DNA of 64,000 nucleotides from an uncultured Candidatus Saccharibacteria bacterium (GCA_964459225.1 CAYWKB010000001.1:289318-353317); one strand, 5' to 3'; shown: positions 1 to 64,000, counted from the stretch's first letter. A program made the numbers and translations. The notes: a model not told the origin generated them from the letters alone.

Positions 1-1020
1 TCACAAGTACTATATAGGAAATACAGACCATTCAATTGGAATGATGTAATTGGCCAGGATCATGTAATAGATGTTCTAAAAAGCTCAATTGAAGCAGAGA
101 AAGTGGCGCATGCATACCTTTTTTCTGGTGGAAGGGGAACTGGAAAGACATCAATAGCGCGTATATTTTCAAGGGCATTAAAAATAAGTGATAATGATAT
201 TTATGAAATAGATGCAGCTTCAAATCGTGGTATAGATGATATAAGGGAAATAAGGGATGGAGTAAGTGTTTTACCTTTTGAATCAAAATACAAAGTTTAT
301 ATTATCGATGAGGTACATATGCTCACAAAAGAGGCATTTAATGCATTGCTTAAAACATTAGAAGAGCCACCAGCACATGCAATATTTATTTTAGCTACAA
401 CCGAAACAGAAAAGATTCCAGAAACAGTTATTTCGCGTTGCCAAGTTTTTACATTTAAAAAACCAAATAGAGAAATACTTAAAAACTTAGTAGGGAAAAT
501 TGCAAAAAAAGAAGGCTATAGTTTAGATTCAGGAGTGGCTGATTTAATATCAGTGCTCGGGGACGGTTCATTTAGAGATACGCTTGGAATATTACAAAAA
601 GTCCTAAGTCAGGCAAAAGATAAAAAGATTTTAATAAAAGAGGTGGAGGATATAACAGGAGCGCCAAAGAGTTCATTGGTAAATGATTTTACGATGACAA
701 TTACAAATCAAGAAAAAGAAAAAGCATTACAAATTATTTCTAAAGTAATTGAGGGTAATATTTCAATAAAAGTATTCATAGCACTTGTTTTAGAAAAATT
801 AAGATTGGCACTTATAATTAAAAATATAAGTAGTAAAGAAATTTTTGATAATTATAAAAAAGACATAGGAGAAGATGATTTTAAAATTATTGAGAGTATT
901 TCAAAATCAAAAATAAATTCAGGAATGCTGCTCGAAATAATAAAAGCATATGATATGACAGGGAAATCATATATAGAAAGTTTACCATTAGAATTGGCAG
1001 TTATTGCTATTTGTGGGTAG
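1..1020 (+). CDS. dnaX: DNA polymerase III subunit gamma/tau (clamp loader ATPase), 5' partial (reading frame open at window start)
   Basis: Frame 1 translation from position 1 gives YRKYRPFNWNDVIGQDHV then Walker A GGRGTGKTS and IDEVHML, typical DnaX AAA+ motifs. The ORF continues in-frame upstream of the listed Met at 103. Confidence 0.85.
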   Translation, partial: SQVLYRKYRPFNWNDVIGQDHVIDVLKSSIEAEKVAHAYLFSGGRGTGKTSIARIFSRALKISDNDIYEIDAASNRGIDDIREIRDGVSVLPFESKYKVYIIDEVHMLTKEAFNALLKTLEEPPAHAIFILATTETEKIPETVISRCQVFTFKKPNREILKNLVGKIAKKEGYSLDSGVADLISVLGDGSFRDTLGILQKVLSQAKDKKILIKEVEDITGAPKSSLVNDFTMTITNQEKEKALQIISKVIEGNISIKVFIALVLEKLRLALIIKNISSKEIFDNYKKDIGEDDFKIIESISKSKINSGMLLEIIKAYDMTGKSYIESLPLELAVIAICG

Positions 1021-1056
1021 ATTTGATATAAAATTAATTGGAACAAATTACAAAAT

Positions 1057-1524
1057 ATGAATATCACATTACCACAACAATCAAATAAACCTTGCGTTTA
1101 CTGTTCAGTTCCAGAAATCAGAAATCGTGAGATTATGAGCAATGGACTAGCTTGGGCTTTTCCTACAAACATCCCGATAACTAAGGGACATACACTCATA
1201 AGTCCGAGGCGTTGCGTTGCAAACCTTGAAGGATTAACACTAGATGAGCTTACATCAATTTTTGATCTTGCAATAACCATCAAGTTTGCATTAAAGACAT
1301 TGTATGGGGCAGAAGGATTTAATTGTGTGTGGAATGAAGGAAAGTTGGCAGGTCAGTCTGTTCCACATTTTCATCTGCATATTATTCCTCGAAAGGATGG
1401 TGACACAGGACTTCTCGGATATGATCCAAGGAGTATGCTGTATCGAACAGGTGATCGCGAACCGACAACGGAAGATCAATTGTTGATTGTTAGGGATGAG
1501 ATAAGAAGGGTAATCACTCAGTAA
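1057..1524 (+). CDS. HIT family (histidine triad) hydrolase
   Basis: HFHLHIIPR histidine triad motif near the C-terminus; ~155 aa, typical HIT size. Confidence 0.8.
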   Translation: MNITLPQQSNKPCVYCSVPEIRNREIMSNGLAWAFPTNIPITKGHTLISPRRCVANLEGLTLDELTSIFDLAITIKFALKTLYGAEGFNCVWNEGKLAGQSVPHFHLHIIPRKDGDTGLLGYDPRSMLYRTGDREPTTEDQLLIVRDEIRRVITQ

Positions 1525-1546
1525 TCATCTCGGGACACTTACACGA

Positions 1547-1580
1547 ATACCGACTAGAAAATAGTCGGTATTTTCTTATT
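1547..1580 (+). terminator. Rho-independent terminator after the HIT gene
   Basis: 10-bp stem ataccgacta/tagtcggtat, loop gaaaa, then tttcttatt. Confidence 0.5.
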
Positions 1581-1663
1581 TTAAATAAAAAACCTCTAAA
1601 AATTTCATAATTATTTTATTTTAATTTTATTTGGATTTCATTTTGATTTGTTAGGGTTGATGA

Positions 1664-2053
1664 ATGGATTTTAGAAATCATAAAGATTTTATCAAAATAT
1701 ATTATATAAAATATAAAAAGATTGGATATGTAAAGTGTCCTGCTTTTAACTATGAAAAAGTCTATTTTAATAAACATGGTTTTCGTCATATTATCAGAAA
1801 AGGAAAGAAATTTAGAGAGATTAGTGAACAAATCGAAAGGCTTAATTTATTGAAATATGCCCCTATAATAATTGCTTCTAGTAAGAATATTAAAGATTAT
1901 AATAAAAATAGCACTAGTGCTAATAATAAGGATCAATATAAAACCGCTGATTTCTGGTCTTTTCTTCAGATTCATGATGATATAAAAATCATAGTTGTAA
2001 TAAGACAAGTGAAAGACGGCCCTAAGCATTTCTTCAGTATTATGCGTAAATAA
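1664..2053 (+). CDS. hypothetical protein (Lys-rich, 129 aa)
   Basis: Intact ORF after the upstream terminator; no recognisable motif; weak hairpin downstream. Confidence 0.35.
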   Translation: MDFRNHKDFIKIYYIKYKKIGYVKCPAFNYEKVYFNKHGFRHIIRKGKKFREISEQIERLNLLKYAPIIIASSKNIKDYNKNSTSANNKDQYKTADFWSFLQIHDDIKIIVVIRQVKDGPKHFFSIMRK

Positions 2054-2203
2054 AGCACAAAAGACCCCGAAGGGTCTTTCCATAGTGTTCGTCACCAGCG
2101 ACAATGCCGATTATATCAACTTGGTGTGCTATTCCAATGACCGCGAACATTATTACTCATAATCTTAACAAAGACGATTCTAAAGTCAACAATAAATTTA
2201 AAA

Positions 2204-2521
2204 TCACTTTATCTTCGTAATAATCTGATACTCATCTTCGTATAGGATTTCACTTGGTCGATCAATCATAATCATATCTACCTTACCAATTACTACTGAT
2301 TTATGCCAATCCATAAGTCCAGATTCTCTGTATTTTTTAAGTCCTTTTTCTGTCCAAAATGATATTGCTCCAGGATACTTTTCTCCTATTTTTGGCAACC
2401 AAGATCCATCTGGTTTATTTAACCTTCTCAAGTCGTCTTTTGGGCAATCTTTTTCTACAGCTTCATATATTCCAATGTTGCCTACAATAAATCTATAAAG
2501 TTTTTCAACACTATTTCCCAT
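2204..2521 (-). CDS. hypothetical protein (start ambiguous; maximal ORF reaches 2632 and overlaps the secA 3' end)
   Basis: ORF immediately downstream of secA on the same strand. The internal Met at 2519-2521 gives an 11-nt overlap with the secA stop; no motif recognised. Confidence 0.35.
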   Translation of the reverse strand: MGNSVEKLYRFIVGNIGIYEAVEKDCPKDDLRRLNKPDGSWLPKIGEKYPGAISFWTEKGLKKYRESGLMDWHKSVVIGKVDMIMIDRPSEILYEDEYQIITKIK

Positions 2522-5018
2522 GACACTTTTTGTATTTTTTACCACTTCCGCAAGGACACGGGTCATTTCTTCCTGCCTCATCTTTTTTTGAAGATGCTCC
2601 ACCTTGATTTGTATTATTGTCGCCATCCCCACTTCCTATTATTTGAGCATTTTCGTGAACCTCTTTTAATTTAACTGGTTCTTGAGTAATTATTCCTCCT
2701 GCAATATGTGGTATTAGCTCTGCTATTTTTAGATTTATTGCATTTTGCATTTCTTTAAATAGTCTCAATCCTTCTTTTTTATATTCAACTAGTGGATCAC
2801 GCTGACCATATGCACGTAGATTTACACTAGATCTTGTATAATCCATTATCTCAAGATGTTCTACCCAATACATATCTATTGTTTGTAATATTATTTGCTT
2901 AGCAACAGTTAAAAATCTCTCCTTTCCAATTTGATTTATTTTGTCCTCGATTATTTTGTTCAAATCTGAAAAAATATGCGTAGATGCTATTTCCTTTATT
3001 TCTTTTTCTATTATATCCATTCCTCCCATCAATATTTCTCTTCGTCTTCCATACACTGTCTTCCTTTGATGATTTAATATGTCATCGTATTCCAAGATAT
3101 GCTTTCTTGAGTCAAAGTTATGTCCTTCGATTTTGGTCTGAGCTGTTTCGAGTGATCTTGTGATTATCTTGTTTTGTATTGGTTCATCTTCTGCAACCCC
3201 AAGTCTTCCCATCAAACTTTTGATAGTATCTGAAGCAAATATTCTCATTAGTGAATCCTCAAGAGAAACAAAAAACTGTGTTGCACCAGGATCTCCTTGT
3301 CTCCCTGAACGACCTCTTAGCTGATTGTCTATTCTTCTTGCCTCATGTCTTTCAGTTCCAAGTACAAACAGTCCGCCAATTGATTTGATTTCTTCATACA
3401 AATCTTTTGTACTAGGATTTCCGCCAAGTTTAATATCAACTCCACGACCTGCCATATTTGTTGCTATCGTCACTGCACCTCTTTTTCCTGCTTGAGCGAT
3501 TATTTCTCCTTCTCTTTCATGATTCTTGGCATTAAGTATTTCATGTTTTACTCCCTCTGCCTTTAAAAATTCTGAAAGGACTTCATTTTTTTCAATTGAA
3601 ACTGTACCAATCAAAACTGGTTGACCTGTTTTATTTAATTCCTTTACCTTTCTTGCTATTGCCTTAAACTTTCCGATTTCAGTTTGGAAAATCAAATCAT
3701 CATGATCCAATCTTTGTATTGTTTTATTTGTAGGAACGACAATAGTTTCTAATCCATATACCTTATAAAATTCCTCACTTGAAGTTGATGCTGTACCTGT
3801 CATTCCTGAAAGTTTTTTATACAATCTAAAATAGTTTTGGAAAGTAATAGATGCATAGGTACGAGATTCTTTTTGAACTGAAACTCCTTCCTTTGCCTCT
3901 ATTGCTTGATGAAGTCCATCTGACCAACGTCTTCCGGGCTGAAGTCTACCTGTAAATGTATCGACTATAACTATTTGATTATCTTTAACAACGTATTCAG
4001 AATTTAAATTATAAAGAGCCTTGGCCTTTACTGCAGTCTCCAAATGATGAACGTATTTGATTCCTTTTTCTGTATAAATATTTTCGACACCCAATTTCTT
4101 CTCGGCTTTTTCTATTCCTTTTGGTGTAAGACTTATATTTCTATTTTTTTCATCAACTGTATAATCTTCATCTTTATTAAATTCACGAACCATAATTGAA
4201 AATATTTGATATAGATTTTCGGAATCAGTTGTTGGTGCAGAAATGATAAGAGGAGTACGCGCTTCGTCTATAAGTATTGAGTCGATTTCGTCCACAATGG
4301 CATAGTTGAAATCTCTTTGACGTAGGGAAGATTCTTCGTATTCTAAATTGTCTCTAAGATAATCAAAGCCGAATTCATTGTTAGTACCATAAGTTATATC
4401 TGCCGAATACGCCTCTCTACGAGATACTGGCTTAAGGAATTCATGAACAACTTTAAATGATCCAAGTTCATCACGCTTTTTATCTAAATTTTCATCTGAT
4501 TCATTTGAAGAAATATGTTTTGGATCATATATAAAAGAAGTTTCGTGATTTATAACTCCAGTTGTAAGTCCTAGAAAATTATATATTTGTCCCATCCAAA
4601 CCGCATCACGTCTTGATAGGTAATCGTTTACAGTTACAACATGTACTCCTTTACCTGAAAGTGCATTCAAATATGCGGGAAGGGTAGCTACCAAAGTTTT
4701 TCCTTCACCTGTTCGCATTTCACCTATATTTCCATAATGTAAAATTGCACCACCTATTATCTGTACATCAAAATGTCTTTGACCAGAAACTCTCTTTGAA
4801 GCCTCGCGTACAACTGCAAATGCTTCAGGGAGTATATTGTTTAGTGATTCACCGCTTGAAATTCTTTTTTTGAATTCTTGAGTTTTATTTTTTAAAGCAT
4901 CGTCTGAAAGGGAAGAGATAGCAGTTTCAAATGAATTAACCTCAACTAAAATAGCCTCATATTTTTTGAGTAGTTTTTTATTATTATCACCAAAAATGTT
5001 TTTTAATGAAAACGCCAT
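2511..5018 (-). CDS. secA: preprotein translocase ATPase SecA
   Basis: 835 aa; DEAD-like motor motifs (GEMRTGEGKT, DEIDSILIDEARTPLIIS) and C-terminal zinc-binding tail CPCGSGKKYKKCHGK. Confidence 0.95.
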   Translation of the reverse strand: MAFSLKNIFGDNNKKLLKKYEAILVEVNSFETAISSLSDDALKNKTQEFKKRISSGESLNNILPEAFAVVREASKRVSGQRHFDVQIIGGAILHYGNIGEMRTGEGKTLVATLPAYLNALSGKGVHVVTVNDYLSRRDAVWMGQIYNFLGLTTGVINHETSFIYDPKHISSNESDENLDKKRDELGSFKVVHEFLKPVSRREAYSADITYGTNNEFGFDYLRDNLEYEESSLRQRDFNYAIVDEIDSILIDEARTPLIISAPTTDSENLYQIFSIMVREFNKDEDYTVDEKNRNISLTPKGIEKAEKKLGVENIYTEKGIKYVHHLETAVKAKALYNLNSEYVVKDNQIVIVDTFTGRLQPGRRWSDGLHQAIEAKEGVSVQKESRTYASITFQNYFRLYKKLSGMTGTASTSSEEFYKVYGLETIVVPTNKTIQRLDHDDLIFQTEIGKFKAIARKVKELNKTGQPVLIGTVSIEKNEVLSEFLKAEGVKHEILNAKNHEREGEIIAQAGKRGAVTIATNMAGRGVDIKLGGNPSTKDLYEEIKSIGGLFVLGTERHEARRIDNQLRGRSGRQGDPGATQFFVSLEDSLMRIFASDTIKSLMGRLGVAEDEPIQNKIITRSLETAQTKIEGHNFDSRKHILEYDDILNHQRKTVYGRRREILMGGMDIIEKEIKEIASTHIFSDLNKIIEDKINQIGKERFLTVAKQIILQTIDMYWVEHLEIMDYTRSSVNLRAYGQRDPLVEYKKEGLRLFKEMQNAINLKIAELIPHIAGGIITQEPVKLKEVHENAQIIGSGDGDNNTNQGGASSKKDEAGRNDPCPCGSGKKYKKCHGK

Positions 5019-5065
5019 AATGTGCTTGGCACTATATCATAAAAAGGATAATAAAAAAAGGTTAT

Positions 5066-6085
5066 TTACTCTACATACTCAACCTCAGGGAATATTTCAA
5101 TACTAGTTTCTGCATAAACTTTATCCACCATTTTTTGTGCAAGGTTCACTATGTCATTTGCTGTAGCATTTCCATAATTTATTAAAACCAAAGCCTGACT
5201 TTTATATGTGCCTACTTCACCTATTTTTACTCCACGAAAACCGCAAACATGGTCGAGTATCCATGCTAGTGGAATTTTAACTTTTTTATCGTTAACAGAA
5301 TGCACTATCATATCTGGATACTTTGCTATTAATTCCTTTGCCTTATTTGTTGAGACTATAACATTTTTGAAAAATGAACCTGCGGTACCGTATTGTTTAA
5401 GATCAGGTAACTTCCTTGTTCTAATATCGACAATTGCTTCGCGTACTTGTTTTAAATTTGGTTCGCTAATCTTTTTGAATGAAAAATATTCATCAAGGTC
5501 TTTGTATTTTGTATTCAATTTACCTTTTTTATTTAATTTAAAAATAACTGAAAGTATTACATATCTATTTTTTTCTTTTTTAAAAATACTGTCTCTATAA
5601 TCAAATTTGCAATCTATATTTTTGAATGTCTTGTATTCATCATTTTTAATATCTAAAACATATACTGATTCAATTGTGTCTTTTGCTTCGCTTCCGTATG
5701 CACCAATATTTTGAACAGGAGAGGCTCCTACCGTGCCAGGTATCAATGAAAGATTTTCTAAACCATAATATCCTTTTTCAACAGTTTCTTTTACCAAATT
5801 ATCCCAATCTTCACCTGCCATAGCGGTGACAAGTACATTGTCGCCATCTTCCTTGTATGTAATACCTTTCATTTCAATTTTAATAACAATGCCAGGAAAG
5901 CCAGCATCAGATACTAAAAGATTTGAGCCACCACCTAAAATAAAGAAAGGAATTTTATTTTTCTTAGAAAAACCGATTGCTTCTATGAGTTCATCATCAT
6001 TTGTTGCAATACAAAAATATCGAGCAGGACCGCCGATTTTAAAAGTGGTGTATTTACTGAGAGAAATGTTTTCTAGGATTTTCAT
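5066..6085 (-). CDS. murB: UDP-N-acetylenolpyruvoylglucosamine reductase
   Basis: 339 aa; FAD-binding N-terminus LSKYTTFKIGGPARYF ... ILGGGSNLLVSD typical of MurB. Confidence 0.9.
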   Translation of the reverse strand: MKILENISLSKYTTFKIGGPARYFCIATNDDELIEAIGFSKKNKIPFFILGGGSNLLVSDAGFPGIVIKIEMKGITYKEDGDNVLVTAMAGEDWDNLVKETVEKGYYGLENLSLIPGTVGASPVQNIGAYGSEAKDTIESVYVLDIKNDEYKTFKNIDCKFDYRDSIFKKEKNRYVILSVIFKLNKKGKLNTKYKDLDEYFSFKKISEPNLKQVREAIVDIRTRKLPDLKQYGTAGSFFKNVIVSTNKAKELIAKYPDMIVHSVNDKKVKIPLAWILDHVCGFRGVKIGEVGTYKSQALVLINYGNATANDIVNLAQKMVDKVYAETSIEIFPEVEYVE

Positions 6086-6240
6086 ATAATAGTGTTTTGT
6101 AAAATCAGACGAACCTACGGGGCGGAGAATTTTTATAGACCTAAGGTATATAAAAATTACTACGCCCGCAAGATAGGTGAGACGATTTTACCAATTGCGC
6201 CGAATGTTGACGTACGGGTGTTAGCTCCAAATATAATGTC

Positions 6241-6430
6241 TAAATTAAGATGTGAGTACAGCCGTCCGTCATCACTTGGTACAATCTACAATAATATTAA
6301 CATAATAGATAGTGTGATGCATATGTGTACAAATAGAAACAAAAAACCCTGCCGAGGCAGGATCTTATGTAGACATTTTATTTTGGATTGTACCAACAGC
6401 TAAGTTCAAATATAACTTCAAACTTTATCA
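6241..6430 (+). ncRNA. candidate structured RNA / long imperfect inverted repeat upstream of tuf (identity unknown)
   Basis: Nested long-range complementarity: 6241-6249 tgtgagtac pairs 6421-6429 gtactcaca; 6266-6278 pairs 6374-6386 (13 bp incl. one U-G that is only valid on the plus strand); internal hairpin cctgcc/ggcagg at 6337-6351. No protein-coding signal. Confidence 0.3.
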
Positions 6431-6616
6431 GTACTCACACATGCATATTATAACTCAGAGAGCATATTTTTTGCAAATTATAATAAACATGGATATTTAC
6501 CCAAATAATTATTGACTTATTTATATATCTTATGCTAACATAGCAGTTACGCGTTTTTGCGTTGGCTTTAGTTATCTCTATATTAATAATTATTAATTTT
6601 TTATAAATAAAATATT

Positions 6617-7804
6617 ATGGCATCAGAATTTAATCGTTCAAAACCACATGTAAACGTAGGTACAATCGGACACGTTGACCACGGAAAGACAACTCTTACT
6701 ACTTCTATTCTTGCAGTTCAAGCAAAAGATGGATTAGCACAGCTTAAGGCTTATGCTGATATTGCTAAGGGAGGTACTGTTCGTGATGCAACAAAGGTTG
6801 TTACTATTTCACTTGCTCACGTTGAATACGAGTCAGACGCAAGACATTATGCTCATATCGACGCCCCAGGACACGCAGACTATATAAAGAACATGATTAC
6901 AGGTGCCGCTCAAATGGACGGTGCTATACTAGTAGTATCAGCTCTTGATGGAGTTATGCCACAAACAAGAGAGCATATTCTTCTTGCAAAGCAAGTTGGA
7001 GTTCCACAAATAGTAGTATTCCTAAACAAGTGCGATATGGTTCCTGAAGCAGATCTTCTAGATCTAGTTGAAGAAGAAGTACGTGATCTTCTAACAAAGA
7101 ACGGCTTTGACGGAAAGGGTGCACCAGTTATAAGAGGTTCAGCTTTGAAGGCTCTTGAGGGTGATGCAGCATGGGTATCAAAGATAAAGGATCTTATGAA
7201 GGCTCTTGATACATATATTCCTATGCCAGTTCGTGAAGTTGATAAGCCATTCCTAATGCCAATCGAAGACATATTCTCAATTGAAGGACGTGGTACTGTA
7301 GTAACAGGACGTATTGAAAGAGGTATGGTAAAGGTAGGTGAAGAAGTTGAAATCATCGGTTTCAAGGATACTTCAAAGACTACAATTACAGGTATTGAAA
7401 TGTTTAATAAGTCACTAAAGGAAGGTATTGCAGGGGATAATGCCGGACTACTACTTAGAGGTACAGGAAAGGATGATGTTACTCGTGGTATGGTTCTTGC
7501 TAAGACAGGATCAGTTAAGCCTCATACAGACTTCGAAGCAGAAGTATATATTCTAAAGAAGGAAGAGGGAGGACGTCATACACCATTCTTCACAGGATAT
7601 AAGCCACAATTCTATATCAGAACAACAGACGTTACAGGTGAAGTAACACTTGCAACAGGAGTTGAAATGGTTATGCCAGGAGATACAGTTACATTTAAGG
7701 TAAAGCTAGTAGCTCCAGTAGCTATGGAGGACAAGATGAGATTTGCTATCCGTGAAGGAGGTAAGACAGTAGGTGCAGGTGTTGTAACAAAAATAGTTGC
7801 ATAA
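6617..7804 (+). CDS. tuf: translation elongation factor Tu
   Basis: 395 aa; [22 protein letters not shown] GTPase motifs; full-length EF-Tu. Confidence 0.97.
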
Positions 7805-7836
7805 TACAGTAAAATCTGATAAACATTAACAATACT

Positions 7837-8205
7837 ATGACCACTATCGCTAAAGAAAAAAAGGTAACAAAGGCAAAGACATCTTCAAAAGAGGGTGAAA
7901 TTGCAAAACTTAGAATACGTGTTCGTGCATACGAACATAAGATTCTTGATGCTTCTCTTAAGCAGATAATGGATACAGCTATTCGTTATGATGTACAGTT
8001 TTTTGGACCTATTCCATTACCAACTGAAATCAAAAAGTACACTGTAAACCGTGCATCATTTGTATTCAAAAATGCTCGTGAACAGTTTGAAATGAGAGTA
8101 CACAAGAGATTAATAGATATACTAAATCCAAATCAAAAGATTATTGAAGCTCTAACAAATCTTAGTTTGCCATCAGGGGTGAATATAGATGTAAAGATGA
8201 TGTAA
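7837..8205 (+). CDS. rpsJ: 30S ribosomal protein S10 (with ~20-aa N-terminal extension)
   Basis: KLRIRVRAYEHKILD ... FEMRVHKRLIDI S10 signature; first gene of the S10 operon directly after tuf. Confidence 0.9.
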   Translation: MTTIAKEKKVTKAKTSSKEGEIAKLRIRVRAYEHKILDASLKQIMDTAIRYDVQFFGPIPLPTEIKKYTVNRASFVFKNAREQFEMRVHKRLIDILNPNQKIIEALTNLSLPSGVNIDVKMM

Positions 8206-8230
8206 TACCGAATAACAGAACTCAAATTAT

Positions 8231-8797
8231 ATGAAAACTATAGGAAAATTTATTCTAGGAAGGAAGCTAAGCATGACACAAATCTTCGATAAGGAAGGGG
8301 TAGTTCATCCTGTAACAGTAATTGAAGTATCTCCTATATCAGTTTCTCAAGTAAAAACAAAAGAAAAAGATGGATACACAGCTATTCAATTAACTTCTAA
8401 AAAAGGAAAAATAGAAACAAAAAGAGAGTACAGAACAGAGGACACAACTAAAAATGTTGGCGATGCTCTAGGTGTATTACTTTTCAACGAAGGAGATGAA
8501 ATAGAGGTTAGTGCAATCTCAAAGGGTAAAGGTTTCCAAGGTGTAGTTAAGCGTCATGGTTTCGGTGGAGGACCAAGAACACACGGACAAAAGCACTCAG
8601 AACGTGAACCAGGATCAATCGGAGGAGGACTTAGAAATAAAGTTCCTAAAAAGATGAGAATGGCCGGAAGAATGGGTGGCGACAGAATAACAGTTAAAAA
8701 CCTTAAAGTAGTTCATATTGACTCAGAGGCAAATAAAATGTATATTCGAGGAGCTATTCCTGGAAAAAGAGGAACTGTAGTTGAAATAAAAGGCTAG
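8231..8797 (+). CDS. rplC: 50S ribosomal protein L3
   Basis: GKGFQGVVKRHGFGGGPRTHGQ L3 motif; operon position. Confidence 0.92.
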   Translation: MKTIGKFILGRKLSMTQIFDKEGVVHPVTVIEVSPISVSQVKTKEKDGYTAIQLTSKKGKIETKREYRTEDTTKNVGDALGVLLFNEGDEIEVSAISKGKGFQGVVKRHGFGGGPRTHGQKHSEREPGSIGGGLRNKVPKKMRMAGRMGGDRITVKNLKVVHIDSEANKMYIRGAIPGKRGTVVEIKG

Positions 8798-8816
8798 TTA
8801 AATACCGTAAAATATC

Positions 8817-9467
8817 ATGGAAACAACAATATACAATCAAAAAGGACAAGAAGCAGGAAAGATGAAAATCCCAGAATCAGTTTTTGGTATTCCTTGGAAT
8901 GCTGACTTGGTTCATCAAGTGGTTGTTTCAATGATGTCTAGTGCTCGTCATCCAATCGCAAATACAAAAACTCGCGGTGAAGTAAGTGGAGGAGGTAAAA
9001 AGCCTTGGCAACAAAAAGGAACAGGACGCGCTCGCCACGGTTCTACAAGATCACCTATTTGGGTTGGTGGAGGTATTGCTCATGGACCAAGAGCGGATAA
9101 GAATTATGATAGAAAGGTAAATAAAAAGGCAAAGATAAAGGCGCTATATACTATTCTTTCTAAAAAGTTCAAGGATGGTGAAATATTGTTTGTTGATTCA
9201 CTTTCATTTACTGCTCCAAAGGCTAGTGAAGCTAAATCAACTCTAATGGCTTTTTCAAAAGTAAAAGGATTTGAAAAGTTTGCTACAAAACCTAAAAATG
9301 TTGCTATTCTAGCAATAGAAAAAAAGACTCCTGAAATCATGAAGAGTTTCAAAAATTTTGGAAATCTAGAAGTTGAAGAATTCAGAACAATTAATCCTGT
9401 ATCAGTTCTTAATCATAAATATTTGGTTATTGCTAATGCAAAGGAAAGTCTAAAAAATTTAAAATAA
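8817..9467 (+). CDS. rplD: 50S ribosomal protein L4
   Basis: 216 aa; [16 protein letters not shown]4 motif; position after L3. Confidence 0.9.
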
Positions 9468-9471
9468 TTTT

Positions 9472-9741
9472 ATGAATACACTTTTAAGACCAAGAATTAC
9501 AGAAAAGTCAGGAATAATGAGTGAAACTCAAAATATTTATACATTTGAGGTTCTTAAGGATTCAACAAAGGATAGTATTGCTCGTGAAGTAAAGGCACTA
9601 TATAAAGTTACTCCAGTAAAGATAACAATAGTTAATCTTCCAGCCAAAAAGGTTTTTGTAAGAGGAAAAAAGGGAACTCATTCTGCTGTTAAAAAGGCAA
9701 TGATTTACCTTAAAAAGGGAGATAAGATAAATTTTATATAA
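9472..9741 (+). CDS. rplW: 50S ribosomal protein L23
   Basis: 89 aa between L4 and L2; L23-like sequence (ITEKS..YTFEV). Confidence 0.85.
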   Translation: MNTLLRPRITEKSGIMSETQNIYTFEVLKDSTKDSIAREVKALYKVTPVKITIVNLPAKKVFVRGKKGTHSAVKKAMIYLKKGDKINFI

Positions 9742-9754
9742 TTAGATAAATACC

Positions 9755-10615
9755 ATGAAAAGCTATAAACCATTAACACCATCAAGAAGAGGAATGACAG
9801 GAATCAAGTATTCTGATTATATTACCACTTCTGAACCTCATAAGCCTCTTACAGTTGGAATGAAGAGAGATATGGGTAGAAATGCCTTCGGACGTATAAC
9901 TGTACGCCATAAGGGAGGTGGACATAAAAAGCTATACAGACTTGTTGATTTTAATTATGATAAGAAAAATGTTCCAGCAAAGATAACAACTATCGAATAC
10001 GATCCTTTTAGAACTGGATTCATTGCACTTGTTCAATACGCAGACGGTGAAAAGAGATATGTACTTGTTCCAAAGAGTATGAAGGTAGGTGACTCATTTA
10101 TAGTTTCTGAAACTGCTTCAGTTGAAACAGGAAATAGACTTCCATTAAGGAAAATTCCAGTAGGTACATTTGTATACAATATCGAAATTAAACCTAATAC
10201 TGGATCAAAACTAGTACGTTCAGCAGGATCTTTTGCGCAAGTTATTGCAAATGATAATGGTTATACTCATATCAAACTTCCTTCAACAGAAATAAGAAAG
10301 GTTCATGACAATGCTTGGGCAACAGTTGGTGTTGTTTCAAATGATGAAAATCGTCTAGTAAATATCGGAAAGGCAGGTCGTTCAAGATGGCTTGGTATAC
10401 GTCCTACTGTTCGTGGTTCTGCTCAAAACCCTGTGGATCACCCATACGGTGGAGGTGAACAGAGAACAGGTCGAGGTCTCAGAAGACTTAAGACTCGTTG
10501 GGGTAAGCCTGCTGGTAAGGGACAAAAGACCAGAACTCCAAAGAAGTATTCAAATGTCTTTGTGGTTTCAAGGAGAAGAGTTGGAAAGAGTAAAACAGTA
10601 GAAGTAAATGGCTAG
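9755..10615 (+). CDS. rplB: 50S ribosomal protein L2
   Basis: 286 aa; GRNAFGRITVRHKGGGHKK and GSAQNPVDHPYGGGE L2 motifs. Confidence 0.95.
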   Translation: MKSYKPLTPSRRGMTGIKYSDYITTSEPHKPLTVGMKRDMGRNAFGRITVRHKGGGHKKLYRLVDFNYDKKNVPAKITTIEYDPFRTGFIALVQYADGEKRYVLVPKSMKVGDSFIVSETASVETGNRLPLRKIPVGTFVYNIEIKPNTGSKLVRSAGSFAQVIANDNGYTHIKLPSTEIRKVHDNAWATVGVVSNDENRLVNIGKAGRSRWLGIRPTVRGSAQNPVDHPYGGGEQRTGRGLRRLKTRWGKPAGKGQKTRTPKKYSNVFVVSRRRVGKSKTVEVNG

Positions 10616-10684
10616 TAAGATCATTAAAAAGATAAGAGATTTGGTAGATAAAGTGATAATACACTTTTATGACAATCTCTAATC

Positions 10685-10713
10685 TTGACTTAACCATACA
10701 TTTTGTTTAATAT
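10685..10713 (+). promoter_or_regulatory. candidate internal sigma70-like promoter in the 106-nt L2-S19 gap
   Basis: TTGACT-N17-TAATAT; the predicted start site lies only a few nt before the rpsS ATG and there is no SD (near-leaderless). Confidence 0.3.
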
Positions 10714-10721
10714 AAAAAACC

Positions 10722-11069
10722 ATGTCACGATCACTTAATAAAGGACCATACGTTGAAGAACGACTATTGAAAAAGATAGCCGGCAAAAAACCTACAGAAA
10801 CTGGGGTTATTAAGACATGGTACAGAAGAAGTCAAATTTCTCCTGAAATGGTTGGATTTATTTTTGGAGTATACAATGGACGTCAGCATATAGACGTTTT
10901 GGTTTCAGAAGAAATGGTAGGTCATAGACTTGGTGAATTTGCTCCAACTCGTAAATTCATAAGACATGGAGGTAAGATGCAAAAGGAATTAGAGCAAAAA
11001 GCAAAGGAAGCAGAAATGAATGCAGCTAAGGCGGCAAAGGAAGCTGTTGCATCTCCAGCTAAAAAATAA
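10722..11069 (+). CDS. rpsS: 30S ribosomal protein S19 (with Ala/Lys-rich C-terminal extension)
   Basis: [12 protein letters not shown] ... [29 protein letters not shown]19 motif; ~25-aa KA-rich tail. Confidence 0.9.
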
Positions 11070-11083
11070 TTTAAATAAATAAC

Positions 11084-11476
11084 ATGATAACCGCATCACT
11101 AAAAAACTATAGACAGTCACCAAGAAAGGTAAGAAGTGTGGCAAATCTCGTGCGCGGTAAATCAGTTGATAATGCATTAAACACTTTAACTTTCCTAAGT
11201 AAAAAGGCAGCTGATCCAATATTTGGACTTATCATGTCAGCTGTTGCAAATGCAAAAAATAATTTTCAAATAGAAAAGGACTCTCTTATCATAAAAGAAT
11301 TAAGAGTAGATGCAGGACAAGTTTTAAAAAGAAGAATGCCACGAGCACGTGGAAATTCATACCCAATTAATAAAAGAACAAGTCATGTTCTTATTGTCCT
11401 TGCACCAGCAGAAATAAAAGAAAAGAAGGCAAAAAAGACTGCTGTTAAAAAGGAAGTTAAAATAGAAAATAAATAA
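11084..11476 (+). CDS. rplV: 50S ribosomal protein L22
   Basis: 130 aa; L22-like (RQSPRKVRSVANLVRGKSV); operon order. Confidence 0.9.
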   Translation: MITASLKNYRQSPRKVRSVANLVRGKSVDNALNTLTFLSKKAADPIFGLIMSAVANAKNNFQIEKDSLIIKELRVDAGQVLKRRMPRARGNSYPINKRTSHVLIVLAPAEIKEKKAKKTAVKKEVKIENK

Positions 11477-11477
11477 C

Positions 11478-12155
11478 ATGTCACATTCAGTACACCCATA
11501 TTCACATAGATTAGGAGTAATAAGAGACTGGAAGAGTCGCTGGATTGCTCGTGATAAAAATTACAGAACAGCATTAAAGGTTGACTTAATTATCCGTAAA
11601 TATCTTACAGACGCTCTTAGAAGTTTTTACCTTTCTGATATACAAATTGAAAGAAATCAAAAATCTCTAAAAGTAATAATAAGATCATCACGTCCTGGAA
11701 TGATAATAGGAAGAAGTGGAGATGGAGTTACAAAGCTACGTGATAAGATACTTGCTCTACTTAAAAAGAGAGGAATTGACCTAGCAGGACAAGAATTTAA
11801 ACTAGATATCGAAGAAGTAAGAAGTCCAGAATCAAATGCAGCGATAGTTGCTATGATGGTTGCAGAAGGATTAGAAAAGCGTCTACCTTTTAGAAGAGTT
11901 ATGAAGCAAACTCTAGAAAAAGTATTGGCAAGTAAAGAAGTAAAGGGAGCAAAGATAAAACTTTCAGGAAGACTAGGTGGTGCTGAAATGGCAAGAAGAG
12001 AAGATTTGAAAAAAGGACAAATTCCTCTTCAGACATTGCGTGCTGATATTGATTTTGCTCGTGAAAAGGCACATATGACATACGGAGATATCGGTATCAA
12101 GGTATGGATATACAAAGGTCAGATTTTTGAAAAGGATCTTAAAAATATAAAATAA
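11478..12155 (+). CDS. rpsC: 30S ribosomal protein S3
   Basis: 225 aa; KH-domain region and GRLGGAEMAR motif; operon order. Confidence 0.93.
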   Translation: MSHSVHPYSHRLGVIRDWKSRWIARDKNYRTALKVDLIIRKYLTDALRSFYLSDIQIERNQKSLKVIIRSSRPGMIIGRSGDGVTKLRDKILALLKKRGIDLAGQEFKLDIEEVRSPESNAAIVAMMVAEGLEKRLPFRRVMKQTLEKVLASKEVKGAKIKLSGRLGGAEMARREDLKKGQIPLQTLRADIDFAREKAHMTYGDIGIKVWIYKGQIFEKDLKNIK

Positions 12156-12159
12156 ATAT

Positions 12160-12591
12160 ATGTTATTCCCTAAAAAAGTAAAATTCAGAAAGTGGCATAC
12201 AGGCCGAACAAATGCAAAGAAGCTCGCAAAGGGTGTAGATACTCGTGGAGTTAAGCTTTCATTTGGATCATATGGACTAAAGGCCCTAGCTTATGGTAGG
12301 CTTTCATCAAATGAGATAGAAGCAGCAAGAAAGGTTATGGCCCGTTATGCTACTAAATCAGGTAAGGTATGGGTACGTGTTTTCCCAGACAGACCTTTTA
12401 CACAGAAGCCACCTGAAGTTAAGCTTGGTAAAGGAAAGGGTGAACCAGTAGGTTTCGTAGCTCAAATCAAAGCAGGAAGAGTACTTTTTGAAATTGATGG
12501 AGTTGATGATAAGGTTGCACAAGAAGCTTTGAGAAAGGCAGGTACAAAGATTTCAGTAAAGACAAAGGTTGTTAGTAGAAATATGATGTAA
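12160..12591 (+). CDS. rplP: 50S ribosomal protein L16
   Basis: 143 aa; KKVKFRKWHTGR L16 N-terminus. Confidence 0.93.
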   Translation: MLFPKKVKFRKWHTGRTNAKKLAKGVDTRGVKLSFGSYGLKALAYGRLSSNEIEAARKVMARYATKSGKVWVRVFPDRPFTQKPPEVKLGKGKGEPVGFVAQIKAGRVLFEIDGVDDKVAQEALRKAGTKISVKTKVVSRNMM

Positions 12592-12605
12592 TAATTATAA
12601 AACCA

Positions 12606-12794
12606 ATGAAAGAATTAAAGAATAAAACTCCACAAGAATTAAAGAAGCTTATAGAAGAAAAGCGTGAGGTTATTCGTAATTTTAGATTTGGAAGTGCAGG
12701 AAGTAAAACTAAAAACGTAAAGCTTGGCTATACAACAAGAAAGGAGATAGCAAGAATAATGACAGAATTGTCACTTAGATCAAAAGTAAAATAA
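12606..12794 (+). CDS. rpmC: 50S ribosomal protein L29
   Basis: 62 aa helical protein between L16 and S17. Confidence 0.8.
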   Translation: MKELKNKTPQELKKLIEEKREVIRNFRFGSAGSKTKNVKLGYTTRKEIARIMTELSLRSKVK

Positions 12795-12804
12795 TTTAAA
12801 AGAT

Positions 12805-13074
12805 ATGACAGCAAAAACAATACAAAATAATATGGTAGAAAAAAAGGCACAGAGAAAAACTCTTTCAGGTGTTGTTGTATCTGATAAAATGAAGGACACA
12901 ATTGTAGTTTTAGTGAATAGATATGTAAAAAATGAAAAGTATCAGAAATTCGTAAATATTCACAAGAAATACAAAGCTCATGATGCAGGAAATACAAAAA
13001 AGATTGGAGACAAAGTGACTATCGAATCATGCAGACCAATGTCAAAGGATAAGTCATTTATAGTAAAAGTATAA
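12805..13074 (+). CDS. rpsQ: 30S ribosomal protein S17
   Basis: 89 aa; RKTLSGVVVSDKMKDTIVV S17 motif. Confidence 0.88.
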   Translation: MTAKTIQNNMVEKKAQRKTLSGVVVSDKMKDTIVVLVNRYVKNEKYQKFVNIHKKYKAHDAGNTKKIGDKVTIESCRPMSKDKSFIVKV

Positions 13075-13084
13075 CAATAAATAT

Positions 13085-13456
13085 ATGATACAACCTAGAT
13101 CAATAGTTAAAATAACAGATAATTGCGGAGCCAAGATTGGAAGAATCTTTAAGGTTCTTGGAAGTTCAAAAAAGAGATATGCCGAAATAGGTGATCTAGT
13201 TATATTGTCAGTACAAAAAGCTGAACCAAGAAAGGCGATAAAGAAAAAGGATGTTCTACAAGGTGTGGTTGTACGCCAAGTAAAGGCATATAGAAGAAAG
13301 GATGGATCATATATAAGATTTGATGAAAATGCAGTTGTTATTTTGGAAAAGGGTAAAAAGGATCCAATTGCAGGACGTATATTCGGTCCTATACCACGCG
13401 AATTAGCAGAAAAAGGTTTTCAGACAATTGCCTCAAAGGCCCCTGAAATAGTATAA
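13085..13456 (+). CDS. rplN: 50S ribosomal protein L14
   Basis: 123 aa; MIQPRSIVKITDNCGAK L14 N-terminus. Confidence 0.93.
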   Translation: MIQPRSIVKITDNCGAKIGRIFKVLGSSKKRYAEIGDLVILSVQKAEPRKAIKKKDVLQGVVVRQVKAYRRKDGSYIRFDENAVVILEKGKKDPIAGRIFGPIPRELAEKGFQTIASKAPEIV

Positions 13457-13467
13457 ATTTAAATACC

Positions 13468-13713
13468 ATGACAATCAAAAGAGATGACAACGTAATAGTG
13501 CTAACAGGAAAAGACAAGGGAAAGACTGGTAAGGTTATTAAGGCTATGCCAAAGGAAAACAGAGTAGTAGTAGCAGGTATCAATATGTATAAGAAAAATC
13601 AAAGACCAACAAAGCAAGGTCAAAAAGGACAAGTAATAGAAAAAAATGGTTCAATACATATTTCAAATGTTGCTCTAGTCGATGCAAAAAAGTCTAAGAA
13701 GACAAAAAAATAA
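13468..13713 (+). CDS. rplX: 50S ribosomal protein L24
   Basis: 81 aa; KRDDNVIVLTGKDKGKTGKV KOW motif. Confidence 0.85.
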   Translation: MTIKRDDNVIVLTGKDKGKTGKVIKAMPKENRVVVAGINMYKKNQRPTKQGQKGQVIEKNGSIHISNVALVDAKKSKKTKK

Positions 13714-13719
13714 AATACC

Positions 13720-14292
13720 ATGACAACACATAAACATACAGCAAAAACTACATATGAAATGAATAAGGAGTCATTTAAGACTTTAAAGGAAAAGTTTGGG
13801 TATACAAATCCTATGCAAGCTCCAGTACTAAAGAAATTAGTTATAAGTACAGGAACAGGATCAGTAAAGGATAAGAAAAAGGTTGAGCTAATAGCAGACC
13901 GTCTAGCTAAGATTACAGGTCAAAAGCCAGCACCAAGATCAAGTAAAAAGTCAGTTGCCTCATTTAAGGTAAGACAAGGAGACTTGGTTGGATATCAAAT
14001 AACTCTAAGAGGAAAGAGAATGTGTGATTTTATAGATAAGCTTGTACACATTGCATTACCAAGAACAAAGGACTTCCGTGGTATTTCAAAGACTGCAGTA
14101 GATGATATGGGTAACTATACTCTAGGTATAAAGGAACATACCATTTTCCCAGAAACAGCAGATGAAGATCTAAAAGATGTATTTGGATTTGCTATAACAA
14201 TAGTTACAAGTTCAAAAAAGAAAGATGAGACATTAGCATTCCTTGAATATCTAGGTTTCCCATTTAAGAAAGAAGAGGCAAAGAAAAAATAA
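13720..14292 (+). CDS. rplE: 50S ribosomal protein L5
   Basis: 190 aa; L5-like (NPMQAPVLKKLVISTGTGS ... TLGIKEHTIFPE). Confidence 0.92.
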   Translation: MTTHKHTAKTTYEMNKESFKTLKEKFGYTNPMQAPVLKKLVISTGTGSVKDKKKVELIADRLAKITGQKPAPRSSKKSVASFKVRQGDLVGYQITLRGKRMCDFIDKLVHIALPRTKDFRGISKTAVDDMGNYTLGIKEHTIFPETADEDLKDVFGFAITIVTSSKKKDETLAFLEYLGFPFKKEEAKKK

Positions 14293-14318
14293 ATATATAA
14301 TATAATTTAAAATAAAAA

Positions 14319-14348
14319 ATCTTAGCTCTGCTAGGATTTTTTATTTTA
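14319..14348 (+). terminator. Rho-independent terminator ending the ribosomal protein operon after rplE
   Basis: 8-bp stem atcttagc/gctaggat (one G-U), loop tct, followed by tttttatttt. Confidence 0.6.
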
Positions 14349-14413
14349 TCAAGATTTTATTCAAATTTTATATGGATAGCAAATCAATAATCATTGTCAA
14401 TGTCTGTTCTGTA

Positions 14414-15349
14414 CTATCTCGCCTTTATGAAAAGATAGATATCCTCAAGTGCCTTCACTGCATCTCCTGCAGCTATATTGTTTTGATGATATAGGCCATC
14501 TGTACAATCTCCAGCTGCCCATATGCCGTCTATACTAGTCTTTTGATTTTTTGGGTCTACAACTATATGATTGTATGGAGTTAATTTGACTAAATCTTTT
14601 GCAAAATAAGTAGTTGGTAGGGAACCGATTTCGACAAATATTCCTGTTGTACTTATTTCATTTTCATTACCCGACTTTGTATCAGTGTAAATTATTGAAC
14701 TCACAAATTTATCTCCTTTAACTTCTTTTACAATTGCGTTTTTAATAATTTTAAAATTTGGATGTTTTGAAACTGCGTCCACAGTCACTGGATCTGCTTT
14801 AAATTGTTCTGTTCTGTTTAAAAGGGTAACTGATTTACAATATGCGAGTAATTGTGATGCACTTTCGAATGCTGCATTTCCTCCACCTACCACAATCACA
14901 TCTTGATCAGCAAAAAGGGGACCATCACACGATGCGCAGTATGTAAGTCCTTTGTGTTCAAATATATCGGCTCCTTTAGCCTCTAATTTACGCCTAAAGC
15001 TTCCTGTGGCGATTAAAACTGTCTTTGAGGTGTATTGTACCGTCTCACCACCCTTTTTGCTTATAATCTTAAATCCACCCTCAGTCTTTTCAATCTTTTC
15101 GCATGATTCGCCTTCATGTATATCTACTATATCTTTTGAATATGCTTTTAAATGACTTTCTAAACTCTTAGCAAAATCAGCACCAGAAATCTTGACTGTA
15201 CCTATCCAGTTTTCAATTCCTTCTGAAACTGTACTTTGGCTATTCCAATCTTTAGTTATAAAAAGCGTCTTGAGTTCCTTGCGTGCTGCATAAACTCCTG
15301 CAGCAACACCCGCAGGTCCACCACCTATAATTGTTAAATCATATTGCAT
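14414..15349 (-). CDS. trxB: thioredoxin reductase-like FAD/NAD(P) disulfide oxidoreductase
   Basis: 311 aa; N-terminal FAD motif IIGGGPAGVAAGVYAAR; redox CxxC (CASC); second dinucleotide fold VVGGGNAAFE. Confidence 0.8.
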   Translation of the reverse strand: MQYDLTIIGGGPAGVAAGVYAARKELKTLFITKDWNSQSTVSEGIENWIGTVKISGADFAKSLESHLKAYSKDIVDIHEGESCEKIEKTEGGFKIISKKGGETVQYTSKTVLIATGSFRRKLEAKGADIFEHKGLTYCASCDGPLFADQDVIVVGGGNAAFESASQLLAYCKSVTLLNRTEQFKADPVTVDAVSKHPNFKIIKNAIVKEVKGDKFVSSIIYTDTKSGNENEISTTGIFVEIGSLPTTYFAKDLVKLTPYNHIVVDPKNQKTSIDGIWAAGDCTDGLYHQNNIAAGDAVKALEDIYLFIKAR

Positions 15350-15383
15350 GATAAGTATTATACTATAAAATTTAATTTAGAAA

Positions 15384-16622
15384 TTACTTCAACTTACTTC
15401 TTCTCAAGAAAGCTGGAACTGCACCCCAATCATCATCGTCATCTCTTGTTTCTTGTTTTACTTCTTTCTTTTCTTCAACTACTACCTTTTCTACTTTTTG
15501 ATTTTGAACTGGTGCTTGTGCTTGATTTGATACTGAATTAAATATTCTTCCGCGATTTTCATCTCTTTTAATTTCAATAGTATTGCCACCAAACATTGAT
15601 TGTCTTTGCTGTGGTTGTGCTGGAGCCCCTACTTGTTCTTGTTTTATTTGATTGTTTATCACTTCTGGGAAACCAGCTGCAATAACTGTAACTTTTACCT
15701 CATTTTTCTTTAGCTTATCATCACGTACTGTTCCAAATATAACTTTTGCATTTGGATCTACTGATTCAGTTATAACCTTTGCGGCATCTTGTATTTCAAA
15801 CATTGTTAAGTCCTCACCACCAGCAATTGAAAATAGTACACCTTTTGCTCCATTTATTGATACATCAAGGAGTGGCGAGTTTATAGCGAGTTTTGCTGCT
15901 TCTACAGCTCTGTTTTCACCCATTGCAGAACCAATACCCATAAGTGCTGAACCTGCACTTTCCATCACTGTTCTTATATCGGCAAAGTCTATGTTAATTA
16001 TTCCGGGTGTTGTTATGAGATCTGAAATTCCTTCAACTGCTTGGCGTAGTATTTCATCACATATTGAAAAGGCATTTTTAACGGTTGTGTTTTTGTCTAT
16101 TGTTGAAAGCAGTCTATCATTTGGTATTACTATTATTGCGTCTACTTCCTTTCTTAAATCCTCAAGTCCTGCTTCTGCTATCTTGCTACGTGCTTGTCCT
16201 TCAAAGAAAAAGGGTCTAGTCACAACTGCAACTGTTAATGCACCTAATTCTTTTGCTGTTCTTGCCACTATTGGACTTGCTCCTGTACCTGTTCCTCCTC
16301 CTAGTCCGCATGCAACAAAGACCATATCAGCGCCTTTTAGGGCTTCCTGAACTTCTTCTTTTGTTTCTTCAACTGCACGTCTACCCATTTCTGGATTCAT
16401 ACCTGTACCTAGGCCTCGAGTAAGATTTTTACCTAGGTATATTCTTTTTTTAGCTAATGAATGATGTAGGTCTTGCGCATCAGTATTTATAGAAATGAAA
16501 TCAACTCCCTTTACTTTAGAATTGATCATATGATTTACAGCGTTTTTGCCTGAGCCTCCGACTCCGATTACTTTAATTCTGGCAAATGCTTCTATTTCTG
16601 GGGTGATATTAGGCATAGGCAC
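15384..16622 (-). CDS. ftsZ: cell division GTPase FtsZ
   Basis: 412 aa; tubulin signature GGGTGTGASP; Q/E-rich C-terminal tail. Confidence 0.95.
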   Translation of the reverse strand: MPMPNITPEIEAFARIKVIGVGGSGKNAVNHMINSKVKGVDFISINTDAQDLHHSLAKKRIYLGKNLTRGLGTGMNPEMGRRAVEETKEEVQEALKGADMVFVACGLGGGTGTGASPIVARTAKELGALTVAVVTRPFFFEGQARSKIAEAGLEDLRKEVDAIIVIPNDRLLSTIDKNTTVKNAFSICDEILRQAVEGISDLITTPGIINIDFADIRTVMESAGSALMGIGSAMGENRAVEAAKLAINSPLLDVSINGAKGVLFSIAGGEDLTMFEIQDAAKVITESVDPNAKVIFGTVRDDKLKKNEVKVTVIAAGFPEVINNQIKQEQVGAPAQPQQRQSMFGGNTIEIKRDENRGRIFNSVSNQAQAPVQNQKVEKVVVEEKKEVKQETRDDDDDWGAVPAFLRRSKLK

Positions 16623-16661
16623 ATAATACCAGAATGGCTATAAAAAAGGAAATATTGACAA

Positions 16662-17831
16662 TTATGGCAAAAAAACTTTTAAAGAATCTTTTATTTTTTT
16701 GAGTATTCTTCCAAAAGCTTGACCTGTAGTGTCTATTGGTTTGTCTTCGTCTGCATGCATTCCAAATATACAGAGGCCATAAGCAACAGATAGGGAATTA
16801 TCTTTTAGTGAATTTATCGTACCTATTCTTGCGGGTAATTTTAATGAAATTTTTGCAAGCTCCTCTATACCTGAAAGTTGTGAACCACCACCGGTTAATA
16901 CTATTCCTGCGGGTAGGAGACCATTTCTGCCTATTTTTTTCAAATGATTTTCAATTAATTCAAATATATCCGAAACTCTTGCTGTGACTATTTCCTCTAA
17001 TTTTTTCCTTGAATATGAACTACCTGTTATTGCACCGATTTTGATTTGTTCCGCCTCCTCCAGTGAGACTTTTAATCCCAATGCTATATCATTTGTTATA
17101 TCTGTTGAACCTATTGGAAATACTTCAAGCGATACTGGAATATTGTTTTCAAAAACAGCAATTGAAACGGTTTCGGCTCCGATATTTGCAAGCACACATC
17201 CTGCGACTTTTTGAGATTTTGTAATTGTTACAAGACTTGAAGCAATAGGTGATGCCATAACGTCTTGAACATTTAAACCCGCTTCCTCAACAGCTTGAAT
17301 CAAGTCATTAAGATGATGTTCTAGAGAGGTAATATACATAGACTTTATTTCTAATTTACTACCTTTCATTCCCTCACATTTACCTAGCACAACTCTACCG
17401 TCAATCTTATATTGTACAGGTATTGTATGAATTATTTTTTTATTTAAAGATTGATTTGTTGGTATGTCTTTTTCGCATTGCTCCTGCAATTTGCGCATAT
17501 CCAATGTTGTTATTTCAAGGTCTGCACGGCTTATGATTATTGAACTAGTGCAATTAATACTAGATAAGCCTATTCCACCTATTGAAATAAACACTTTATT
17601 TACTTTTACATTTGCCTTTTTTTCGGCTTCTGAAACTGCTTTTTTAATACTACTTACCACATCATAGGTATTTAATATATAGCCATTTCTTAGGCCTTTT
17701 GATTCAGATATTCCTATGCCTATTATTTTAGGTTCACCTTTTAGATTGTCATTAGTCTTTGATGCATCAACAATAACCACTTTGACATGGTATGTTCCTA
17801 TATCTATACCTGTAATTATTGATCTCGACAT
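16662..17831 (-). CDS. ftsA: cell division protein FtsA
   Basis: 389 aa actin-fold ATPase (IITGIDIGTYHVKVV ... LTGGGSQLSGI) immediately upstream of ftsZ. Confidence 0.9.
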   Translation of the reverse strand: MSRSIITGIDIGTYHVKVVIVDASKTNDNLKGEPKIIGIGISESKGLRNGYILNTYDVVSSIKKAVSEAEKKANVKVNKVFISIGGIGLSSINCTSSIIISRADLEITTLDMRKLQEQCEKDIPTNQSLNKKIIHTIPVQYKIDGRVVLGKCEGMKGSKLEIKSMYITSLEHHLNDLIQAVEEAGLNVQDVMASPIASSLVTITKSQKVAGCVLANIGAETVSIAVFENNIPVSLEVFPIGSTDITNDIALGLKVSLEEAEQIKIGAITGSSYSRKKLEEIVTARVSDIFELIENHLKKIGRNGLLPAGIVLTGGGSQLSGIEELAKISLKLPARIGTINSLKDNSLSVAYGLCIFGMHADEDKPIDTTGQAFGRILKKIKDSLKVFLP

Positions 17832-17892
17832 TTAAATAGTGACAAAAAAGCATTTCGAAAACAGTAAAATAATTATTTAATAAACAGCAATA

Positions 17893-18279
17893 TTAAATAC
17901 CAAACTTTTTTCGAAAACGTGCTTCTATACTCTCCATTGTACTACCATGGTCGAATCCTTTCAAATGCACTAAACCGTGGATAAACAAAAAACCAAAAAA
18001 GTTTTCATAATCTCTATCAAATTTCTTTGCCATTACCTTAGTCATGTCTGGATTTATATAAATTTCACCAAATTTGTCTGAAAGAGGGAAGCTTAGTATA
18101 TCTGTTGCCTCATTTATATCTCTGTATTCTTTATTTAACTTTTTAATTTCACTTTTGCTGATTATTATTACTGACAATTCATACTTTTTACCGAGTACAG
18201 CATCTTTCATAGCCTCAAAAGCCAAGCTTGGTAGCTTGGCTTTTGTTGTATTAGTTATTGAAAACGTAGGCTCATTCAT
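17893..18279 (-). CDS. ybeY: rRNA maturation endoribonuclease YbeY
   Basis: 128 aa; ATDILSFP and metal-binding HGLVHLKGFDH (H3xH5xH) motifs. Confidence 0.8.
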   Translation of the reverse strand: MNEPTFSITNTTKAKLPSLAFEAMKDAVLGKKYELSVIIISKSEIKKLNKEYRDINEATDILSFPLSDKFGEIYINPDMTKVMAKKFDRDYENFFGFLFIHGLVHLKGFDHGSTMESIEARFRKKFGI

Positions 18280-18288
18280 CGACTGATA

Positions 18289-18534
18289 TTATTTTGAATA
18301 TCTTGCTGTCTTTTCTTGCATTTTACCCATCTTTATAAGTTCTTGTATTTCTGCCTTTCTTTTTAAAGATTTCAATGTCTTCATCTTTGTTTTGTATGAT
18401 GAAAGTACTCTTTGATTGTATCTTATGCTTCTTACTCTTGGTAATATACCTGCACCTTGTACTCTCTTTGTAAAACGACGAATAACAGCTGCGCTGTTTT
18501 CGGTTCCATTTCTAGTTATTGCTACGTTTATCAT
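18289..18534 (-). CDS. probable 30S ribosomal protein S21
   Basis: 81 aa basic protein; VIRRFTKRVQGAGILPRVRSIRY resembles the S21 core (RRFKR..AGVL..VRRR.FY); divergent. Confidence 0.45.
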   Translation of the reverse strand: MINVAITRNGTENSAAVIRRFTKRVQGAGILPRVRSIRYNQRVLSSYKTKMKTLKSLKRKAEIQELIKMGKMQEKTARYSK

Positions 18535-18590
18535 AGTTTCAATATATTATCATGCATTATATGAAAATGCAAAGGGATTTTGATAGGGTA

Positions 18591-19847
18591 CTATTTTTCT
18601 AGTTTTTTCATGTATTTTGGCAATTCATCAATAGATATAATCTCTTGCGCATGTGTATCGTTATTCCTTACTATGACTGTTTTTTCGACTGCCTCCTTTT
18701 TACCCATGATAAGTGCATATGGTATATGATATTTTTCAACTGCTGATACTTGAGCACCAAGTCTATCTCTAGCTAAAGATAAAAATAATGGGATTTTTTC
18801 TTGTCTTAAATCCTCAATAATTTTAAGGCTTAATAATTTTGATTCAAAACCTAATTGTACAAAAGAAGCAAATGGTCTTTTAACTTTTTTGATTTCTTTT
18901 CTTAATTCTGGTTTATTATTTTTAATTAATATTGAAATACCAACACCGTGTATTTCTTTTTTCAATCCTATCTTTTTTGAAAGACCGTCATATCTCACAC
19001 CCACGGCTAATGCTTTTTGATCTTTCTTTTTATTATCTTGATCTGTATTGTATATCGAAAATATTGTTTCGGTGCAGTACTTTTTATTTCCTATTAGATT
19101 ATTATTGATTTGATAAGGAATATTTAATGCTTCCATGTATTCCAATACTTCTTGAAAATGATTTCTACTTGATTCTGAAAGGAAAGACATTGATTTTGGT
19201 GCACCTTCGTTTAATTTCTTGCACTTATCATTTTTGCAACTTAAAAGTTCAAATGGATCCTTTTTTAAAAGTTGTCTGCATTCTGCATGCATGTCATTTA
19301 CATGTTTCCTATAATAATTACCAAGATCACGGGTATAGCGATTGATTGATTCCTTGTCTCCTATACTATTTATTTCAACACAAATGTTTTTGTAGCCCTC
19401 TTCCTTTAAAATCGCACATGTTGTTTGTATAAGTAATGCTTCTGCAATGCTTTTTGAGCCTCCCATTATTTCGAGATCGCAATAGCGATTGTATGTTATA
19501 TCAGATTTCTTGGATGTATTTGATTTATTGTTTTTAAAAGGCTCTCTGAAATAAAACATAATAGGTTGTGGAAGGGCATGCATATTTCCTTCATTATACA
19601 TACGTAAAAGGGCTACTTTTTCCTCTACATGCAATGGTAAATGTGATTTTTCATCATTATTTTCATCAATATAATCTCCCTCTAAAAGATTTTTAGACAA
19701 ATCCAAATCAACCTTTTTGATTTCAGGACTTTCATGTGGGACAAAACCATAATAGACTGGTATTTCTCCTATTTTATCTAAATTTTCATAAGCTGTGAAT
19801 TTTTCTATCTTTTTTTCACTTTTACTTTCTTTTGTTTTTTGAATCAT
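18591..19847 (-). CDS. histidyl-tRNA synthetase-like paralog (HisZ-like class II aaRS-like protein, catalytic motifs degenerate)
   Basis: 418 aa; class II core pattern PQPIMFYFREP ... RYCDLEIMG ... VGVRYDGL (cf. HisRS GGGRYDGL) and C-terminal anticodon-binding-like domain (IPYALIMGKKEAVEKTVIVRN). A canonical hisS is separately present at 51032-52333. Confidence 0.55.
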   Translation of the reverse strand: MIQKTKESKSEKKIEKFTAYENLDKIGEIPVYYGFVPHESPEIKKVDLDLSKNLLEGDYIDENNDEKSHLPLHVEEKVALLRMYNEGNMHALPQPIMFYFREPFKNNKSNTSKKSDITYNRYCDLEIMGGSKSIAEALLIQTTCAILKEEGYKNICVEINSIGDKESINRYTRDLGNYYRKHVNDMHAECRQLLKKDPFELLSCKNDKCKKLNEGAPKSMSFLSESSRNHFQEVLEYMEALNIPYQINNNLIGNKKYCTETIFSIYNTDQDNKKKDQKALAVGVRYDGLSKKIGLKKEIHGVGISILIKNNKPELRKEIKKVKRPFASFVQLGFESKLLSLKIIEDLRQEKIPLFLSLARDRLGAQVSAVEKYHIPYALIMGKKEAVEKTVIVRNNDTHAQEIISIDELPKYMKKLEK

Positions 19848-19866
19848 ACGGTAATTTTGTTTAAAT

Positions 19867-20499
19867 TTATACTCCAGGTAAAATATTTATTTTTGAAATT
19901 GGATATAGACGCAATAGTGGTCTGCCAACAATATAACTTTCCTCTAATGGACCCCATTCTCTGGAGTCTGAGCTGTTGGCTCTATTGTCTCCCATGACAA
20001 AGTATTCATCATGGGCTAGAGTTTTCCTGAAAGTATCATGTGTTCTGTTTGATTCTGTAACATGGCTATCGTCAATCACTATTCCTTTTGGATTTGCGCT
20101 GTTTATTATTGTTATAATTCCATTATCCATTGAAATTGTCTCATCTGGTAGGGCAATTATTCTTTTTATTAAATATCTTTCATTTTGAGCAATAGGATGC
20201 TTGAAAACAACCACATCTCCTCGCTCTGGTTTATTGAAATGATATGTAACTTGATCAACAATCAAATAATGACCAGTTGCAAATGTTGGATCCATAGATG
20301 GACCCTTAACGATAAAAGGTTCAGCGATATATGCTCTAAAAGGTATGATGATAGCAAAAGCAATAATTGTAAATTTTAGTATATCTTTAAAAGAATTTTC
20401 TTTTTTAATAGAAATATTTTCTTGATTGAGATTTTGAGTGTCCATTACTGCAATTGTATTATGGATTTTGGTTTGACACAAGATTTCTGTATATGGCAC
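19867..20499 (-). CDS. lepB: signal peptidase I
   Basis: 210 aa; TM anchor, catalytic VKGPSMDPT and GDNRANSSDSREWG S26 motifs. Confidence 0.88.
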   Translation of the reverse strand: MPYTEILCQTKIHNTIAVMDTQNLNQENISIKKENSFKDILKFTIIAFAIIIPFRAYIAEPFIVKGPSMDPTFATGHYLIVDQVTYHFNKPERGDVVVFKHPIAQNERYLIKRIIALPDETISMDNGIITIINSANPKGIVIDDSHVTESNRTHDTFRKTLAHDEYFVMGDNRANSSDSREWGPLEESYIVGRPLLRLYPISKINILPGV

Positions 20500-20508
20500 A
20501 ATGGTGTC

Positions 20509-21105
20509 ATGGCATACATAATTGCAGGTTTAGGAAATCCAGGACAAGAATACACAAATACTCGTCACAATACAGGACGAATTGTTTTGGATTATATTAA
20601 AAATGAATTCAAGGGCGAAGATTTTGTGTCAGAAAAGAAATCCAATGCACTTGTAAGTGAAATAAAAATAGGAAAAGAAAAAATAAAACTAATTGAACCA
20701 GAAACATTTATGAATAATTCTGGTAAGTCTATCGTAACTGCTGTTAAAAGTGTAAAAGCAGCAGAAAAGCTGATTGTTATATATGATGATTTTAATTTAC
20801 CTTTTGGAAAGATAAGAATTTCATTTAATAGAAGTTCAGGTGGGCATAATGGTGTTGAATCTATAATCAAATCAATTAAAACCGAGGCATTTATAAGAAT
20901 ACGCATTGGTGTATCTCCCGAAAATGCAAAAGGTATAGCAAAAGTTCCACATGGAAATGATAAAATAGAAAAATTCATATTAGGAGACTTTAAAGATGAT
21001 GAATTAAAAGAATTGAAAAAAATATCTAAAAAATGTGCTTTAGCTATTGAAACAATAGTAAAAGAAGGAAGGGAAAAAGCGATGAGTGTCTATAATGCAG
21101 ATTAA
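20509..21105 (+). CDS. pth: peptidyl-tRNA hydrolase (start taken at internal Met; maximal ORF from 20422 would overlap divergent lepB)
   Basis: MAYIIAGLGNPGQEYTNTRHNTGR Pth N-terminal signature. Confidence 0.85.
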   Translation: MAYIIAGLGNPGQEYTNTRHNTGRIVLDYIKNEFKGEDFVSEKKSNALVSEIKIGKEKIKLIEPETFMNNSGKSIVTAVKSVKAAEKLIVIYDDFNLPFGKIRISFNRSSGGHNGVESIIKSIKTEAFIRIRIGVSPENAKGIAKVPHGNDKIEKFILGDFKDDELKELKKISKKCALAIETIVKEGREKAMSVYNAD

Positions 21106-22335
21106 ATGAATTTAGAAGATTTCAAAAAATTAAATTTACCAGATACTCCTGGGGTGTATTTTTTTAAGGATAATAATAAAAATATACTATATATAGGTAG
21201 AGCAACATCACTCTATGATCGTGTTAAGAGTTATTTTTCAAATGATTTAATACAGACTAGAGGACCGCTTCTTGTTGATATGATTACAAAATCAAATACT
21301 GTTGAATATATTCAAACAGATACTGTACTTGAGGCAATAATACTTGAATCAAATGAAATCAAAAAATATACGCCATACTATAATACAAAGGAAAAGGATA
21401 ATAAAAGCTATAACTTTGTAGTGATTACAGACGAAGAGTTTCCAAGAGTTATAATGGTACGAGGAAGGACTTTGGAAATCTTAAATGAAAAGGATTTGGG
21501 CTATAAGATTAAATATCAGTTTGGGCCGTACCCTCAAGGTAGTTTATTACGTGATGCCTTGAAAATAATAAGAAAAATATTTCCTTTTAGAGATGAAAAG
21601 GCAAAATTAAAACATCAAGAATCATTTTATAAATCACTTGGACTTTCACCAGATACAGAATCTCCAAATGCAAAAAAAGAATATCAAAGGACTATTAGAA
21701 ATCTTGTTTTATTTTTTGAAGGTAAAAAAGGTCAATTGATTAATACCCTTGAAAAAGAAATGAATGAATTTTCTTTGGCTCAAGATTTTGAAAATGCAAA
21801 AAAGACTAGAGATACGCTATATGCATTAACACATATTCAAGACATTTCACTTATTAAAAATGAAATTAATTTTGATAATACTGATAAAGTAGGGTTTAAA
21901 ATTGAATCATATGATATTGCTCATATGTCGGGTCAGGATACTGTCGGTGTTATGACTGTTGTTATTAATGGCGAAATAGAAAAGGGTCAGTATAAGAAAT
22001 TTAAAATAAGTATTGATGCAAATGATGATACTGCAGGGATAAAAGAAATATTAAATAGAAGATTAAAGCATAATGAATGGAGATTTCCTGATCTTATAGT
22101 TATAGATGGTGGACTCGGACAGATTAATTCAGCAAAAGAGGTTTTGAATAATTTAAATATTAATATCCCTATTGTTTCAGTTGTTAAAAATGATGCACAT
22201 AAACCAAGTTATTTTTTGGGTGATGAAGAAATGGCAAAAAAGTATACAAAAGATATTTTGCTTGCAAATAGTGAATCCCATAGATTTGCAATTGCTTATC
22301 ATAAGAAATTAAGGACTAAAAGATTTATTAGGTAA
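21106..22335 (+). CDS. uvrC: excinuclease ABC subunit C, short form lacking the C-terminal (HhH)2 domain
   Basis: 409 aa; GIY-YIG (PGVYFFKDNNKNILYIGRATSLYDRVKSYF), UVR motif, RNase H-like endonuclease region (DLIVIDGGLGQINSAKEVL); ends without an HhH domain. Confidence 0.72.
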   Translation: MNLEDFKKLNLPDTPGVYFFKDNNKNILYIGRATSLYDRVKSYFSNDLIQTRGPLLVDMITKSNTVEYIQTDTVLEAIILESNEIKKYTPYYNTKEKDNKSYNFVVITDEEFPRVIMVRGRTLEILNEKDLGYKIKYQFGPYPQGSLLRDALKIIRKIFPFRDEKAKLKHQESFYKSLGLSPDTESPNAKKEYQRTIRNLVLFFEGKKGQLINTLEKEMNEFSLAQDFENAKKTRDTLYALTHIQDISLIKNEINFDNTDKVGFKIESYDIAHMSGQDTVGVMTVVINGEIEKGQYKKFKISIDANDDTAGIKEILNRRLKHNEWRFPDLIVIDGGLGQINSAKEVLNNLNINIPIVSVVKNDAHKPSYFLGDEEMAKKYTKDILLANSESHRFAIAYHKKLRTKRFIR

Positions 22336-22428
22336 AAATGGACTCGTCGACTTGCGCTCGGGAGATATTTTTTCTTCAATTAATTTCAGAAAAAACACTC
22401 CCTCACCGTGCCGAGTCTCATTTTTACT
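22328..22428 (+). repeat. structured repeat element, copy 1 (conserved flanks, variable central hairpin, U-tract)
   Basis: 36-nt 5' flank taggtaaaaatggactcgtcgacttgcgctcgggag and 29-nt 3' flank ctccctcaccgtgccgagtctcattttta are identical to copy 2. Centre is hairpin ttttttct/agaaaaaa. P1 gactcg/cgagtc, P2 gggag/ctccc. Confidence 0.55.
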
Positions 22429-22463
22429 AATATTACTTCATTTCATCTGCTATAATATATCTC

Positions 22464-23429
22464 ATGCATAGAATACGTGTTGGAGTTTTGCGTGGAGGTC
22501 CGAGCAATGAATACGATGTGTCTTTAAATACTGGAGCTACTGTTCTTGGTAATCTTTCTCCTGAAAAATACAATGTAAAAGATATTTTGATAGATAAAAA
22601 TGGTGTCTGGCATTTGCATGGTATTCCTAGATTGCCTCATGAAGTACTTGCAAATCTCGATGTTGTTTTTAATGCTTTACATGGCGAATATGGTGAGGAC
22701 GGAAAGGTTCAACATATTTTGGAAACTCATGGCATTCCTTATACTGGTTCAAATTCATTTGCTTCTGCAATTGGAATGAATAAACAGATGTCAAAAGATG
22801 TTTATAAGAAAAATAATATCAAAACTCCTGACTCTATTCTTTTGGAATCTCTTTCTGATTTGAGTAAAAATGTTCATGAAATCTTTAAAAAATATCCTCT
22901 ACCTGTTGTGGTTAAACCAACTTCGGGCGGTTCATCTGTTGGTGTTGATCTGGTCTATGATTATAAATATCTAGATGATGCTATAAAAAAGGCATTTGAA
23001 CATTCTCGTTCTGTTATGATTGAAGAATATATAAAAGGTAGGGAAGCCACCTGTGGTGTTGTTGATAATTATCGTGAAAAAGATTTCTATACCTTACCTC
23101 CTATTGAAATTAGACATAATAATAAGTTTTTTGATTATGATGCTAAATATGGTGGTAAAAGTGAGGAAATTGTTCCGGGATATTTTACTGATGAGGAAAA
23201 AAGGGAAATCGAGAGATTGTCTGTTGAGGCTCATAAGGCTCTTGGTATGAGGCATTATTCTCGTTCGGATTTTATTATTCATCCTAGTCGGGGTATATTT
23301 ATTTTGGAGACTAATTCTCTACCTGGTTTGACTAAGGAAAGTCTTATTCCTAAGGCATTGCATGCTGTTGGGGCTTCTATTTCTCATTTCCTCGATCATA
23401 TTATTGAGCTTGCAATAAGGAGGAAATAA
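22464..23429 (+). CDS. ddl: D-alanine--D-alanine ligase
   Basis: 321 aa; ATP-grasp with N-terminal RIRVGVLRGGPSNEYDVSL typical of Ddl. Confidence 0.9.
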   Translation: MHRIRVGVLRGGPSNEYDVSLNTGATVLGNLSPEKYNVKDILIDKNGVWHLHGIPRLPHEVLANLDVVFNALHGEYGEDGKVQHILETHGIPYTGSNSFASAIGMNKQMSKDVYKKNNIKTPDSILLESLSDLSKNVHEIFKKYPLPVVVKPTSGGSSVGVDLVYDYKYLDDAIKKAFEHSRSVMIEEYIKGREATCGVVDNYREKDFYTLPPIEIRHNNKFFDYDAKYGGKSEEIVPGYFTDEEKREIERLSVEAHKALGMRHYSRSDFIIHPSRGIFILETNSLPGLTKESLIPKALHAVGASISHFLDHIIELAIRRK

Positions 23430-23460
23430 TGTAGAATAATTTTGTTCGGTTATATTGAGT

Positions 23461-23561
23461 CTAGGTAAAAATGGACTCGTCGACTTGCGCTCGGGAGTAC
23501 TTTTATTTGTTCGCAAGCTCAAAATAAAAGTCTCCCTCACCGTGCCGAGTCTCATTTTTAC
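23461..23561 (+). repeat. structured repeat element, copy 2
   Basis: Same flanks as copy 1; the centre is replaced by an unrelated hairpin acttttatttg/caaaataaaagt (loop ttcgcaagct) that preserves the fold. Confidence 0.55.
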
Positions 23562-23576
23562 AAAAAATAAACACAT

Positions 23577-23649
23577 GGGCCCGTAGCTCAGTTGGTAGAG
23601 CAATCGCTTTGCAAGCGAAAGGTCAGGAGTTCGAATCTCCTCGGGTCCA
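23577..23649 (+). tRNA. tRNA-Ala (anticodon UGC)
   Basis: Cloverleaf: acceptor gggcccg/cgggtcc with G3:U70 Ala identity pair, D-arm gctcagttggtagagc, anticodon loop ttTGCaa, T-arm aggag-ttcgaat-ctcct, discriminator A; CCA not encoded. Confidence 0.92.
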
Positions 23650-23663
23650 CAACTAAAGAAAAA

Positions 23664-23690
23664 GCTGGCACATGCCAGTTTTTTATTTTG
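23664..23690 (+). terminator. Rho-independent terminator after tRNA-Ala
   Basis: ctggca-ca-tgccag hairpin followed by ttttttatttt. Confidence 0.6.
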
Positions 23691-23798
23691 TCTTGGATCT
23701 TGAGATTAGATGAATATTATTAATAGTGGGTGTTAAAAAGATTAAATAGTTTTTGTATTTACTATTTAAAAATCACTCTCAATAAGTTATTTTCTAAA

Positions 23799-23827
23799 TT
23801 GACATCATTTAGATTATAGAACATAAT
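23799..23827 (+). promoter_or_regulatory. sigma70-like promoter for leader copy 1
   Basis: TTGACA-N17-CATAAT; the predicted start site coincides with the first base of the 104-nt repeated leader. Confidence 0.45.
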
Positions 23828-23831
23828 CCCC

Positions 23832-23935
23832 AACAGAATAGTCACCCAACTAAACTACATTATCTGAAAAGTTTTCATGATTTGTTGATTATGAAAATGG
23901 GAAAGTCCCTCAGAGGTGTTGTATGGGGTTAAAAT
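23832..23935 (+). repeat. 104-nt conserved 5' leader, copy 1
   Basis: Identical to 24680-24783 except one base (TAA vs TAC, 6 nt before the ATG). Contains hairpin ttttcatga/ttatgaaaa and SD-like GGGG 9 nt before the ATG. Identity begins at the predicted start site and ends at the start codon. Confidence 0.6.
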
Positions 23936-24559
23936 ATGGAATCGTCTTTTACCCGTGAAAGTATTTCCAGGTCTATAGACCAAGTGAGTCTAGAACTCCA
24001 GTCTAATTGGGGCTCAAGAAATAATTGTCGTCCCGGAGGATTTGCAAATGAATACTGCAGATTAATAAATAAAAGGGAGTCATTAAGTATTGCCTTCAAG
24101 GTTTTTGTCGCTCTGTTTGTGTTGTTTGCAATAGTGGCAATCATCTCAATTTTTAAGGGCGGCTCAATATGGTATATGGTAGTTACGATTGTCATTGGAT
24201 TGATAGCTTTGTGTTTATCTTGCTTGGTCGAATATACCGATCATGAACTTAATGAACTTATTTTATTGATAAAGCAATTCAATTCTGATTTTATTGATCT
24301 GATGATTCCTGTCAGTGTCAATAAGCCTATCGATAAACAGTATTTAATCGACCATGTGACATCACTAGCAATTGCGTGTCGTGAATGCATATCAGCTGGT
24401 GCTGGGCATCTTAACTTAACAGGTGATATTGATGAACAGATATTTATAATCCATAGAGCCACCGACCGCTACTGTAAAGCAGTTAACGGTGCTGCGAAGT
24501 TTGGTGTTAAAATAACCGGCGAAATGATCTCTTCGGGAATTGCCACCAGACATTCATGA
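23936..24559 (+). CDS. hypothetical membrane protein (two TM helices plus C-terminal soluble domain), paralog A
   Basis: 207 aa; hydrophobic segments FKVFVALFVLFAIVAIISIF and WYMVVTIVIGLIALCLSCLV; C-terminal FGVKITGEM motif shared with paralog B. Confidence 0.55.
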   Translation: MESSFTRESISRSIDQVSLELQSNWGSRNNCRPGGFANEYCRLINKRESLSIAFKVFVALFVLFAIVAIISIFKGGSIWYMVVTIVIGLIALCLSCLVEYTDHELNELILLIKQFNSDFIDLMIPVSVNKPIDKQYLIDHVTSLAIACRECISAGAGHLNLTGDIDEQIFIIHRATDRYCKAVNGAAKFGVKITGEMISSGIATRHS

Positions 24560-24570
24560 CTCTCACCTCG

Positions 24571-24615
24571 GTTTTTCAATCAGTCCCTGTGCTAGTAGAA
24601 ACTAGTACCGGGACT
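24571..24615 (+). terminator. Rho-independent terminator after paralog A
   Basis: cagtccc...gggactg extended stem followed by ctttttatt. Confidence 0.55.
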
Positions 24616-24646
24616 GCTTTTTATTATCATGAATGTATAATGTATC

Positions 24647-24675
24647 TTGACAATACCACATAAAGACAGTATGGT
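24647..24675 (+). promoter_or_regulatory. sigma70-like promoter for leader copy 2
   Basis: TTGACA-N17-TATGGT ending just 5' of repeat copy 2. Confidence 0.45.
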
Positions 24676-24679
24676 ATTT

Positions 24680-24783
24680 AACAGAATAGTCACCCAACTA
24701 AACTACATTATCTGAAAAGTTTTCATGATTTGTTGATTATGAAAATGGGAAAGTCCCTCAGAGGTGTTGTATGGGGTTACAAT
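24680..24783 (+). repeat. 104-nt conserved 5' leader, copy 2
   Basis: See copy 1. Here the leader mini-ORF MKMGKSLRGVVWG reads through (TAC) in frame into the main ORF, so the maximal ORF starts at 24730. Confidence 0.6.
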
Positions 24784-25344
24784 ATGGGCAAGAAAATTAA
24801 TTTAGCTAAATTCAAAGTAGCACTAGACCGAATAGACTCTGAGCTAGTCAGGATATGGAATGAAAAATACAGTTGCGACTTGAAAGATCTTCCCAGGCGG
24901 TATAATGATTGTAGGGCAAAGAGATCTGAATTTAAACTTAAAGAAGGAAAACGGATTTTCTTCATCGTGCTCACTTTTTTCCTTACTATGTATTTTAAAG
25001 GGAATAGTTATGAGCCATCATTGCCGGCGTTTCTGTCTGTGTCCGCCTGTATCATCCTGTTTCTTGAATGGCTCCTTTTTTCTCAAAGCATAAGCATAGA
25101 AAAAAGGAATCTGACAGAAAGCCTTGAAAGAACAGAGCTCATGATCAAAAATTTCATATTCGCTGTGAATTCACTGCTTATTGCAGACCCAGTTGCGATA
25201 ACTACGCAGACAATAATACAACGTGCGAGAGAGATTCATAATAATTTCTCTGAGAATCAAATAACTATAAACAGAGCATACATATGCTTTGAAAGATCAG
25301 CTGAGTCATTTGGTGTTAAGGTCAGTGAGTTGACTCTAAAGTAA
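24784..25344 (+). CDS. hypothetical membrane protein, paralog B (start at position-equivalent ATG; in-frame extension to 24730 possible)
   Basis: Same architecture as paralog A (2 TM: IFFIVLTFFLTMYF and AFLSVSACIILFLEWLLF; C-terminal SFGVKVSELT) but strongly diverged. Confidence 0.5.
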   Translation: MGKKINLAKFKVALDRIDSELVRIWNEKYSCDLKDLPRRYNDCRAKRSEFKLKEGKRIFFIVLTFFLTMYFKGNSYEPSLPAFLSVSACIILFLEWLLFSQSISIEKRNLTESLERTELMIKNFIFAVNSLLIADPVAITTQTIIQRAREIHNNFSENQITINRAYICFERSAESFGVKVSELTLK

Positions 25345-25426
25345 AATGTCCCAATTTCCACAACCCCTTGTTTGGTAGAATCCAGGCAAGGGGCTTGTCT
25401 TATGTATAAAAGTGATATTTAAGACT

Positions 25427-25467
25427 TGTCAATACACTATTGACATAATTATTATTTAGTGTATAGT
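25427..25467 (+). promoter_or_regulatory. palindromic operator overlapping a sigma70-like promoter
   Basis: Perfect inverted repeat TGTCAATA-cac-TATTGACA whose right half supplies the -35 TTGACA; N16 then TATAGT; SD AAGGAG before ATG 25542. Confidence 0.45.
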
Positions 25468-25541
25468 ATTTTTCAGGTGGATCTTAAAAGAAGTTTGAGG
25501 TCCAGTGAAATAGAACAGATAAATCTAACTTTAAAGGAGTT

Positions 25542-25766
25542 ATGGAATTCGAAAGTATATTTATTATTGCAATCGTATCTGCAATTACTATTGTTAAAGT
25601 CACCAAGATTGTTTTTGAAAAAAAGGAGACAAATGTATATGATTCACAATGTGAGAGTTATAGGGCGAGTTCTGCGGCTGAGATAGAGAAGATTAAAGCA
25701 GATGCCGCAGTTGAGATCGCCAAACACCAAAAGGTGTGCGCAAAGTGTGGTGGAAGCCTACAATAG
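25542..25766 (+). CDS. small hypothetical membrane protein (74 aa)
   Basis: Good SD AAGGAG; N-terminal TM IFIIAIVSAITIVKV; C-terminal CAKCGG; own promoter and terminator. Confidence 0.45.
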   Translation: MEFESIFIIAIVSAITIVKVTKIVFEKKETNVYDSQCESYRASSAAEIEKIKADAAVEIAKHQKVCAKCGGSLQ

Positions 25767-25791
25767 GGAAAACCACCACACTCCAACCACA

Positions 25792-25840
25792 AAGCCCCAG
25801 ACAACTTGCTTGTCCTGGGGCTTCCGCTTTTGTGATTTTT
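25792..25840 (+). terminator. Rho-independent terminator
   Basis: aagccccag/ctggggctt stem followed by T-rich ccgcttttgtgattttt. Confidence 0.55.
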
Positions 25841-25938
25841 ATGTTACATTTTGTTAGGTTCAGTTCCTAACCTATTCCATATGTTCCACGTATGGAATGA
25901 AATAAAGAGGTTAACAATCAAAGAGAAAGGAGGTAAAA

Positions 25939-26130
25939 ATGGAAAAAATAATCCAAGTAGAGGAATTTGAAGCCGATATGTCGGATGGCGAAGTGGCCAT
26001 TAGCAGTTCTGAGTCCGATTCGGCAATGACCGAGATTACAGACATCCAGTCTTTGTGGCTCGCTGTGTGCTACCCAGAATACATTGCTGGTAGGAATGCG
26101 CGGAAATTGCGCCATAAAAAAATCCCTTAA
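25939..26130 (+). CDS. small acidic hypothetical protein (63 aa)
   Basis: Very strong SD AAAGGAGGT 5 nt before the ATG; D/E/S-rich N-terminal two thirds; basic tail RNARKLRHKKIP; upstream hairpins; own terminator. Confidence 0.5.
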   Translation: MEKIIQVEEFEADMSDGEVAISSSESDSAMTEITDIQSLWLAVCYPEYIAGRNARKLRHKKIP

Positions 26131-26163
26131 ACACCCATAACCTAGTATGAAAAAAGACTAGAA

Positions 26164-26194
26164 AACACTTCGCTTCTGCGAGGTGTTTTTGTTG
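26164..26194 (+). terminator. Rho-independent terminator
   Basis: aacacttcgc-ttct-gcgaggtgtt (one G-U) then ttttgttg. Confidence 0.55.
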
Positions 26195-26228
26195 TATAAT
26201 AAAACAATTAATCTTTAATTTAATATAA

Positions 26229-26609
26229 ATGAATAGAGTTACACATTTTGAAATACAAGCTGATGATATTGAAAGAGCCACAAATTTTTATAGCGAAATT
26301 TTTAATTGGGAAATTAAAAAATGGGATGGTATGGAATATTGGATGGTGATGACAGCTCCAATGGATAGCACTGAAAGAGGGATAAATGGAGGATTATTAA
26401 AAAGGCCAGCGAATGTAAAAGAATTGCAAAAAGGCACAAATGCTTACGTATGTACAATTGAAGTTTCTGATTTTGATAATATTGCAGATAAAATATTAAA
26501 AGCGGGAGGAATTGTGGCTATGCCAAAATTTGATATAGGAGGTATGGCATGGCAGGGATATTTTATAGATACAGAAGGAAATACATTTGGATTGCATCAG
26601 AGGAAATAA
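26229..26609 (+). CDS. VOC/glyoxalase-bleomycin resistance family protein
   Basis: 126 aa; N-terminal VTHFEIQADDIERATNFYSEIFNWE typical glyoxalase-like fold. Confidence 0.72.
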   Translation: MNRVTHFEIQADDIERATNFYSEIFNWEIKKWDGMEYWMVMTAPMDSTERGINGGLLKRPANVKELQKGTNAYVCTIEVSDFDNIADKILKAGGIVAMPKFDIGGMAWQGYFIDTEGNTFGLHQRK

Positions 26610-26640
26610 AATTAGACCCACATTTCTTACGAATGGGGGT

Positions 26641-27201
26641 CTAAATGATTGTCTCCTTTTGGGAGACTTTACCGTCTTCATCTATTATGAGATTGGTTTG
26701 GTCATTGTTCCCAAAAAATCTCCAGAAATCATCTCGCTGTCTCCATGCTTTACCAAGAAATCTGAAATGATCGCAAGTACCTATCACCTTTATCCTTCCT
26801 TCTCTTGTTAAATAAAAATGATTAAAAGGGAAGGATAATGTTGTGTGTGTCTGAATTATGGGTAAATCCTCAGGATCGCTTACCCATTCAAACCCAACCC
26901 TCTTTCTTCTTATACTGAGAATTGTCTGCAATGGCCTACAATCCATTCTTTGCCAGGATATAAAATCCTTTCTGCTTTTAGGATAATTACCCTCATATGC
27001 CCAATTAAGATGAACGGTTATGATTTTACCAACACTATCTAAAACTGGTGCTTCTGAAAGTTCACCTCTCATTATATTTTTACCATGATTCATTTGAACT
27101 TGTATTGGTTTAAGTTCATTGAATAGTCTTTGTAATTCACATGGATCACGTTGGTCCTTGTGCAGACCTGTAATAGATCGCTTTTTGAACATATCTCTCA
27201 C
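26641..27201 (-). CDS. hypothetical protein (divergent from the LexA-box region)
   Basis: 186 aa; no motif recognised; start lies ~125 nt from the LexA box on the opposite strand. Confidence 0.5.
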   Translation of the reverse strand: MRDMFKKRSITGLHKDQRDPCELQRLFNELKPIQVQMNHGKNIMRGELSEAPVLDSVGKIITVHLNWAYEGNYPKSRKDFISWQRMDCRPLQTILSIRRKRVGFEWVSDPEDLPIIQTHTTLSFPFNHFYLTREGRIKVIGTCDHFRFLGKAWRQRDDFWRFFGNNDQTNLIIDEDGKVSQKETII

Positions 27202-27319
27202 CTCCTCTCAATTGTTAATTGTTTGTGCTGTTCGACGACATTATATCATCTAAATAATTTTCAAACAGTGATTTTTTGTGTTGTAATTGTATTTTATGCC
27301 AGTTATCCACAATATTTAA

Positions 27320-27348
27320 TTGCAGGTGAACGACTGTTCACTTATAAT
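27320..27348 (+). promoter_or_regulatory. LexA (Cheo-type) SOS box overlapping a sigma70-like promoter
   Basis: gtGAACgactGTTCac palindrome (GAAC-N4-GTTC) at 27326-27341, immediately followed by -10 TATAAT (27343-27348); -35-like TTGCAG 17 nt upstream. Confidence 0.55.
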
Positions 27349-27381
27349 ATAAATACATTAGAAATATTAATTTTTATAAAT

Positions 27382-27591
27382 ATGAGTAAAATACAATTAG
27401 CACAAAAAATTAGAAAAGAAATAAAAAAGTTAAACAGGGAAATAGATCTTAAGATTATAAAAGGTCTACCATACAAGGCAGAGGCAAGACGCCATAAGTT
27501 TCTAGTATCACAGTTTTATGGATTCTATGAAACTCAAAAGGCAAGTTGGTTCAAAAAGACGGTATACAGTTTGGCGAGCTTTATGTTATAA
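27382..27591 (+). CDS. small basic hypothetical protein (69 aa) in the LexA-box-driven transcript upstream of lexA
   Basis: ATG 34 nt downstream of the SOS-box promoter; MSKIQLAQKIRKEIKK...; ends 9 nt before the lexA ATG. No homolog recognised. Confidence 0.4.
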   Translation: MSKIQLAQKIRKEIKKLNREIDLKIIKGLPYKAEARRHKFLVSQFYGFYETQKASWFKKTVYSLASFML

Positions 27592-27599
27592 ATTATATA

Positions 27600-28166
27600 A
27601 TGATTGAGCAATATAAAAATAAAATATTTGATTTCTATGAAAGGAAAAAGAGAATGCCTAGTTATCAAGAGATAATGGGTATTCTTGGTTTTAAATCTAA
27701 AAATGCCGTTTACAAATTAGTTAACAAAATGATAGAAGCAGGATTAATTGAAAAGGATAGTAGCGGCAAGATATTACCAACAAATCTTTTTCAAGAAATT
27801 AAACTATTAGGACTAGTTGAGGCTGGTATACCTACTGTTGCAGAAGAGGAACCACTCGATACAGTTAATCTTGATAGTCTATTAATCAAAAACAGGGATT
27901 CATCTTATTTGCTTGAGGTAAAGGGAGACTCAATGATAGAGGAGGGTATAAAAGAGGGCGACATGGTAATAGTTGAAAGAAAAAGTGATGCAAAAGATGG
28001 AGACATTGTTATAGCTGAGGTTGATGGTGGATGGACAATGAAATATTTTAGGAAAAAGGGTAATAAAATATTTTTAGAGCCAGCAAACAAAAACTACAAA
28101 CCAATATATCCTGAAAATGATATGAAAATTGCCGCTATTGTTCGTGGTGTAATAAGGAAGTACTAA
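27600..28166 (+). CDS. lexA: SOS repressor LexA (start at MIEQYK...; maximal ORF from 27546)
   Basis: N-terminal wHTH, S24 peptidase domain with catalytic GDSM and KxDG(D); cleavage-site-like VEAG. Confidence 0.85.
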   Translation: MIEQYKNKIFDFYERKKRMPSYQEIMGILGFKSKNAVYKLVNKMIEAGLIEKDSSGKILPTNLFQEIKLLGLVEAGIPTVAEEEPLDTVNLDSLLIKNRDSSYLLEVKGDSMIEEGIKEGDMVIVERKSDAKDGDIVIAEVDGGWTMKYFRKKGNKIFLEPANKNYKPIYPENDMKIAAIVRGVIRKY

Positions 28167-28223
28167 TTAAACACAATTTGATTATTAGCAAAATTCAAAA
28201 AATATGTTAGTATTCAAGGCATT

Positions 28224-28769
28224 ATGAAACATTCACATTTCCATATTATCCCACAGGATAAGGCACCAAAAATATTAAATTTAATAGTTGAGATTCGTCA
28301 GGGTGAGTCAAATAAATATGAGTATAATAAAGATTATGGAATTATAGAGCTCGATAGAGTTCTTTATGGTCCTATGTATTATCCGGTAAACTATTGTGAT
28401 GTTCCATCTACATGGAATGAAGGTGATAATGATCCACTCGATGCTGTTGTATTTAGTACGCATCCTATTGTACCTGGCGCTATGGTACGTGGTCGTGTTA
28501 TCGGTATTATGGAAATGATAGATAATGGTGAAGAAGACTATAAGATTATTTGTGTAAATAACAAGGATCCTAGATTTGATCATATCAATCATGTAGATGA
28601 GCTCGCTCCATATGATAGGAAGGATATACAAACATTTTTTGAAACGTACAAAATACCTCAGACAGGTCCAGGGACAGTAAAGATTGGTAAATTCCATGGT
28701 CCAGAAGTTGCCTATGAACATATCAAAAAGGCAATGGAGGTTTATGAAAAAAAGTTTAAGACAAATTAA
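28224..28769 (+). CDS. ppa: inorganic pyrophosphatase (family I)
   Basis: 181 aa; EIRQGESNKYEY, DNDPLDAVV, IDNGEEDYKII metal-binding motifs. Confidence 0.9.
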   Translation: MKHSHFHIIPQDKAPKILNLIVEIRQGESNKYEYNKDYGIIELDRVLYGPMYYPVNYCDVPSTWNEGDNDPLDAVVFSTHPIVPGAMVRGRVIGIMEMIDNGEEDYKIICVNNKDPRFDHINHVDELAPYDRKDIQTFFETYKIPQTGPGTVKIGKFHGPEVAYEHIKKAMEVYEKKFKTN

Positions 28770-28936
28770 TTTATATTTTGTCTTGATCACAATTTCCTTC
28801 TAGTCAATTAAATACAATGCTTAAAATATTAAATTTTACATTATGGTTAATTGCAGCACCCTTTGTACTATTTGGAGTCTTTATTGCTGTATCTGTTTTT
28901 CCTAAATGGGAAGAATGGGGTAAGGATTTCTAAAGT

Positions 28937-30355
28937 GTGATAAAATTCCTCCACATGCAGATAAACATATCACCTACAACTTTTATTATTCTCGGTATAA
29001 CTGGTGACTTGGCGGGTAGGAAATTATTGCCGGCATTACTTAGTCTTTATGTAAACAAGGAATTACCAAGTAAATTTGCTATTGTGGGTTTTTCAAGAAG
29101 GTCATTTACTCGTGAGGAATTCCGGGATTTTATTCGTACCCATATGAATATTAAGCCAGGGCAATTCCGTGAAGAGGACGTTAAGCATTTTATCGATCAC
29201 ATATATTATGAGCAGGGGAATTTTGATACCGCTTCTTCATATGCACAATTAGCACAGAGATTGAGAAATATCGATGATAATTTCAAGCAATGTTCAAATA
29301 AGCTTTTCCATTTATCTACACCGCCATCTCTCTATGAATCTATTTTTATTCATTTGCATAATTCTGGTTTAACAATACCTTGTGGTGGTAATGAAGGATG
29401 GACTCGAATATTAGTTGAAAAGCCTTTTGGAAATGATATTGAAACTGCAAAAAAGTTAGACAAAAAATTAGCAGAGCTCTTTGATGAAAGTCAGATATTT
29501 AGAATAGATCACTATCTCGCAAAAGAAGCATTGCAAAATATCATTTCGTTCCGTTTCTCTAATTCACTTTTTGAGCCTTTATGGAATAAAAATCATATAG
29601 ACAAAGTTCATATCAAATTAGTTGAAAAAATAGGGGTTGGAAGTCGTGGTGCTACATATGATTCTATCGGTGCTTTAAAAGATGTTGGACAAAACCATGT
29701 ATTACAAATGCTTGCCCTCATAGCTATGGAGACACCAAAGGCATTTGATGCAGAGAATATAAGAAAGGAGAGGGCAAATGTTTTAAAAAATCTAGTAACT
29801 ATTAATTCAAAAAATGTATCATCAAGTATTGTTCGTGGACAATATGAGGGATATAGGCATGAAATGGGTGTTAAAGAGCATACACAAACAGAAACGTATT
29901 TTCGGCTAGAGTCATATATAGATAATAAAAGATGGAAAGGCGTACCATTTTTTCTTGAAAGTGGAAAAGAAATGTCAGAAACAAAAGCTGAGATAAATAT
30001 TTATTTCAAAGACACATCAAATATAGAGGGATTGGGAGATGATAGACAAAATATCTTAACTTTCAGAATTCAACCTGATGAAATGATTAAAATAAGATTT
30101 TGGGTTAAGACACCAGGCTTTACAATGAATACTGAACCAAAGACATTAAAGTTTAAATACAGCGACTTTCAATCACAAGCGACTTTACCAGATGCTTATG
30201 AGAGGGTAATATATGATGCAATACTTGGCGATCAAACTTTGTTTACAAGTACCGATGAAGTTATATACGCATGGAAATACATAACTTCAATTATTAATAA
30301 TTGGAATTCTGTACCACTTACAATATACAAAAAGGGTACAGCAATAGTAATTTAA
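28937..30355 (+). CDS. zwf: glucose-6-phosphate 1-dehydrogenase
   Basis: 472 aa; NADP-binding ILGITGDLAGRKLLPAL and active-site RIDHYLAKE. Confidence 0.85.
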   Translation: MIKFLHMQINISPTTFIILGITGDLAGRKLLPALLSLYVNKELPSKFAIVGFSRRSFTREEFRDFIRTHMNIKPGQFREEDVKHFIDHIYYEQGNFDTASSYAQLAQRLRNIDDNFKQCSNKLFHLSTPPSLYESIFIHLHNSGLTIPCGGNEGWTRILVEKPFGNDIETAKKLDKKLAELFDESQIFRIDHYLAKEALQNIISFRFSNSLFEPLWNKNHIDKVHIKLVEKIGVGSRGATYDSIGALKDVGQNHVLQMLALIAMETPKAFDAENIRKERANVLKNLVTINSKNVSSSIVRGQYEGYRHEMGVKEHTQTETYFRLESYIDNKRWKGVPFFLESGKEMSETKAEINIYFKDTSNIEGLGDDRQNILTFRIQPDEMIKIRFWVKTPGFTMNTEPKTLKFKYSDFQSQATLPDAYERVIYDAILGDQTLFTSTDEVIYAWKYITSIINNWNSVPLTIYKKGTAIVI

Positions 30356-30367
30356 TTTTATAATAAA

Positions 30368-30595
30368 ATGTTTCAAAACTTTTTACTTAAGACAATGCTT
30401 AAAAAGCAATTAAAAGGATTACCTGAAGACGAGCAAAATAAGATTTTTAATATGATAGAAAAAAACCCAGACTTTTTTATGAAAATCGCCACAGAAGCAC
30501 AAGAAAAAATAAAGGGAGGTATGAATCAGCAAGATGCAATGATGGCAGTAATGAAAAATCACGAAACAGAGCTAAGGGAAGTGATGGGCAAGTAG
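30368..30595 (+). CDS. small hypothetical protein (75 aa, Met/Lys-rich)
   Basis: Intact ORF with no recognisable domain. Confidence 0.4.
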   Translation: MFQNFLLKTMLKKQLKGLPEDEQNKIFNMIEKNPDFFMKIATEAQEKIKGGMNQQDAMMAVMKNHETELREVMGK

Positions 30596-30643
30596 AATCA
30601 GGTCAGCACTTGCGTTATTTTATGATATATGTTATGTTAATTT

Positions 30644-30735
30644 CGGTCTAGGTTCTTTGAGGGGTTTCTTCGGCGGGGTTTCCTCCCCATAAAAACCCTA
30701 CCTCCTTGGCTCCTTCAGGGGACCTAGGCCACACT
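30644..30735 (+). ncRNA. candidate GC-rich structured small RNA (identity uncertain; possible SRP/4.5S-like)
   Basis: Local GC far above surroundings. 9-bp closing helix ggtctaggt/acctaggcc with a U-G that is only valid on the plus strand. Internal repeats ggggtttc; complement strand resembles AGGUCC..GAAGGA..GCCAAGG of SRP helix 8. Immediately followed by a strong plus-strand terminator. Confidence 0.4.
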
Positions 30736-30736
30736 C

Positions 30737-30787
30737 CACTTACCAAACCTCATTCGAGGCCGAGTTTGGTAAGTGGACTTTTTTATA
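30737..30787 (+). terminator. strong Rho-independent terminator
   Basis: Perfect 12-bp stem cacttaccaaac/gtttggtaagtg, 15-nt loop, then gacttttttat. Confidence 0.7.
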
Positions 30788-31208
30788 TCTCAGACCTATT
30801 TTTGACTGCAATTAATGCAAGTACAAGAGTATAGATAATATGATCATCTATTATGGGATTATTTTCTGGCATAAGTAGAGCCGTATACATTAACATGAGC
30901 ATAATACCTCCTGCTATACATCCCCATTTTACATATTTATTAAATATCAAAGTGATACCAACAAAGAGTAGTCCAAGCATAAACATCCAATCAACAAAAA
31001 CATTACCAGCAAGACTATGGAAAAATGAAGCAAAAGGTCCCTTAACAGCATAAGTCAAAAAGCCAAAAGTAGGGGAAACACCATCTATCCATGCACTACC
31101 TGATTTTGTAGCAAAACCCAAACCAAATACCTTATCAAAAAATGCCCAAAGAAAGATAAAGCTCATTGATAAACGTAACAATAACATAACAATTTTTTCT
31201 TTTTTCAT
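30783..31208 (-). CDS. DoxX-family membrane protein
   Basis: 141 aa, four predicted TM helices; DoxX-like size and pattern. Confidence 0.65.
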   Translation of the reverse strand: MKKEKIVMLLLRLSMSFIFLWAFFDKVFGLGFATKSGSAWIDGVSPTFGFLTYAVKGPFASFFHSLAGNVFVDWMFMLGLLFVGITLIFNKYVKWGCIAGGIMLMLMYTALLMPENNPIIDDHIIYTLVLALIAVKNRSEI

Positions 31209-31289
31209 ATTATTAATAATAACACCTATAAAATATTGGGCTGTGCATAACTATTTACAAAATAAGATATTGTTGTAACATGACTACAG

Positions 31290-31525
31290 TTATGCTCCCA
31301 ATAGTAAGTGCATATTTCCTATCCTTGGTGCTTAACAGTTTCTTTTTTGGTCTACAGAAAGTAAGACCAGTCTTAAAAGGAAACCTACCCTGGACTCAAG
31401 AGGTTCAGGATTTCAGTACGTTTAGCAGGTCACATACAAAATCAAATGTGGCCGGCAGCTACGGGATTGCACAACCCATATTGTGTCCACGCACAAGGTA
31501 TAAGATGCCTTTGCGACGCCACTAA
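31290..31525 (+). CDS. possible small leaderless ORF or unannotated RNA
   Basis: ORF with N-terminal hydrophobic helix; promoter-like TTTACA-N16-TAACAT directly abuts it; several hairpins; see terminator 31537-31576. Coding status uncertain. Confidence 0.25.
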
Positions 31526-31536
31526 TTTAAAATGAT

Positions 31537-31576
31537 CCGTCCGTCCCCACCCAGGGACGGCGGATTTTGTTTATTT
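31537..31576 (+). terminator. Rho-independent terminator
   Basis: GC-rich stem ccgtccgtccc/gggacggcgg (one bulge) followed by attttgtttatttt. Confidence 0.6.
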
Positions 31577-31606
31577 TGCTAATACTGCTATATTTATGTT
31601 TACAAA

Positions 31607-32878
31607 ATGAAATGGTTAATAAATAGATTTGATTCAGACGTATTTTTCAGGAAGTATTTAATATATTTTTCTGGATCTATGATTGTGGCATTTCTGAATT
31701 ATATTTTTCACCCACTACTAGGAAGGATACTAAGTCCAAGCGATTTTGGTGATATTCAGGCATTAATATCCTTAATTGCACAATCATCTGTAATATTGGG
31801 TGCATTTTCAGTTATTGTTGTAAATGTAACTGCAAATATTGATAATGAAAATGAAAGAAATGCGATAATATCTGAATTACAAAAAATATCATTCTATTTG
31901 ATTGGTTTTATTTTTATTATTTTATTATTATCTATATCATTTATAAAAAACTATTTTAATTTTGAGACTTTTTACCCACTTTTTGGTTTGGCATTAATAT
32001 TGCCAATAAGTGCAATGGCGTCTTTTAGAAGTTCATTTTTACAGGGCAAGGGTGACTTTTATGGACTATCAATCGCTCAGATAATATCATCATCTGGAAG
32101 ATTAGTATTATCATTATTATTTGTTTATTTAGGATTTAAAGTATTTGGAGCAACACTTGGTATTGTGCTTACAAATCTTCTATCACTAATATATTTATAT
32201 TTTAAAACAAAAGATAATTTAATTTTAAATAGAAAAGTTAATATTCACGTCTTAGAAAAAGGAAGTATAAGTAAGGAATTAATATATGGAATACTTGTAT
32301 TCTTTTCTACTATTTTAATAACTATTTTTTACACATCAGATGTATTAATAATTAAGCATTACTTTGATTCAAATACTGCGGGGTTATATAGCGGAATTTC
32401 AGCAATAGCTAAAATATTATTTTTTGCCATTGGTCCAACATCAGCAGTATTGTTATCATCAATTAAATTAAAAAATAGTTTTAAGGAAAATTCAAAAAAC
32501 TTGTCAAAATCATTAATAATTTCCTTGATAATAGGAATACTCGGCATGTTTACATTTTATATGTTTAATGATATGGTTGTGGGTATAATGATTGGTGATA
32601 ATTACATTCAATATGCTAATTATCTACCTAAAATAGGGTTACTGATGTTCTTAACAGCTATCGCAAATATATTTATATACTACTATCTTGCATTAAGAAG
32701 ATTTTTCCTCATCCTAATTTCAATTGTTGGAGGAATATCAATAATTTCAATATTATTAGCAGAACATAGTAATATACAAAATGTGTTAAATAGTTTAACA
32801 GTATCAGTCTCTATAATAATTATCTTGTTAGTATTTACATATGCAAAAGACTATATCAATAGTAATACCCGTATATAA
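31607..32878 (+). CDS. polysaccharide/oligosaccharide flippase (Wzx/MOP-superfamily-like), 12 predicted TM
   Basis: 423 aa polytopic protein at the head of a glycosyltransferase operon. Confidence 0.65.
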   Translation: MKWLINRFDSDVFFRKYLIYFSGSMIVAFLNYIFHPLLGRILSPSDFGDIQALISLIAQSSVILGAFSVIVVNVTANIDNENERNAIISELQKISFYLIGFIFIILLLSISFIKNYFNFETFYPLFGLALILPISAMASFRSSFLQGKGDFYGLSIAQIISSSGRLVLSLLFVYLGFKVFGATLGIVLTNLLSLIYLYFKTKDNLILNRKVNIHVLEKGSISKELIYGILVFFSTILITIFYTSDVLIIKHYFDSNTAGLYSGISAIAKILFFAIGPTSAVLLSSIKLKNSFKENSKNLSKSLIISLIIGILGMFTFYMFNDMVVGIMIGDNYIQYANYLPKIGLLMFLTAIANIFIYYYLALRRFFLILISIVGGISIISILLAEHSNIQNVLNSLTVSVSIIIILLVFTYAKDYINSNTRI

Positions 32879-33779
32879 TGAGGAAAAAAATATTCCAGCT
32901 ATTTATCTTGCATTAAAAGAAGTCTTAAAAAATCTAAATTATAATTATGAAATAATTTATGTGAATGATGGATCAGATAAAGATAATTCACAAATAGAAA
33001 TAGAAAAAATATCAAGAGATGACGATCAAGTAAAATACATAGAATTTTCAAGAAATTTTGGCAAAGAATACGCAACAACAGCAGGTATATCTCATGCAAT
33101 TGGTGATGCAGTACTTACAATAGATTCAGATTTACAGCATCCAGTAAGCTTAATACCAGACTTTATAAAAAAATGGGAAAACGGAATAGAGGTAGTTATT
33201 GGAATAAGAGATGGAAATAAAGGACAAACATTTATTAAAAAAATATGTTCAAATCTTTACTACAAAATAATTAATCTAATAAGTGATACACCAATACAAT
33301 CAGGAGCAACAGATTATAGATTATTAGATAGAAAGGTTGTGGATGAATTTAACAAACTTTCTGAACATAATAGAATGACAAGAGGGTTAATAGATTGGAT
33401 GGGATATAAAAGAGATTTTATAAATTTTGTAGCAGATAAAAGGAAAAACGGAAATGCTTCATATTCATTTATAAAATTAATTAAATTAGCAATATCATCA
33501 GCAATTTCACATAGTCTAGTACCATTAAAGATAGCAGGGTATTTAGGAATATTTACAACAATATTTTTTGGAATAATAGGTGCAATAGTTTTTACAGAAA
33601 GATATTTATATAATGATGTATTAGGTTGGTATATATCAGGCACAGCACAGCTTGGGATATTACTCGCATTTTTTGCAGGAATAATGCTTATATGTTTGGG
33701 TTTGATAGCTTTATATATAGGTAATATATATAATGAAGTTTCAGGAAGACCGCTATATATAATAAGAAATAAGAAATAA
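32841..33779 (+). CDS. family 2 glycosyltransferase with C-terminal TM helices (polyprenyl-phosphate sugar transferase-like, GtrB/DPM1-type)
   Basis: ISIVIPVYNEEKNI GT-A N-terminus, DxD region TIDSDLQHP, two C-terminal TM helices. Confidence 0.8.
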   Translation: MQKTISIVIPVYNEEKNIPAIYLALKEVLKNLNYNYEIIYVNDGSDKDNSQIEIEKISRDDDQVKYIEFSRNFGKEYATTAGISHAIGDAVLTIDSDLQHPVSLIPDFIKKWENGIEVVIGIRDGNKGQTFIKKICSNLYYKIINLISDTPIQSGATDYRLLDRKVVDEFNKLSEHNRMTRGLIDWMGYKRDFINFVADKRKNGNASYSFIKLIKLAISSAISHSLVPLKIAGYLGIFTTIFFGIIGAIVFTERYLYNDVLGWYISGTAQLGILLAFFAGIMLICLGLIALYIGNIYNEVSGRPLYIIRNKK

Positions 33780-33780
33780 A

Positions 33781-34881
33781 ATGAATATATTATGGTTTAC
33801 ATGGAAGGATAGAAAAAATCCTCTTGCTGGTGGGGCGGAGTTTTTTAATGAGGGACTTGCAAAGAAGTTGGTAGAAAATGGACATAACTTAATATTTATA
33901 GTGGGGGGATCGAATGGATTGCCCGACGAGGAGTACAGGAATGGGTTTAAAATCATTAGAGTCGGTAATAAATTCAGTGTATATATAAGAGCATATTTTT
34001 TCTATAAGAGATATCTAAGTCACTGGCCAGAAATTGTTATAGATGAAATGAATACATTGCCTTTTTTCACTAAATTTTATGTTAAACAGAGAAGTATACT
34101 GATTGTTCATCAATTATGCAGAGAGATATGGTTTTATCAAATGCCTTACCCCTTAAATTTAATTGGATATTTTTTAGAACCTATTTATTTAAGGTTATTG
34201 AATGATATGAAGATTATGACTGTATCAGATAGTACAAAAAATGATTTATTAAAATTCGGTTTTTTGGAAAGGAATATATCTATATTACCTGAGGGTATAG
34301 AAGTAAGTAAGATCTCAAATGTCAGTAAATTAGTAAAATTCAATAAAGTAACATTACTTTCTTTTGGTACAATAAGACCAATGAAAAGAACATTGCATAT
34401 TATTAAGGCATTTGAGTTAGCAAAAAAGAAATTTAAGGATCTTGAGTTGATTGTGGCTGGAGATGTACAAGGTCGATATGGTAGAAAAGTAATAAAATAT
34501 ATAAATAAATCAATTTATAGAGATTCTATTAAATATTTAGGTAAAGTTAATTTCGATATAAAAATGGAATTAATGCAAAAATCTCATTTGATTATCGCAA
34601 CTTCTGTAAAGGAGGGTTGGGGGCTTACTATTTCGGAAGCAAATAGTCAGGGTACTCCAGCTGTGGTCTATAATGTTGATGGTTTAAGGGATTCTGTAAA
34701 AAATCTTTATTCAGGATTAATCTGTGATAAAAATAATCCCTTAGATTTATCTATTAAAATTTTGCAAGCTTTAGATGAAAAAGTTTATGATTCATTGTCT
34801 AGGAATTGTTATGAATTTGTAAAACCATTGAATTTTAAAAATTGCTACGATAAGTTTATTTTTAATATATCCAATGAATAA
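33781..34881 (+). CDS. family 4 (GT-B) glycosyltransferase
   Basis: C-terminal EGWGLTISEANSQGTPAVV signature. Confidence 0.8.
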   Translation: MNILWFTWKDRKNPLAGGAEFFNEGLAKKLVENGHNLIFIVGGSNGLPDEEYRNGFKIIRVGNKFSVYIRAYFFYKRYLSHWPEIVIDEMNTLPFFTKFYVKQRSILIVHQLCREIWFYQMPYPLNLIGYFLEPIYLRLLNDMKIMTVSDSTKNDLLKFGFLERNISILPEGIEVSKISNVSKLVKFNKVTLLSFGTIRPMKRTLHIIKAFELAKKKFKDLELIVAGDVQGRYGRKVIKYINKSIYRDSIKYLGKVNFDIKMELMQKSHLIIATSVKEGWGLTISEANSQGTPAVVYNVDGLRDSVKNLYSGLICDKNNPLDLSIKILQALDEKVYDSLSRNCYEFVKPLNFKNCYDKFIFNISNE

Positions 34882-35791
34882 TATAAACAAGATATCAATA
34901 GTCATTTGTGCGTTAAATGAAGAGAAAAATATAGGTAATCTTTTGTACGATATAATTGAACAAGATTTAAATAACCTCTGTAATTCTTTAGTCTATCAGA
35001 TAATAGTTGTGTCAGACGGGTCAACGGATAATACAATAAACATTGTAGGTCAATTACAAAAAAAAGATAATAGAATAAAATTAATTATTAATGAATTTAG
35101 AATGGGTAAGATATTTTGCCTTGATAAGGTTTTTAGAGATTTGGATTCCGATTTTGCCATACTTTTTGACGCAGATATAAGACTTGATAAAAACACCATT
35201 GAAACTTTATTAAAAACTTCTTTTAACTCTGGTAATATGTATGATTTGATCGGCGGCAACCCCGTGCCTTTTTATCACGATCACGATTTTAATATTGCTA
35301 GAAATGCATCATTCTTCAGTTGGTTGTTGGTACAAAAAATTAAAAAGTTTAATCCTAAAAGTATATATTGCTCACATGGTAGGATCTTAATGTTATCAAA
35401 AAAATTGTATAAAAAATTAAATATCGGCTTATTAAGTTCACCAGGTGATGATCAGTATATTTTTTTAATGAGTAGTAATTTTTATTATGAGAAAGAAGCC
35501 ATTGTAAGGTATTTCTTGCCAAATACCATTGGAGACTACATAAAGCAGAATACTAGATTTAGAAAGGCTAAATTGTTGAGGGGTTTATCCGTATTTAACA
35601 AAGAGCACGTTAGGGAAAGTTTTAATATAAAAAATAAGTATATTATATTAATTCAGTTAATTTTAACATACCCATTTAAAGCGCTTTGCTGGGTGATTTT
35701 GTATATGCTAGGCTATTTAAAGTTTAAAATTTTAATACAAAATTCTATGGATATTAATAGGATCTGGGGTGAAGTAAAAAGTACTAAGTAG
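34874..35791 (+). CDS. family 2 glycosyltransferase
   Basis: ISIVICALNEEKNIGNLL GT-A N-terminus; VVSDGSTDNT. Confidence 0.7.
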   Translation: MNNINKISIVICALNEEKNIGNLLYDIIEQDLNNLCNSLVYQIIVVSDGSTDNTINIVGQLQKKDNRIKLIINEFRMGKIFCLDKVFRDLDSDFAILFDADIRLDKNTIETLLKTSFNSGNMYDLIGGNPVPFYHDHDFNIARNASFFSWLLVQKIKKFNPKSIYCSHGRILMLSKKLYKKLNIGLLSSPGDDQYIFLMSSNFYYEKEAIVRYFLPNTIGDYIKQNTRFRKAKLLRGLSVFNKEHVRESFNIKNKYIILIQLILTYPFKALCWVILYMLGYLKFKILIQNSMDINRIWGEVKSTK

Positions 35792-35792
35792 T

Positions 35793-36962
35793 ATGATATA
35801 TATTGTTATATATAACTCATTAGATGCAGCGGGTGGGGTAGAGAGAGTGGCGGCAAATATATTAAAAAATTTACCACACAACTTTGAAACAAGCAAGATA
35901 ACTGTTTTGTGTACTGATAATAAATTAGAAAGACATTTCTATTACAATAAATTTAAATGTGTAAATATATATGTTCATAAGTTCAAAATACTAGAAAAGA
36001 TATTTAGATTATCTAGAATTATTTATTCTTTTAAAATTTTATTTTTTATTTTAAGAAATATTAAGGATAATGATATTGTTCACTTTCATGGTTATGAATA
36101 CACGTTTGCGACAAGAATTTTTAGGTCGATAATTAAGAGGAAATTTACTTTATTAGTCACCATCCATGGATCATTTTATGATGCTCATACAAAATACACC
36201 GTGCAAAACCTACCAAATAGATTTATTCCAGTAAAAATATTATTTTATTTTTTTAGATTCTATTTCTTTATTATTGAAAGATTTTTTGCTAATAATATAG
36301 ATTACTACGTATTCATTACTGAATATCTGAAAGATTTTTATTTTAAAACATATAAAATCAATAGACGTTATTCTATAATTAATAATGGATTATACCTTAA
36401 TTCTCGTAAATACAAAATAAATTATGGAATTGATGAAACCGTACGATTTGTAATAGTAGGCTCATCTTTTTATGGTAAGGGTTTAGATGTAGCGTTAGAG
36501 TCAATAAAGAGATTATATAATAAAGGCTTCAATGTAGAACTAAATATTATTGGATTTCATAGTGATAAAAGACGTATTGAGAAACACGACTCAAAGTATA
36601 TAAAATATTTTGGTCAAGTCGATTCCGGATTAGTGTCCATGATATTGAGTGAATGCGATATACTAGTATTTCCAAGTAGGAACGAAGGTTTTCCGTTGGC
36701 AATTTTAGAATCAATTAGTTGTGGATTACCAGTAATCGTGAGTAAGGACTCAAAATTTTCGGAACTTAATGATAATCAAATGATGGGTATAATTGTTAGG
36801 GATTATAAGATTGATAATTGGGTTGATTGCATGAAATTTATGATTAATAATATCGATTATTATAAGAATAATATTAAAAATTATGATTTTTCAAGATATT
36901 TGTGGCTGGGGGTGTCAAAAAAATATTTAGATATTTACATAAACTTTCATGAAAATAATTAA
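35793..36962 (+). CDS. family 4 (GT-B) glycosyltransferase
   Basis: NEGFPLAILESISCGLPVIVS signature. Confidence 0.75.
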   Translation: MIYIVIYNSLDAAGGVERVAANILKNLPHNFETSKITVLCTDNKLERHFYYNKFKCVNIYVHKFKILEKIFRLSRIIYSFKILFFILRNIKDNDIVHFHGYEYTFATRIFRSIIKRKFTLLVTIHGSFYDAHTKYTVQNLPNRFIPVKILFYFFRFYFFIIERFFANNIDYYVFITEYLKDFYFKTYKINRRYSIINNGLYLNSRKYKINYGIDETVRFVIVGSSFYGKGLDVALESIKRLYNKGFNVELNIIGFHSDKRRIEKHDSKYIKYFGQVDSGLVSMILSECDILVFPSRNEGFPLAILESISCGLPVIVSKDSKFSELNDNQMMGIIVRDYKIDNWVDCMKFMINNIDYYKNNIKNYDFSRYLWLGVSKKYLDIYINFHENN

Positions 36963-38892
36963 AGATAAATTTGGGTATATAATTCTCGGTATCTTTCTAG
37001 TAAAGCTCTTTTTACTTACATGGTCTGCTCACCCGTTCGATTTTTGGGCATTTGTAAATACAATTCAAAGAAACACATTATATGGTTGGAATGTATTTGA
37101 ATCATGGAATAAGGGGAATATAATAATACTTTTATGGTACCCGCTATATTCATTATACTTAGTAATGTTACAAATTACACACAGTGTAATCGATAATATT
37201 TTATTGTTACACCTTTTTTTCAAATTACCTTTTTTACTGGTTGATTTGGTGTCAGCATTTTATATCTATAAAATAATATTATGTTATACGAATAATCAGT
37301 CTATTGCCAAGAAAAGTTTTATGATCTGGTTTACAAATCCAATCGTATTTTACACATACGGAATACATGGTCATTATGAAATACTTGTTGCTCTGTCTAT
37401 TATATTAATAATTTACGGACTTATTAATAAATCGGTAATCTATTTATGTATCGGTTTAATTTTGGGTATCGAGACAAAATATTTCTTCATTATATTTTTA
37501 CCATTTATAATTATATATTTTTTAAGTCAAAAAAGAATAAAGGATTTGTTTTTTTTGGTATTTCTTACTTGTATGGGGCTACTTTTATCTTTTATTCATG
37601 TCTTCTTTAATCCAATATTATTTACTCAGATAATTAATTCAATAAATAATTTATCCAAAATCAATAATCAGCAAGTTTTTCAGGTGTTAAAAATGCCTGC
37701 AACAAATATATTCTCATCAATTAATTACTTATTTAAACCACTAATGCCAATTAATAATATAGATAATGAATTGTTATTCAAAGTAGCTTCTAATGGATTA
37801 ATGATTGTTGCTCTTATTTTATTAGTACATATTATTTTTAGAGTAGTAAGAATATTTATTTATTCAATTAATTATAGTAATACAATTATTATAAAAGATA
37901 TATTTATCTCATTGTGTTATTTACTAGTATTTCTATCTAGTTTCCAGTTGCATTATATGATTTGGCTAATTCCCTTTCTAATTTTCTACTGTGTTATAGA
38001 TAATAATAATATCCTGATCTATTTATTTGTATTATTAACAGTTGTGGGTACGATCCTTTCCTTCAGGGGAGAGCTGGGTACTTATACTTTTTTCCTTGAC
38101 CTACTTAATAATCAGAGCATCGAACTATTCTCTCTTTCAAGTAGATATTTGGCTATTGTATATAGAGAAGGTATGCTTATTATTTTTACTATAATTTTAT
38201 CTGCTATGTATATAATTTATGATGGCATGCAAAAAAAATATCATATCATAAATAAAACTACTGGTTATAATGTTTATGTTATATATCTTGGTATTTCTAT
38301 AATTTTGTGGGTAATTATTATAATTCCATATATACAAATTTTTAGATTATATATTCATCAAAAAAATCATCAAACAGAATTAGCATATAGTAGAATAAGC
38401 AATATTAATAGAGGTTTTATCTCTGCTACTTATAAATTTTCTCATATAAATGATAATAAGATTTACTTTGATGATCATAATTCAACAATCTTCTACGGGG
38501 TCAAAAAATTAGACCCATTTAATAAGAATAATTTTTCAATAAATATTATTCTCCCATTAGATAATGGTTATAGTATAAAAAGAGAAGTATTTTTTAACGA
38601 ATGCCCCGTAAATTACCATAAAAATGATGAAACTGAAATGTTAGAGATTTACTCATCAATCGATTGTTTAAAATCAGAGAATAACTATATCAGCAATATA
38701 TATGATTACCCGCAGTTAGATAGATTGAAAATTACCGTTAAAAATCATGAAGTCGATTATGTCTACTCACCAAGTATGAAGTATGTGGTAATACTCATGT
38801 CCCTGTTAGGAATATTGTATATAATAATGTCTATTTATATTATATATAGTATAGTAATGTCAGTTTCCTCATCTAAAAATAAGATAAATTAA
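36949..38892 (+). CDS. large polytopic membrane protein, possible GT-C-fold glycosyltransferase (N-terminal multi-TM, C-terminal soluble domain)
   Basis: 647 aa; ~12 hydrophobic helices then ~200-aa hydrophilic domain; context in a glycosylation operon. Family assignment by architecture only. Confidence 0.4.
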   Translation: MKIIKDKFGYIILGIFLVKLFLLTWSAHPFDFWAFVNTIQRNTLYGWNVFESWNKGNIIILLWYPLYSLYLVMLQITHSVIDNILLLHLFFKLPFLLVDLVSAFYIYKIILCYTNNQSIAKKSFMIWFTNPIVFYTYGIHGHYEILVALSIILIIYGLINKSVIYLCIGLILGIETKYFFIIFLPFIIIYFLSQKRIKDLFFLVFLTCMGLLLSFIHVFFNPILFTQIINSINNLSKINNQQVFQVLKMPATNIFSSINYLFKPLMPINNIDNELLFKVASNGLMIVALILLVHIIFRVVRIFIYSINYSNTIIIKDIFISLCYLLVFLSSFQLHYMIWLIPFLIFYCVIDNNNILIYLFVLLTVVGTILSFRGELGTYTFFLDLLNNQSIELFSLSSRYLAIVYREGMLIIFTIILSAMYIIYDGMQKKYHIINKTTGYNVYVIYLGISIILWVIIIIPYIQIFRLYIHQKNHQTELAYSRISNINRGFISATYKFSHINDNKIYFDDHNSTIFYGVKKLDPFNKNNFSINIILPLDNGYSIKREVFFNECPVNYHKNDETEMLEIYSSIDCLKSENNYISNIYDYPQLDRLKITVKNHEVDYVYSPSMKYVVILMSLLGILYIIMSIYIIYSIVMSVSSSKNKIN

Positions 38893-40100
38893 TTTTTAAT
38901 TAGAATGTCACGGTTGTATATTTTAATAAAAAGTATTTTTCCATTATAATATTGATTATTATTTTTGCCGATAAAAATCTCTGGATTATATGTATAATCT
39001 AGGTTTCCATAATACTGCTTTTTATTAGTAAACATATTATTTATTGATAATTCTAATATTTTTCTTTCGTCATCTACAACTGAAATTATATTATAGTTAG
39101 TATTATTCTTAATTGGTCCATTCTTTATACTTATTACGCCGTCTAATTTGCTATTGATAGCAAAGGCAATTTGGTCATTATCAATAAAAATACCATAGTT
39201 GAATGCAGAATATCCAGGTATGCCTTTTTGAATTATACCAGATTGTTGAGGTATTATTTTTGGTGATATATTAACTTCAATACTTATTTTCTTTTCATTT
39301 TTTATTTGATACCCATCTAGTTGTATATATTCATTAATACCATTTAGTAAAATTCCACCACTATTGTTTTCTAACAAATTAGTTGTGATTAAGGACAAAT
39401 TATCTATGTTGTTAAGTATGTTTCTTGATACATTATTATCAAACCTCCAATACCCAATCAACCCCAACGCATCTGCCCATATTTTTCTATTTGTTCCTAG
39501 CTCATATCTTATATCATCAACTCCATTATCTTCTCTTGCTACCTCCTTTGTGTATTTAGAAGAATCTATAAGGGAAGTAAGATTATAATCTCTATCTATC
39601 TTTTCTATTATTCTCTGACCATTTATTTTTTTTGACTTTTGTATTGTTGAACTTGCTACATATGTATAGTAGTTAAGTGTTACATCACTATTTATCGGAT
39701 CTACAGGTAATATATCTAGACTACCTGAAATATCTACAGGTAACCATCCTGTTCCATCTGTCTTTCTGTAATTTTCATTATTACTGCAATTGTATTTCCA
39801 GTCTTTTGGTAGGGAAGGTAGTGATAGGTTTTTGCAATCCTTTTCCTCTGAAGGTATTGATATATAGATTACATAATCTTTTCCTATTGTCTGTGTTGTT
39901 GATGCTTGTAATGATTGCTCGATTTTACTATTTAAAACTTTTATATTTTCTATTCTTATTTCGTCTAACCTCCTTAAAGCCAACTCATTTATATATGGTT
40001 TTCCGTATTTTACATAAAGTGATGTAAAAATAGCTATTAAACCTAGTATTATTAGGCCTTTTAGTATGATGTCTTTGTTTATTTTCCTAAACCATTTCAT
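38889..40100 (-). CDS. membrane-anchored protein with C-terminal concanavalin A-like/LamG lectin domain
   Basis: 403 aa; N-terminal signal anchor; C-terminal region (GIFIDNDQIAFAINSKLDGVISIKNG ... LFIKIYNR) resembles the LamG/ConA-like fold. Opposite strand inside the glycosylation cluster. Confidence 0.45.
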   Translation of the reverse strand: MKWFRKINKDIILKGLIILGLIAIFTSLYVKYGKPYINELALRRLDEIRIENIKVLNSKIEQSLQASTTQTIGKDYVIYISIPSEEKDCKNLSLPSLPKDWKYNCSNNENYRKTDGTGWLPVDISGSLDILPVDPINSDVTLNYYTYVASSTIQKSKKINGQRIIEKIDRDYNLTSLIDSSKYTKEVAREDNGVDDIRYELGTNRKIWADALGLIGYWRFDNNVSRNILNNIDNLSLITTNLLENNSGGILLNGINEYIQLDGYQIKNEKKISIEVNISPKIIPQQSGIIQKGIPGYSAFNYGIFIDNDQIAFAINSKLDGVISIKNGPIKNNTNYNIISVVDDERKILELSINNMFTNKKQYYGNLDYTYNPEIFIGKNNNQYYNGKILFIKIYNRDILIKN

Positions 40101-40146
40101 GCCGATTAATATAGCAGAGTAAGGGAAATTAAGCTATAATCCGTAT

Positions 40147-40644
40147 ATGTTAAATAAGTTCAGAACTTATGCCTATAAATATAGGCTAGAGGCAATACTT
40201 CTAGTTATTCTATGCTTATTTTTGTTTATTGAGCAGGTAAATAGTTATTTGCTATCAATTTATTTGTTGTCTTATTTTGTGATTGTCGCTTTTCTTAATA
40301 ATGAATATTTGCAAAAGGGAGTTCTTAAGGGTTTTTTTGATATTAAAAAAGAAAGAAGGTATCTATATCTTTATTTGATATTTTTATCTCTATCTATTGT
40401 ATGGGGTTTAAGTATTAATGCTATTGTATTTTTATCTATTTTTATTTTATTTGCTCTGTATGACTGGGACAGTAGGATCACTGCATTTCTGGCAATTGCT
40501 ATGCTCATTGGTTGCGTGGTTTTTATGTTAATGAATATGGACAATTATGCTGAGATTTGTGCTGAATATGTATACTATCTACTTGTTATTACTATTTTTT
40601 TACAAATTATCGAATACAAAAAGTTTCCAAATAAATTTAAATGA
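40147..40644 (+). CDS. hypothetical membrane protein (4 TM)
   Basis: 165 aa, hydrophobic. Confidence 0.4.
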   Translation: MLNKFRTYAYKYRLEAILLVILCLFLFIEQVNSYLLSIYLLSYFVIVAFLNNEYLQKGVLKGFFDIKKERRYLYLYLIFLSLSIVWGLSINAIVFLSIFILFALYDWDSRITAFLAIAMLIGCVVFMLMNMDNYAEICAEYVYYLLVITIFLQIIEYKKFPNKFK

Positions 40645-42284
40645 TTAAATCTAAAATAAATCATTATTTAATATTTACTTTCACCACTATTTTGCTTATT
40701 GTTATCCCTTGGATTGGTAATGGTTATCTACTAACTTTGGATATGGTATTTGGCACACATATTGATGTTTATGGTGGTCATTCGGGCATTACTAATAATT
40801 TACTTTTATATGATGTCTTAAATGTTATCAGTAATACTCTCGGTGGTGTATTTACCCAAAATTTTTTAATTATTTTAATATTCTTTTTTATTATATTTTT
40901 CCCACTTATCTTTTTCTCTAAGATCTTTAAAAATATTAATACAAATGGAGCAGAGTATGCTGTGTCTTTATTGTATACTTTTAATCCTTTCGTTTATGAA
41001 AGATTTTTAGCCGGTCACTGGATGGTCCTATTTGGTTACTCTCTTTTATTTCCTATTTTCTATTATTTTATTGAATTATATAGGGAATATAATATAAAAA
41101 AGATTTTTGTCTTGGCATTACTCATTTCAATTTTGAGTTACATTTCAATTCATACATTTACTATTGTGATTGTAATTACTTTTATTACTACTTTATACTA
41201 CTTCATCTTTAATAAAAATATTATTGAAACTCTTAAAAAGATTTCTATTCTAGCTTTGTCTTGCTTGGTATTATGTAGTTTTTGGTTAATTCCTATGTTT
41301 AATAATAAAAGTAGTAATATTGATAATTTTGATAATAGGCATTGGGAAGTGTTTAAGACAACTGGTGATAATGGTTTTGAGACAATTTCTAATATTGTCT
41401 CACTAAGAGGATTTTGGTTAGAAAGGGAGGTTTGGAGTGAAAGGTTTGTAATGCAAAATAGTTTATATTATAAAATTATATTTTTACCTGTACTTTTAAT
41501 TATTATTTATGGTGTCTATAATGGTGTTAAAAATGAAAGTACTAAAAAAGTTTCTAAAATACTTTTGCTTTTGCTGTCTATTGCAATAATATTTTCGTCT
41601 GGTATCGCTCCTGGTATTTTTAAAAATATTAATTATTGGTTATTTGAAAATATTGGATTTTGGAAGGGATTTAGAGATACTCAAAAATGGTCATCTATAA
41701 TTGCTATTATTTATTCATTATATTTTGGTCTTGGTATCTCTGGTCTTTTAACTAAGTACGACAAATACTTTAATCGGGGTATTTTATTGAGTATTTTTAT
41801 TTTATTACCTATTTTATATACCCCTAGTATGCTATTTGGCTTTTCAAATCAATTAAAAACAGTAAATTACCCAGATTCTTGGTATGAGGTAAATGAAATA
41901 ATTAAAGGTGAGGTAAATTGTAGAGCACTTTTTCTGCCTTGGCATCAATATTATGAATTAAAATTTAATAATAGTATTTTGACCGGTAATATTTCTAGGA
42001 ACTTTTTTGATTGTGATATCTTGCATGGTAAAAATATGGAATTAGGAAATATTAAAAGTCAGGGAGGTAATGGTGATGAGTATAATGAACTTGAGACAAT
42101 AGTTATAGATAATAATTTAAATAAAGATAGAGGTGTAGAAAAGTTAAAGAAATTTAATATTAAATATATTATCTTTACGGATGATATTATGAGCCTTGAT
42201 GAGTACTATTATCCTTTTTTGGATTCATTTTTAATTAAAGAAATCTATAAAAAAGACGGTATTTACTTGTTTAAAGTAATCTGA
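40641..42284 (+). CDS. large polytopic membrane protein (possible second GT-C-like enzyme)
   Basis: 547 aa; multi-TM N-terminus plus C-terminal soluble domain; translationally coupled to the upstream gene. Confidence 0.4.
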   Translation: MIKSKINHYLIFTFTTILLIVIPWIGNGYLLTLDMVFGTHIDVYGGHSGITNNLLLYDVLNVISNTLGGVFTQNFLIILIFFFIIFFPLIFFSKIFKNINTNGAEYAVSLLYTFNPFVYERFLAGHWMVLFGYSLLFPIFYYFIELYREYNIKKIFVLALLISILSYISIHTFTIVIVITFITTLYYFIFNKNIIETLKKISILALSCLVLCSFWLIPMFNNKSSNIDNFDNRHWEVFKTTGDNGFETISNIVSLRGFWLEREVWSERFVMQNSLYYKIIFLPVLLIIIYGVYNGVKNESTKKVSKILLLLLSIAIIFSSGIAPGIFKNINYWLFENIGFWKGFRDTQKWSSIIAIIYSLYFGLGISGLLTKYDKYFNRGILLSIFILLPILYTPSMLFGFSNQLKTVNYPDSWYEVNEIIKGEVNCRALFLPWHQYYELKFNNSILTGNISRNFFDCDILHGKNMELGNIKSQGGNGDEYNELETIVIDNNLNKDRGVEKLKKFNIKYIIFTDDIMSLDEYYYPFLDSFLIKEIYKKDGIYLFKVI

Positions 42285-42351
42285 TACTATTAAATCAATG
42301 TGAATTAGTGCTAAAACACTATAAAACAGCTTATTATTTATCAATAAAAAA

Positions 42352-42762
42352 ATGAAGAAAACACTAATAACAATAATGACACTTGTTTTGACACTTGCTT
42401 TTGCAGGTACAGTCAATGCTCAAGTAGGTTACGGCGGATCTGGTGGTGGTACATCAGGTGGTCGTGGTTTTATAACTAATCCTACAGCTATAAACGCTAT
42501 TCAGACTAGAAATCCTCAAGCTGGTCGTGTACTCGGTGCTTCTACATTCACTTTCGTTTCTCCTCTAAGAAGGAGTAATACTGGTGATGCTGTTGTTGAA
42601 CTTCAAGAGAGACTTCGTGCTCTTGGATTCTTCAAATATCCTGTCTCAACTGGATTTTTCGGTCCTATAACTTTGGCTGCTGTTCAAGCATTTCAAACTG
42701 CTAACAATATCCCAAGTACAGGTTATGTAGGTGCTCTTACAATAGCTGCATTAAATAAATAA
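42352..42762 (+). CDS. secreted protein with Gly-rich linker and C-terminal peptidoglycan-binding (PG_binding_1-like) domain
   Basis: Signal peptide MKKTLITIMTLVLTLAFAGTVNA; GGSGGGTSGG; GDAVVELQERLRALGF...PITLAAVQAFQTANNIP typical PGBD. Confidence 0.7.
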   Translation: MKKTLITIMTLVLTLAFAGTVNAQVGYGGSGGGTSGGRGFITNPTAINAIQTRNPQAGRVLGASTFTFVSPLRRSNTGDAVVELQERLRALGFFKYPVSTGFFGPITLAAVQAFQTANNIPSTGYVGALTIAALNK

Positions 42763-42791
42763 TATTTAACTCTGTATACTAGATACACAAA

Positions 42792-42822
42792 AACAGCCCA
42801 TTAACATGGGTTGTTTTTTGTT
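42792..42822 (+). terminator. Rho-independent terminator
   Basis: aacagccca-ttaaca-tgggttgtt then ttttgtt. Confidence 0.55.
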
Positions 42823-42837
42823 ATACAATATCTATAT

Positions 42838-43764
42838 ATGTACAAGTGGTTTCGTAAACATTTTATCCCTCATAAACACAATAATCATAAACCACACTTT
42901 CTCCGTAGTAAAAATATTAGATTTTTAGCTTTATCTATTTTACTTATTGAAATTTGTTTCCTTACTATTCCTACTTTAAAAATAATTGATTATATTAGTA
43001 ATAATTTTACCGCTCTTGTTTTGCCCACTGTCTTAGCCGATCTCACAAATATCAATAGGGAAAAAATTAATTTGCCAAGTTTAACTGTAAATGAAACTTT
43101 AAATACTGTTGCAAGCATGAAGGCACAGGATATGGCGGCAAAGGGATATTTTGCTCATATAAGTCCCGAAGGCAAAGAACCATGGTTTTGGTTTGATAAG
43201 GCAGGATACAAATATGAATACGCAGGGGAAAATCTCGCAATTGATTTCACGGATTCAGAGGATGTCACTTTGGCATGGATGAATTCACCTACTCATAAAG
43301 CAAATATTATTAAACATGCATATACCGAAATGGGTACAGGTATTGCAACTGGTACATATGAAGGCAATCCCACAGTTTTTGTGGCACAAGTTTATGCAAA
43401 GCCTCTTACAAACAATGTCCCTATTACCGCAAGTATAGCTAGTGTGGAAAGTAATACAGGAGAAAATGACAAAATAAAAGGTGCAACAATTGAAAAGGTA
43501 GATGATTTAAAAAGTTCAAAATTTGAAAGGACAATATCATCACCAAGACATATTATAAATATTATTTTAATTATTATTTCTATCCTTGTGATTGGTGCAC
43601 TTTGTCTTAAGATTTTTATTAAATTTGATAAAAAGCATTCAAGGTTAATAACAAATGGTGTGGTTATATTAGCTTTAATTGTTGGTATATACACATTAAA
43701 TATGTATATTTCATTAAATAAATTAAAGATAAGCACTTCATTTACTAGTTTTGAAAATAAATGA
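42838..43764 (+). CDS. CAP/SCP (PR-1-like) domain protein with N- and C-terminal TM segments
   Basis: YFAHISPEGKEPWFWFDKAGYKYEYAGENLA ... WMNSPTHKANI CAP-domain motifs; start set after the upstream terminator. Confidence 0.7.
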   Translation: MYKWFRKHFIPHKHNNHKPHFLRSKNIRFLALSILLIEICFLTIPTLKIIDYISNNFTALVLPTVLADLTNINREKINLPSLTVNETLNTVASMKAQDMAAKGYFAHISPEGKEPWFWFDKAGYKYEYAGENLAIDFTDSEDVTLAWMNSPTHKANIIKHAYTEMGTGIATGTYEGNPTVFVAQVYAKPLTNNVPITASIASVESNTGENDKIKGATIEKVDDLKSSKFERTISSPRHIINIILIIISILVIGALCLKIFIKFDKKHSRLITNGVVILALIVGIYTLNMYISLNKLKISTSFTSFENK

Positions 43765-44507
43765 CAAAATATATTTTAATTTTAATATCGGCAATTATTA
43801 TAAATACCTCAATTGTATTTGCTGAACCGGAACAAATAAATGCGAGAATATTACCAACCATTTGGTATTCTGATTTAAATATAAAAGAAGGAGATACAGT
43901 TAAAGTATTTGCAGGTATTCAAAATAATTCAAATACAAATTGGACGGGAAATGCAGTCTTTTTGGTTGATAATGTTGAGATTGCAAAACAGGCATTTACT
44001 TCAAATTCAGATACGCTGAAGGATATAAGTGCAAATTGGAAAGTGAGTTCAGGTACTCATGATATACAGGTCAAAATAACAGCAAATAATCTACCAGAGG
44101 GCAAGACATTGGTTGCCTATGAGACAAATAAAAGCACATTGTCGGTGAATATAAATATAACTAAAGAAGATGTAAAAGAAAAAATAAATGATACAGCAGT
44201 AAAGGTATTAGATAAGACAAATAGTTTGGCAGAAGTCTTGGCCGAAAAATTAGATGACTATAAAAAACCAGATACAGAAAAGATAAAAATTTCTGAATTA
44301 ATCGATGGTGTAAAGGGAAAAGTTTTAGGTACAACAACACAGAGTAAAGCACAAAAAGATGATTTTTCAATAGGTAAATTTGCTGGAAATGCTTTTGATT
44401 CCGCTTGGAATGTAGTTATAGATACATTTAAATTTTTAATAAATAATTGGAAGTGGAGTCTGGCAGGATTGCTTGTGTTATACTTGTTGTATAAATTTTT
44501 CCTATAA
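43761..44507 (+). CDS. secreted/surface hypothetical protein with C-terminal TM anchor
   Basis: Signal peptide, beta-rich repeat-like middle, C-terminal hydrophobic WSLAGLLVLYLLYKFFL. Confidence 0.5.
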   Translation: MTKYILILISAIIINTSIVFAEPEQINARILPTIWYSDLNIKEGDTVKVFAGIQNNSNTNWTGNAVFLVDNVEIAKQAFTSNSDTLKDISANWKVSSGTHDIQVKITANNLPEGKTLVAYETNKSTLSVNINITKEDVKEKINDTAVKVLDKTNSLAEVLAEKLDDYKKPDTEKIKISELIDGVKGKVLGTTTQSKAQKDDFSIGKFAGNAFDSAWNVVIDTFKFLINNWKWSLAGLLVLYLLYKFFL

Positions 44508-44514
44508 TCTTATG

Positions 44515-45012
44515 GAAGTAAAAGACAAGGCAGAAAAAATAGCGACAATAGCAGCAGGGCATACCATGAGTTTAATTATCAATAATTGGTTTGATTATGG
44601 TATTTACGTGCCAGTTATTGCATATTTTGGCCCAGTGAAAGGTGGCGGAATCATGATTGTCCTTTCAATCCTTATCAATTTAATCCTGATATATCTATAC
44701 GATAAGACAGGAAAAGATTGGTTAGGATTTGAAATGATAAAAGAAGGAAAGGAAGAGGCTGCTTCAAAGCTACCTAATTGGCTCAAAAAAGCCATAAATG
44801 CTGGAGACATAATGGCTTTTATTGGATTGTCTATATATGATCCATTTTTCGCTACAATATATCTAAGAAAAATTGAAAACAAGTTCAATGGTCTAACAAA
44901 AAGGGATTGGATAATATTTATTATCGCCACAATTTTGAGTAATATAGGATGGACAGCTCTGGTTTATTCTGGTATTTCAGTATTTAAAATTATATACAAT
45001 TTTATTGTATAA
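44515..45012 (+). CDS. hypothetical membrane protein
   Basis: Several TM helices; start taken at MEVKDKAEK downstream of the previous stop. Confidence 0.45.
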   Translation, partial: EVKDKAEKIATIAAGHTMSLIINNWFDYGIYVPVIAYFGPVKGGGIMIVLSILINLILIYLYDKTGKDWLGFEMIKEGKEEAASKLPNWLKKAINAGDIMAFIGLSIYDPFFATIYLRKIENKFNGLTKRDWIIFIIATILSNIGWTALVYSGISVFKIIYNFIV

Positions 45013-45029
45013 TATACCCTATACTATTT

Positions 45030-45419
45030 ATGTCAGAAAAGAATAAAAATATATTGTTTTTTGGAATACTTACTCTAATGATTTTGATATCAATTTCTTT
45101 TTCCTATTATAAATATATTGTAAAAATGGATTATCAAGTTTTTGCTCATGTAGCATGTGATAAAAATACTGAAAATTGTTTTGAAGAGGAATGCGTAGAT
45201 AGCGATAATTGCGAAATAAATTCAGATGGAAATAAAGTTAAATATTACAAAATCATAAGCAAAAATGCCTATAACATCTATATGTGTAGGAATAGCTCAA
45301 ATAAAGAGGGATGCACAGGAGAATACAAATGCACATTAGGTGAAAGTAATTGTTCATATGAATTTTGTACTTCAGATAATTCAAAATACATAAGTGGTTG
45401 CAGTACAAAAATGAATTGA
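45030..45419 (+). CDS. cysteine-rich membrane-anchored/secreted protein (14 Cys in ~95 aa)
   Basis: N-terminal TM/signal then a C-dense module (CDKNTENCFEEECVDSDNCE ... CTGEYKCTLGESNCSYEFC). Confidence 0.5.
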   Translation: MSEKNKNILFFGILTLMILISISFSYYKYIVKMDYQVFAHVACDKNTENCFEEECVDSDNCEINSDGNKVKYYKIISKNAYNIYMCRNSSNKEGCTGEYKCTLGESNCSYEFCTSDNSKYISGCSTKMN

Positions 45420-45420
45420 G

Positions 45421-46182
45421 ATGGATAATGAAAATATTTATACAAATATAGTTGATCTCGAAAAGGAGATAGAAAAAAGGAGAAATGATAAAGAATTAAA
45501 TGAAAAGCTTCTCAAGTTTTGGCATATTCATAAGCCTGATTTTATAAGAGATAATACATGCCTTGTACTATCTAAACCACTTATAACTCCAAACAAAGAA
45601 TTAAAATATTTCCTAGATATTGCAAAAGAGTTTAATTTTAAAACACTTTTCCTAGAATATTTAAAGGGGAAGTTTGTAGGAGTAAATGAGGAAAAAAGGC
45701 ATTTGGGTAAAATGTATTTTTATCATGGACGAGGCAAAAAGCACGGGAGCAAGTTAAATCATGTAAACATTATAGACTTTACTAAACAAGAAGGTAAAAG
45801 GGTTGAGGATGTGATGACTGTAAATGGTAAAAGCGTCAAGGATTTTCATAGACAAATACTTAAAAATAAATTTCCAGATAATAATTTTGATATCATAGAT
45901 ATTTCGCCTTGGTTTGATAATACAAAACATTTAGATGAATATTATGTATTCTATCTATCGCTTTTTATAAAGGATTTTGTGCTTTTTGAAAATTTTATAT
46001 TTGATGATAGAGAAGAAAGCAAATTTACAAAAGAAAAATTTATGCCAAGTTTTGAAAAGGTAACTAAGATGTTTGGATATAAGCCACTTATTATCCCTTT
46101 ACTTCCACATGAAAATGAAAAAAGCAGAACTTGGTTTTATTATGATGGAGATATAGAGGAACATGTAAGGGGTATGATATAA
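45421..46182 (+). CDS. hypothetical cytoplasmic protein (253 aa)
   Basis: Intact ORF tightly coupled (2-nt gap) to the neighbours; no motif recognised. Confidence 0.5.
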   Translation: MDNENIYTNIVDLEKEIEKRRNDKELNEKLLKFWHIHKPDFIRDNTCLVLSKPLITPNKELKYFLDIAKEFNFKTLFLEYLKGKFVGVNEEKRHLGKMYFYHGRGKKHGSKLNHVNIIDFTKQEGKRVEDVMTVNGKSVKDFHRQILKNKFPDNNFDIIDISPWFDNTKHLDEYYVFYLSLFIKDFVLFENFIFDDREESKFTKEKFMPSFEKVTKMFGYKPLIIPLLPHENEKSRTWFYYDGDIEEHVRGMI

Positions 46183-46189
46183 TATAAAA

Positions 46190-46735
46190 ATGGAAAATAA
46201 TAACTTCACACTAAAAGATACTAATGGTTACGGAAAGGGGGTTTATGCAAATAAAAATTTCAAAAAAGGCGAAATTATATACACACTTTCTGGTGAAGTC
46301 ATTACATTTGAGGAATCAATAAGAAGGATCAAGTCAGGTATCGAAAAACAAACAGATTCTCTGCAAGTTGGCTTGGAGATGGATATGGATCTAGATGAAT
46401 TTTCAAGAACATTCAATCATAGCTGTGATCCGAATGCAGGTCTGAGAAAGGTAAGTGAATTATTTGCATTAAGAGATATCAATATTGGCGATGAAATAAC
46501 TTATGATTATTCGGCAACAATTGGTCCAAACATACCGGATTCATTGTGGTCTATGGAATGCCTATGTGGGGCTAGTATATGCAGAAAGATATTACATAAT
46601 GTTTTGAGTATTCCAAAAGAAAGATTGGATTATTATAGGAGGGAAGGTGCTTTGCAGGACTATATAATAAAAGAGTTAGATATTATTGATTCAATGGGTG
46701 GTAAATTGCCTAAATATAATCCAATAGATTTATAG
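46190..46735 (+). CDS. SET-domain protein (putative protein lysine methyltransferase) with post-SET Cys cluster
   Basis: GKGVYA...GEII N-SET region, NHSCDPNAGL and EITYDY core SET motifs, post-SET CLCGASIC. Confidence 0.75.
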   Translation: MENNNFTLKDTNGYGKGVYANKNFKKGEIIYTLSGEVITFEESIRRIKSGIEKQTDSLQVGLEMDMDLDEFSRTFNHSCDPNAGLRKVSELFALRDINIGDEITYDYSATIGPNIPDSLWSMECLCGASICRKILHNVLSIPKERLDYYRREGALQDYIIKELDIIDSMGGKLPKYNPIDL

Positions 46736-46739
46736 TTTT

Positions 46740-48392
46740 ATGGACTTTAATAGCATAGAAAATATTCAAAATTGTTTTAATATAATTAATGAAACATCCA
46801 AGATTCTTTTCTATTCTCATATTCCAACTACAGTAATAGCATTTTTTATTGGTATTGCTGTACTTAAAAATGGTGATAATAAAATAGCGAGTAGATTATT
46901 GTTTTTTATAACATCGATATTTTCATTATGGTCTGTAATAGATTTACTTGTCTGGTTTAGTTATGACAGAAGTACATTACTTATGTATGCATGGTCACTC
47001 TATGGAATTATTTACGGATTAATATTTATTTCTTCAGTTTATTTTGTTTATTCTTATTTCGATAATAAGGATATAAGTATTTCAAAAAAATCCATACTTC
47101 TCATTTTAATATTGCCATTTATATTACTTACTCCAACTACTTACAATATTCAAGGATACGATAATGTAGGTTGTGTAGCAAAGGAGACAGGAATATTTTT
47201 AAATTATTATCTTATACTCGGTGTGATAGTGGTGTTCTGGATACTCGCCATAGCTATTAATAGATATTTAAAATCAAATTCTACAAGTCAAAAAAAGCAA
47301 ATAGTACTTATGACTTTTGGTATCGAATCATTCCTCATCCTTTTTTCTTGTGTGGTATTCCTAGTAGCATATCTTGTCGATACGGGATATATCACAAATG
47401 GTGATTATAGTTTGGATCAGTATGCATTACTTAGTATGCCTATATTTATCGCTTTTCTTGCATACCTTATTGTTAAATTTAGGACTTTTAATATCAAGTT
47501 AATAGGTGCTCAGGCAATAGTTTTGGGATTGGTTACTTTAACTGGTTCAAAACTTTTTACAGTTGAAACATTACAATCTCGTATAATTACATTTATAACT
47601 TTTGCTTTGTCTGCTATTTTTGGATTTTATTTAATTAAAAATATTAAAAGAGAAATTGAAGCAAGAAATAAAATAGAAATACTTGCAAAGAAATTGGAAA
47701 AGGCAAATGAAGAACAGGCCGATACTCTAAGATTTATAACACATCAAGTAAACGGTATATTTACAAATACAAAAGGGGCACTGGCATCAATTATTGAAGG
47801 TCAATATGATCCAATACCTGAAAATCTTAGGGAAATGGTTAAAAATCTATTTATGATTCAATCTGGAGGTGTTGATAGTGTGCAATCATTTTTATCTGCT
47901 TCACAAGTTGATAATGGTAATCCGTATTCAATGGCAAAGGTAAATATAAATGAAATAACATTAAACGCATTTAAACAATTAAAATTAAAGGCAGATAAAA
48001 AGGGTCTTCAAATGAATATTAAATTCAACGATGATAATTTATTTGTAAATGGTGACAAGACATATTTAACGAATGCTTTTATAAACGTATTTGATAATGC
48101 AATAAGATATACAAAAATAGGTACAATAGATATTGAATTAAATAAAATTGAAAATAAATACGTACAAATTTCAGTTAAAGACACTGGAGTAGGAATAAAC
48201 GCAGAAGACGGTCAAAAGTTATTTACAAAATACGGCAGAGGCAAAAACTCAAGATCAGTAAATGTTGATAGTAATGGTATTGGACTATATTTAGTCAAAA
48301 GAATTCTGGACGGACATAACGGAAATATTTGGTATGAAACAGTTGAGGGTAAGGGAACAGTCTTTTATATTAAATTGCCACTTGTAGATTAA
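46740..48392 (+). CDS. sensor histidine kinase with polytopic N-terminal sensor domain (orphan; no adjacent response regulator)
   Basis: ~7 TM helices, coiled coil, H-box region FITHQVNG, HATPase_c motifs DTGVGINAEDGQKLF and GIGLYLVKRIL. Confidence 0.78.
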   Translation: MDFNSIENIQNCFNIINETSKILFYSHIPTTVIAFFIGIAVLKNGDNKIASRLLFFITSIFSLWSVIDLLVWFSYDRSTLLMYAWSLYGIIYGLIFISSVYFVYSYFDNKDISISKKSILLILILPFILLTPTTYNIQGYDNVGCVAKETGIFLNYYLILGVIVVFWILAIAINRYLKSNSTSQKKQIVLMTFGIESFLILFSCVVFLVAYLVDTGYITNGDYSLDQYALLSMPIFIAFLAYLIVKFRTFNIKLIGAQAIVLGLVTLTGSKLFTVETLQSRIITFITFALSAIFGFYLIKNIKREIEARNKIEILAKKLEKANEEQADTLRFITHQVNGIFTNTKGALASIIEGQYDPIPENLREMVKNLFMIQSGGVDSVQSFLSASQVDNGNPYSMAKVNINEITLNAFKQLKLKADKKGLQMNIKFNDDNLFVNGDKTYLTNAFINVFDNAIRYTKIGTIDIELNKIENKYVQISVKDTGVGINAEDGQKLFTKYGRGKNSRSVNVDSNGIGLYLVKRILDGHNGNIWYETVEGKGTVFYIKLPLVD

Positions 48393-48438
48393 TTTGATTT
48401 TGCTTGAATATTAATCAAAAAAAGGGCATTATAGTCAT

Positions 48439-49536
48439 ATGTCATTAAGTATAGGAATTGTCGGGCTACCAAATGTAGGCAAATCAACACTTTTTACCGC
48501 TTTAACCAAAAAGAGTGTTTTAATTGCTAACTATCCATTTGCAACTATAGATCCATCTGTTGGCGTTGTTGCAGTGCCAGATGAAAGACTGTGGAAACTT
48601 TCAGAATTTTCAAAAACACAAAAGACAGTACCAGCAATAGTAGAATTCGTTGATATTGCAGGACTTGTAAAGGGAGCATCAGATGGTGAAGGACTTGGAA
48701 ATCAATTCCTAACAAATATTCGCGAAACAGATGCAATTGCGCATGTAGTTAGAATATTTGAAGACGATAATATAATACATGTGGATGGAAAGATTAATCC
48801 TCTAAAAGATATTGAGGTTATAAATCTAGAATTGATACTTGCTGACTTACAAACTATTACAAAAAGACTTTCAAATGTACAAAGAGAAGTGAAGGCAAAT
48901 AAAAAGGAAGCAATAATCGAAAATACATTATTAGAAAAGATTAAAGTAGCATTAGATGCAGGTAAATTGGCATCAAGTGTTATACCAGATGAATTTGAAA
49001 AACCATTTCTAAAATCAATGCATTTATTAACATCAAAACCAATGATGTATGTTTTGAATAAAAAGTCAGGAGGCAAAAATCTAGATGAAATAAATGATGA
49101 AAGATATGTAGCGCTTTTAAAATATTTTAAAGAAAATAATTCAAAATGGGTTGTGGTTGATGCAGGAATTGAACATGAATTAAAAGATTTGGAGGATAAA
49201 GATAAAAAGGAAATGAGAGAAGGATTGGGGGCAAAGGATGATGGAATAGATGAATTAATAAAAAAGGGTTATGAACTTTTGAATCTTATTACGTATTTTA
49301 CAACAGGGGAAAAAGAAACACGCGCTTGGACTATAGGACGAGGATGGACAGCACCAGAAGCAGGAACTGCAATACATGGAGATTTCAAGGATAAGTTTAT
49401 AAGGGCGGAAGTAATAGAATGGGATAAATTAATTGAATCAGGATCATTTGGGCAGGCTAGAGAAAAGGGACTCATAAGGACAGAGGGAAAGGAGTATATA
49501 GTAAAGGATGGGGATGTGATGGAGTTTAAGATTTAG
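48439..49536 (+). CDS. ychF: ribosome-binding ATPase YchF
   Basis: 365 aa; G1 GLPNVGKSTLF, TGS-like C-terminus. Confidence 0.92.
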   Translation: MSLSIGIVGLPNVGKSTLFTALTKKSVLIANYPFATIDPSVGVVAVPDERLWKLSEFSKTQKTVPAIVEFVDIAGLVKGASDGEGLGNQFLTNIRETDAIAHVVRIFEDDNIIHVDGKINPLKDIEVINLELILADLQTITKRLSNVQREVKANKKEAIIENTLLEKIKVALDAGKLASSVIPDEFEKPFLKSMHLLTSKPMMYVLNKKSGGKNLDEINDERYVALLKYFKENNSKWVVVDAGIEHELKDLEDKDKKEMREGLGAKDDGIDELIKKGYELLNLITYFTTGEKETRAWTIGRGWTAPEAGTAIHGDFKDKFIRAEVIEWDKLIESGSFGQAREKGLIRTEGKEYIVKDGDVMEFKI

Positions 49537-49766
49537 GTAAAAAATAGCCCAACGATTTTTGTCGTCGGGCCCTGATTTCGCCTCTAGAAATCAGTGGGCG
49601 CAACCATTTTCATGGAGTGATACCTTGAAAATATTATAACATAGAAAATGGTGGTGTTATGGAATTTAGGATTTAGGTAATAAAATTACCAAAACAAATG
49701 AGTAAATAATTTAGTTTACATGTTTTTACTTATGTTGTAACCTATAATGAGAAGGAGAACATTTTC

Positions 49767-50243
49767 ATGAATGAACAAATCGTCTTTGATACTAGGCCAG
49801 CTGGCGTTGAGTTTGTAGAAAGAATTTCTGGGTGTTACATCAGAAATGGTGAAGAGGCTTTATTTTTACAACATGCTGAGAATAGCGTTAAGCCATATGC
49901 TGGTAAATGGGGCTTAGTTGGTGGAAAAAGGCAAAAAGATGAAACACCTAAAGAAACAATGATTCGTGAATGTCGTGAGGAGACTGGGCTTCGGATGAAC
50001 GAAGGTGATCTACGATTATACAGGAGATTTTTCGTGATTTATCCTCCACCAACTCCTCCATTCATATATTTTGTATATGACTACCATTTGTTCAGACGTT
50101 TCAAACCAACTATCAGCCCTGAACACACTGATTATCGCTGGGAAAAAATTCAGAACATGACATGTAACGAACTCATGCCGGGACAATTTGAGGTGAATCA
50201 GAGAGTTTTCCCGGGTTGTTTCAATAAAATCACTGTACACTGA
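49767..50243 (+). CDS. NUDIX hydrolase
   Basis: Nudix box GGKRQKDETPKETMIRECREETGL; GC content higher than flanking genes. Confidence 0.8.
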   Translation: MNEQIVFDTRPAGVEFVERISGCYIRNGEEALFLQHAENSVKPYAGKWGLVGGKRQKDETPKETMIRECREETGLRMNEGDLRLYRRFFVIYPPPTPPFIYFVYDYHLFRRFKPTISPEHTDYRWEKIQNMTCNELMPGQFEVNQRVFPGCFNKITVH

Positions 50244-50287
50244 CACCCTTTACCGAGGTGGCTTTTCATGGTAGTATGTCAGGGTAT

Positions 50288-50395
50288 TATGAAAAAGTTG
50301 TGCGGTATGAATATGACAGTACTACTGATCATATCCGTAGTACTGGGCCTTGCTCTTTTTTTCATGCTAGACCTTGCTGGTCTTGCAGGCCGATA
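50288..50395 (+). CDS. small hydrophobic peptide (35 aa from first ATG; 28 aa from ATG 50312), type I toxin-like
   Basis: MKKLCGMNMTVLLIISVVLGLALFFMLDLAGLAGR: a single TM helix with charged ends; weak SD AGGG; followed directly by a strong terminator. Below the ORF-track size cutoff. Confidence 0.35.
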
Positions 50396-50416
50396 ATAAT
50401 CGGCAAATTTCAGAAG

Positions 50417-50452
50417 GCTGGGCATCGAAAAACGATGCTCAGCTTTTCCTTT
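50417..50452 (+). terminator. Rho-independent terminator (also at the 3' end of the convergent exonuclease gene)
   Basis: 11-bp stem gctgggcatcg/cgatgctcagc (one G-U), loop aaaaa, then ttttcctttt. Confidence 0.6.
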
Positions 50453-51027
50453 TAAAAGGGTAATGTAAAAGTCATAGCACTTTCCTCTACTTTTTCCCAA
50501 TCTTTTGTATTGAGTTTTATATCCTTCAATACTCCCATATCTTTGTATTTTAATTTACCATTTTGTAGTGCATAGTCATAAACCTTTTTTGTGATTTTTA
50601 CATCTTCAATGCAATATTTTATTATCTTGTCTATTTCACCTGTTTTCCACCATTCTACTGCCTCGAGTCCATGCCCGCTTTTATTTACTCCAAGTGTTGC
50701 CTCCGCTATTGTGTCGAGCTTTATTCTCCTACCTAGTGAATTTTTAATTTCTCTTAGTAAATCTAGGCTTTTGATTTTAGTTAAATCGCCTGAATAGTAT
50801 TTGTTTAAGAGGGGAATATCAAAGTGATCACCGTTGAAGGTTATCAACATATCTGCTTGTTCAAGTATTGGCCAGAGTTTTGGTAAGTCTTCTTGTAAAT
50901 AACTACTGTATTCATCAGTTTTAGAATCATGTATGCATACTACAGATATATCCAAGTCTACTGGATCATTTGAATTTACATCAGAAAATATGTTCCTTGT
51001 TTCTATATCAAATGTTATTTTCCTCAT
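50452..51027 (-). CDS. DEDD-family 3'-5' exonuclease (RNase H-like fold)
   Basis: FDIET (exo I), NGDHFDIP (exo II), YCIEDV (exo III)-like acidic motifs. Confidence 0.6.
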   Translation of the reverse strand: MRKITFDIETRNIFSDVNSNDPVDLDISVVCIHDSKTDEYSSYLQEDLPKLWPILEQADMLITFNGDHFDIPLLNKYYSGDLTKIKSLDLLREIKNSLGRRIKLDTIAEATLGVNKSGHGLEAVEWWKTGEIDKIIKYCIEDVKITKKVYDYALQNGKLKYKDMGVLKDIKLNTKDWEKVEESAMTFTLPF

Positions 51028-51031
51028 AGTA

Positions 51032-52333
51032 TTAAATTAGTTTAATGTTTTCGATTGTATATGACTTTTCTTCACCTGATTGAAGATTTTTGAGTTTTAA
51101 ATTTCCTGTTTTCATTTCTTCTTCACCTATGCAAATTATATTTGGTATTTTATTTTTATCGGCATTTTTGATTTGATCTCCTATTTTCCTGTATGAATAA
51201 TCTATTGAAACATTTATACCTTTATTTCGCATTTCTTTTGCGAGATTTTGTGCATAAGTTGAATACTCTTCACCCATAAGGCATAAATATACTTGTGAAG
51301 GATTTGCATTTGCACCCTTTAGATTTCCATAAGTTTCGATTAAGTCTCTTGCTGTTACATCACCAGCACCAAAACCAACTGCAGGAACTTTGTCTCCGCC
51401 AAAAAGTGATAGTAAATCATCATATCTTCCACCACCAAATACCGATCTTCTGTTTATTGGATTTTTATCAAATACTTCAAAAACTATTCCGGTATAATAA
51501 TCAAAACCTCTCATAAGAGTTTGGTCAAATCTTGCATTTGTTATACCCAACTTCGCCAAGCTATCTATAACTTGTCTTATTTCTTTTAATCCTTGATGCT
51601 CCTCACTTGTTTGTTTTAAATGAGTTGTGAATTCCTCAAAATTTTGTGAATTTAAAAGAGTTAGAAATTTATCTGTATTTGATTTTAATATTTCTTTTGA
51701 ATTTTGTATAAATGCCTCTGGCGTTATCTTGTCCTTTTTGTCTATTAACTTTGATATTGTATATGCTTCATCATCAGTTAAACTAAATACTTCTTTACTT
51801 ATATAATTCATTAACTTTCGATTATTTATTAGTATTTCAAAGTTATCAGGCTTTAAACCATATGAAAGGGTAATATCATAAGCCATTTGAATTATTTCAA
51901 TTTCTGCATCCAAACTTTCAACTCCAAATATATCCACATTTAATTGCCAGTGTTCACGCAATCTTCCACGTTGTGGTTGTTCATATCTAAATAGATTTGG
52001 AATAGAAAACCAACGCAGGGGATATGCAAGCTCCCTTTTTTTGCCTGCCACCATACGAGCAACTGTCGGAGTCATTTCGGGTCTTAATGTGATATCTCTT
52101 CCTCCACGATCGGTAAAGGTATATGTTTGCTTTTCGACTATTTCTTCTCCTGACTTTTCAATATATAATTCTGCGGGCTCAATAACAGATGCGCTGTATT
52201 CACTATATCCATATTTTTGTACATTTGATTTCCAAATATCAAAAATCTGATTTTGAATAGCCATGTCCTCAGGGTAAAAGTCTCGCACACCTTTATACGA
52301 ATCAGTTGATAACTTTTTATTCATAAGGTACAT
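51032..52333 (-). CDS. hisS: histidyl-tRNA synthetase
   Basis: 433 aa; KGVRDFYP, LRPEMTP, FGGGRYDDL class II HisRS motifs; anticodon-binding C-terminus. Confidence 0.92.
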   Translation of the reverse strand: MYLMNKKLSTDSYKGVRDFYPEDMAIQNQIFDIWKSNVQKYGYSEYSASVIEPAELYIEKSGEEIVEKQTYTFTDRGGRDITLRPEMTPTVARMVAGKKRELAYPLRWFSIPNLFRYEQPQRGRLREHWQLNVDIFGVESLDAEIEIIQMAYDITLSYGLKPDNFEILINNRKLMNYISKEVFSLTDDEAYTISKLIDKKDKITPEAFIQNSKEILKSNTDKFLTLLNSQNFEEFTTHLKQTSEEHQGLKEIRQVIDSLAKLGITNARFDQTLMRGFDYYTGIVFEVFDKNPINRRSVFGGGRYDDLLSLFGGDKVPAVGFGAGDVTARDLIETYGNLKGANANPSQVYLCLMGEEYSTYAQNLAKEMRNKGINVSIDYSYRKIGDQIKNADKNKIPNIICIGEEEMKTGNLKLKNLQSGEEKSYTIENIKLI

Positions 52334-52343
52334 TGTAACAAAT

Positions 52344-53042
52344 ATGTATTTAACTTACAAAAATATTGGTGAGACACCGCTTGAATGTTTAGAAAGGGTA
52401 AGAAAGGAAAATGGAAAGCCACAAAGCGTTCCAATGACTTATGCTGGAAGATTGGATCCTATGGCAGAGGGCCTGCTTGTTATACTTCAAAATGAAGAAT
52501 GTAAAGACAAGGAAAAGTACACAAAAATGGATAAAGAATACGAACTTGAAGTTTTGTTTGGTGTATCTACAGATAGTTATGATGTATTAGGTAAAATAAT
52601 CGAAATAGAAAAGAAATCTTTTGATAATATAGATATTTCAAAATACAAAGGTAAATTTATACAAAAATATCCTAGATATTCATCAAAAATAATCGCAATG
52701 AAGGAAATACCAGATGAAGATGAAATGCCTACAAAAGAAGTTGAAATATATGATATTGAACAAATAGGTTCAAATGCAATGTCAGGTGAAAAGATTTCTA
52801 AAAAAGTAATTGAAAATATTAAAAAAGTTAATGGAGATTTCAGACAAGACGAAATAATTCCACTTTGGGAAAAGTTTGGTATTGATTACGCAAAAGTGAT
52901 TTTTATAATTTTAAAATACAGAGTTGCTTGTTCGAGTGGAACATATATGCGAAGTTTAGCAAATAATATTGGTAATGATATGAGTATTCCTGCTTTAGCT
53001 TTTTCAATTAAAAGAACGAGAATAAATGGCTATAAGATTTAG
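52344..53042 (+). CDS. truB: TruB-family tRNA pseudouridine synthase (short, no PUA domain)
   Basis: MTYAGRLDPMAEGLLVI catalytic-Asp motif (TruB HxGTLDPxAxGLL). Confidence 0.65.
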   Translation: MYLTYKNIGETPLECLERVRKENGKPQSVPMTYAGRLDPMAEGLLVILQNEECKDKEKYTKMDKEYELEVLFGVSTDSYDVLGKIIEIEKKSFDNIDISKYKGKFIQKYPRYSSKIIAMKEIPDEDEMPTKEVEIYDIEQIGSNAMSGEKISKKVIENIKKVNGDFRQDEIIPLWEKFGIDYAKVIFIILKYRVACSSGTYMRSLANNIGNDMSIPALAFSIKRTRINGYKI

Positions 53043-53062
53043 CAATATGTTAATATGTATAT

Positions 53063-54049
53063 ATGAGAAAGGTAATTATTAAGGAGGGGCCTATAGTATT
53101 CCTAAGGGATGTTTTTATTATGGAAATATTGGCCACAGTGCTATTTTTCTTTGCGTCCTTCCTTGCTAACTATGAAATGTTGTATAAATCATTTTCTGTA
53201 TCACATCTCATAAGATATGATATTTTTACAATAATTGTATTTTCACTATTTCAATTATCGTATATTTGTATTTTATTTTTAAATTGGTATTTTTCTAGAT
53301 TTGAAATTCATGAAAAAGAAATAATAAGGAAATCTGGATTATTATTTAAACGCAGGAAATCTGTGAGTCTATATGATGTTGCATCCGTTGAGGTGTATCA
53401 AAGTCCATTAGGCAGACTTATGAATCACGCTACTATAATTTTGGAACATAATAATGGCAGAGTTACAAAAATGAAAAATATAGGAAATTTTGATGAATAT
53501 GTTTTTAATATAAAACAATTAGTACACAATGCATCTGGGCGAGTGCTAAGTAGGGATATAAAATCTCTTTTGAGTGAGGGGGAAAGTTCATATTTAGAAT
53601 ACAAGGAGACAATGAGATATGATGGGAGAAAGGGGGAAGTTAGTAAGGATTTAGAAAAAGTAATTATCAAAACAATAGTTGGATTTTTGAATTCAAATGG
53701 TGGAACTTTACTTATTGGTGTTAATGATTATGGAAGACCTGTCGGATTAGAGGGTGATTATAAAACATTAATTAAAAAAAATAGGGACGGTTTTGAAAAT
53801 CATTTAAATATGCTTATAAAGACTATGATAGGTCTTGGATTTTCTAAATACATAAATATTAAATTTGAAAAAGTTGTGGAGGATAATAAAGAATTTGATA
53901 TTTGTATGGTTATAGTCAATGAGGGACATAAACCAGCGTATCTTATAAATGGAGATAAAAAAGAGGATTTTTATGTGAGGGTGGGGAATACTACTCAGCC
54001 CTTTAATATGAGCGAGGCGTCTGATTATATAAAGACAAAGTGGGGTTGA
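53063..54049 (+). CDS. membrane-anchored protein with bacterial PH (bPH_2/DUF304-like) domain and C-terminal AlbA_2 (Schlafen-like) putative DNA-binding domain
   Basis: Two N-terminal TM helices, then SLYDVASVEVYQSPLGRLMNHATIIL (bPH-like), then LEYKET...IVGFLNSNGGTLLIGVNDYGRPVGLE (AlbA_2 signature). Confidence 0.55.
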   Translation: MRKVIIKEGPIVFLRDVFIMEILATVLFFFASFLANYEMLYKSFSVSHLIRYDIFTIIVFSLFQLSYICILFLNWYFSRFEIHEKEIIRKSGLLFKRRKSVSLYDVASVEVYQSPLGRLMNHATIILEHNNGRVTKMKNIGNFDEYVFNIKQLVHNASGRVLSRDIKSLLSEGESSYLEYKETMRYDGRKGEVSKDLEKVIIKTIVGFLNSNGGTLLIGVNDYGRPVGLEGDYKTLIKKNRDGFENHLNMLIKTMIGLGFSKYINIKFEKVVEDNKEFDICMVIVNEGHKPAYLINGDKKEDFYVRVGNTTQPFNMSEASDYIKTKWG

Positions 54050-54152
54050 CATTATATTATATTAATGTTAACATCAGAAACGGTTTAAATAGATACCAGA
54101 AGAATATCTGGATAATATCTGTTTATAGTTAGTAAATTGAAAACATACTGTT

Positions 54153-54404
54153 ATGTCAGACAAAATATCGGTTGTGGTTAAACAAATAGTTAGGGATGTT
54201 CGTACTCCCTACGTGGTCACAGTGCCTCAGGTGGGTCAAAACCTCTCTGGTATCAGGGCTGGTGACACTATAACTTTTACCCTTAGCATATGGGACGGAG
54301 ATGAGCTTTTTGCTGATCAGGTACTGTCGCTCGAAAGGTCGAAGGTTGTGAGGAGCCAAAAAGGATTCCGTTGTACGGGAGGCATTTCTTCTGTGAGTAT
54401 CTGA
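54153..54404 (+). CDS. small hypothetical protein (83 aa) at the start of the higher-GC segment
   Basis: Intact ORF with elevated GC; no SD; no motif. Confidence 0.3.
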   Translation: MSDKISVVVKQIVRDVRTPYVVTVPQVGQNLSGIRAGDTITFTLSIWDGDELFADQVLSLERSKVVRSQKGFRCTGGISSVSI

Positions 54405-54445
54405 AAAATAGAAACAAGAAAAAAGAAAAGAGAAAGAGAAATAGA

Positions 54446-55717
54446 ATGAAAGAAGCTAAGAAATCTTCGGTTATCACGACTAAAATCTCCGATTTAAATG
54501 AGGAATTCTTTGTAAGAGTTTCCTTGAACCAGGAGAGGGTCAATTTTTTGGCCGGCTTACTTGTTAATGAAACAGTACTCGATCCAATCGAGATTTCCAT
54601 GTTGGAGGGTAAGTTGGTTGTTGTTGATGGTAGGCATAGGGTGGCAGCAAATTCGGCGGTTGGCAATCATGAGGTTGAGTGTACTGTCTTAGAATTTGAC
54701 AGTAAAGCGTCTATGATTTCATATGCCTTTTTGAAAAACTCTGGCGGTTCATTACAAGCTACATCAGCTGACGCACTTCATGTCATAAGGGTTCTTTTGT
54801 CTGAAGGACTGAGGCATAGAGAAGTTGTTGCGCAACTATCGAAATCAGGTAGTTATTCACCAAGAACCATTCAAAAATGGGTCAAAGATGTATCCACTGA
54901 GAATTACAGGAAATCCTTGAGGGATGCTGTGAGGCATATTTCAGAGGGTAAGACTGTTGATCAGGCCTCTGAGCTTACTGGGTTAAAAAAAGAGCAAATT
55001 CAGAGGGGGTTAAATCCATCTGCTTTTGCTCCTTTGGGTGGCGGGCCTGCTGATAAGTTGAAGGGAAAGGTTTCTACCGAGTTCCACCGTTTCAATCTAT
55101 CTCTTGGTCAACATTCCAACTCACTAACAAGGGAAGTTAATTCTGGGTTGATTACTCCGGAACAAGCCAGGGGCATTATTGCCGAATGGGGTCGTAGGGT
55201 TTCAAATGTTCAAAAGCAATTTGCTAATACTCAGGCGAGATTATCAAAGGTGCTTGAGATCTATGAAAATCTTGGACACACACAATTAGCTCGAGTTGAA
55301 CCGGGTCCTACTAGGACGAAACATAACACTGATCATGGGGCAAACCATTCAGACACCACACCTAACGGTGGTATGGCTGTAAAAAAGCCAGTCAAGGTAT
55401 TAACACCATCTCAAATCAAGAAGACTGATGAAGTCTTCAGAAAGATGGGTATCTCACCTAAAGATCACAAAAAGATCACAGAGGAAGAGTTTGTTCTGAG
55501 GGCGATCAGGGAAATCAGGAAGGGTACTGAATTTCCTGGTATTCATACTGTGTTCACAGGGTTTAATGATGCGTTTCGACGGTATTTTGGTGACGGATCA
55601 AACCCGGTTGAGGCAATCACCAAACTCAGGGATGATGGAAAAATATTCATCATGGTTTCAAGAAAGGGTTCGGTAATCAATCTCGCTGAAGACAGAAAGG
55701 ATAAGTCAAACAGCTGA
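54446..55717 (+). CDS. ParB/DndB-like nuclease-domain protein (DGRHR motif), orphan (no ParA)
   Basis: LDPIEISMLEGKLVVVDGRHRVAANSAVG ParB-N/DGQHR-like motif; 423 aa from MKEAKK; elevated GC (~45%). Confidence 0.55.
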   Translation: MKEAKKSSVITTKISDLNEEFFVRVSLNQERVNFLAGLLVNETVLDPIEISMLEGKLVVVDGRHRVAANSAVGNHEVECTVLEFDSKASMISYAFLKNSGGSLQATSADALHVIRVLLSEGLRHREVVAQLSKSGSYSPRTIQKWVKDVSTENYRKSLRDAVRHISEGKTVDQASELTGLKKEQIQRGLNPSAFAPLGGGPADKLKGKVSTEFHRFNLSLGQHSNSLTREVNSGLITPEQARGIIAEWGRRVSNVQKQFANTQARLSKVLEIYENLGHTQLARVEPGPTRTKHNTDHGANHSDTTPNGGMAVKKPVKVLTPSQIKKTDEVFRKMGISPKDHKKITEEEFVLRAIREIRKGTEFPGIHTVFTGFNDAFRRYFGDGSNPVEAITKLRDDGKIFIMVSRKGSVINLAEDRKDKSNS

Positions 55718-55740
55718 TCCTAATCGTCGTATTTCACAAG

Positions 55741-55777
55741 TCGTCACTCCGAGAACGGGGTGGCGATTTTTTATTTT
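55741..55777 (+). terminator. Rho-independent terminator (family member 1)
   Basis: tcgtcactccg-agaa-cggggtggcga (two U-G pairs) then ttttttatttt. Confidence 0.55.
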
Positions 55778-55800
55778 ACTTAATTGATACAATAAATTGA

Positions 55801-55829
55801 TTGACAGCAAGTTATAAATGTGATTATAT
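55801..55829 (+). promoter_or_regulatory. sigma70-like promoter
   Basis: TTGACA-N17-TTATAT upstream of the TIM-barrel gene. Confidence 0.4.
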
Positions 55830-55862
55830 GAATATAGGAAAAAACACGGTTTCAACAGAAAG

Positions 55863-56756
55863 TTGACCCCAGATGTTTTAAATGCAGAAAATCGACAATC
55901 AACGATCAGTAATATGAAAATGTACTTTCCTTACATAACTATTTGCGGTATTCCATTTGTCAGTATGGAAAAAATTGCCAAGGCCGGTTTCAATGGTGTC
56001 GAAATACACCTAGCTGGACATCGGAGTCCTAGGACTTTGATGAAAGCCATTAAGAAAGCAGAGAAATTAGGTCTGGAGGTCACACTCCATCAAGCATGGA
56101 GCCTGAGTGAAAATCCTACACATTTTACCAACCATGTACTTAACTGGCTTGGTTGTTTGCCAAAAGACGGTTACACACTTCACGAACATTTTAAAGGTTT
56201 AGAGCGATATCCTAAGGTTGTTTATGCCGATAGGGTTTTGGATGTTGAACAGTACGGTCAGGCTGGGTTAATGGCAGAAGAAAATTTCTGGCTTCAGACC
56301 ATAAGTACTTTTGGTCCTATTGGTAGGCATAAAATGCCATTCGCAATGTTTATTAGTTGTATTGAAAATAAACCTCATCCTTTAGTATTCGATACTCAAC
56401 ATTTCCTTGAGTACTATGAAGGTGTGAGAGGAGTCTCCGGACTTACCTGGTCTACACCCGAAAGACTACTCGGAATACTGATGTTGTATTGGAGTCAGTT
56501 CGGTTCACAGGTTAGAGAAATACACCTTGTGGACTTTGATCATAATCTCGGTCATGACAAGGGTAGAAATGTAATGTTGGGTACAGGCGTACTACCACTA
56601 ATGGATTTCGGTGCACATGTGATGGCAAGTGGTCATTTGCCAAGTATTATCACTCCTGAGGTCAATCCACTGAAGCTTTTAAGGGCTTCTGCTCAAGACC
56701 TTAGGAAAGTTGCAGACTATGCTCGATCGTGTTTCCCTGGTGCTACATGGGAATAG
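55863..56756 (+). CDS. xylose-isomerase-like TIM-barrel protein (AP_endonuc_2 / endonuclease IV-like); start uncertain (TTG 55863 or ATG 55914)
   Basis: AGFNGVEIHL, LGLEVTLHQAW and IHLVDFDHNLGHDKGRNVMLGTG resemble the metal-binding His/Asp/Glu pattern of endonuclease IV/sugar epimerase TIM barrels; elevated GC. Confidence 0.45.
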   Translation: MTPDVLNAENRQSTISNMKMYFPYITICGIPFVSMEKIAKAGFNGVEIHLAGHRSPRTLMKAIKKAEKLGLEVTLHQAWSLSENPTHFTNHVLNWLGCLPKDGYTLHEHFKGLERYPKVVYADRVLDVEQYGQAGLMAEENFWLQTISTFGPIGRHKMPFAMFISCIENKPHPLVFDTQHFLEYYEGVRGVSGLTWSTPERLLGILMLYWSQFGSQVREIHLVDFDHNLGHDKGRNVMLGTGVLPLMDFGAHVMASGHLPSIITPEVNPLKLLRASAQDLRKVADYARSCFPGATWE

Positions 56757-56774
56757 ATCAGGATGCTTTGCGCG

Positions 56775-56808
56775 ATCACCATTCCGGAGACGGGGTGGTG
56801 ATTTTTTA
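56775..56808 (+). terminator. Rho-independent terminator (family member 2; homolog of 55741-55777)
   Basis: atcaccattccg-gaga-cggggtggtgat with U-G pairs at the same two positions, then tttttt; abuts the dnaE stop. Confidence 0.55.
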
Positions 56809-59800
56809 TACCAAAACCTTTACATTATCTATCAAAATACTTTTCTGACCATTTCTTTCTGATACCTTTCCTTTTACCGCCAGACATTTATCAGCCACAA
56901 ATGCAATTTTAAATTGTGCTAGGACTTTTGGAAATACTACTGTATCTATTTCACCTGTAAAATCTGAAACCTTTACAAATGCCATTGCATCTCCTTTTTT
57001 TGTGTTCAAGGATCTTATTTCTGTAACTATACATGCAATCATAACTTCTGTTCCATCTTTTAATTCTTCCTTTAATTTTTTTATATTCATGTCTCGCTTT
57101 TGTATTGTCTCTCTGTATTTATCTAGTGGATGTCCGGAAATATACAATCCTAAAAGCTCTTTTTCCCATGCTAACTTTTCTTTTACATCTGCATTTGGTA
57201 CTTCTTCGAGTTTTAGACTTGGCAGGGTAGATGAATCTGACATTAATCCCCACAGTGAATCTTGATTATCTGCCTGCTTTCCTTTTTCTTTATTATATGC
57301 GAGTAATGTTTCGATATTTCCAAGTAATAGTCCTCTATCATGTCCAAAACTATCCAATGCTCCTGCTTTTATTAGTGCTTCTAATGATTTTTTATTTAGA
57401 TTTTTGTCCTTTACTCTGTCTAGGAAATCCACCAAAGATGTAAATCTTCCACCACGCTTCCTCTCTTCAATTATTGCTGTTGAAATTCCTTGACCAAAGT
57501 TTTTGATTGTTACTAGTCCGAAGCGGATGGTGTCTTTCGGCTCGGGAATAGTGTCTCCTCCTGGCCCTGCGAAACTCGCTTCGCTATCGCTACGCTCAGA
57601 CAGTCCTCGGGCCATCGAAGACACTATTCCCGAGCCTTTGACCACCGTAAACTGACTAAAACTTTCATTTATATCGGGTGGAAGTATGGGAATATTCATT
57701 CTTTTACATTCACCGATTATTTCTGCTATTTTTTCTACATCACCTGCATCTGCTGTAAGTACGGCTGACATATATATAGCAGGGAAATTTGCTTTCATAT
57801 ATGCAGTTTGATATGCGACTAATCCATAACTCGCGGCATGGGACTTATTAAATCCGTAAGCAGCAAAGGGCTCAATTAATTTCCAAAGTGTATTGGCATC
57901 TTTTTTCTTCATTCCATTTTTTACTAGTCCGGACATAAGCTTTTCTTTTTGCTCTTCCATTTCTTTTGGAATCTTTTTTCCCATTGCCTTACGTAGCTTA
58001 TCTGCCTCAAGCCATGAATATCCTCCAAGCTTAATAGCAATCATCATAACGTCATCCTGATAGGTTATAACTCCATAAGACATGTCCAAAATATCTTTCA
58101 TTCTTGGATCCAAATACTCTATTTTTGAATTATCATGCTTTCGTTCTATATATTGAGGAATTGATTCTAGTGGTCCTGGACGATATAGGGCTACCATGGC
58201 GTTTATGTCGTGTATTCTTGATGGCTTTAGATCAACTAGGAATTTTGTCATACCAGTTCCATTTAGCTGGAACACTCCTGTTGTTTCTCCACGAGCCAAC
58301 ATTTCAAATGTCTTTGTATCGTCTCTTGGTATATTTTCAATATCAATTTCAATATTTTCTATTTTCTTTACTCTATCTACCGCATCGGCAAGTATTGAAA
58401 GATTTTTGATTCCCAAAAAGTCGAATTTCAAAAGTCCTACACCGTCTTCACCGACTGCATGCATATCATATTGGGTGATGATTTTTTTGACTGGATTTCC
58501 ATTTGCGTCTTCTTTGCTTTTGGTATCGTATTGAAGTGGTACAAATTCGGTCAGTGGTTCAGGAGCAATAACAACACCGGCAGCGTGAACAGAAATGTGT
58601 CTTGCACAGCCTTCTATTTTTTTTGCCATGTCTATTATTTTTCGTGTATCTTCTTCTTTTTCATACGCTTCTTTTAATTCTGCTACTTCAGTTAGAGCAC
58701 GATCAATAGTCATGGGGAAACCTTGCGCACCAAGAGGAATGAGTTTTGATATTCTATCTGCAACTGCGTACTCATATCCCATAGCACGTGCAATATCACG
58801 CACAGCACCTTTTGCCATCATAGTTCCAAATGTTCCTATTTGCGCCACATGATCATGGCCATACTTTTTTCTTGCATAATCAATAACCTCATCTCGTCTA
58901 TTATCGGCAAAGTCCATATCGATATCGGGAGCTGACGGTCTTTCGGGATTTAGAAATCTTTCGAAGGGAAGTTTAAAGGCAAGCGGATCTACATTTGTAA
59001 TTCTTGTTACATAAGTTGTAAGTGAGCCGGCAACGGAACCTCGAATATTTGTAAGTATTCCATTTTCATGTGCGTATTTTAAAAGATCAGATACCACTAG
59101 GAAATACTGCGCATATCCCTTATCTTTTATAACTTTTAATTCATATTCAAGTCTATCCACAACTTCCTTACTCATTTCCAAACCTCTTTTCGGTATTCCT
59201 TCATATGCCAATCTTTTTAATTCGTCATCATGAGATAGGCCACTTTCAACAATAAATTTTGGAAAATACCATTTACCTAATGTTAATTCTAGATTGCATT
59301 CATTTGCGATTTTCACAGTATTGTCTAGCGCTTCGGGAATATCTCGGAAAAGTTCTTCAGCCTTTTCACTTGAAATAAATGAAAAATCTTCTTCATTTTC
59401 ATCACCATTAATATTTGTATTTGATGAATTCCTATCTGACATATCGCCTGCAGTGTTAACAAGTGTTAGCATTTCACGAGCAGATCTATCATCTGAATTT
59501 ATATAGTAAACATCTTGTCCAGCTACTATTTGTGTATTTGTTTCTTTTGCTAATTTGATTAATTGTTGCATTAAACCTTCATGACCTTGTATTTCATTAT
59601 GTCTTGTTATTTCAATATAAAAATTATCAGCGCCGTATACTTTTTTATAATATTCAATATGTTCTTTTGCTTTTTCTACATTTTTATTTTTCAATGCTGT
59701 TGAAATTTCACTAGAAAAAGAAGGAGCAATACAAATCAAATCAGAATTATATTTTTCTATTAATTCTCTATCAATACGAGGCTTATAATAAAATCCTTCA

Positions 59801-60132
59801 AAATATGAATACGTCACAAGCTTCACAAGATTTTTGTATCCCGCATGATTTTTTGCAAGTAAAACTAGACGATTGCGTCTATTATCAATACCTGCTTGCA
59901 TGTCCTTTCGAGTTCTAATAGCGGTATAGAAATCAACACCGATAATAGGTTTAATACCTTTTTTCTTTGCAGTTTTATAAAATTCAATAGCACCATACAT
60001 ATTACCAGCATCAGTAAGAGCAAGGGCAGGCATATTAAGCTCTTTTGCACGATCAAGTAAATCATCGATTTTAGGCAGGGCATTAAGAAGAGAATAATGA
60101 CTGTGAGTGTGTAGGTGAATAAAGCGAGACAT
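56806..60132 (-). CDS. dnaE: DNA polymerase III alpha subunit
   Basis: 1108 aa; N-terminal PHP domain HLHTHSHYSLL, polymerase core, OB-fold C-terminus. Confidence 0.95.
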   Translation of the reverse strand: MSRFIHLHTHSHYSLLNALPKIDDLLDRAKELNMPALALTDAGNMYGAIEFYKTAKKKGIKPIIGVDFYTAIRTRKDMQAGIDNRRNRLVLLAKNHAGYKNLVKLVTYSYFEGFYYKPRIDRELIEKYNSDLICIAPSFSSEISTALKNKNVEKAKEHIEYYKKVYGADNFYIEITRHNEIQGHEGLMQQLIKLAKETNTQIVAGQDVYYINSDDRSAREMLTLVNTAGDMSDRNSSNTNINGDENEEDFSFISSEKAEELFRDIPEALDNTVKIANECNLELTLGKWYFPKFIVESGLSHDDELKRLAYEGIPKRGLEMSKEVVDRLEYELKVIKDKGYAQYFLVVSDLLKYAHENGILTNIRGSVAGSLTTYVTRITNVDPLAFKLPFERFLNPERPSAPDIDMDFADNRRDEVIDYARKKYGHDHVAQIGTFGTMMAKGAVRDIARAMGYEYAVADRISKLIPLGAQGFPMTIDRALTEVAELKEAYEKEEDTRKIIDMAKKIEGCARHISVHAAGVVIAPEPLTEFVPLQYDTKSKEDANGNPVKKIITQYDMHAVGEDGVGLLKFDFLGIKNLSILADAVDRVKKIENIEIDIENIPRDDTKTFEMLARGETTGVFQLNGTGMTKFLVDLKPSRIHDINAMVALYRPGPLESIPQYIERKHDNSKIEYLDPRMKDILDMSYGVITYQDDVMMIAIKLGGYSWLEADKLRKAMGKKIPKEMEEQKEKLMSGLVKNGMKKKDANTLWKLIEPFAAYGFNKSHAASYGLVAYQTAYMKANFPAIYMSAVLTADAGDVEKIAEIIGECKRMNIPILPPDINESFSQFTVVKGSGIVSSMARGLSERSDSEASFAGPGGDTIPEPKDTIRFGLVTIKNFGQGISTAIIEERKRGGRFTSLVDFLDRVKDKNLNKKSLEALIKAGALDSFGHDRGLLLGNIETLLAYNKEKGKQADNQDSLWGLMSDSSTLPSLKLEEVPNADVKEKLAWEKELLGLYISGHPLDKYRETIQKRDMNIKKLKEELKDGTEVMIACIVTEIRSLNTKKGDAMAFVKVSDFTGEIDTVVFPKVLAQFKIAFVADKCLAVKGKVSERNGQKSILIDNVKVLV

Positions 60133-60270
60133 GGAGGTATTATAGCAAATTGGGGTTATTAGGGAATTTGGGGAAGGGTGCTGAAATGGGAAATAGTTCT
60201 AATTCAATTTAATGTATTTTAAACACTTCTAAAATATGTTTAAAAGTGGTAGGATTTGATTACATAATCT

Positions 60271-63200
60271 ATGGAAGAATATCTCAAAAACGTATCTCTA
60301 AAATTTGCTGATTCTCAAACAAGTGAGATGGGTTATAGAACTGATTTTGAAAATCTCTTAAGGGAGATTTTTACGAAGGAGCAAAAATATCATATTCATC
60401 ATGATGCAAAAGCGGTTGGGGGAAATAAGCCTGACTTTATCGTTCTTAAAGGTGTTGTGCCGGTTCTTTATATTGAAGTAAAAGATATTGGGGTCAATCT
60501 TGATAAAATGGAAAAAAGTAACCAAATGGATCGCTATTTTGGTTATGATAATCTTATACTCACCGATTATGTCGAATTTCGTTTCTATAGAAATGGTGTG
60601 AGATACGGTGAGCCTATCATCATTGCAAGTTTCGATAAAGCTGCCCGCTCTATAACGCTAATTCCTCAACATTTTTCACTACTCACAAAAACTTTAATTG
60701 ATTTTTCTACTTCGCATAAGGAAAAAATAAAAAGAGGAAAACACTTGGCTCAAATCATGGGAGGTAAGGCTCAGCGTATTAGAGATAATGTTATGGAGAT
60801 GTTAACTTCAAAATCAGATAATTACACCCATTTAGGTGATCTAATAAAGATGAGAGATGTTGTAAAAGAATATCTAGTCTCAAGTCTTGATGATGAATCT
60901 TTTGCTGATATGTATGCACAGACTCTAGTCTATGGACTCTTTGCTGCTCGTTATAACGACCCCACTCAAAAAGATTTTTCTCGAACTGAAGCACGAGAAT
61001 TAGTACCAAAGACCAACCCATTCCTAAGATCATTTTTTGATCACATAGCAGGAACATCATTTCCTGAGAGACTTCGATTTATTGTGGATGAATTATGTGA
61101 AGTTTTTACGCACGCTAATGTTCACGAACTTATGCATGAATACTTCACTCAAGGTAAACTTAATGGGGAAGCTTATACAAGTCCTGATCCAGTCATCCAC
61201 TTCTACGAGGATTTCTTGCTTGAGTATGATGCAAAAAAGAAAATGGAAATGGGAGTTTTCTATACTCCAAGGCCAGTTGTTCAATTTATTGTTCGGGCTG
61301 TAGACAGTATTCTTAAAAAAGAATTTGGTCTTGAGAAAGGTTTAATCGATACTACAAAAATTTCAGTTGAGAAAAAAGAAGTAAATGTAAAGGGTAAAGA
61401 GGTAAAGGTAAAAAAAGAATACCATAAGGTACAGTTGCTTGATATTGCAACAGGAACAGGAACATTTCTTAATGAAGTAATTAATTATATTCATAATAGT
61501 TTCAAAGGCCAAGAGGGTCGATGGTCAACATATGTCGAAAATGATCTTTTGCCTCGATTGCATGGATTTGAACTTATGATGGCATCTTACACGATTGCTC
61601 ATTTGAAGCTTGGTATGACCTTACATGATTCAGGCGCTGAAAAGATCGATACTAGACTTGGAGTGTATCTTACAAATACACTCGATGAACCAATAGACTA
61701 TGCTAATCAGAATACTCTATTTGGAATAATGGATAGTATCGCTCAGGAGAGTAAAAATGCCTCAAGAATCAAAAAAGAATACCCGATCATGTGTGTAATA
61801 GGGAACCCACCATATTCTGGTATCTCAATGAATAAGCATTACACAGATAATAGTGTGTATAAAGTTGAACCAGGTGGTTTACAAAAACTTCAGGAGAGGA
61901 AAAATTGGCTTGATGACGATTACGTAAAGTTTATTCGCTTTGCAGAAAGTCTTATTGAAAAAAATGAAGAAGGTGTCGTAGGAATGATTACTGCACATGG
62001 ATACATAGATAATCCAACATTCCGTGGGATGCGTTGGCATTTGAGAAAAACGTTCGACAAAATTTATATTGTTGATTTGCATGGAAATAGTAATAAAAAA
62101 GAAATGAGTCCAGATGGATCAAAAGATGAGAATGTTTTTGATATTAAAACCGGAGTTTCTATTATTTTAGGTGTAAAAAAATCCGGAGAATCTAAAAATA
62201 AAAAGCAAGCACAGATATACCAAACTGATTTTTATGGCACCCGAGAGAATAAATACGAGAAGTTAGATAAGGAAAATCTTGATACAATAAGATGGAATAA
62301 ACTACCTGAAAGTGCAGAAGTTTGGCGTATTGAGGGGGAAGGAAAAGACGAATATCAAAAAGGATTTTCGGTTGCAGAATTATTTCCAAAGAATACTACA
62401 GGGATAGTAACAGCACGAGACGGTCTTGTCATTGATCAAAGCAAAGAAACCCTTCTTAAAAGGATACAAGCTTTTTGTGATGAGACCAAAACGGATCAAG
62501 AAATACGAACTATATTTTTTGGTCAGAAGAAAGAAGGGAAATATAAACCTGGTGATTCTAGAGGATGGAAATTAGATATAGCACGAAAGAAGATAAGAGA
62601 TTATGATCATGAGTTACTTATTCAACCTATTTCTTATAGGCCTTTTGATACAGAGTGTATTTATTACTCTCCAGATATGGTGGACTGGGGAAGATGGGAC
62701 TTGATGCAGAATTTTGTAAATAGGGAAAATGTTGGTCTGATTTTTGCACGTTCGCAAAAAGATCCAAATTATTCCGCTGTATTTATTTCAAAAAATATCA
62801 GTGAAACAAAGTGTGGTGAGGCGAGTACTCAATCTGCAATCGCTCCACTTTATCTATATACTGAGCAGGAAGAAAAGGTACCAAATCTCGATAAAAAAAT
62901 CTGGGAAAAGATAAATGAGATCGTTGGTGAGACAACTCCTGAACACATTTTAGATTATGTGTACGCATATCTTCACTCACCAGGTTATCGAGAAAAGTAT
63001 AAAGAATTCCTGAAGACTGATTTTCCTCGAGTGCCATATCCAAAAAATAAATCTGAATTCTGGAACCTCGTTCCTCTAGGTGAGAAACTCCGTGAGCTGC
63101 ATCTAATGTTATCACCGGAGTGTAATAAAATTATTACTACATATTCTCAGTCAGGGGATAATGTCATCGAGAAAATAAAATATGAAAAAAAGAGAGTGTA

Positions 63201-63402
63201 TATCAATAACACTCAGTATTTTGGAGATGTTCCTGAAGCTGCTTGGAATTTTTATATCGGAGGATATCAACCAGCACAGAAATGGTTAAAGGATAGAAAG
63301 GGTAGGAAACTTTCAAATGAGGATATTGAACATTATCAAAAGATGATAGTGGTGCTTATTGAGACAGATAAAATCATGAAGGAAATTGATAAACTTAACT
63401 AA
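60271..63402 (+). CDS. Type IIG restriction-modification enzyme (MmeI-like fused PD-(D/E)xK endonuclease / gamma-class N6-adenine methyltransferase / TRD)
   Basis: N-terminal PDFIVLKG...YIEVKD (D-x-EVK nuclease motif), MTase motif I DIATGTGTF, FYTPRPVV, motif IV NPPY (VIGNPPYSG); 1043 aa single polypeptide. Confidence 0.7.
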   Translation: MEEYLKNVSLKFADSQTSEMGYRTDFENLLREIFTKEQKYHIHHDAKAVGGNKPDFIVLKGVVPVLYIEVKDIGVNLDKMEKSNQMDRYFGYDNLILTDYVEFRFYRNGVRYGEPIIIASFDKAARSITLIPQHFSLLTKTLIDFSTSHKEKIKRGKHLAQIMGGKAQRIRDNVMEMLTSKSDNYTHLGDLIKMRDVVKEYLVSSLDDESFADMYAQTLVYGLFAARYNDPTQKDFSRTEARELVPKTNPFLRSFFDHIAGTSFPERLRFIVDELCEVFTHANVHELMHEYFTQGKLNGEAYTSPDPVIHFYEDFLLEYDAKKKMEMGVFYTPRPVVQFIVRAVDSILKKEFGLEKGLIDTTKISVEKKEVNVKGKEVKVKKEYHKVQLLDIATGTGTFLNEVINYIHNSFKGQEGRWSTYVENDLLPRLHGFELMMASYTIAHLKLGMTLHDSGAEKIDTRLGVYLTNTLDEPIDYANQNTLFGIMDSIAQESKNASRIKKEYPIMCVIGNPPYSGISMNKHYTDNSVYKVEPGGLQKLQERKNWLDDDYVKFIRFAESLIEKNEEGVVGMITAHGYIDNPTFRGMRWHLRKTFDKIYIVDLHGNSNKKEMSPDGSKDENVFDIKTGVSIILGVKKSGESKNKKQAQIYQTDFYGTRENKYEKLDKENLDTIRWNKLPESAEVWRIEGEGKDEYQKGFSVAELFPKNTTGIVTARDGLVIDQSKETLLKRIQAFCDETKTDQEIRTIFFGQKKEGKYKPGDSRGWKLDIARKKIRDYDHELLIQPISYRPFDTECIYYSPDMVDWGRWDLMQNFVNRENVGLIFARSQKDPNYSAVFISKNISETKCGEASTQSAIAPLYLYTEQEEKVPNLDKKIWEKINEIVGETTPEHILDYVYAYLHSPGYREKYKEFLKTDFPRVPYPKNKSEFWNLVPLGEKLRELHLMLSPECNKIITTYSQSGDNVIEKIKYEKKRVYINNTQYFGDVPEAAWNFYIGGYQPAQKWLKDRKGRKLSNEDIEHYQKMIVVLIETDKIMKEIDKLN

Positions 63403-63405
63403 TTA

Positions 63406-64000
63406 TGAAATTTATCAATGCGCCTCTATCTTACATTGCATATAAATTAAAAGGTAAATCAAAACAATTTTTACTGTTAATTATTACTGCAACATTTGTA
63501 GTATATATTTTTTGTCCAACATTGAGAATGTATATTTTTAAGCAAAATATTGATCCAAATTTTGTACTTGGATTTCTCACAACCATAACTTTAATGATTA
63601 GTATTATACAGTCTTCAAAAGATAGAAAATTAACTTATGATATGGGTATTTCGGAGCAGTTAAGAAATAATGGTTTAGTAATAATAAGTAAATTAGTATT
63701 AATCAAACATAAGAGTCTTGTAATTCTGAATACACTAAAACACTATAAAGATGCAATAAGTAAAAAACAAAAATTTATTGATAGTAATAATATAACCTCA
63801 ATGAAAGATGTAAATGATGGATTTGAATTGGCTGCTACATATGCAGATACATATTTTAAAAAGGAATGCCAGGGATGGAACGAGATGATAGATAAAATAG
63901 GTACTATGGCGACATGTGGTATAAATGTTAATAAAAATTATGAAATGAATTTACAGTTAATCTTGAATGGAGATATTTTTAAGAATGAAACACTGGATAG
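63406..64000 (+). CDS. hypothetical membrane protein, 3' partial (runs off window)
   Basis: ATG 63406 four nt after the RM gene stop; reading frame open to the end of the window; N-terminal TM helices. Confidence 0.4.

Follow-up and report, generated by a model that had tools for sequence, protein, structure and literature searches.

A GC-raised locus of a Candidatus Saccharibacteria genome probably comprises two transcription units, one encoding a ParB-fold protein and the other a TIM-barrel protein

Layout of the locus

The locus lies in a 64-kb stretch of DNA from an uncultured Candidatus Saccharibacteria bacterium (hereafter the window, meaning the whole stretch analyzed). The three ORFs described in the first-pass annotation were all present (Table 1), namely, an 83-aa ORF, a 423-aa ORF containing VVVDGRHRVAA, and a TIM-barrel ORF that carries IHLVDFDHNLGHDKG and would begin at 55863 if a TTG start were used. 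The upstream neighbor, with bPH_2 and SLFN_AlbA_2 domains (Pfam), is adjacent as described, whereas the MmeI/Type ISP-like gene, also described as a flank, is separated from the island by the 3.3-kb dnaE gene. Near-identical terminators had been reported after both larger genes, and this was confirmed: T1 and T2 lie 1035 bp apart and are identical at 25 of 30 bases, both form terminator-like hairpins, and T2 directly adjoins the stop codon of dnaE, which is convergent. The 18-nt terminator core occurs in exactly two copies in 64 kb, against a chance expectation of 0.11 matches when three mismatches are allowed.

Table 1 Features of the locus, in coordinates of the window or residues of the 423-aa protein
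Feature	Position	Strand	Basis or remark
Promoter-like site of the cassette, TTGACA, 17 nt, TG-n-TAACAT	54046-54074	+	Consensus scan; putative function
5′ leader hairpin	54086-54125	+	RNAfold −14.7 kcal/mol, z −2.1
AAAUUGAAAAC	54131-54141		Follows the leader hairpin
83-aa small protein gene	54153-54404	+	Family HMM 102 bits; unannotated family
Orphan ParB-fold protein gene, 423 aa	54446-55717	+	Foldseek, hhalign, phrog_1033
ParB/Srx N-domain	aa ~8-100		FFVRVSLNQERV at 21-32, DGRHR at 61-65, N98
Two HTH-like units	aa 125-189		
Helical region	aa 200-277		
Low-complexity linker	aa 278-330		
RKMGI peptide	aa 332-336 (55439-55453)	+	
Winged-helix-like domain	aa ~344-413 (55475-55684)	+	
Intrinsic terminator T1	55738-55769	+	−20.9 kcal/mol, z −6.3; closes the cassette transcript
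Strain-variable segment (AT-rich upstream region and TIM gene)	55775-56773	+	Absent from L001, blastn map
Possible TIM-gene promoter	55803-55832	+	Read from the sequence; weak candidate
Xylose-isomerase-like TIM-barrel gene, 280 aa	55914-56756	+	PF01261
Intrinsic terminator T2	56774-56803	+	−21.4 kcal/mol; diverged direct copy of T1
dnaE	56806-60132	−	Between the island and the MmeI/Type ISP-like gene
MmeI/Type ISP-like gene	60271-63402		

Base composition and comparison with a sister strain

The rise in GC across 54.1-56.8 kb is real. In 500-nt windows, GC was 0.38-0.44 over 54.25-56.75 kb versus 0.27-0.32 just upstream, and the genes of the island have a GC of 0.42-0.46 compared with 0.325 for the whole window. 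Their GC3 was 0.35-0.44, whereas the 51 other long ORFs averaged 0.233 (sd 0.061). This composition had been taken as a sign of horizontal acquisition; GC3 was, however, above that of the flanks at 13 of 13 loci of the ParB-like family, and the excess therefore does not speak for a recent transfer. At synonymous sites, the island had also diverged from the sister strain L001 about as far as its flanks (dS 0.65-0.68 for the cassette genes and 0.75-2.6 for the flanks). The dN/dS values against L001 were 0.20 for the 83-aa gene and 0.19 for the 423-aa gene, and both genes are under purifying selection and older than the split from L001.

At the syntenic site, L001 has the gene order bPH-AlbA2, 83-aa protein, ParB-like protein, and dnaE, without the TIM gene. 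A blastn map aligned L001 11293-11330 both to window 55737-55774 and to 56774-56811, and contained no L001 counterpart of window 55775-56773. The single L001 terminator combines the left flank of T1 with the right flank of T2, which indicates that the TIM gene is an approximately 1-kb indel between duplicated terminators. Two lineages were compared, and the gene may have been either gained here or lost in L001 by an event between the terminator copies. A homologue of the TIM gene was found in one cluster only (P0005, 36% identity), which stands alone in another genome, in the region beside mraZ-rsmH-PBP-murE, with no ParB gene and is named a sugar phosphate isomerase/epimerase by JGI; none was present at any of the 28 other loci with a member of the ParB-like family. 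In view of L001, the 28 other loci, and P0005, the three genes are not the single module that had been proposed, and a functional link between the ParB-like protein and the TIM protein is not supported. The region is best explained as two independent transcription units, at 54046-55769 (unit 1) and 55775-56803 (unit 2).

The TIM-barrel protein

The TIM-barrel protein matched PF01261 above the cutoff (E 4.8e-8; 33.4 bits versus 31.1), in agreement with the superfamily part of the earlier AP_endonuc_2-like call. Its endonuclease IV (EndoIV)-like part was not upheld: no nfo family model matched the protein, no EndoIV appeared in the PDB searches, and the EndoIV ligands D229 and H231 aligned to Gly and Asn, at an hhalign probability of 1% and with a hand-entered Nfo query. 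The motifs of the protein read EIHLAG, TLHQ, WLQTIS, FDTQH, EIHLVDFD, and TPEV, and include the D-x-x-H, H-L-x-D, and C-terminal Glu motifs of PF01261 TIM barrels; unlike in typical epimerases, Gln (WLQTIS) takes the place of the expected first metal-ligand Glu in both members of the family, at a position assigned by eye from the spacing of the motifs. The best fold match was D-psicose 3-epimerase, which is weak evidence from a poor model (pLDDT 40). The protein is probably a sugar or phosphosugar isomerase/epimerase of the metal-dependent type. Its gene may have a promoter of its own, with TTGACA and an imperfect −10 within TGTGATTATAT, a site that the consensus promoter scan did not call.

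Conservation and context of the cassette

The small-gene family HMM matched the ORF directly 5′ of the ParB-like gene at 20 of 28 assessable loci. The 83-aa protein itself had no match in Pfam, PHROG, NCBIfam, PADLOC, or PDB, and was judged from its sequence pattern to be β-rich. The ParB-like family counts 1780 cluster representatives at E<=1e-3, of which 101 pass E<=1e-30; most are proteins of 260-310 aa that span query residues 10-270, and 10 of 11 genome loci of the family were in Patescibacteria MAGs. A separate winged-helix-like gene lies downstream in 11 loci, whereas in the window and L001 this protein is fused to the ParB-like protein. The pair of the 83-aa and ParB-like proteins belongs to an uncharacterized family found mostly in Patescibacteria, and the cassette is a chromosomal operon that has been kept in many of these ultra-small bacteria.

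In other genomes, the cassette is flanked by aminoacyl-tRNA synthetase, MurG, PGI, ClpB, and RNase Y genes, and the flanking genes vary between loci; at one locus, a neighboring gene looks HU-type by eye. Neither integrase or transposase genes nor repeat boundaries turned up around the cassette. A search of 50,697 phage records gave no match to the family at E<=1e-3, only two weak plasmid matches were obtained, and weak family members are present on an IMG/VR contig. PADLOC returned no match for the window proteins or for 59 of 61 family members. The first-pass annotation had stated that no named system was matched, with which this result agrees; the defense role it suggested is not supported by these searches or by the housekeeping flanks elsewhere, and nothing points to a tie between either unit and DNA modification or phage defense.

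The 423-aa ParB-like protein

The call of a ParB/Srx-type N-domain was supported. The top profile match of this domain was phrog_1033 (E 6e-9), the top Foldseek matches in PDB were ParB-CDP (6sdk), Noc (7ol9/7nfu), KorB-KorA (8qa9), and pNOB8 ParB-N (E 3.5e-6 and up), and the structural matches in BFVD were ParB/Srx proteins. The AF2 model behind the structural matches is mediocre (pLDDT 56.8; 70-87 at aa ~40-190 only). PF02195 stayed below threshold. An hhalign comparison with Spo0J, whose sequence was entered by hand, gave an E value of 1.5e-4 and paired GRHR with the GERR of Spo0J and K97-N98 with E111-N112; the family consensus at the latter position is A-N. DGRHR was present in 120 of the 151 top family representatives. 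Because it resembles the motifs of Srx, SerK, and DndB as much as those of CTPase clamps, an enzymatic role is possible.

The C-terminal part had been described as a long charged region. It consists of a linker followed by a conserved domain of ~85 aa, the one encoded by a separate gene in relatives, and low-confidence predicted secondary structure suggests that this domain is winged-helix-like. An (R/K)MG(L/V/I) tail was found on the ParB-like protein at 11 of 11 loci with a separate gene for the C-terminal domain and at 0 of 14 without one, and the same peptide is found at the end of the stand-alone domain proteins and between their tandem repeats. This co-occurrence of motif and domain could stem from shared subfamily ancestry instead of physical contact. 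A partner ParA would have marked the 423-aa protein as a simple partition protein; no ParA/Soj homologue was found in the 64-kb window or within 8 kb at ~29 loci (the Soj query was also entered by hand).

Promoter and structured leader

The promoter-like site of the cassette was the top-scoring site of the region, with 10 of 12 matches and a TG before the −10, and the layout TTGACA-17-TGnTAnnnT recurs 5′ of the small gene in relatives. The leader hairpin that follows is built in two tiers: an outer helix encloses the inner hairpin (CCAGA/TCTGG), and 4 nt on the 3′ side form an internal loop. This architecture was also predicted in L001, L011, L013, L014, and L028. In the leader of relatives (n = 8), compensatory changes occurred at 7 of 14 pairs. 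By RNAalifold and pair counts, 92% of cells were paired versus 43-60% in slid controls; 7 pairs were changed on both sides versus 2.3 in shuffles, and none of 500 shuffles reached 7. The element occurs once per locus, and only 5′ of the small gene (~300 kb searched). A covariance model built from the relatives did not detect the leader of the window, whose sequence is unique within the window; from its position and shape we infer that it is homologous to theirs. Since G-U pairs sit on the sense strand, a mechanism at the RNA level fits the leader no less well than a DNA operator would.

Proposed function and related systems

We give an even chance of being correct to a reading in which the two units are an orphan ParB-fold DNA-binding switch with its partners and an accessory TIM enzyme. 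Unit 1 would run from the promoter through the structured 5′ leader to the small protein and the orphan ParB-fold protein and, by analogy, its most probable mode of action is that of ParB relatives without a partition role (KorB, Noc, and BisD). The N-domain would bind a nucleotide, with R24, R65, and N98 as predicted counterparts of the ParB box I-III residues. Residues E78 and E111 of Bacillus subtilis ParB, which we take to be hydrolysis residues, have Arg and Lys/Ala as their counterparts in the 423-aa protein, and for this reason the protein may hydrolyze the nucleotide slowly or not at all. The HTH region would bind DNA, and the small partner proteins would modulate or assemble the ParB-like complex. 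The (R/K)MG(L/V/I) tail may dock on the winged-helix-like domain; in the window lineage, this contact would be covalent through fusion of the ParB-like protein to the product of what is the third gene in relatives. The output would be DNA organization or transcriptional control, and the leader hairpin could give feedback on the cassette operon. Unit 2 would supply a TIM enzyme with its own terminator copy and no functional tie to unit 1. Orphan ParBs are reported to be common, and their specificity to be unpredictable from sequence or AlphaFold3 (PMC12704722).

KorB is a ParB-fold clamp that works with the small partners KorA (PMC11790492) and TrbA (PMC13584720). The 423-aa protein resembles KorB of plasmid RK2 in having an HTH behind a ParB-fold N-domain, in having small partners, and in a proposed link to gene regulation rather than segregation alone. 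KorB presumably has a GERR-type box II, CTP binding, the ParA protein IncC as a partner, and a domain for dimerization at its C-terminus; here, box II is GRHR, ParA is lacking, and the operon is chromosomal in Patescibacteria. KorA and TrbA are both helical proteins of the HTH type, whereas the upstream partner here looks β-rich and the second partner winged-helix-like. The 423-aa protein also agrees with ParB/Spo0J and Noc in the fold and order of its N-domain and HTH, and the counterparts of the box I Arg, the box II Gly and last Arg, and the box III Asn of ParB/Spo0J are kept; the differences from ParB/Spo0J are the lack of ParA and of the N-terminal LG(R/K)GL, the C-terminus, the two Glu replacements, and the subthreshold PF02195 score. 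The pNOB8 AspA-ParB-ParA set, which we take to be an archaeal three-part segregation system (PDB 5k5d/5k5a), likewise encodes a small DNA-binding winged-helix protein with a ParB-N protein, but needs ParA, is plasmid-borne, and differs in gene order and small proteins.

BisD of ICEclc is an orphan ParB-like, transcription-activating clamp that acts over long distances (PMC12409273). Its likeness to the 423-aa protein, compared on fold alone, is that of an orphan ParB-like clamp with a small partner; BisD, in contrast, is a CTP-binding protein encoded by an integrative conjugative element. The small partner of BisD is presumably BisC. DndB/DGQHR proteins, regulators of phosphorothioation, share D-G-x-H-R in a ParB/Srx-type domain, but no DndB or DGQHR model matched here and the neighborhood contains no dnd, pbe, or related genes. 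TasParB of TIGR-TasA loci, some of them in Patescibacteria, is a ParB-like gene in a small conserved operon with variable flanks (PMC12045711). The cassette shares this arrangement, but has no TIGR dual-repeat array, and the 83-aa partner is too small for a TasA-type protein.

Alternative explanations

It is rather unlikely that unit 1 acts in chromosome or plasmid partition, or in nucleoid positioning, as an adaptor for a ParA/MinD-type ATPase whose gene lies elsewhere, with a C-terminal L-x-(R/K)-M-G-L in place of the N-terminal LG(R/K)GL ParA-stimulating motif of canonical ParB. Fold and domain order are like those of ParB/Noc, the context is chromosomal and housekeeping, with an HU-type neighbor read by eye at one locus, and the peptide resembles, by eye, the ParA-binding motif of PMC12704722. 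That peptide, however, occurs in only 23 of 151 family members and follows the winged-helix-like domain instead of any ATPase; furthermore, no ParA was found at the loci searched, the N-terminus lacks LG(R/K)GL, and box II is GRHR rather than GERR.

We also regard as fairly improbable that the ParB/Srx domain is an enzyme (a SerK- or Srx-like ATP-dependent kinase/phosphotransferase, or a nuclease) tethered to nucleic acid by the HTH with no sliding clamp. The G-x-H-R form of box II is of the Srx/SerK type, the counterparts of E78 and E111 are replaced, and structural matches to Srx, SerK, and SbnI were accompanied by a weak NCBIfam SerK match (E 0.005). SerK and Srx have been grouped with uncharacterized orphan ParBs, and ATP and GTP binders have been shown (PMC12704722). 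Against this, Srx, SerK, and SbnI aligned over 77-90 columns versus 190-270 for ParB, Noc, and KorB, whose matches, the best obtained, cover N-domain and HTH, and no substrate-related neighbor gene is conserved.

A small selfish or addiction-type cassette, or a plasmid or phage maintenance remnant, moving between Patescibacteria genomes would explain the foreign composition (GC3 above flanks at every locus compared) and the varied locations with different flanking genes. The IMG/VR contig, PHROG ParB-like matches, and the enrichment of orphan ParBs on mobile elements (PMC12704722) fit such an origin, which we nevertheless consider distinctly improbable. Random transfer would shift GC both ways and not upward at 13 of 13 loci, the window and L001 inherited the cassette vertically, with dS like the flanks and dN/dS of 0.2, and the housekeeping flanks, the lack of mobility genes and repeat boundaries, and the near absence from phage and plasmid records argue in the same direction. 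We are just as skeptical that the cassette acts post-transcriptionally, with the small protein or the complex binding the leader hairpin and maybe other RNAs. The covarying leader with its sense-strand G-U pairs is followed by a conserved UCUUUGAAAA, and the small protein appears from its sequence to resemble a five-strand β protein, a shape common among RNA binders; however, no RNA-binding family was matched, one hairpin per locus fits autoregulation and not a regulon, and the ParB plus HTH architecture is of the DNA-binding type.

Least credible, and largely refuted on coupling, is one horizontally acquired modification, defense, or repair module of a ParB/DndB-like NTPase/nuclease and an EndoIV-like endonuclease: the DGQHR-like motif, the superfamily shared with EndoIV, the raised GC, and the AlbA_2/Schlafen-type and Type IIG RM genes within 4 kb speak for it, but the TIM gene is missing from L001 and every other ParB-family locus, PADLOC and the DndB and nfo models gave no match in the window, the EndoIV ligands are not kept, the flanks elsewhere are housekeeping genes, and the GC3 excess is family-wide in an island older than the strain split.

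Composition of the island and comparison with a sister strain

The GC content of the window is 0.325, and an island at 54.15-56.8 kb stands out with 0.38-0.44 in 500-nt windows versus 0.27-0.32 upstream. GC3 is 0.35-0.44 in the island genes and averages 0.233 (sd 0.061) over 51 other long ORFs. The island contains genes for an 83-aa small protein, a 423-aa ParB-like protein with a DGRHR motif, and a TIM-barrel protein. The two terminator-like hairpins, T1 after the ParB-like gene and T2 after the TIM-barrel gene, share 25 of 30 bases and lie 1035 bp apart; their 18-nt core occurs exactly twice in 64 kb, where 0.11 occurrences would be expected even allowing three mismatches. The first-pass annotation had described these ORFs, the raised GC, and the hairpins after both larger genes, and at this level it was largely right, but the MmeI-like gene that it placed at the flank of the island is not adjacent, because dnaE stands between them. 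The bPH_2-SLFN_AlbA_2 fusion protein on the upstream side is 91% identical to its counterpart in the sister strain and had no PADLOC match. Elsewhere in the window, just past a tRNA-Ala gene (region 23577-25344), two ORFs at 23936-24559 and 24730-25344 have GC3 values of 0.35-0.39 and no Pfam match, and this pair may be another small island.

Features of the island and its surroundings (window positions)
Feature	Position	Strand	Remarks
bPH_2 + SLFN_AlbA_2 gene	53063-54049		upstream neighbour of the 83-aa gene; predicted membrane protein
Promoter-like site	54046-54074	+	best-scoring; upstream of the leader hairpin
Leader hairpin	54086-54125	+	RNAfold prediction; unique in the window
83-aa ORF	54153-54404	+	
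423-aa ParB-like ORF	54446-55717	+	
T1 terminator-like hairpin	55738-55769		after the ParB-like gene; -20.9 kcal/mol, z -6.3
TIM-barrel ORF	ATG start 55914; alternative TTG start 55863	+	280 aa; 297 aa from the alternative start
T2 terminator-like hairpin	56774-56803		after the TIM-barrel gene; -21.4 kcal/mol, z -4.3
dnaE	56806-60132	-	
MmeI/Type ISP-like gene	60271-63402		1043 aa

The sister-strain contig (L001) is syntenic with the window, with flank proteins that are 82-96% identical. Between bPH-AlbA2 and dnaE it likewise carries an 83-aa gene and a ParB-like gene of 422 aa (78-80% identical). The TIM-barrel gene is absent from this site. L001 has a single terminator, whose left flank is that of T1 and whose right flank is that of T2; in a blastn map, L001 11293-11330 aligned to window 55737-55774 and also to 56774-56811, and window 55775-56773 had no counterpart. 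The TIM-barrel gene, together with the AT-rich stretch before it, is therefore an indel of ~1 kb with a copy of the duplicated terminator at either end; the comparison covers two lineages (L042 is the same strain as the window), and the event may have been a gain or a loss. The idea that the three genes form one module does not hold, because the TIM-barrel gene is missing from L001 and no homologue of it occurs in any locus carrying the ParB-like family. High GC, adjacency, and similar-looking terminators thus failed to mark a functional module here.

The TIM-barrel protein

The TIM-barrel protein matched PF01261 with an E-value of 4.8e-8 and 33.4 bits, above the gathering threshold (31.1), which places it in the xylose-isomerase-like superfamily. 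Among 5.8 billion proteins, its homologues formed one cluster, P0005, with 36% identity; a homologue is named sugar phosphate isomerase/epimerase by JGI, and the P0005 gene is solitary, adjoining mraZ-rsmH-PBP-murE, with no ParB gene nearby. The label "EndoIV-like" was not substantiated. No nfo model in NCBIfam matched, and PDB sequence searches with the single sequence and with a profile returned no match, EndoIV included. An hhalign comparison with E. coli Nfo gave a probability of 1%, and in the C-terminal stretch of this low-confidence alignment H216 and E261 were matched, but D229 and H231 were replaced by Gly and Asn, respectively; by this alignment, the nine-ligand trinuclear zinc set of EndoIV would be incomplete. 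Of the Glu-Asp-His-Glu metal site of the isomerase/epimerase branch, Asp160, His204, and Glu249 are present in the TIM-barrel protein, and the first Glu reads Gln128; judged by eye and motif spacing, Gln occupies the position where PF01261 enzymes usually have this metal-binding/catalytic Glu (E145 of EndoIV) in both family members (WLQTIS at 56289-56306 and RLQTYS in P0005). The AF2 models in this study were built on very shallow alignments (window sequences and homologous-protein matches only), and that of the TIM-barrel protein was poor (pLDDT 40); its best Foldseek match was a weak one, to D-psicose 3-epimerase (7x7w, E 5e-3), and EndoIV was absent from its top 50 matches. We infer that the product is an accessory enzyme whose metal site is unusual and which belongs to the sugar isomerase/epimerase branch. 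The gene is ordinary accessory content.

Distribution and gene order of the ParB-like cassette

A word-indexed search for relatives of the ParB-like protein found only two. In a full HMMER profile search, the number of cluster representatives was 1780 with a cutoff of E<=1e-3, 445 with E<=1e-10, and 101 with E<=1e-30. Nearly all relatives are 260-310 aa long and span query residues 10-270, and DGRHR is present in 120 of the 151 top representatives. Related loci were searched with a 10-sequence subset because the full 61-sequence alignment was too diverse; species-representative genomes gave 11 loci, 10 of them in Patescibacteria MAGs (Paceibacterota, Saccharibacteria, Nomurabacteria, Vogelbacteria, and Parcubacteria), metagenomes contributed 19 more, and IMG/VR added three weak ones. 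In tblastn, no phage record matched the ParB-like protein and the plasmid matches were limited to two weak ones.

Using HMMs that score 102 bits for the small protein, 266 bits for the ParB-like protein, and 113 bits for its C-terminal domain in the window, we assessed 28 loci and detected a small-protein homologue immediately before the ParB-like gene in 20 of them. The C-terminal domain (the last ~85 aa of the window protein) is encoded by a separate gene of 92-125 aa directly downstream in 11 loci, and it is fused to the ParB-like protein in the window and L001 only among the 151 top representatives. The window therefore fits an unnamed cassette that we define here by a small gene, a DGRHR ParB-like gene, a winged-helix-like domain downstream or fused, and a promoter-proximal leader hairpin, which is predicted in the window. 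The small protein and the C-terminal domain matched no Pfam, PHROG, NCBIfam, PADLOC, or PDB entry, PDB sequence searches with each of the three window proteins and with profiles gave no match, and we found no description of the cassette in the literature; it is apparently undescribed. There is much current interest in orphan ParB-fold proteins (PMC12704722, PMC11790492), and this family may have been under-sampled because a survey of orphan ParBs took PF02195 as its starting model (PMC12704722), which the ParB-like protein does not reach.

Relative to L001, the dN/dS values of the 83-aa gene (0.20) and the ParB-like gene (0.19) indicate purifying selection. Synonymous divergence was 0.65-0.68 for the cassette genes and 0.75-2.6 for the flanks; we take the former to be in the range of the flanks, and hence the pair to predate the strain split. 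Conserved synteny with dnaE was considered and rejected: the large neighbours in L015, L018, L029, and L036 are not dnaE, which was found only in L011, ~3 kb off and in another arrangement. Three loci without the small-protein gene have other small genes upstream. The one in L040 (5589-5861) reads by eye as an HU-type histone-like protein, and those in L029 (5331-5615) and L036 (1924-2166) share a Cys-rich protein with the pattern CD-x-C...SN-x-WF.

Predicted structure and sequence motifs of the ParB-like protein

The AF2 model of the ParB-like protein had an overall pLDDT of 56.8 and is usable only at aa ~40-190, where the value is 70-87. Its best PDB fold matches in Foldseek were ParB-CDP (6sdk), Noc (7ol9/7nfu), KorB-KorA (8qa9), and pNOB8 ParB-N, with E-values of 3.5e-6 and up, and its matches in BFVD were phage ParB/Srx proteins. 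The protein matched phrog_1033 (E 6e-9), fell under the threshold of PF02195, and aligned in hhalign with B. subtilis Spo0J (E 1.5e-4, probability 52%). Foldseek, phrog_1033, and hhalign support a ParB-type N-domain, as the first-pass annotation had proposed, and the Foldseek matches extend over the HTH that follows it; this arrangement of a ParB-CTPase-fold N-domain and then an HTH is shared with canonical ParB.

The motifs, by contrast, differ from those of canonical ParB. The LG(R/K)GL motif is missing from the N-terminus, which reads MKEAKKSSVITTK, and neither GERRxR of box II nor ENxxR of box III, which serve CTP binding and hydrolysis, is matched. In the alignment to Spo0J, V-R corresponds to P-R of box I and G-R-H-R to G-E-R-R of box II, and E111-N112 falls on K97-N98 (A-N in the family consensus). 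Both Glu residues are replaced; the Gly, the final Arg, and the Asn are retained. In canonical ParB, these two Glu have been linked to the hydrolysis of CTP.

C-terminal peptide and winged-helix-like domain

In all 11 loci with a separate domain gene, the ParB-like protein ends in AL-x-(R/K)-M-G-(L/V/I), and the (R/K)MG(L/V/I) end was found in none of the 14 assessable loci without the domain gene. The stand-alone domain proteins share this terminal peptide. Outside the ParB context (P0008 and P0141; L043 5001-5561), stand-alone proteins contain two or five tandem copies of the domain with the ALxKMGL peptide between copies; P0141 lies in an unrelated PrkA-DUF444-SpoVR neighbourhood, and the winged-helix-like domain is therefore an independent module. 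In the window protein, RKMGI (aa 332-336) lies where the two proteins are joined, and no copy of the peptide remains at the C-terminus. From this sequence pattern we infer that the peptide may dock on the winged-helix-like domain; alternatively, the co-occurrence may reflect shared ancestry of one subfamily. The predicted secondary structure of the domain, three helices and a beta hairpin at a model confidence below 50, would fit a winged helix.

The leader hairpin and GC3 of the cassette

Upstream of the small gene, the relatives have a TTGACA-17-TGnTAnnnT promoter-like site, a two-tier hairpin, and then UCUUUGAAAA. In an alignment of eight leaders (L009, L010, L012, L014, L023, L024, L027, and L041), RNAalifold predicted 14 pairs, seven with compensatory changes. 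Pairing was present in 92% of cells versus 43-60% in slid controls, and the seven pairs changed on both sides compare with 2.3 in shuffles, none of 500 reaching seven. The inner helix was 98% paired with six of eight pairs covarying. The hairpin, which lies between the conserved promoter-like site and the small gene, has a CYGU loop, and its G-U pairs are on the sense strand. Rfam gave no match. A covariance model built on the eight close leaders found one element per locus, at this position only, in ~300 kb searched. It missed five leaders that have diverged, those of the window, L001, L011, L013, and L028. RNAfold predicted the same shape for these leaders, an outer helix, a 3'-side internal loop, and an inner hairpin, and their putative homology is based on this similar predicted architecture. 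The leader (window 54046-54152 and relatives) is a candidate for a new cis-regulatory RNA.

GC3 of the ParB-like gene exceeded that of flanking ORFs in 13 of 13 loci (window, L001, L010-L013, L015, L018, L020, L029, L035, L037, and L040; host GC 0.30-0.63), with a mean excess of 0.12. Such a one-sided bias is not explained by horizontal transfer alone. That every lineage deviates upward, and that the cassette was inherited vertically between the two strains, speaks against the earlier interpretation of the raised GC as a sign of recent transfer.

Possible functions of the cassette

By analogy with ParB-fold switches of the KorB, Noc, and BisD types and their small partners (PMC11790492, PMC13584720, PMC12409273, PMC12704722), our preferred reading of the cassette is an orphan ParB-fold DNA-binding switch with small partners of its own. 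The ParB-like protein would bind nucleotide and DNA, the system would act in regulation or DNA organisation, and feedback on the cassette operon would come from the leader. A fuller picture, which we offer as a tentative possibility, is a Patescibacteria-wide three-component system of a nucleotide-gated ParB-like DNA binder, a beta-rich-looking small partner, and a winged-helix-like protein recruited via (R/K)MG(L/V/I). The operon would be controlled by its own covarying leader RNA, the system would serve ParA-free chromosome organisation or global regulation in ultra-small bacteria, and the GC3 excess would stem from a demand placed on the locus itself, such as mRNA structure or binding sites inside the genes, and not from horizontal transfer. 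To our knowledge, almost no regulatory or chromosome-organising machinery of the host phylum has been characterised. If the inferred role is right, the cassette is a defined, testable operon that adds two small protein families and a candidate cis-regulatory RNA, all of them new, and in which a docking peptide exactly tracks its domain and a natural fusion points to physical contact.

Partition with a distal ParA would accord with the fold shared with canonical ParB and appears unlikely. A check for an adjacent ParA, by tblastn with Soj, detected no ParA/Soj in the 64-kb window or any related locus, and no canonical Spo0J is encoded in them either; apart from the leader hairpin, there is no palindromic element close to the operon. 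An Srx/SerK-type enzyme is likewise not a probable reading: Srx, SerK, and SbnI do match the model, but in the N-domain only, whereas the matches to ParB, Noc, and KorB span the N-domain and the HTH. We consider it quite improbable that the cassette is selfish. Its flanks vary by locus and are housekeeping genes (GluRS, MurG, PGI, DHDPS, ThrRS, ClpB, RNase Y, and 5'-3' exonuclease), and no integrase was seen beside the cassette loci. There is equally little to recommend an RNA-directed role. TIGR-Tas has a dual-repeat array and a Nop-domain Tas gene beside TasParB, and neither is present at this locus, which has no repeat array in 52-58 kb and an 83-aa partner without a Nop-type Pfam match.

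A joint DNA-modification or defence module of the ParB-like and TIM-barrel proteins, as originally suggested, conflicts with both synteny and co-occurrence and is very improbable. PADLOC-DB 2.0 gave no match for any of the three window proteins or for 59 of 61 ParB-family members. The resemblance to DndB was not recovered either: no DndB/DGQHR model in Pfam or NCBIfam matched the ParB-like protein at E<=0.1, and in place of dnd-type neighbours there are bPH-AlbA2 and dnaE here and housekeeping genes elsewhere. The defence or DNA-modification reading should be dropped.

Other differences between the two strains

Three further strain differences all fall within 16 kb of the window-L001 comparison. 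Only the window carries a SET-domain gene (46187-46739; 181 aa, PF00856, E 2e-15), which L001 lacks through a clean 553-bp indel. The segment at 49537-50267 has no nucleotide homology with L001; it contains a NUDIX gene (49767-50243) of raised GC (0.40), whose product is 40% identical between the strains, compared with 82-96% for neighbouring proteins, and which looks like a replaced or fast-evolving gene. The MmeI/Type ISP-like restriction-modification gene is strain-specific: homology with L001 stops at 60169, and L001 has RNase HII (L001 14737-15291) instead. An RNase_H_2/PolB-exonuclease-like protein of 191 aa (50452-51027, minus strand) is 96% identical between the strains with a dN/dS of 0.011, and is more conserved than the adjacent HisRS or TruB.
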